From: an uncultured virus (IMG/VR IMGVR_UViG_3300011211_000002)
Lineage: Duplodnaviria > Heunggongvirae > Uroviricota > Caudoviricetes
DNA: 20,000 nt
Virus record (IMG/VR): IMGVR_UViG_3300011211_000002
Strand: one strand, 5' to 3'
The notes under the pieces were generated by a model. That model was not told the DNA's origin. It was given only the letters and a program-made list of their open reading frames with translations, and searched no databases. Below, piece by piece: positions 1 through 20,000 of this stretch. Positions within the stretch are counted from its first letter, which is position 1; each line of letters begins with the position of its first letter. The position numbers and the translations under genes were made by a program.

Positions 1-167
1 TGATTTTCTACAGCATAACTACTTCCACGATCCTTTAACTGCCCTATCATAATGTCTTTACTTTTAAACATTTTTTGTCCTTCTGATCTAGCGTCTATTT
101 TGCTATAAAATGTTTCATGTACCCATTCAATATCGTTTGCTTCTGTGAAAGTCCACTGATTATGCAT
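1..167 (-). CDS. Hypothetical protein, partial (MHNQWTFTEANDIEWVHETFYSK...), runs off the window
   Basis: GGAGG RBS at 176-180 (minus), ATG at 167, frame open to the window edge. Not in the ORF track. Confidence 0.75.
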   Translation of the reverse strand, partial: MHNQWTFTEANDIEWVHETFYSKIDARSEGQKMFKSKDIMIGQLKDRGSSYAVEN

Positions 168-208
168 TTCTAATACCTCCTAAATTTTAGTATTGTTTTC
201 TTCTTAGT

Positions 209-255
209 ATATTAACATTTCCTATTTTTTAGTTCAATATTAATATTATGTATTT
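209..255 (-). promoter_or_regulatory. Sigma-A promoter with upstream AAATACATAA element
   Basis: Minus strand TTGAAC (237-232), 17 bp spacer, TG-n-TAATAT (214-209). AAATACATAA at 255-246. Confidence 0.6.
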
Positions 256-263
256 AATTTATT

Positions 264-288
264 AAAAAGAGTAGAAATTAATCTACTC
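264..288 (-). terminator. Intrinsic terminator after the exonuclease gene
   Basis: GAGTAGA/TCTACTC stem (269-275/282-288) followed by TTTTT on the minus strand. Confidence 0.7.
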
Positions 289-345
289 CATAACACTATC
301 CATTAAAAGTAGCATCTGTATTGACAGTTTTAGACCCGTCAATCA

Positions 346-1104
346 TTATTCTATTTTTTTATGCTTCTCATCTATAGCTCGAACTATTTTTTCTTCTCTC
401 ATTTTATGATGACATGTTAAGCATATATTTGATGGTATTCGTGTATAGTCTCCTCTTTCTCTTTTATTTTTCCAAGGATTATTCTTTCTCATTGAATTAA
501 TTGGTTTATTTTCATTGCATATTTTACATTTTTTATATAACTTACATGTTTTGAATTCATATGGATTACTGTAGAATGTTATCTTCTTTAATTTTGATAA
601 CTCTTGTAAGACTATAGTAGTATTCCATGCATCATCTATGGCACTATGGATTACCCCTTCATATTGCCTGTTGAATATATCCATCGCTGTTGTAACACTA
701 GGATGACTTTCTAATTCGAAATAGCTTGTAAAATTTTCTTGTAAGTCACAGTAATTTTTAAGCCATCTATTAAAGTCAAATCTTTCTAGTTCATAATGGT
801 CAAATAATATATTTAAATCACTTTTAGACCAAAAAACTAAAATGTAATCGTCTGTTCCGATCCATTTTATGAATTCGTCATTAACTGTATGTATATCATT
901 AGCATTTACAATATCCTGCCTATTTTGATTCATTAAATACTCATTAGACATAAGCCGTTTAAATTTAGGTTTAACAAATTTATTGAATGTATCTTTTATC
1001 TCCATCGATGCATCTAACTTCACAGCTCCAACCTCTACAATCGACGACTGTTTACTTCTCCAGTTCTTTTTAGTCGCTTCTAAGTCCACAATAACATATA
1101 TCAT
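346..1104 (-). CDS. DEDDh 3'-5' exonuclease (KapD/ERI-1/DnaQ-like) with C-terminal Cys4 zinc-ribbon
   Basis: ExoI VDLEAT, IVEVGAVK, FNKFVKP, ExoII WSKSD, ExoIII HSAIDDAWNT. C-terminal CKIC...CLTC. GAGGTG RBS. Confidence 0.88.
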   Translation of the reverse strand: MIYVIVDLEATKKNWRSKQSSIVEVGAVKLDASMEIKDTFNKFVKPKFKRLMSNEYLMNQNRQDIVNANDIHTVNDEFIKWIGTDDYILVFWSKSDLNILFDHYELERFDFNRWLKNYCDLQENFTSYFELESHPSVTTAMDIFNRQYEGVIHSAIDDAWNTTIVLQELSKLKKITFYSNPYEFKTCKLYKKCKICNENKPINSMRKNNPWKNKRERGDYTRIPSNICLTCHHKMREEKIVRAIDEKHKKIE

Positions 1105-1237
1105 ACATAGTTCACCTCATGTAAATTATATGTAATTCGTAAATGAAGTATTCATTTAGCATAACTTTTCTAATTCAGCATATAAAATTATAATGGTTTA
1201 AATTCTAATATTTTTAGAAATAATTATATACAAGGAT

Positions 1238-1795
1238 GTGATTATTTTGAACGTACTTAATCAAGAAGATTTAGATAAAGAAATGTTAGAGAAATATAAT
1301 TTAAATAATTGTGTAAATTCAACCACAATCAAAGAAAGTATCTATGTTAGATTGGTTGCATACGCATTGATATTGGCTTCTGGGTATATGATGAAAATTG
1401 AATTTTTCAATTATCCATTATCTTTTAATAAAACATTTATATTTGTAATTTTATCTTATTTATTAATTATTCCTACACATGAAATGTTACATTATCTTCC
1501 TTTTAAAATACTTAAGTATGATCCAAAATTAAATTTACTAAATAATACAATCGATGGAGCAATAAAAAGAGAAGATTTAATGATCATTTCAATATCACCA
1601 TTAATTATTATCTCTACCTTTTTGGTTGCTCTAATGACCATTTTCACTTCTTATACTCCTATATTTTTACTGATACTTGGAATTCACTTACTTACTTGTA
1701 TTAATGATTTAGCTCAATTTAGCATAGCGAAGAAATTCCAAAAGGGTTGTTATATAGGAGTTGCTAACAAAACTGAGTACAGAGGATATTTATAA
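1238..1795 (+). CDS. Membrane zincin-like metallopeptidase (DUF3267-like)
   Basis: About four hydrophobic segments, HEMLH (HExxH) after TM2, downstream SPL and CIND motifs. True start may be TTG 1247. Confidence 0.7.
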   Translation: MIILNVLNQEDLDKEMLEKYNLNNCVNSTTIKESIYVRLVAYALILASGYMMKIEFFNYPLSFNKTFIFVILSYLLIIPTHEMLHYLPFKILKYDPKLNLLNNTIDGAIKREDLMIISISPLIIISTFLVALMTIFTSYTPIFLLILGIHLLTCINDLAQFSIAKKFQKGCYIGVANKTEYRGYL

Positions 1796-1811
1796 ATTCT
1801 GTACTCAGTTT
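1770..1811. terminator. Probable bidirectional terminator between convergent genes
   Basis: Perfect 14-bp inverted repeat AAACTGAGTACAGA (1770-1783) / TCTGTACTCAGTTT (1798-1811). Confidence 0.7.
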
Positions 1812-1830
1812 ATACTTCATTAGTTCTTCT

Positions 1831-2034
1831 TCAATAATCATCGTCATCAAAAATTATTACCTTATTTTTTGTATCAGTAATCATTTGAATTCGTTCATTA
1901 AAAATAATTTCTACATCATTGTCTAATTTAATAGTTACATCGTCTATCATTTCCAAAGCAATTGGTTTGATTTTATGTGTTATTAAATATTCATCATAAT
2001 TAACCCAATGTGTCACTTCATATGTATTCATCAT
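1831..2034 (-). CDS. Hypothetical phage protein
   Basis: 67-aa ORF with AAGGAG RBS, co-oriented with the operon. Confidence 0.75.
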   Translation of the reverse strand: MMNTYEVTHWVNYDEYLITHKIKPIALEMIDDVTIKLDNDVEIIFNERIQMITDTKNKVIIFDDDDY

Positions 2035-2082
2035 AATTCTCCTTTTTATAATACGAATCTTTTATATAACCATTAAATTTTG

Positions 2083-2862
2083 TTATCCTAAGTACTGCAA
2101 CGAGTCACTCTTACATTTAGGATAACGTGTTTCTTTCTTAGTGTTATAACCACCATCATTCGATAATTTTTCATCAGCTTCTTGTTCTGTTGGAAGTTTT
2201 AAAGCTGTACTATACCCACATTCCTGATTTATACAAACATAATTGCCTTTCGGATCATTATCCATATCTTCTTTGTTCAATTGTTCGCCCATCTGCAATA
2301 GTAAATTTCTAAATGGTACAAAATCACCATAATTAGAGTATCCTGCTGAATATGTATATGTACGTGGAAAACGTAAATTATGTCGTTGATACTCAATGTA
2401 TCGTTTAGCCTCATCAAGAATAAAGAAATATGCTACTGGCTCATAATACTCTTGTATCCATGATATAGCAGTTACTTCGACTCTATAAGCTTCAAAGTAG
2501 TCTTTGTAGCTACAAATAGAATGTTCTTCTCCATCCACTCCTTCAATATCTTTTAAATAGGCTTCATCAAAACTAATTACATTAGCACCTTCAATATCGT
2601 TATCGTCTAAGTGATCATTAACTAATTCAACTTCATCTGTATACCAACTTTCATGCGCATCATCAGCACAGAATTCAATTGGTAGACCTCCAAACCAATC
2701 AGTTAAATCTTCATGATACGGTATGTAATTCTTGCGTTTAGTTTGTACTACATGAAAAGCATCTCTGGTACACAAATTGTCTATTGCTCCTTCGTAATGC
2801 TTGCTTGCAAATTCTTTGAGAAACTTCTCTTGTTTTTCGTTTAAATCGATTGTGATTTCCAC
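2083..2862 (-). CDS. Hypothetical acidic phage protein with degenerate C-terminal zinc-ribbon
   Basis: 259 aa, GGGGAG RBS with GTG start. CINQEC...YPKC tail. Confidence 0.8.
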   Translation of the reverse strand: MEITIDLNEKQEKFLKEFASKHYEGAIDNLCTRDAFHVVQTKRKNYIPYHEDLTDWFGGLPIEFCADDAHESWYTDEVELVNDHLDDNDIEGANVISFDEAYLKDIEGVDGEEHSICSYKDYFEAYRVEVTAISWIQEYYEPVAYFFILDEAKRYIEYQRHNLRFPRTYTYSAGYSNYGDFVPFRNLLLQMGEQLNKEDMDNDPKGNYVCINQECGYSTALKLPTEQEADEKLSNDGGYNTKKETRYPKCKSDSLQYLG

Positions 2863-2902
2863 TAAATCTCCCCTTTTTTCATTTTATAATATAAGCACTT
2901 TA

Positions 2903-3169
2903 TTAAATTCTTTTAGGTTGTTCATTCCATAGCGTCAGCTCATCGCTTGGTATTTCACTAAAATCATTTGGCAAATCTCCACCATATTCATCTACATAAT
3001 TGTCCGTTACTTCATAGGTAGCAAATGAACCATCTAATTCTTTTTCATTGATCAAACTTAAAAACGCTAAATTACTTATGTTATGTCCTGCTGTATAGAT
3101 TTTGTCATTAAAATACAACCATGCATAATCTCCTCGTTCCGCATACACTAATTTAATCTGCGTCATCAT
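2903..3169 (-). CDS. Hypothetical acidic phage protein
   Basis: 88-aa ORF with AAGGAG RBS. Confidence 0.78.
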   Translation of the reverse strand: MMTQIKLVYAERGDYAWLYFNDKIYTAGHNISNLAFLSLINEKELDGSFATYEVTDNYVDEYGGDLPNDFSEIPSDELTLWNEQPKRI

Positions 3170-3198
3170 TATCTCTCCTTCTATATAAAATGAACATA

Positions 3199-3711
3199 TT
3201 AATCAATTTTTAACATTACGGTTACATTCTCGTTCACACCAAAATGATATGTATATTTATATCCTCGAATATCCCATTTATCTTTTGAATCTTTGTATGT
3301 TACTTTTACAAATGTATATTTATTTATCTTATCGAATTCAACCATGACCATTTTAAAGAAAACCTCATTAACATCCTTACGATCTAATGCCCTACCTACA
3401 TTTCTTGCTTTAGAATTAAATTTTGTAAAGTACTCAATGGCTCTATATGGATCAATATATTCTTCTCGATTTACATAATCAGCAATAATTACGTATGCAT
3501 CATTGCTATAGCTGCTTTTACATAAGCGTCTATAAATATCTTTTGAAAGCAACTTTGCAACATATTCTGGGGTCGCTTTTTTCTTCAATCGTCTATATTT
3601 ATATTTCTCGAATTTATCAATCGCCCATGCTAACGGATGCATGATTTTGTAATATGTATTGAGCGATTTTGATTTAAAATTTTTTATCTTCTTGTATGTT
3701 GACGGCTTCAA
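3199..3711 (-). CDS. Hypothetical basic phage protein
   Basis: 170 aa, AAGGAG RBS with TTG start. Confidence 0.78.
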   Translation of the reverse strand: MKPSTYKKIKNFKSKSLNTYYKIMHPLAWAIDKFEKYKYRRLKKKATPEYVAKLLSKDIYRRLCKSSYSNDAYVIIADYVNREEYIDPYRAIEYFTKFNSKARNVGRALDRKDVNEVFFKMVMVEFDKINKYTFVKVTYKDSKDKWDIRGYKYTYHFGVNENVTVMLKID

Positions 3712-3760
3712 TTAATCACTCCTTTTCATTTTATGTATTTGTTTGAATAATAAATCACTT

Positions 3761-4141
3761 TTATTTAAATATAGATGTTAAACCAATGATATAGTCTGTC
3801 TTTGTAATAAATACTTGGTATTCTTCTGTGTGAGTATAATCGTCGTCAGAACTCATATCCAATTCATTATTATCGCCATCTAATTTAACTTTTCTTTTTA
3901 ATTCCCAACCATTTTCATTTTCTGTACAATCAAACTGTCTAATTGCACAATGAATTGATTCTAGTCGTTTTAATACAGTTTCTTTTAATTCGTTTTTATT
4001 CCTAATGTGAATCTCTTCACCCAAATAAACTGTAATGTCGCTTATTAGTCTATAATAATATGAATCATTGCCGTTCTTGTCTTTATATATCTCTCTTATA
4101 TCTGCATAGTACGCTCCTATATATGCTTTTTCTCCATACAT
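3761..4141 (-). CDS. Hypothetical phage protein
   Basis: 126 aa, GAGGAG RBS. Confidence 0.78.
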   Translation of the reverse strand: MYGEKAYIGAYYADIREIYKDKNGNDSYYYRLISDITVYLGEEIHIRNKNELKETVLKRLESIHCAIRQFDCTENENGWELKRKVKLDGDNNELDMSSDDDYTHTEEYQVFITKTDYIIGLTSIFK

Positions 4142-4190
4142 ATTTTTCGTCTCCTCTTCTATAATATTCAGTTTTTATTTAATCCTATAT

Positions 4191-4667
4191 TTAACTTTCT
4201 TCGATAATATCTTTTATTGCATTATGTACTGATTCAATATCTTTAAATGTGGACAGATACACAAGAGTATCCATATGTTCTTCTGTCAAACTAATAATCT
4301 CTTTACCATTTCTAATTAAATGTTCAACCTGATTATTGATAATGATATCCAATTCTTTAAATCGTTTCATCATTTCAGGTAAAATTAAATGAATTGCAGC
4401 GTCATTATATGTACTTATTCTATATGGTTTATGACATTGCGAAATATAGTACTCAGCTTGTTCAAGTAATGTTTCGTCTGTTAATTTAGGATAAATATCA
4501 TTTCGAGCGTATGAATTCATTCTAAAAGTTTGATATTCGTCTGGTGAAATACTCTTGTCACCAAATTCAGATACATGTTTCTGTGATCCATCATCAAATA
4601 ATACGTACTTCAATTCATTTTCTTGCTTCAGTTTTTCTACATACTCTTTTGGTAATTCAAATCCCAT
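4191..4667 (-). CDS. Hypothetical phage protein
   Basis: 158 aa, AGGAG RBS. Confidence 0.78.
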   Translation of the reverse strand: MGFELPKEYVEKLKQENELKYVLFDDGSQKHVSEFGDKSISPDEYQTFRMNSYARNDIYPKLTDETLLEQAEYYISQCHKPYRISTYNDAAIHLILPEMMKRFKELDIIINNQVEHLIRNGKEIISLTEEHMDTLVYLSTFKDIESVHNAIKDIIEES

Positions 4668-5019
4668 CTACATCGTCTCCTACCTTTCGATAATATCTAT
4701 CTTTTATGTAATTTTTAAAATAGAATCCAATTGTTTTGAACTGTATTAAACTCTTTCTTGACACTTTATATATCAATTTAACTTAAGCTCTCTATTAATT
4801 AATAGCGCCTTAATTCATTAGTAAAGCCAAATGCAATTATTATATAAGTTCAATTACCAGTATCGTTAAAGCGAATCACCATTAAAGGTTGCATAAATCT
4901 TTGTATATAAAGAATAAGATATTAAGATACATAATATACAGTATTTACGATTTATAATTTCACCTTTTCAGGTAAAATTCCAATCGTGAAAATTTTCCTC
5001 TTCTATCTTCCTTCACTAT

Positions 5020-5640
5020 TCATAGCTTATGTAAATTTACACTATAATGATTATTAAACTTTTCTAATCCACTATCTCCAAATGGATCATATTCTGCTTT
5101 GTGTTTAGTGATAGTAAGTAGTTTTTCTTTTGTTAACAATTTATTGTACTTTGTAACAGAAAAATTACTTATCCCTAAATCAATTTGAATAGTTTCATAG
5201 CTTGGATAACAAAACTGCTTTGACATATTACTTCTATTAATATAAGACTCGTAGTAATACATTAATCTAAATCCAATTAAACCTATATTATCGATTGATT
5301 TTAATAGCTCTAAAGGTAACTGTGTAAAGTAATCACTCTTATAAGGCTCTAACATTATAAATCGTAATGGTTTATTAATTGGCAGCTTATCTATTTGATT
5401 CTTAATTAAGCCTTGATTATGTAAATTTAAAAAACACTTCTTGAGAGTTCTATTATCTGTGATCCCTGTTACAACTTTTATATCTCTAAGTAAAACATCT
5501 ATTTCGCTATTATTGAACGCTTTAAACTTCTTATAAAGTAAATAAGCATATACTGCAAATGATTTCTCATCAAGATTGAATCCTATATTTCTAACTATTT
5601 CCGTTGGCACTTGAAGCCATAATTTAGTTTTATCACTCAT
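5020..5640 (-). CDS. Tandem winged-helix DNA-binding protein (HTH_36 / phage replication-initiator-like)
   Basis: Two internally similar halves (WLQVP...VYAYL...LHNQGLIK and FTQLP...LMYYY...LTKEKLLTI). FCYPSYETIQIDLGIS and the terminal NHYSV are typical of HTH_36-like domains. Confidence 0.65.
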   Translation of the reverse strand: MSDKTKLWLQVPTEIVRNIGFNLDEKSFAVYAYLLYKKFKAFNNSEIDVLLRDIKVVTGITDNRTLKKCFLNLHNQGLIKNQIDKLPINKPLRFIMLEPYKSDYFTQLPLELLKSIDNIGLIGFRLMYYYESYINRSNMSKQFCYPSYETIQIDLGISNFSVTKYNKLLTKEKLLTITKHKAEYDPFGDSGLEKFNNHYSVNLHKL

Positions 5641-5730
5641 TCAACTTTTACCCTTTATGTATATTATTTATTAATAATTAGGATGCCTCCAATCCATGTT
5701 ATACAATAATACGTAATACCAACGAAATAA

Positions 5731-5964
5731 TTAGTAACGATTTTTCTCCCATATTTCGGTTATTTTATCATTGTCATCTATACCGAAGTCAAATATCATT
5801 CCGCAATTATCACACTCTAGATATTCTGGCATCCCATAAGTTTTGTCCATACTAAGCTCAATTCTTTTAGAAATAGTACCTTTCTTTGTTATTTTGCGAT
5901 GTTCTGCAATACATTTTTCTCGATATAAAAATAAACTGCCAATTTTACAATTTGGGCATTTCAA
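5731..5964 (-). CDS. Small zinc-ribbon protein
   Basis: CPNC...CDNC. GAGGTG RBS with TTG start. Confidence 0.75.
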   Translation of the reverse strand: MKCPNCKIGSLFLYREKCIAEHRKITKKGTISKRIELSMDKTYGMPEYLECDNCGMIFDFGIDDNDKITEIWEKNRY

Positions 5965-6017
5965 ATTATCACCTCATCTTCTTTGCAATTTTAAATTTAA
6001 TAATAGATGTGTTTTAT

Positions 6018-6230
6018 CTAATACCTATTCATTACTTTTCCGTCAACTTCAAAAGTTAATTTAAAATGTTCTCCTTCGCCATGCCAAGATTTATCATCAA
6101 ACTTTTTTGATTCCACTAGTGAATAGATTATCTCACTAATATCTAGCTTTTCACCATTCATATCAATTAAATACCAATAATCTTGACTATCATCATAATA
6201 TAAACGACCTTCTAACAATTTATTCCTCAT
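6018..6230 (-). CDS. Hypothetical phage protein
   Basis: 70-aa ORF bounded on both sides by the ATAAWA-N6-TWTTAT element. Start uncertain. Confidence 0.7.
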   Translation of the reverse strand: MRNKLLEGRLYYDDSQDYWYLIDMNGEKLDISEIIYSLVESKKFDDKSWHGEGEHFKLTFEVDGKVMNRY

Positions 6231-6291
6231 CCTTTCAATAATAGTTCTATTTTATCTACTGATAGCAACACCTTTAACAAACTACAATCAT

Positions 6292-6579
6292 TTAATCAAT
6301 TGTAATCAAACCATCTTTTGTACTTTTAAGTCCTAATTTCTTTAATATTGCATTTAACTGTGCTCTATACCTAGCCTTCAATTTAATCTGTGTTTCTTTA
6401 TCCTCAAAATAGTCATTTTCATACTTAGACAACCAGTAAGTGGCCTCACTCATTGGCAATTCCTTAATTACTAACATATTTATTGCACGTAATCGATTAC
6501 TGAATTCCTGATTAGTTAAGCCTTTATTTTTATAGTAATCCGAAACAACTTTATAAATTACTTCTTCAGAAAACTCCAT
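6292..6579 (-). CDS. Hypothetical helical protein immediately downstream of the XRE gene
   Basis: ORF track gives 6292-6621. A better start is ATG 6579 (MEFSEE) with AAGGTG RBS. Confidence 0.7.
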   Translation of the reverse strand: MEFSEEVIYKVVSDYYKNKGLTNQEFSNRLRAINMLVIKELPMSEATYWLSKYENDYFEDKETQIKLKARYRAQLNAILKKLGLKSTKDGLITID

Positions 6580-6604
6580 GAAAATACACCTTCTTATATT
6601 ATCC

Positions 6605-6964
6605 TCAATTTTTGTATGCATCTGTTAAACCTTGAGCATAAGCTAATAATTTTATTTTAGATTCATCAATTTTCTCTTCTGGTACAGCTTTAATAATTTC
6701 TAAAAGTTCTGCCATACATTCATTTGCTGCTATTGCATTCTTTTGTTCATTTCTCCCTAACAGATAGTCTATAGAAACATCAAAAAAATCGGCTATATTG
6801 ATTAACGTTTCTAGCGTAGGTTGTTTTGTACCGTTTTCATATGCGGTATAGGAAGTCCTTGCTACATTCAATTTGTCAGCAACAAAACCTTGAGTCCAAT
6901 CCTTATTAGTAATTTTCATTTCTTCTCTTAACTTCTTGAGTCTCGCTGCTAATATAACCACCAT
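6605..6964 (-). CDS. XRE-family HTH transcriptional regulator
   Basis: RLKKLR...WTQGFVADKLNVARTSYTAYENGTKQPTLETLINIADFFDVSIDYLLGR is a canonical HTH_3. ATG 6964 follows GAGGGTGGTG. Confidence 0.93.
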   Translation of the reverse strand: MVVILAARLKKLREEMKITNKDWTQGFVADKLNVARTSYTAYENGTKQPTLETLINIADFFDVSIDYLLGRNEQKNAIAANECMAELLEIIKAVPEEKIDESKIKLLAYAQGLTDAYKN

Positions 6965-7003
6965 AATCACCACCCTCGTTTTACCTTTAATAATAACTTC
7001 ATT

Positions 7004-7531
7004 TTATTTACGCAAACCATCTATTACTCTTTTGTGGTACTCAATATCCTCTTCCTCTACATCAAATACAACTTTCTGATCAACATATTCGTCAAATAAT
7101 GAAGAATCAAACTTTTCACTCCATCCTATTAAAAACACCTTTTTACATCCCTTATCAAAGATATTTGTTATTGACTTCGTATTTACGCCCTTTTGATTAA
7201 TCATCGAGTCTATAGGATAAATGATTGTGTAATCTAGTTTGTTAGGCGAGTTCTTCCATGTCTTACTATCAATAGAGTCGAAATAAATATCATTAGAACC
7301 AAATTCATAAGGAGTACCAGTTTTAAAGTTATTACTGGCATTTAAAAATGTATCTAAATTTTTAAGTGTATTTGCTCTGAAAAGAATATTTTTATGTTCA
7401 GCCTCATTTCCTAAAATAGAAAGTACCAACTTATGCTTTTCATACATATGTGTACCCGTTAACAATAAACACCTTCTATCAGAATTAATAAAATCTATTA
7501 TCTGTTCTTTTGCTTTTTTTCTAGTATTCAT
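7004..7531 (-). CDS. Hypothetical alpha/beta protein resembling a degenerate P-loop NTPase domain
   Basis: AKEQIIDFINS...LLLTGTHMYEKH sits where a Walker A (LLLTGxxGxGKT) would lie. GAGGTG RBS. Confidence 0.7.
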   Translation of the reverse strand: MNTRKKAKEQIIDFINSDRRCLLLTGTHMYEKHKLVLSILGNEAEHKNILFRANTLKNLDTFLNASNNFKTGTPYEFGSNDIYFDSIDSKTWKNSPNKLDYTIIYPIDSMINQKGVNTKSITNIFDKGCKKVFLIGWSEKFDSSLFDEYVDQKVVFDVEEEDIEYHKRVIDGLRK

Positions 7532-7549
7532 GCAACTTCACCTCATAAT

Positions 7550-7867
7550 TTATTTCAATAACTTTTCAATTTTTAAAATGATCGATTCTAACTTAATTTT
7601 ATTTTCAGTTAAATTATTTTTGATAAGTACTAATTCCTCTTTTGAAAATAGTTCGATATCAGAAAAATCTATATCATCATTGCCTAATAAAAAATCTACA
7701 CTCACGTCAAGTTTCGATGATAATATCAAAAGCATGTCAATTGATGGAGTACTATACCCATTCTCATAATTACTAATTGTTGCTTTAGTTGTCGTTACTA
7801 ATTCAGCTAATTCTTCTTGAGTGTATTTTTTGTTTTTACGAGCAATTTTTAATCTTTTCTGGAACAT
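7550..7867 (-). CDS. XRE-family HTH transcriptional regulator
   Basis: RLKIARKNKKYTQEELAELVTTTKATISNYENGYSTPSIDML...VSVDFLLG. Confidence 0.93.
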   Translation of the reverse strand: MFQKRLKIARKNKKYTQEELAELVTTTKATISNYENGYSTPSIDMLLILSSKLDVSVDFLLGNDDIDFSDIELFSKEELVLIKNNLTENKIKLESIILKIEKLLK

Positions 7868-7924
7868 AATTCACCTTCTTCTATTACCCAGATTAGTAAA
7901 ATATTTTTTTTATTTTCACTTAAA

Positions 7925-8101
7925 TTACTTTTGTGAACCTTCATATTCCTTTATTTCACAATTCTCATTAGGTAAATTCAATTCTGCATAGCTTTCAGCT
8001 TCCTCTTTTGTTTCGAATAAGGTAGGTATTCTATGTTCAGTAATAATTGTCCCTGTTGTTGATTTAATTGCCCATTGATTTCCTATCTTTATAAAAAACA
8101 T
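7925..8101 (-). CDS. Hypothetical small protein
   Basis: ORF track gives 7925-8158. ATG 8101 (MFFIKIG) has an AGAGGA RBS and leaves the junction element at 8144-8161 intergenic. Confidence 0.7.
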   Translation of the reverse strand: MFFIKIGNQWAIKSTTGTIITEHRIPTLFETKEEAESYAELNLPNENCEIKEYEGSQK

Positions 8102-8167
8102 TATTATTCCTCTTTTCATTTTAATTTTAACTGCTATACATAAATAATAGACTTCCATTATCTAATC

Positions 8168-8764
8168 TTAATCAATTCCTAATTCAACTCTTTCATATTC
8201 TTTTTTACTTTGAATCATTTCAGACATACAGTCTTTATTAGCTATAGCTTCCTTATATACAGCTACAGCTTTTTCTTTAGAATCAAAGAATAAATGCTTA
8301 AATTTATCAATTTTTAAATCTAGGTAGCTGACTACATATTCACTATCAACCTCTAATTTTGAAATTAAAATTTCAGCTTCTTTTTCATCATCATCATCAT
8401 CATACTCTTCATCATCTGTATTTTCTTCTTCATTAAAACAAGCTAAATGTCGCTGTGGAACTAAATGAATTGAACCTGATGTATCTTCACATAAAGCCAT
8501 TCCATTATCGTATTTATAAATAACAATTAGCGTTGTATGCCCTTCAAGACCTTCATATGGCTCTTGAATTGTTGTTTCTATATCTAAGCATTCTTCCTCA
8601 ACAGAATGTATACCTAATCTCAATAGCTGATCACGATAATCCATTGAATCATCTAATATTACATCTATATCACTAGAAGACATACCTCTATCATCTAATT
8701 CATCATAAATATTATCTTCTATTTCTTTAAATTTTTTAATTATATCAAATATTTCTTTATCCAT
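8168..8764 (-). CDS. Highly acidic hypothetical protein
   Basis: 198 aa, rich in D/E including NEEENTDDEEYDDDDDEKE. AAGGAG RBS. Confidence 0.8.
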   Translation of the reverse strand: MDKEIFDIIKKFKEIEDNIYDELDDRGMSSSDIDVILDDSMDYRDQLLRLGIHSVEEECLDIETTIQEPYEGLEGHTTLIVIYKYDNGMALCEDTSGSIHLVPQRHLACFNEEENTDDEEYDDDDDEKEAEILISKLEVDSEYVVSYLDLKIDKFKHLFFDSKEKAVAVYKEAIANKDCMSEMIQSKKEYERVELGID

Positions 8765-8783
8765 TACTTACACTCCTTATTGA

Positions 8784-8858
8784 TTAATCTTCATCTCTTT
8801 CTAAGAATTTACTAATGAGATTATTTAATTCTTTACTCTCCATCACTCTATGAACCAT
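8784..8858 (-). CDS. Putative 24-aa micro-ORF (MVHRVMESKELNNLISKFLERDED)
   Basis: GAGAGGAAG RBS about 8-10 nt before ATG. Fills the gap between two operon genes. Confidence 0.4.
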   Translation of the reverse strand: MVHRVMESKELNNLISKFLERDED

Positions 8859-8892
8859 ACTTTTAACTTCCTCTCACCTTAAAGACTTCTTT

Positions 8893-9108
8893 TCACACTA
8901 GAGTTTGAGGTGTTTTCCCATCACCCTCTTTAATACTAGGTGCATTTTGAATAATGTTCATATTTTCTGATGAAACCAACACCTGACCAACAAGTTTGCC
9001 ATTTTTATACTGAAAAATCCATGTTCCTGTATCAAACTTTCTAAAATACGTTTTCATACCTTCTCTGTCTTCTAATTCACAATAACTCTCTAAAAACTCA
9101 CTTTTCAT
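8893..9108 (-). CDS. Hypothetical phage protein
   Basis: AAGGAGG RBS before ATG 9108 (MKSEFL). The ORF track start at 9132 is probably too long. Confidence 0.75.
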   Translation of the reverse strand: MKSEFLESYCELEDREGMKTYFRKFDTGTWIFQYKNGKLVGQVLVSSENMNIIQNAPSIKEGDGKTPQTLV

Positions 9109-9182
9109 TTTATCTTCCTCCTTAATATTCAATTAAAATACTTCTATTTTCTAATTATCATCCAATATGTAATATCTAAGCC

Positions 9183-9437
9183 CTAAGATACTAGTTCTGT
9201 AATAAGCTCATCGATGTCATCATGATGGTATGGAGCTACGTCTTTTAGCTTTACCAAGAAATTTTCCATTTTTGAAGGATCAACACAAGTGAATTCAACT
9301 TCTTTTTCTTCTGTAACTACATTTAATTCTACTCTGTTTGGCTTTCGAACGATATCAAACGCGAGTAAAAATTGAGCTTCATTTAATGTAGTGGAAATCA
9401 CCTGTAATGCTTCTTTTATTTGAACATTTACTTTCAT
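9183..9437 (-). CDS. Hypothetical phage protein
   Basis: 84 aa, AGGAGG RBS. Confidence 0.78.
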   Translation of the reverse strand: MKVNVQIKEALQVISTTLNEAQFLLAFDIVRKPNRVELNVVTEEKEVEFTCVDPSKMENFLVKLKDVAPYHHDDIDELITELVS

Positions 9438-9533
9438 AAGTATATTCCTCCTAAGTTTTATAAAATGCTGATTTTATGTAAGAGTAGTATCACTCTTTGT
9501 AATTCTCATAAAGTTCACAATTCAATTTCCGTT

Positions 9534-9779
9534 TCATTCATTTACTTCTTTTGTTTCAACTCCAAATAAAGGGCTATCAAAAAACTTACTCATTGTTATC
9601 GCACAACCATTACAATAAGCTTGAATTGTACTTACTTTTGGATGTTTTGATCGTCCATTCATAATCTCTGAAACAGTAGATTGTTTTAATCCTCCTCTTC
9701 TAGCGATTTGTGTAACAGTACTTTCACGTTCATCTGCTAATTGAATCATTCTTATTCCTATTGCGTTATGAAGTGTCAT
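9534..9779 (-). CDS. Cro/XRE-like single-domain HTH regulator
   Basis: STVTQIARRGGLKQSTVSEIMNGRSKHPKVSTIQAYC...MSKFFD. Confidence 0.88.
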   Translation of the reverse strand: MTLHNAIGIRMIQLADERESTVTQIARRGGLKQSTVSEIMNGRSKHPKVSTIQAYCNGCAITMSKFFDSPLFGVETKEVNE

Positions 9780-9928
9780 TTAAACTACGCCTCTTTTCAC
9801 TTATAATCTCTTCATAAAATTATACTTTTATAGATCAATTTTACTTGATGCTCAAATGGTATACAACTTCCAATTATAATACTAATCACAATTATAATCA
9901 GTTGCTGCCTCCATGTATACTTAACCTG

Positions 9929-9974
9929 ATATTACCATACGCATAAAAATAAAGTCAAATACAATTATGTATTT
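9929..9974 (-). promoter_or_regulatory. Leftward sigma-A promoter overlapped by a palindromic operator
   Basis: Minus strand TTGACT (9958-9953), 18 bp spacer, TG-g-TAATAT (9934-9929). Palindrome AAATACA-ATTA-TGTATTT at 9957-9974. Confidence 0.7.
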
Positions 9975-10008
9975 TTATATTTAATTTTAGTTTGGTTAAC
10001 TTAAATCA

Positions 10009-10179
10009 AAAATTCTATACGATTGAAGTTTCAAAATCATACAATTAATAAATCAAGATTCTGTCTATCTCTATATTCGTATTAAAATTCTACATATCCC
10101 AATTTTCAAAATGTAAAATTCTACGATTTTGATTTTTTAATTCTACAGTTTTGATTTTTTAAAGTGATGAAAAATTCTA
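10009..10179. repeat. (AA)AATTCTA direct-repeat cluster with a 22-bp tandem
   Basis: AAAATTCTA at 10009, 10084, 10115, 10171. Tandem AATTCTACGATTTTGATTTTTT / AATTCTACAGTTTTGATTTTTT at 10117-10160. Confidence 0.7.
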
Positions 10180-10277
10180 TAGATTTCATTTTTCATTCAA
10201 CCAGTTTAATTCTTGCTACATAAATCGATTTCTAAAAATGAACACAACAATACATCCTAATTTATTTTTTCATGTAT

Positions 10278-10604
10278 TTAGTTAGCTAACAACTTCATGT
10301 ATCCCTTTTGCAGCTCTTTCATTTGATCTTTATAATAATCAACTTCTTCTTTTGTATAACTTAGAGTAAATAATGTAGGAACTTCAATTTCCATATCTGA
10401 ATTATTAACTGAGATCTCATAACGAGCGAAATCATATTTATCCACTAATTCAAAACCATATTCTTTATTTATATTGTTAATACATTCTTCTCTTACCTCC
10501 TTACTCATTTGTAGTAGTGCGCCGTACACTTCATACTTATTATAACTAACCCCAATATTACAATCCGTAGCATTATTAACAACTAATTTTAATTGATTCA
10601 TCAT
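10278..10604 (-). CDS. Hypothetical phage protein (first gene of the left arm)
   Basis: 108 aa, AAGGGG RBS. Extended -10 TG-a-TATAAT at about 10647-10655 (minus). Confidence 0.78.
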   Translation of the reverse strand: MMNQLKLVVNNATDCNIGVSYNKYEVYGALLQMSKEVREECINNINKEYGFELVDKYDFARYEISVNNSDMEIEVPTLFTLSYTKEEVDYYKDQMKELQKGYMKLLAN

Positions 10605-10826
10605 TTTTATATCCCCTTTATTATTTTAAGTATTTATTCATATAAATTATATCACAACAACTTAACTTGTTTCTTTGTAAGATTAGATCATTTTAATATC
10701 AATATTCAAATTTTCAATAAATAATTACATTATTATGTATTTTATATTTTAATCAACTTAAGAATAATCGAGTTAAGATACCTATAACCTTACTCTAAGT
10801 AGATAACTGGAACTTTTACTAAAATA

Positions 10827-10880
10827 TATCTTACTTGTAAGCTATAAGTAAATTATACATAAGATACAAGTAAGATACAA
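10827..10880. repeat. 13-bp perfect inverted repeat plus tandem TAAGATACAA
   Basis: TATCTTACTTGTA (10827-10839) / TACAAGTAAGATA (10865-10877). TAAGATACAA at 10860 and 10871. Confidence 0.75.
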
Positions 10881-10998
10881 TAGTTTTTTAAATTTAATTT
10901 TGTATAATTTGGAAGTATTAATTATTCTTGACTATTCCCGTCTTTCTTATCAATTGATTTTTGAAAAGGAGTTTTGTTGTTTTGAGTTTTAGATGAAT

Positions 10999-11063
10999 AG
11001 TTCTAACTAATAAATTGATCGAACATATTATTGATTATGAGGTAAGATTTATTAGTTAGAACT
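10999..11063. repeat. 17-bp perfect inverted repeat with 31-bp spacer
   Basis: AGTTCTAACTAATAAAT (10999-11015) / ATTTATTAGTTAGAACT (11047-11063). Confidence 0.85.
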
Positions 11064-11446
11064 TTAACGGCTTTTTCAATTGTAATTATTTAAATACCTA
11101 TTATATTTAGCACTACTTTAACATTTGACTGTTACAATTAGCTCTAATTGTTCTTACTCATCCGTTTGTAATTAGAATGTCTCAGTGTTATTATTTGTTT
11201 CCTGTTACTATATGGGATCATGCTCACCACCCCTCGTCTCAAATTCATCCCAAAACTCGTAGCAATATTTTCTACACGCTGTTACTATATAGCGATTTGG
11301 ATACATATTGAATTAAAGTAAGCATTTTTTTGTGAAGTAACTTTGTAATTTCTCTATTAATAGGAAGAAACTCAATTCACTTATTAAAAGTTCTTATAAA
11401 CATTGATATAGGAGCGTCTATGTAGGTAACTAAATTTTATTTAAAT

Positions 11447-11520
11447 AAATACATAAATTTAGTTGACTAAATCTTCATCGGATGTTATGATAAATTCAAG
11501 TTAAACAAATAAATACATAA
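11447..11520 (+). promoter_or_regulatory. Strong rightward sigma-A promoter bracketed by two AAATACATAA sites
   Basis: TTGACT 11463-11468, 17 bp spacer, TG-t-TATGAT 11486-11491. AAATACATAA at 11447 and 11511. GGAGG RBS at 11531. Confidence 0.8.
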
Positions 11521-11543
11521 ATATACTTCAGGAGGAACAAATA

Positions 11544-12002
11544 ATGAAACTACAAAATAAAATCAGTGCTCTATCTAATATGAAAGCTAAAGAGTTACAA
11601 ACAGAGGCAAACAAAGAGGGTTTAACATGGTATAACCGTGAGGAAAAGCGAAAAATGCATAAAGATGAAATTATTACTTTGTTAACTGAACACTACACAA
11701 ACTTAATTGAACAGGATCAAAACACAGAATTAGAAATTGAAAACTCAACGACTGTTCAATTAGTTACACACTTTAAAGAACTAGCTTCCAATGCGATAAA
11801 TGCAGCTAAAGAAGACTATAACCAAGCAGCACAGCAATTAAGTAATGTAAAAGAGTTACTATCAGATGCATTAGTGAAGTTGCAAGATAAACTAACAGAC
11901 AAGAAAAACAAATTACTGGCTCGTAAATGGAACTTAACTATTAATAACATTAAATGTATTGTGACTACAGCAGAACGTAAAATAAACGCTGTAGTAGCTT
12001 AA
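11544..12002 (+). CDS. Protein with N-terminal Rho-N/HEH-like helical motif and coiled-coil C-terminus
   Basis: LSNMKAKELQTEANKEGLTWY...KMHKDEIITLL matches the Rho_N pattern (L..MT..EL...AK..GI..YS.M.K.ELI..I). Heptad-rich tail. Confidence 0.65.
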   Translation: MKLQNKISALSNMKAKELQTEANKEGLTWYNREEKRKMHKDEIITLLTEHYTNLIEQDQNTELEIENSTTVQLVTHFKELASNAINAAKEDYNQAAQQLSNVKELLSDALVKLQDKLTDKKNKLLARKWNLTINNIKCIVTTAERKINAVVA

Positions 12003-12040
12003 ATAAAAATACTATTTTATCTAAATTGGAGGAAAAGAAA

Positions 12041-12727
12041 ATGAAAAATTTTAGAAAACAATTAGGGTATGTATTAGAAAATAAAAATATATGTGTTAAT
12101 GGTTATACTGAAAATAAAATTTTATTCCAAAACAATGATGGTAAAATTGATAAACAAAGAAAAGCAACTTTATACACTAATAAGAAAGGTATTTACTTTA
12201 CTTATGAAAGTAAAAGATATTATGTATTAATTAATAAAGAGACGAAATCTAAGTCAATCGACCCTAACTCTATCGAAAGTACAATACTATCTGAAATGAT
12301 TGGAGACGTTGGAACTTTGATTGCTGGGTTACAAACTACGACTAGCAAAAAAACGTTAAAAGAAATAAATAAAGAAAAGTACAAGCCACATTCTAATTTT
12401 AGTAAATGGTTAGATAGTTTAGTTAAAACAGAAATAAAAAAGAAAGTAGAAGAAGAACATAGTAAAGCTATTTCTTTATTACAAATCAATTCAGATTTAA
12501 TCGGAACAGTTAGAAATAAAGTAAAACAAACTTTCTTAAAGGTTTTCGGTGCTGAAAATTTAAAATATAAGACAATCAACGTTGACAAGGTTTTCGGTGA
12601 AAGTACGGTTACAAAATATTCATTTTTAGCAAAAGAAAACGGCTTTAATTCTAATGATGTTGATCGACTTGTACAGTCTATTATTTATAGCGTGTTAAAA
12701 GAAAACAACCGTTTACAAATTAATTAA
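12041..12727 (+). CDS. Hypothetical basic phage protein
   Basis: GGAGG at 12028-12032 favours ATG 12041 over the track start at 12026. Confidence 0.8.
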   Translation: MKNFRKQLGYVLENKNICVNGYTENKILFQNNDGKIDKQRKATLYTNKKGIYFTYESKRYYVLINKETKSKSIDPNSIESTILSEMIGDVGTLIAGLQTTTSKKTLKEINKEKYKPHSNFSKWLDSLVKTEIKKKVEEEHSKAISLLQINSDLIGTVRNKVKQTFLKVFGAENLKYKTINVDKVFGESTVTKYSFLAKENGFNSNDVDRLVQSIIYSVLKENNRLQIN

Positions 12728-12773
12728 ATAAAAACATTATTTTATAAAATATATAAAATGGAGTGAATGAGGA

Positions 12774-13043
12774 ATGTTGAAATTTAATGGTATAAGCTTG
12801 ACAGATAAAACTATTCAAAAGACTAGAAAATGGTTTTCTGATAACGCTATAGCTTGTATTGAAGAAGCAAAGAGTGGAAAGGTTTATGTAAATGACTTAG
12901 ATTACTATACAAAACTAAATGAGAAAAGTTCAAAAGAGTATATAGATGGAAGACATGATCATGTTTTTACATTCTTACAGCGTGCATATTTTATACAAAC
13001 TGGAGAAAGCATTCCTTTATTTTCTTTTTTAAGTAATAAGTAA
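12774..13043 (+). CDS. Hypothetical phage protein
   Basis: 89 aa, GGAG/GAGG RBS. Confidence 0.78.
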   Translation: MLKFNGISLTDKTIQKTRKWFSDNAIACIEEAKSGKVYVNDLDYYTKLNEKSSKEYIDGRHDHVFTFLQRAYFIQTGESIPLFSFLSNK

Positions 13044-13073
13044 ATATTATCAAAAGATTGGAGTGCGTATGAA

Positions 13074-13268
13074 ATGCATCATACTGATAACGTGGCAATA
13101 GATAGATTTGCGAAAGGTAATTTATTGGATTTTCATTTGGATGGATATAACTACTATACAACTAAAACTGGTATACGTAAAAAGAAGAACATGAATGAAA
13201 AAGCTGTCACTATAACTGAGAGCGAATATATCTCAGCTTGGGAAAGATACGACTTCATTTTTAATTAA
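13074..13268 (+). CDS. Hypothetical phage protein
   Basis: 64 aa, GGAG RBS. Confidence 0.7.
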   Translation: MHHTDNVAIDRFAKGNLLDFHLDGYNYYTTKTGIRKKKNMNEKAVTITESEYISAWERYDFIFN

Positions 13269-13288
13269 TGATTCTGGAGGGCAATATC

Positions 13289-13561
13289 ATGAAGTATTCA
13301 TTTAGAAGAGAATTAGACGACCAAGAAATGAGCGATATTATAAATGAGTTATCAAATAAATTTGTAGGATTAACTTTTCAAGATGATAAATATCGTATAT
13401 TCATGGTGAATGGTCTTTCAATAATCACTAAAGGAAAAACTAATTATTGGTCACTTACTTATTCACCAATGAGCGACAATGGATTAGTTCATTCTTTAGT
13501 AAAATACACTATATCAATTGATGATTTTATTAATAGTAAATTTAAGTATGAAAAATTATAA
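13289..13561 (+). CDS. Hypothetical phage protein
   Basis: GGAGG at 13276-13280 favours ATG 13289. Confidence 0.72.
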   Translation: MKYSFRRELDDQEMSDIINELSNKFVGLTFQDDKYRIFMVNGLSIITKGKTNYWSLTYSPMSDNGLVHSLVKYTISIDDFINSKFKYEKL

Positions 13562-13631
13562 GAATTAATTAAGTAATATAACCATATCATTAGAAGCCCC
13601 TACCCCATTAATAAAGTGAGGTGAAAAGATA

Positions 13632-13781
13632 TTGGTGTAAAAATGTATAGCTGCAATTGACAATTATTTATGGACTCCTGAAGATGTTCCACAAGACAAA
13701 GTATCGTTCTATAAGGTTGCTTTATCAGTCAACGCTATATCTATTTTAATGCTCATATTTATTCTTACAAAAATTAATTAA
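13632..13781 (+). pseudogene. Small membrane-protein gene with a stop at codon 3
   Basis: GAGGTG RBS (13618-13623), then TTG GTG TAA followed by an open frame KCIAAIDNYLWTPEDVPQDKVSFYKVALSVNAISILMLIFILTKIN* with a C-terminal TM segment. Confidence 0.45.
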
Positions 13782-13783
13782 AT

Positions 13784-13827
13784 AAATACATAAAACCTAT
13801 TGTGTTTTATATGCAGTGGTGTATAAT
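13784..13827 (+). promoter_or_regulatory. Sigma-A promoter with upstream AAATACATAA
   Basis: AAATACATAA at 13784, 6 bp gap, TTGTGT at 13800, 16 bp spacer, TATAAT at 13822. Confidence 0.65.
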
Positions 13828-13998
13828 AAGAATTAAGAAAAGGAATTATTAAAATTTAATCAGAGTAAATAAACCAGATATAAACCTACATTGTTTATTG
13901 TGATTAAATTTTAAGTACGAAAGATCCTTAAATAAAATATGCTTTTTATCTAAAGTTAGGAAGCCAAAAACTACATAAATTAAATGGAGGTTTTATCT

Positions 13999-14286
13999 AT
14001 GTCTGAAAAAGATTTATGTTTATCTATCCACCATGCATTAGATCGCAAAAAGTGTAATACTTGGTACACTGTAAAGATTATTGACGGAGAAAAAGTTGCA
14101 ACATTTGAAGCTATCACTCCAACAAAAGGTAATGTAAAAATTAGAAAACCTTTTAAAAAATCATTCGAAAATAAATACTTTTATAATCTGTATCGTATTA
14201 CAAACAAATTGACTTTACATGACATGGGAATTGTAGAATCTGAAAGACCTGAAGAAAGTGAGCTGATACTGTATGAATGTGTATGA
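13999..14286 (+). CDS. Hypothetical phage protein
   Basis: GGAGG at 13986-13990 favours ATG 13999. Confidence 0.72.
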   Translation: MSEKDLCLSIHHALDRKKCNTWYTVKIIDGEKVATFEAITPTKGNVKIRKPFKKSFENKYFYNLYRITNKLTLHDMGIVESERPEESELILYECV

Positions 14287-14554
14287 ATCACTACATGACC
14301 TATATGATATTGAAACAGTTGAAAATGAAGTTAATCTTACTAAAGATACACAGACAATTAACAGTACTTCATACAATGGATATTTGGTTACTGTGAAAGA
14401 TGAGAAGTATTTCATTCATCATTTGTTAGATGTAAACGGTAAAAAGCGCACAATGGGTAATAAATGGGCAGTATATAACCTAACAAAAAGTAAATATGTA
14501 TTATCAGGTGTTAAAACGAATAAAGACGCTATTAAGTTTCTAAAAAACATTTAG
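14273..14554 (+). CDS. Hypothetical phage protein
   Basis: 93 aa, overlaps the upstream stop (translational coupling). Confidence 0.7.
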   Translation: MNVYESLHDLYDIETVENEVNLTKDTQTINSTSYNGYLVTVKDEKYFIHHLLDVNGKKRTMGNKWAVYNLTKSKYVLSGVKTNKDAIKFLKNI

Positions 14555-14565
14555 GAGGTCAAAAG

Positions 14566-14766
14566 ATGAATAAATATAAAATCGAATTAATTGCACAATC
14601 TTTCGCGTTTTATTATGAAAGTACTGAAAAAGTTTATGCCAATAGTTTAAAGGAAGCTGAACAAAAAGCTATAGAGCAATTTTCTAAAAGAACGATGATC
14701 GACAAATATTTAATTAAAGTGATTCAATCTATTACTTTTCTTAATATGTATAATAAGATGTTATAA
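14566..14766 (+). CDS. Hypothetical phage protein
   Basis: 66 aa, AGGAGGT RBS. Confidence 0.75.
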   Translation: MNKYKIELIAQSFAFYYESTEKVYANSLKEAEQKAIEQFSKRTMIDKYLIKVIQSITFLNMYNKML

Positions 14767-14772
14767 TTAAAT

Positions 14773-14817
14773 AAATACATAAACTATATTGTGTTATTGT
14801 GTATTATGGTATATAAT
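14773..14817 (+). promoter_or_regulatory. Sigma-A promoter of the toxin-like gene with upstream AAATACATAA
   Basis: AAATACATAA at 14773, 6 bp gap, TTGTGT at 14789, 17 bp spacer, TATAAT at 14812. Confidence 0.72.
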
Positions 14818-14855
14818 AGTATTATATTAAAGGAAAGGAGTTGACACAGTGTAGT

Positions 14856-15014
14856 ATGGATATTGAACACATTATCATGATATCAGGCTCAGTCGTAGCA
14901 ATCTTAAAAGGAATCACCTCTTCCTTAAAAGACATACACGACATGAGGACAAGCAAAAAACGACCCTCTTCTAAGCCGTCAGCGAAACGCAAGAAGAAAA
15001 GTCGTCGAAAGTAA
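14856..15014 (+). CDS. Putative YonT-like type I toxin peptide (52 aa)
   Basis: MDIEHIIMISGSVVAILKGITSSLKDIHDMRTSKKRPSSKPSAKRKKKSRRK: hydrophobic/amphipathic N-terminus and very basic tail. Own promoter and AAGGAG RBS. Below the ORF-track cutoff. Confidence 0.65.
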   Translation: MDIEHIIMISGSVVAILKGITSSLKDIHDMRTSKKRPSSKPSAKRKKKSRRK

Positions 15015-15046
15015 GTCGGAGGGGATTTATTCCCCTTCCCTATTGA
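14940..15046 (-). ncRNA. Putative antisense antitoxin RNA (SR6-like); 3' end is a guess
   Basis: Minus-strand extended -10 TG-g-TAATAT (15060-15052) with weak -35 TTAGCA (15081-15076), firing into the toxin 3' end through the hairpin GGAGGGGA-TTTAT-TCCCCTTCC (15018-15039). Confidence 0.45.
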
Positions 15047-15074
15047 TAATAATATTACCATACTCACTTAAAAT

Positions 15075-15260
15075 ATGCTAAAGAAAATCGGTTATCTAAA
15101 TTTATTTTTTATCTTATTCATGCCGTTCTTGATGTATCAATGGATTGATTTTAAAAATTTATCTGTATTTGATTGGGTTGTAATTGTATTGTATGGAATA
15201 CTTGTGATTGTATTTATAGTTAGAATTATAATTACAGTGATTGGATCAAGGGAAAGTTAA
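15075..15260 (+). CDS. Small two-TM membrane protein (in the position of SPbeta yoyJ)
   Basis: 61 aa with two hydrophobic helices, no clear RBS, directly downstream of the toxin-like gene. Confidence 0.65.
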   Translation: MLKKIGYLNLFFILFMPFLMYQWIDFKNLSVFDWVVIVLYGILVIVFIVRIIITVIGSRES

Positions 15261-15281
15261 ATATGAAAGTTACAATACTTT

Positions 15282-15316
15282 GAGCAGCTTAAATTTTAAT
15301 TAGCTGCTCTCTTTTT
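15282..15316 (+). terminator. Intrinsic terminator
   Basis: GAGCAGCT/AGCTGCTC stem followed by TCTTTTT. Confidence 0.7.
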
Positions 15317-15462
15317 GCCGATACTGTTAGTTATGAGTTAGTTGCATTATAATTAATATATAAAATACATAAAAAAAGGATTGATATTTAATTGAATAGG
15401 ATCAGAGCTGATACATTACACCTTCTCTTCCCTGCCATGTTAGATGTAAAAATAAACTTAAA

Positions 15463-16041
15463 TTGAAAAGGATGATTGTGTTGGAGAAATTTATATTAAA
15501 TGAAAATGGATATTACAGGTATGAATGTACAGATGATGTTTTATTAGAAGTAGCAAATAACTGGTTTGAGGATATTGATAGAATAAGTAATGTTGAAAGT
15601 TATAGCCATGATAATAACTATATAACATTTACAGCATATAGAAGACTAGATCATCCAGAATACGATAACAGTGATTATAACATGTTAAAATACGATACTG
15701 TTTATACTGATTGGGAAGGAAATTACTACAACTTCTCTGATAACTTTATATTTTGGATAAAGGTCGATAATTTAAAAAGCGACCATATAGAAGTTTTGTA
15801 TTTACCATTAATCTATAAACATTTGAATATCCATCATGATCTAGATATAGATAAACATTTATATGACCTAGCAGTTACTATCCGAGATACTTTTATAGAA
15901 GATGATTTATTACATAAAATGACTATGGAATTGTACTTTGAAGATTTTAATGAATTATCATTTGATGACCATTGGAATAGTAAAGCTGAGATGTTGATGT
16001 TTAATTATAATATGATGAAATCAATTGAAACTGAGTCATGA
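15463..16041 (+). CDS. Hypothetical acidic, aromatic-rich protein
   Basis: About 190-aa ORF. Start is probably GTG 15478 or TTG 15481. Confidence 0.75.
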   Translation: MKRMIVLEKFILNENGYYRYECTDDVLLEVANNWFEDIDRISNVESYSHDNNYITFTAYRRLDHPEYDNSDYNMLKYDTVYTDWEGNYYNFSDNFIFWIKVDNLKSDHIEVLYLPLIYKHLNIHHDLDIDKHLYDLAVTIRDTFIEDDLLHKMTMELYFEDFNELSFDDHWNSKAEMLMFNYNMMKSIETES

Positions 16042-16053
16042 AACTAAAAGTAT

Positions 16054-16102
16054 ACTGCTTCGAGCAACACTTTTTATATGAGATACACTGCTTCGAGCAA
16101 CA
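16054..16102 (+). repeat. Two identical 16-bp direct repeats 33 bp apart
   Basis: ACTGCTTCGAGCAACA at 16054 and 16087, with near-palindromic core TGCT-TCG-AGCA. Confidence 0.85.
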
Positions 16103-16235
16103 TGTAAAAGTGCTTATGAAACCCTTACAACCATTGTATATTAGACCACTTTTACATAGTTTTATCTATCTAAATCCTATCACTATATATTAAGTAGTAT
16201 GAATTTAATTTAACAATTACAAAGATAGAAAAGGA

Positions 16236-17180
16236 ATGATTAATATATTTAATAAGTTTTCAGATTTACCTATTAAAGTTCAGAAACAAGTAGCAAATAC
16301 ACAAGATAACTATATGGTTGTTAATGGTAAAGTTTATAATTTAGATGGGGAAAATATAAATGATAAATTCCATCACCGTCTAGATGTAAAATTTACTGAA
16401 AAACAAGCTAAAAACTACACATCTTTCCACTCATTAACACAATTTGAAAAAGAAAATGGAGGCTTTGTATTCCTTTTTTATCAAGTCAATCAGAGCATGA
16501 CAAACTATACTAACAACCTAACAAAGCCAGACATAACAAGATTATTATATCTAACCACTTATGCAGCTTGGGACACAAACAAAATTCAGTATGATAATGG
16601 TCGAGATATATCTGATAAAGACTTAGCAAAATTATTACGGTTAAAAACAAGACAATACAACGATTATATTAAAAGATTAATTGATAATGAAATACTTATC
16701 ATTGACAGAGAGAACAATAAATACATAAGCGACAACATATGTAAGAATGGATCGTTGAATAAGAGACAATTACATAGTCAAGATATACAATACACTAGAC
16801 TATTTAAAGATACTGTGCGTAAATTATATGACAGTGCGACCATTAGAGAGTTTAGTCGATTATCAACTATTTACATGATACTACCATACATAAACCTTTA
16901 CACTAACATAGTAAGTTATAATCCAAATGAGTCAGACTATAACAAAGTTAAACCTATGACAATGATAGACCTTTCAACTACACTAGGATATGCTGATTAT
17001 AATAAACTAAAGAATACTATGTATAAGACAATGCTAGATGATCAATATGTGTTTGGATTCTTCTTATTTGAGAATGACAGACGTACTATGCGTATAGTTG
17101 TTAATCCTAGAGTAGTATATGCGAGTAATGCTAATAACCTTGATGCAATTAGTGTATTGTTTAATAGTAATAATAAGTAA
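16236..17180 (+). CDS. RepL-like / tandem winged-helix DNA-binding protein, possible replication or maintenance protein
   Basis: GFVFLFY...LTKPDITRLLYL...SDKDLAKLLRLKTRQYNDYIKRLIDNEIL (wHTH), a second helix-turn-helix (MTMIDLSTTLGY) and a terminal IVVNPRVVY reminiscent of RepL-type proteins. Confidence 0.55.
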   Translation: MINIFNKFSDLPIKVQKQVANTQDNYMVVNGKVYNLDGENINDKFHHRLDVKFTEKQAKNYTSFHSLTQFEKENGGFVFLFYQVNQSMTNYTNNLTKPDITRLLYLTTYAAWDTNKIQYDNGRDISDKDLAKLLRLKTRQYNDYIKRLIDNEILIIDRENNKYISDNICKNGSLNKRQLHSQDIQYTRLFKDTVRKLYDSATIREFSRLSTIYMILPYINLYTNIVSYNPNESDYNKVKPMTMIDLSTTLGYADYNKLKNTMYKTMLDDQYVFGFFLFENDRRTMRIVVNPRVVYASNANNLDAISVLFNSNNK

Positions 17181-17435
17181 TAAATATACCTATTTTAATA
17201 ATCAAGAAGCAAGTTAAACATACTGACGCACAACTACTAAAGTAGTCGTTTGTCCACAACGCTAACAAGTTAGCTTATGTGATTATCATTTTTAAATTAT
17301 ATATAAATTAGATTTTATTAATTTTAAAAAGCTGTACGTTCTTACCCACTATATATAATTATTAAGTGACTAAAAAGGGACAACTTTAATTAAATAAGTA
17401 AAAGGTAAATTAGATAAAGTTAATTACATTATGTG

Positions 17436-17473
17436 AGTAGTAGTGAGTTGAAATAACTTGCTGCTACTTTTTT
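17436..17473 (+). terminator. Intrinsic terminator
   Basis: 14-bp stem AGTAGTAGTGAGTT/AACTTGCTGCTACT with three G-U pairs (fully paired only as + strand RNA), followed by a T-run. Confidence 0.8.
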
Positions 17474-17510
17474 AGTTTAATTTAAATAGGTAAATATATA
17501 ATACAGATAC

Positions 17511-17538
17511 TTATTAACAGGTTATCAACATATCCACA
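17511..17538 (+). promoter_or_regulatory. Cluster of DnaA-box-like 9-mers
   Basis: TTATTAACA (17511), TTATCAACA (17522), ATATCCACA (17530), plus TTGTCCACA at 17250. Each is 1 mismatch from TTWTNCACA. Confidence 0.5.
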
Positions 17539-17643
17539 GGTAAGATTAATGAATATAAAGTCTTCGACCATGCGTCATCTGTTATATATCGAATAGAACA
17601 GATAAATATAAGTGTATTTATTGGGTTATACATTATTTAATTC

Positions 17644-17657
17644 AGAACATTTGTTCG
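17644..17657. promoter_or_regulatory. Firmicutes LexA/DinR (SOS) box
   Basis: AGAACATTTGTTCG has the exact GAAC-N4-GTTC core of consensus CGAACRNRYGTTCG. Confidence 0.6.
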
Positions 17658-17732
17658 TTTTTATTCATCTTATTTAGTGCTGAATATACTGTAAATAAGT
17701 GGGTATTATAGGTAAAATAATATACATTATAT

Positions 17733-18169
17733 CCTTATCACCATTGAATATAGGGGGTATGTTTACATTTCAAAGTTTATTAGCTGCTCCAATATCACCC
17801 CTACCTCTTCCATCCACACAGCATGTATAATTTTATTACTTTATACCTAATTACTACACTATTCATACTCGTTTTTGTAATCGTACTTAACCTCCAATCC
17901 CCTTATAAACATTGAATATTCAACTATAGTACTTTTGTCACTATCTACTCATTTCCCCTACTTTTACCTTTCCAATGCACATAAAACACTTATAAACATT
18001 GGATATTACGATTAACTTGTAACGACTAATATTTAATCGATCTTACACATTCATATAAATCTCCCATTAACATTGAATATCACCCTACTTTTTAATTAAA
18101 TCAGTAGAAAATAAAATAACTCGAAAAACAACGATAACTCATCTTAAATCCCTAATAAACACTGCGTAT
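17733..18169 (+). repeat. Array of degenerate 19-bp direct repeats (CCTTATAAACATTGAATAT)
   Basis: Copies at 17733, 17901, 17988, 18062, 18151. Outliers at about 11393 and 16123. Confidence 0.75.
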
Positions 18170-18326
18170 TAGCAACAGGATTCTTGTAGTCAATCGACTA
18201 CTGATGAATTTCTCTATTATCGTCTTTTCGAGTTCAAAAACTATCCATTATTTTATTGTTAAGTATTCATACCATACAACTTATGATATTTATTTGTCAT
18301 TAAAGTTATAAATTTGATTTACTTAT

Positions 18327-18527
18327 TTAACTTAAATACTTACCATTCTCTACAATATCAATCGCATACCTTAATACACTTTTCTTAGGCACATCATCTT
18401 TAGCACACATAGCTAATAACCTCAACGATTCTTCAGGTTGAGTTATAGATAACTTACTTATTATTAATAATAGTGCTGAGTCTACAGATTCACTTTCACA
18501 TAATTCAACAGTTTTTATTTCTTTCAT
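18327..18527 (-). CDS. Hypothetical small protein
   Basis: 66 aa, GGAG/AAGGA RBS, divergent from the RNAP operon. Confidence 0.65.
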   Translation of the reverse strand: MKEIKTVELCESESVDSALLLIISKLSITQPEESLRLLAMCAKDDVPKKSVLRYAIDIVENGKYLS

Positions 18528-18796
18528 TTCCTTTTACTCCACCTTTCTCAGAATTAATTACTGGTATTATTTCAATTAATTACAATAAAATCACCTTTAC
18601 CTACATAAATTATACATTCAAACATTTATCTTACAGTTTAAATATACAACATAATACCTAGCAAAGCCATTCAGTTTTTACATAATTCTACATGATTCGA
18701 CAAAAAATCAATACAAATTTTGCCAACATATAGATTTTAACGTTTTTATTAGATTAATACTATACATATAGTGGTTATTAAAAATTATTTTTTAGT

Positions 18797-18846
18797 TTGA
18801 CTGTCACTTCTCCAACTTTTACATTATAATATTAATAAATACATAA
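18797..18846 (+). promoter_or_regulatory. Sigma-A promoter of the RNAP operon with downstream AAATACATAA
   Basis: TTGACT at 18797, 17 bp spacer, TACATT at 18820 (TATAAT also at 18825). AAATACATAA at 18837, and another at 19061. Confidence 0.65.
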
Positions 18847-18871
18847 AAAATAAATTCAAAGGAGATTTTAC

Positions 18872-19054
18872 ATGACTACAAAATTTAACAAAGAGGATGT
18901 TTTATTCTATTTAGAGGAAATGGTTCAAATGGAGATGTCTACTTCTATTGAGGAAGATGTCTACTTTTCACTCAAGCAAGGTAAGAATGTTACAAGAGAA
19001 CAATTGGGATCGGTACTGAAACGTATGAAGAAATGGTATAACACAAGATTTTAA
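18872..19054 (+). CDS. Hypothetical small protein preceding the RNA polymerase
   Basis: 60 aa, AAGGAG RBS. Confidence 0.75.
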   Translation: MTTKFNKEDVLFYLEEMVQMEMSTSIEEDVYFSLKQGKNVTREQLGSVLKRMKKWYNTRF

Positions 19055-19106
19055 TTAATTAAATACATAACAATAAATTTTATAAAAATTGAGGAGAGTT
19101 GAATTT

Positions 19107-20000
19107 TTGGATAAACAAAAACCTATTTACATAATGAGTCTTGAAGCAAGCGACATATTTTATCATAACCACCGTAATATGAAACTCAAACGTGAGTATC
19201 ACGGTATGATTCCCTATTCACTAGAGTCCATTAAACTTGTCAAAAGTGGATTAAAAACTACATACATAGAAAAAAGAGATAAGTATATTAGTAACGATAT
19301 TATTAACGTGAAATTTAATTCAAGTGCTAAAAGTGCAGATGATATGGTAAAGATCATTGATAAGAAAATCAACTATGCTAAAGATGAAAACTATATAAGT
19401 GATTTATTAAGTTATAGAGAAAACCTAGAAGGACATTCAAGTAAGGCAGATGTTCCTAATATGTTATGGGATAAAGTTTCAGTTGAAGAATTAAGGAAAG
19501 AGTTATATCTAAATGGTTTCACCGTTTCTTTTACAAATGGTAGAACTGGAAAAGTAAAAGAAATAAAGTATGTAGTGTATAAGCGCTCATCTGCAAAATC
19601 TAGGACTGGACAATGCTTGTTTATCAAGGAGTCCCTATATAACAAAATGATTAAATGGTCGAGAATGGGATTACCTTTTAGAAAAGGTCAAACTATAGAT
19701 CTTGCAAGTTTACTAGCTTATGAATCACTAGTCGGTTCATCATTAGAGTATACAATTAATGTAAATCCAGACAAGATTCTGATTGTAGATGACATAGAGA
19801 GTAAATTTAAACAAATAGCTAATGTAGTTAGAACTGATCAAGTAACTAAAAGGTTAGATAGCTTCACAGAAGAATCCGAGATATCCAATTCTCTATTTGA
19901 CGGAGAATCATTATTGTCACATGAGTACTTTCCAGAAAACAAATCCATGCTTTTACTAAGAAATCATATGTTTAAATCTGCATCTTTCAATTGTAATATA
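19107..20000 (+). CDS. YonO-like / eukaryotic-RdRP-related single-subunit phage RNA polymerase, N-terminal 298 codons (partial)
   Basis: GAGGAG RBS, TTG 19107, frame open to the window edge. Motifs LYLNGF...KYVVYKRSSAKSRTGQCLFI, LAYESLVGSS, KILIVDDIE, FDGESLL and LLRNHMFKSA follow the order of YonO/RdRP motifs (F..SA.Q.R...C.F, L..S, I.V.D.E, TDG.G, .R....KG). The catalytic DxDGD would lie beyond the window. Confidence 0.8.
   Translation, partial: MDKQKPIYIMSLEASDIFYHNHRNMKLKREYHGMIPYSLESIKLVKSGLKTTYIEKRDKYISNDIINVKFNSSAKSADDMVKIIDKKINYAKDENYISDLLSYRENLEGHSSKADVPNMLWDKVSVEELRKELYLNGFTVSFTNGRTGKVKEIKYVVYKRSSAKSRTGQCLFIKESLYNKMIKWSRMGLPFRKGQTIDLASLLAYESLVGSSLEYTINVNPDKILIVDDIESKFKQIANVVRTDQVTKRLDSFTEESEISNSLFDGESLLSHEYFPENKSMLLLRNHMFKSASFNCNI

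Follow-up and report, generated by a model that had tools for sequence, protein, structure and literature searches.

The question raised by this 20,000-nucleotide stretch of uncultured-virus DNA (hereafter the window) is what role is played by a short inverted repeat, ATAAWA-N6-TWTTAT, that recurs between its genes, and whether it marks the recombination sites of an integron-like system, as a first-pass annotation of the sequence had proposed. The window belongs to a large SPbeta-like phage, identified as such by a plus-strand gene for a YonO-type single-chain RNA polymerase, of which the N-terminal part is present (19089..20000; PHROG 8308, E 1.6e-54). The full homologue in the relative G001 shows 54% identity to YonO of SPBc2.

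The element and its copies in the window

The window contains 12 strict matches, whereas 200 shuffles that preserved its dinucleotides averaged 0.28 and never exceeded 2; the punctuating element is real. All 11 strict copies listed in the first-pass annotation lie where it had placed them (2048..2065, 3747..3764, 4161..4178, 4690..4707, 6000..6017, 6238..6255, 6990..7007, 9460..9477, 12003..12020, 12728..12745 and 13932..13949), and a twelfth, at 9814..9831, had been overlooked. Its four near-copies (2886..2903, 3185..3202, 7896..7913 and 8144..8161) carry one arm mismatch each, as does a fifth at 13033..13050 which had also been missed, and which we count as real because its spacer is common to three relatives (G001 at 52904, G002 at 65911 and G003 at 69653). 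As had been claimed, the copies sit at gene junctions: without exception they are intergenic, 4 to ∼35 nt ahead of the downstream Shine-Dalgarno sequence, and by ORF coordinates seven of them (2886, 3185, 3747, 6000, 6990, 12003 and 12728) touch the upstream stop codon, the copy at 2886 adjoining that of gene 2903-3169. Within the minus-strand array (1831-10604) a copy is present at 13 of 18 co-directional junctions, counted by eye on crude longest-ORF gene calls. This array is probably driven by a sigma-A-like promoter on the minus strand (9929..9958; TTGACT, 18-nt gap, TAATAT, with TG), directly upstream of which lies a copy of a second motif (9966-9973); a sigma-A-like promoter for the plus-strand array (plus strand, 11463..11491; TTGACT, 17-nt gap, TATGAT, with TG) also has the second motif nearby (11448-11455).

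In 123 unique copies from four clade genomes, TT occupies positions −4/−3 in 86% and 92% and AA positions +20/+21 in 97% and 89% of cases, and the element, first described as shorter, is thus a 26-bp symmetric site, TTnnATAAWA-N6-TWTTATnnAA. It is a pseudo-palindrome without fixed direction. The earlier statement that its polarity follows transcription is true of the window, where each of the seven asymmetric copies points the same way as the gene that follows it, but not of G002 (21 co-oriented, 14 anti-oriented, 2 without a called gene) or G003 (11 co-oriented, 13 anti-oriented, 4 without a called gene). Heterotypic arms are favoured (37/46 in G002, p 1.8e-5), the arms of the copy at 9460 being perfectly palindromic; a bias towards unlike arms characterises sites at which a pair of distinct Xer proteins binds.

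That the element is an RNA or transcription signal, be it a hairpin with a part in processing, stability or termination or a host or phage promoter, is very improbable. Its position directly 5′ of ribosome-binding sites, in gaps that are transcribed as part of long operons, and the resemblance of the arm TATTAT to a −10 hexamer would suit such a role. However, folds of the 12 strict copies reach only 0 to −3.4 kcal/mol, with arms pairing solely in perfect palindromes, and give no support to the RNA processing entertained earlier; the dominance of mismatched arm pairs is the opposite of compensatory change, and both orientations occur at the same position relative to genes. A −35 hexamer is lacking, and the TTTTAT arm is without the conserved A at −11 that is a rule for promoters. 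Neither promoter-like sites (72 versus 83.5 in shuffles) nor terminator-like sites (1 versus 2.2) were in excess, and on these counts and the weak folds the element was rejected as promoter, terminator or RNA hairpin. The single promoter from which YonO is reported to start the late genes of SPbeta (PMC5467207) also argues against it.

Spacers, flanks and slots in related phages

The element extends across the SPbeta-like family and is abundant in the relatives, with 31 (G001), 46 (G002), 37 (G003) and 34 (G005) strict copies against 0.7 to 2.2 expected from local shuffles of these four genomes. SPBc2 has 14 strict copies, where 20 shuffles gave 0 to 3, and 15 of the 21 matches in the 5.3-Mb genome of Nanhaiella fall inside a 160-kb prophage region. 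Within G002 most copies are in the early region, with 42 of the 46 strict ones at 9-68 kb; the stretch 70-105 kb is free of copies and 105-115 kb has two.

In these comparisons the spacer is unique inside each genome and yet the best-conserved part of the element between genomes. All spacers are distinct within a genome (46/46, 37/37, 31/31 and 12/12), whereas G002 and G003 have 27 strict-site spacers in common against 0.8 expected. When one arm mismatch was allowed, 146 collinear shared-spacer pairs were obtained among four genomes, the collinear fractions being 49/49, 31/33, 33/35, 15/15, 9/9 and 9/9. At orthologous sites, of which there are only 20 pairs, spacers are 90% and flanks 75-79% identical. 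The variable spacer had at first been taken as incidental; its conservation from genome to genome at each locus makes it instead the key feature.

The surroundings of a conserved spacer are commonly replaced. No homology was detectable in one or both 400-nt flanks of 116 of the 146 pairs (blastn/tblastx; homology in neither flank 54, in one 62, in both 30), although such pairwise counts are not independent, since the same events recur in several genome pairs. Both neighbouring ORFs were non-homologous at 30 of 51 identical 18-mers, and on 49 of the 78 sides without homology identity reached no more than 1 nt past the 18-mer. The same pattern, identical 18-mers flanked by unrelated DNA, is seen in B. 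subtilis-type proviruses and SPBc2. In the window, the spacer of the copy at 2048 (cgaatc on the plus strand) recurs in G001 at 64723 and in G003 at 61271, with one homologous flank each, and that of 2886 in G001 at 64161; the spacers of 3185 (G002 at 58035) and 3747 (G001 at 63201) recur with both flanks devoid of homology, and the identical 18-mer of 4161 is found between unrelated flanks in G001 (62816) and G002 (58325). The 18-mer at 6000 (spacer cacatc in minus-strand reading) is also present in G001, G002, G003 and the IMG/VR contigs L172, L175 and L145/L152, in at least six different immediate contexts. Spacers are further shared with G001, G002 and G003 (6238, 8144 and 9460), with G001 and G003 (6990 and 9814) and with G001 and G002 (4690, and 13932, which is paired there with a different left-arm type); for 12728 no partner was found in the three relatives.

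The intervals between copies behave as slots. The one bounded by 3747 and 4161 holds a one-gene cassette in the window (minus strand, 3761..4141; 126 aa, no family), and its counterpart in G001 (63201/62816) brackets 359 nt with no detectable homology. Slot 6000-6238 contains a 70-aa gene (minus strand, 6018..6230) and has unrelated interiors of 246 and 191 nt in G002 and G003, respectively; slot 6238-6990 carries two genes (minus strand, 6292..6973) for a 109-aa product and a 122-aa XRE-type HTH protein (PHROG, Pfam HTH), and merely 248 unrelated nt in G003 (62726-63000). Among 127 intervals with the same two bounding copies, 56 interiors were unrelated, 35 partly and 36 mostly homologous. 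The first-pass annotation thus was right that the element bounds one- to two-gene accessory units swapped between related phages, and two of the units it named, 6018-6230 and 6292-6964, occupy slots with unrelated content in G002 and/or G003. Its integron-like system, however, is ruled out: neither an IntI-type integrase nor an attI lies beside the array, the 18-26 bp element has no foldable structure of the kind found in integron attC sites, and, as judged from the sequences, the spacer, which is what sets each copy apart, goes with the slot rather than with the cassette.

Mosaic junctions at the element

Copies of the element seem to be points of gene exchange between these phages. Homology between the window and G001, its nearest relative, ends in or a few nt from three copies: identity stops within the copy at 2048 and ∼6 nt beyond that at 13932, and homology restarts 4-8 nt ahead of that at 4690. 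At 12003 identity passes through the copy and decays ∼25 nt downstream. Overall, of 231 block ends in the early region, 39 are no more than 6 nt from a copy, as are 1.8% of random positions and ∼11% of random intergenic positions; this is 0.33 per site and 1.55 times the intergenic null, a modest enrichment. The equally abundant second motif accounts for 11 of the 231 block ends (0.10 per site, 0.82 times the null). Junctions with the element were broken in 73 and spanned in 10 cases, those without it in 69 and 34 (odds ratio 3.6, p 9e-4). Several indels, among them events B and C, are bordered by the element on just one side.

A purely regulatory element, serving as silencer or roadblock operator at almost all early-gene junctions, would produce mosaic boundaries as a by-product if exchanges cutting inside genes were lost and the element filled most of the short intergenic gaps. 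The gaps are indeed short, the element often spanning from the upstream stop codon to ∼4 nt from the ribosome-binding site, and the intergenic null itself is high. There is also a precedent in MrpR/SroF, a dead recombinase-fold protein of SPbeta-like phages that is reported to repress at dispersed sites (PMC10516654). We nevertheless regard this explanation as unlikely, as it leaves unaccounted for the collinear same-spacer copies with replaced flanks, identity that stops exactly at element edges, and the more frequent breakage of element-bearing junctions. The element is probably not the operator of MrpR/SroF itself: the ten ChAP-seq peaks reported for MrpR in SPbeta yield a 15-bp motif that matches SPBRE and not the element, despite the 14 copies of the latter in SPBc2.

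A DNA-binding regulator is a live rival in another form, in which a dimeric phage regulator uses the element as its operator and exchange there is homology-driven, with no dedicated recombinase, and falls there only because no other short stretch remains identical between diverged genomes; short-homology recombination at these sites is a serious rival, if one we consider rather doubtful. The regulator would be the ParB-like second repressor YopQ/SroE or an XRE-type HTH protein of the array, and a Sak4-type annealing protein or host RecA would use the 18-26 bp of identity. A 26-bp symmetric site without spacer consensus is typical of dimeric DNA-binding proteins, the early-region copies lie directly 5′ of ribosome-binding sites, and the window contains three XRE-type genes. 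A ParB-like second repressor without an assigned target is reported for SPbeta-like phages (PMC8612738; bioRxiv 10.1101/2025.11.27.690993), the SPBc2 annotation includes a Sak4-like annealing protein, YorG, and phage annealing proteins are reported to carry out relaxed homologous recombination (PMC3945230, PMC2327257). Moreover, crossovers confined to the 18-bp identical tract would give equally sharp junctions, and the spacer, flank, slot and junction data thus fit both mechanisms.

A regulator does not, however, explain why the spacer is the best-conserved part while the arms switch type, nor the excess of spacer over flank identity at orthologous sites, nor why the second motif, with 9-12 conserved bases, is no junction hotspot. 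Where arm types differ, two copies share an unbroken identity of 8-13 bp, a short tract for homology-driven exchange, and a homodimer fits poorly with so strong a bias towards unlike arms. An arm differs on 84 of 243 unrelated-flank sides versus 6 of 49 homologous-flank sides (OR 3.8, p 0.002); with a more sensitive flank test this association is weaker (61/170 versus 29/122, OR 1.8, p 0.03), and longer divergence, with drift at the two W positions, could also account for it.

Candidate recombinases and a proposed addressed exchange

The reading that we favour tentatively, from comparative sequence evidence and at somewhat less than an even chance, is that the copies are recombination linkers, each with its own address, and that same-spacer copies are exchanged across genomes. 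Inverted arms around a fixed 6-bp spacer fit the layout of tyrosine-recombinase core sites, as first suggested, and Xer-like genes are present in the relatives. The YopP- and YomM-like proteins pass Pfam Phage_integrase, and their profile matches Xer structures (XerC-like E 1.3e-17, XerA 8.5e-13, XerD 4e-6) with alignment of R, K, H, H and Y. In the window-clade YopP homologues, SPBc2 YopP and all YomM homologues a lysine stands in place of the second catalytic arginine, which makes recombinase activity uncertain; the arginine is kept only in the YopP homologue of G005 and in an integrase of G003 that is unrelated. No recombinase gene lies within the 20-kb window; the yopP-like gene of G002 is ∼18 kb away from the stretch matching it. 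The agents of exchange are likely, by inference, to be these Xer-like recombinases; a site-specific and not a homology-driven mode of exchange, and the identity of the binding protein, we likewise infer.

In such a system the 10-bp inverted arms (TTnnATAAWA), common to all copies, would be bound by a phage protein, and the 6-bp spacer would be one per gene junction and held constant in related phages. When related genomes meet, as when a phage infects a cell with a related prophage, a crossover within the element, between same-spacer copies, would exchange all that lies to one side of the junction and leave gene order and register intact. The likeliest catalyst would be one or both of the YopP/SroD and YomM homologues, carried by all SPbeta-like phages, which would bind the arms and exchange strands over the spacer, the spacers of the partners having to match, as in dif, lox and FRT sites. 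The closest known analogues of the linkers are the PeSLs of T4 together with dif/lox-type core sites. Repeated exchange would turn each inter-linker interval into an independently assorting slot for unrelated one- to two-gene cassettes, each with its own ribosome-binding site and no promoter of its own, transcribed from one upstream promoter. As spacers differ within a genome, its copies would not recombine with each other and the array would be stable, whereas crossovers joining same-spacer copies of different genomes would allow cassettes to be swapped between these phages with register kept.

Occurrence and form of the element in SPbeta-like phages

The strict element, ATAAWA-N6-TWTTAT, was found 12 times in the 20-kb window, compared with a mean of 0.28 and a maximum of 2 copies in 200 dinucleotide-preserving shuffles, which bears out the estimate of the first-pass annotation that fewer than one strict match per 20 kb would arise by chance. 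All 11 strict copies listed in that annotation were recovered (11/11), and a twelfth, absent from its list, lies at 9814. The four near-copies it had named each carry one arm mismatch, and a fifth such copy, at 13033, was counted as real because its spacer recurs in relatives. The window genes lie on the minus strand from 346 to 10604 and on the plus strand from 11544 onward. As had been read from the window itself, all copies are intergenic and follow the upstream stop codon, which seven of them abut or overlap, and a strong Shine-Dalgarno sequence is found 4 to ∼35 nt past each element.

A logo was built from 123 unique copies of the window and three close relatives. The spacer length was constant at 6 by both pattern match and logo, as first noted, and the six central positions hold no information, while TT at -4/-3 and AA at +20/+21 are conserved in addition to the arms, so that the element is a 26-bp symmetric site, TTnnATAAWA-N6-TWTTATnnAA. 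The layout of a tyrosine-recombinase core site, with inverted arms around a fixed centre of 6-8 bp, had been pointed out at the outset; the logo matches it (TTnnATAAWA, 6 bases, TWTTATnnAA), and inverted arms with a fixed 6-bp spacer are present in all copies.

The source of the window is an SPbeta-like temperate phage of ∼30% G+C. Its closest record is G001, an 85.9-kb provirus fragment with 99.7-99.9% identity across about half of the window. An 851-aa protein of G001 has 54% identity to the single-chain RNA polymerase YonO of Bacillus phage SPBc2, and the last window ORF is the N-terminus of a YonO-type protein. Homologues of YomG, YopX, the HU-like YonN, YomM, YopP and YopQ were also found in G001, and a YopR homologue in the relatives G002 (121,875 bp with terminal repeats), G003 and G005, the one of G003 matching Pfam MrpR domains. 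The hallmarks of SPbeta-like phages were therefore found, namely a YonO-type polymerase, a yopP-yopQ-yopR operon, YomG, YopX and YonN homologues and a genome of ∼120-135 kb. A megablast search of the phage collection with the window gave no match, and a more distant search of the same collection a single match of 72 nt.

Several gene products were observed in passing. The window gene at 346-1104 (minus strand) encodes a 252-aa protein with no PHROG match, and its G001 counterpart (L004:5681-6439) matches the Pfam RNase_T family of DEDD exonucleases (E 8e-11). Near one end, G001 encodes an actin-like ALP_N protein and an FtsK/SpoIIIE-family protein (L001:293-1129 and L001:3946-6225), and its early cassettes hold an Apyc1-like metallo-beta-lactamase-fold protein of the anti-Pycsar family, barely over the curated cut-off, together with a Thg1-like tRNA-His guanylyltransferase (L004:13846-14565 and L004:9411-10154).

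Strict copies number 31 in G001, 46 in G002, 37 in G003 and 34 in G005, against 0.7, 0.9, 2.0 and 2.2, respectively, in local shuffles, and 14 in SPBc2, against 0 to 3 in shuffles. Five B. subtilis-type proviruses carry 8 to 21 perfect palindromes each, with 0 or 1 for the reversed control. The element is thus real and present across the phage family. The genome of Nanhaiella sioensis gave 21 matches, 15 of which fall inside a 160-kb region surrounding its SPbeta-like prophage. The element is therefore one of the phage and not of the host, and a host-factor regulon was rejected on this concentration. Within G002, 42 of the 46 strict copies lie at 9-68 kb, the region of small early genes; the stretch 70-105 kb is free of them, and two lie at 105-115 kb.

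Spacers, slots and the junctions of related genomes

That spacers differ from copy to copy had been seen in the window, where all are distinct (12/12), and the same was found within each genome compared (46/46, 37/37 and 31/31). Between genomes they recur: G002 and G003 have 27 strict spacers in common where 0.8 are expected, and G001 has 17 in common with G002 and 15 with G003. When one arm mismatch was allowed, 146 collinear shared-spacer pairs were obtained, those of G002 and G003 being collinear in 49 of 49 cases. G005 and SPBc2 have 0-2 spacers in common with the window and these three relatives (the window clade), a chance level (0.1-0.8 expected), from which it follows that the addresses, as we call the spacers, are clade-specific.

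The DNA beside a shared spacer is frequently unrelated. The 400-nt flanks of the 146 pairs, scored as homologous on a blastn (word 7) or tblastx match at E 1e-3, showed homology on neither side in 54, on one side only in 62 and on both in 30. Among 51 fully identical 18-mers, the neighbouring ORFs were both non-homologous by blastp in 30. Exact identity beyond the 18-mer on 78 non-homologous sides extended over 0 nt in 31, 1 nt in 18, 3-5 nt in 21 and 6-9 nt in 8; the conserved block is the element itself.

The element had been proposed to bound swapped accessory cassettes, and this holds for intervals (slots) with the same two consecutive elements, or linkers, in two genomes: 56 of 127 have unrelated interiors, 35 partly homologous and 36 mostly homologous ones. 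The interiors of such slots often differ greatly in length, for example 503 versus 2011 nt and 726 versus 248 nt. Window slots with unrelated content in at least one relative are 2048-2886, 3747-4161, 4161-4690, 6000-6238, 6238-6990 and 9460-9814. The region 2069-4682 appears ‘non-homologous’ to G001 by BLAST, yet five linkers are common to both and their order is kept.

The arms, like the flanks, are less constant than this address, and they tend to change together with the adjoining flank. Arm differences were seen on 84 of 243 sides beside unrelated DNA compared with 6 of 49 beside homologous DNA (odds ratio 3.8, p 0.002), and under a more sensitive flank test on 61 of 170 versus 29 of 122 (odds ratio 1.8, p 0.03). 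At sites where both flanks could be aligned, only 20 pairs, the arms are 93%, the spacers 90% and the flanks 75-79% identical, a small sample that is suggestive of greater spacer than flank conservation at orthologous sites.

The linker at 6000 was sought across IMG/VR, which gave 44 matches, mostly chance ones in unrelated phages; a second copy was found at only 7 loci, among which this one 18-mer stands in at least six different immediate contexts. Identical 18-mers also sit between unrelated flanks in the B. subtilis-type proviruses and SPBc2. The spacer TTAGAA, present in four proviruses, has homology beside the element in 0 of 6 pairs, and for the spacer GTAATT, at SPBc2 95562, the left but not the right flank matches one provirus and neither flank matches another. 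Assembly chimeras are an unlikely source of the pattern, since it is the same in reference and provirus records as in the metagenome contigs; in addition, the 18-bp repeat is shorter than usual assembly word sizes.

The homology that the window shares with G001 stops inside the copy at 2048, ∼6 nt past the copy at 13932 and ∼25 nt past that at 12003, and at 4690 its boundary lies 4-8 nt before the copy. Chained alignments of the four genomes gave 231 distinct block ends in the early region, of which 39 are no more than 6 nt away from a strict copy (1.8% expected for random positions and ∼11% for random intergenic ones). The distances spike at 0 and 3-6 nt on both sides of it. Each relative to its own null, the frequency of block ends is 1.55 times at the element, 1.15 times at Shine-Dalgarno-like pentamers (14 ends) and 0.82 times at a second repeated motif, AAATACATAA (11 ends). 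A count of block ends over whole genomes had given no excess (17 of 370 within 10 nt versus an intergenic expectation of 7.2%) and was superseded by the chained, early-region analyses. Co-directional gene junctions with the element were broken in 73 and spanned in 10 cases, those without it broken in 69 and spanned in 34 (odds ratio 3.6, p 9e-4), the counts being non-independent, as one event is visible in several genome pairs, and based on crude gene calls.

Individual insertions and deletions were also inspected. A 375-bp one-gene insert of G001 has a copy on either side, where G002 has one copy. Six window genes (2083-4667) are enclosed by a pair of copies, and in their place G003 has just one copy, whose spacer is that of the copy at 2048. 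In other indels only one end carries the element. As far as genome comparison reaches, these data show that related genomes are joined at the elements, and that the elements are linkers with individual addresses, arranged in order between exchangeable cassettes of one or two genes. The cassette-exchange reading is supported. The same footprints would be left by homology-driven crossovers limited to the 18-bp identical tract. That the element is a regulator's operator at which short-homology recombination takes place is an explanation we consider doubtful although it deserves weight.

Promoter, RNA and operator signals

The cassettes lie in long operons in which internal promoters and terminators are not in excess. 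Promoter-like matches number 72 versus 83.5 in shuffles, and terminator-like ones 1 versus 2.2. The asymmetric copies of G002 (21 co-oriented with the genes and 14 anti-oriented) occupy the same position relative to stop codon and RBS. A promoter was rejected since the -35 hexamer is absent, both orientations occur at one place and promoter-like matches are not enriched. A YonO promoter was rejected as well, as the element is nearly missing from late regions and YonO of SPbeta is described as using one late promoter (PMC5467207).

RNA folds of the 12 strict copies range from 0 to -3.4 kcal/mol, and the arms pair in perfect palindromes only. In the window clade the arms usually differ, one being ATAAAA and the other ATAATA; unlike arms are in excess in G002 (37 of 46, 22.9 expected, p 1.8e-5) and in G003 (28 of 37, p 0.001), the opposite of compensatory change. 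A terminator or RNA hairpin was rejected on these folds and the predominance of mismatched arms, and the RNA-processing signal offered as an alternative in the first-pass annotation finds no support in the folds. Any RNA or promoter signal is regarded as highly improbable.

The same phage family has a dispersed, AT-rich early intergenic repeat, SPBRE, sometimes placed directly before the RBS, which is the operator of MrpR (YopR/SroF), a repressor of tyrosine-recombinase fold (PMC10516654; bioRxiv 10.1101/2025.11.27.690993), and MrpR homologues were found in the relatives. From seven upstream regions of SPBc2 we derived SPBRE as AAATACAAAWAATATGTATA, a sequence different from the element. In SPBc2 the two are at different places, and the 14 element copies compare with ten MrpR peaks in SPbeta, for which the published ChAP-seq account names the SPBRE motif only (PMC10516654). 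One SPBc2 copy, at 99497, lies ∼140 nt upstream of yorE, a gene with an MrpR peak (PMC10516654). SroF is described as binding as a monomer that reads 24 of 26 bp (bioRxiv 10.1101/2025.11.27.690993), a poor fit to the uninformative centre of the element. Being symmetric, with such a centre and another sequence, and in view of the SPBc2 copies compared with the peaks, the element is probably not the MrpR/SroF operator, which was rejected as the best fit. A purely regulatory role appears improbable.

The second motif, AAATACATAA, is a better candidate than the element for the MrpR-type box of the window clade, judging from its likeness to the left half of SPBRE in sequence, in strict co-orientation with the genes and in placement. 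It was found on the minus strand of the window at 9966-9973, 10734-10741, 3732-3739 and other positions, and on the plus strand at 11448-11455. In G002 the 9-mer AATACATAA occurs 61 times, and AAATACATA 76 times where 7.3 are expected; of the plus-strand copies of the second motif, 21 of 22 lie at 64.8-118 kb, the region of plus-strand genes, and all 39 minus-strand copies at 4-64 kb. It is present in early and late regions, either ∼5-7 nt upstream of a sigma-A-like -35 hexamer or directly upstream of the RBS, and sigma-A-like promoters with TG were seen in the window at 9958-9929 (minus) and 11463-11491 (plus). The second motif is as abundant as the element, yet it is no junction hotspot.

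The ∼940-bp gap between the divergent gene arrays (10605-11543) has no ORF of at least 40 aa on the gene strands and contains several second-motif copies and promoter-like sites. The lowest G+C of the window, 23%, is at 10001-11000, and the GC skew changes sign in the gap.

At 113663-113720 and 132746-132800 of SPBc2 (L006/L007/L123), element copies upstream of mtbP and yotJ are followed by a TAAAAATAAAAT-type sequence, of which the one upstream of yotJ comes close to the published phi3T SroF box in reverse complement. In G005 a word of its own, AAATAAATTAAT, is over-represented at the corresponding place. A layout of linker, clade-specific directional box and RBS may thus be common to these phages.

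Three XRE-type helix-turn-helix genes lie in the cassette array, at 6605-6973, 7550-7867 and 9534-9779 (minus strand), and the protein of 7550-7867 has 34% identity to SPBc2 YonR. Two YonR-like genes were detected in G002 and none in G005, whose element is a perfect palindrome; this distribution may hint at a binder of the two arm types, or be coincidence.

Related systems, candidate recombinases and implications

We found no description of the element in SPbeta-like phages in the literature searched, which is no proof of absence; 16 phi3T-SPbeta hybrid junctions have been published (bioRxiv 10.1101/2020.05.06.055103). Among described systems, the PeSL of T4-type phages comes closest; it is a cassette of promoter and terminator that mediates modular shuffling (PMC2839356, PMC4122927). 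Like the element, PeSLs are short conserved intergenic sequences among small non-essential genes of hyperplastic early regions, mark insertion, deletion and replacement junctions of related phages and serve as exchange points for unrelated sequences. They consist of a sigma-70 promoter and a terminator stem-loop and recombine with one another by homology, giving rise to mini-circles (PMC2839356, PMC4122927). The element shares the placement among small ORFs and at indel junctions, but has neither promoter nor stable stem, and it is much shorter (18-26 bp), with a locus-specific spacer that is unique in the genome and conserved between genomes. The elements thus form an ordered scaffold, whose slot order the spacers fix, in contrast to the interchangeable repeats of PeSLs.

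In architecture the element resembles dif, lox and FRT sites, and in logic engineered heterospecific sites. The dif site, bound by XerC/XerD, is organized as 11-6-11, and loxP and FRT are bound by Cre and Flp, respectively. Two core sites of a tyrosine recombinase can be partners only if they have the same central region, and spacer-variant ‘heterospecific’ lox and FRT sites are used for cassette exchange in engineering. The element is organized as 10-6-10, its inverted arms flank a fixed 6-bp centre, Xer-family genes are present in the same genomes, and the central region is conserved between partner sites, a pattern that fits in the 146 collinear shared-spacer pairs. The arms are often unlike, as they are at dif. 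Its arm sequence is not that of dif, and one genome holds dozens of copies whose spacers are all different, an arrangement that we know from no natural system. The candidate enzymes also differ in that most have lysine at the second catalytic arginine.

Integrons resemble the array in their co-oriented, promoterless cassettes of one or two genes behind a single upstream promoter, with imperfect inverted repeats in between. In integrons, cassettes are inserted at attI in any order, and attC sites of ∼57-141 bp fold single-stranded and travel with the cassette, whereas here slot order is conserved between genomes and an element of 18-26 bp, folding with 0 to -3.4 kcal/mol, leaves its spacer with the slot. 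No IntI or attI was found beside the array and none of the 35 window ORFs had an integrase-family match (0/35); the recombinase profile of the relatives matched IntI4 with E 3e-3, against 1e-17 for an Xer-like structure. The integron-like system suggested in the first-pass annotation was therefore abandoned, as IntI, attI and a foldable attC are all lacking and the distinctive spacer belongs to the slot and not to the cassette.

YopP-like (SroD) proteins are encoded in all SPbeta-like genomes examined and YomM-like proteins in most; neither gene lies inside the window. Both protein groups pass the Pfam Phage_integrase threshold. A PDB search with a single YopP-like protein gave no match, whereas a joint YopP/YomM profile matched Xer-family structures (4a8e 1.3e-17, XerA 8.5e-13, XerD 4e-6), with the catalytic R, K, H, H and Y aligned and the second arginine replaced by lysine in most YopP/YomM-like proteins. 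SPbeta integrates via the serine recombinase SprA, and YopP is noted in the literature only for its XerC-type domain (PMC8612738).

The YomM-like gene of G002 (L106, 91264-92287) matches SPBc2 YomM as two pieces in different frames, its ORF stopping at 261 aa, through either a frameshift or a sequencing error. The corresponding region of G003 encodes another integrase (99312-100340), in which the R, H-x-x-R, H, Y set is complete.

Inverted arms, a fixed 6-bp centre, the need for matching centres and the preference for unlike arms would together follow the logic of tyrosine-recombinase core sites. We put forward tentatively, as a possible reading of these comparisons, that SPbeta-like phages run a natural heterospecific recombinase-mediated cassette exchange via putative Xer-type sites. 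Some 15 to 50 such sites would form an ordered, genome-wide array with common arms and a private 6-bp overlap, and Xer-like YopP/SroD and/or YomM would recombine only same-address copies of different genomes. If exchange is site-specific, these would be, to our knowledge, the first natural spacer-variant sites organizing exchange across a whole genome, and a source of mutually orthogonal recombination sites.

It has long been asked how phage genomes become mosaics in which unrelated genes meet precisely at their borders. The candidate answers are linker sequences, selection acting after illegitimate recombination, and relaxed homologous recombination. The element is a concrete molecular candidate, its common arms implying a binding protein and its private, conserved 6-bp spacer a positional address, and such an address would account for the exchange of unrelated cassettes at dozens of junctions with gene order kept. 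Since SPBc2 and its B. subtilis relatives carry this element too, and it behaves there in the same way, the idea is directly testable in a genetically tractable laboratory system. If true, it would mean a register-preserving, homology-independent ‘sex’ in the phage population at every accessory-gene junction, with deletions within one genome forbidden; it would give a function to two conserved orphan recombinases of a model phage and suggest an origin for the recombinase-fold repressor MrpR/SroF and its dispersed boxes.
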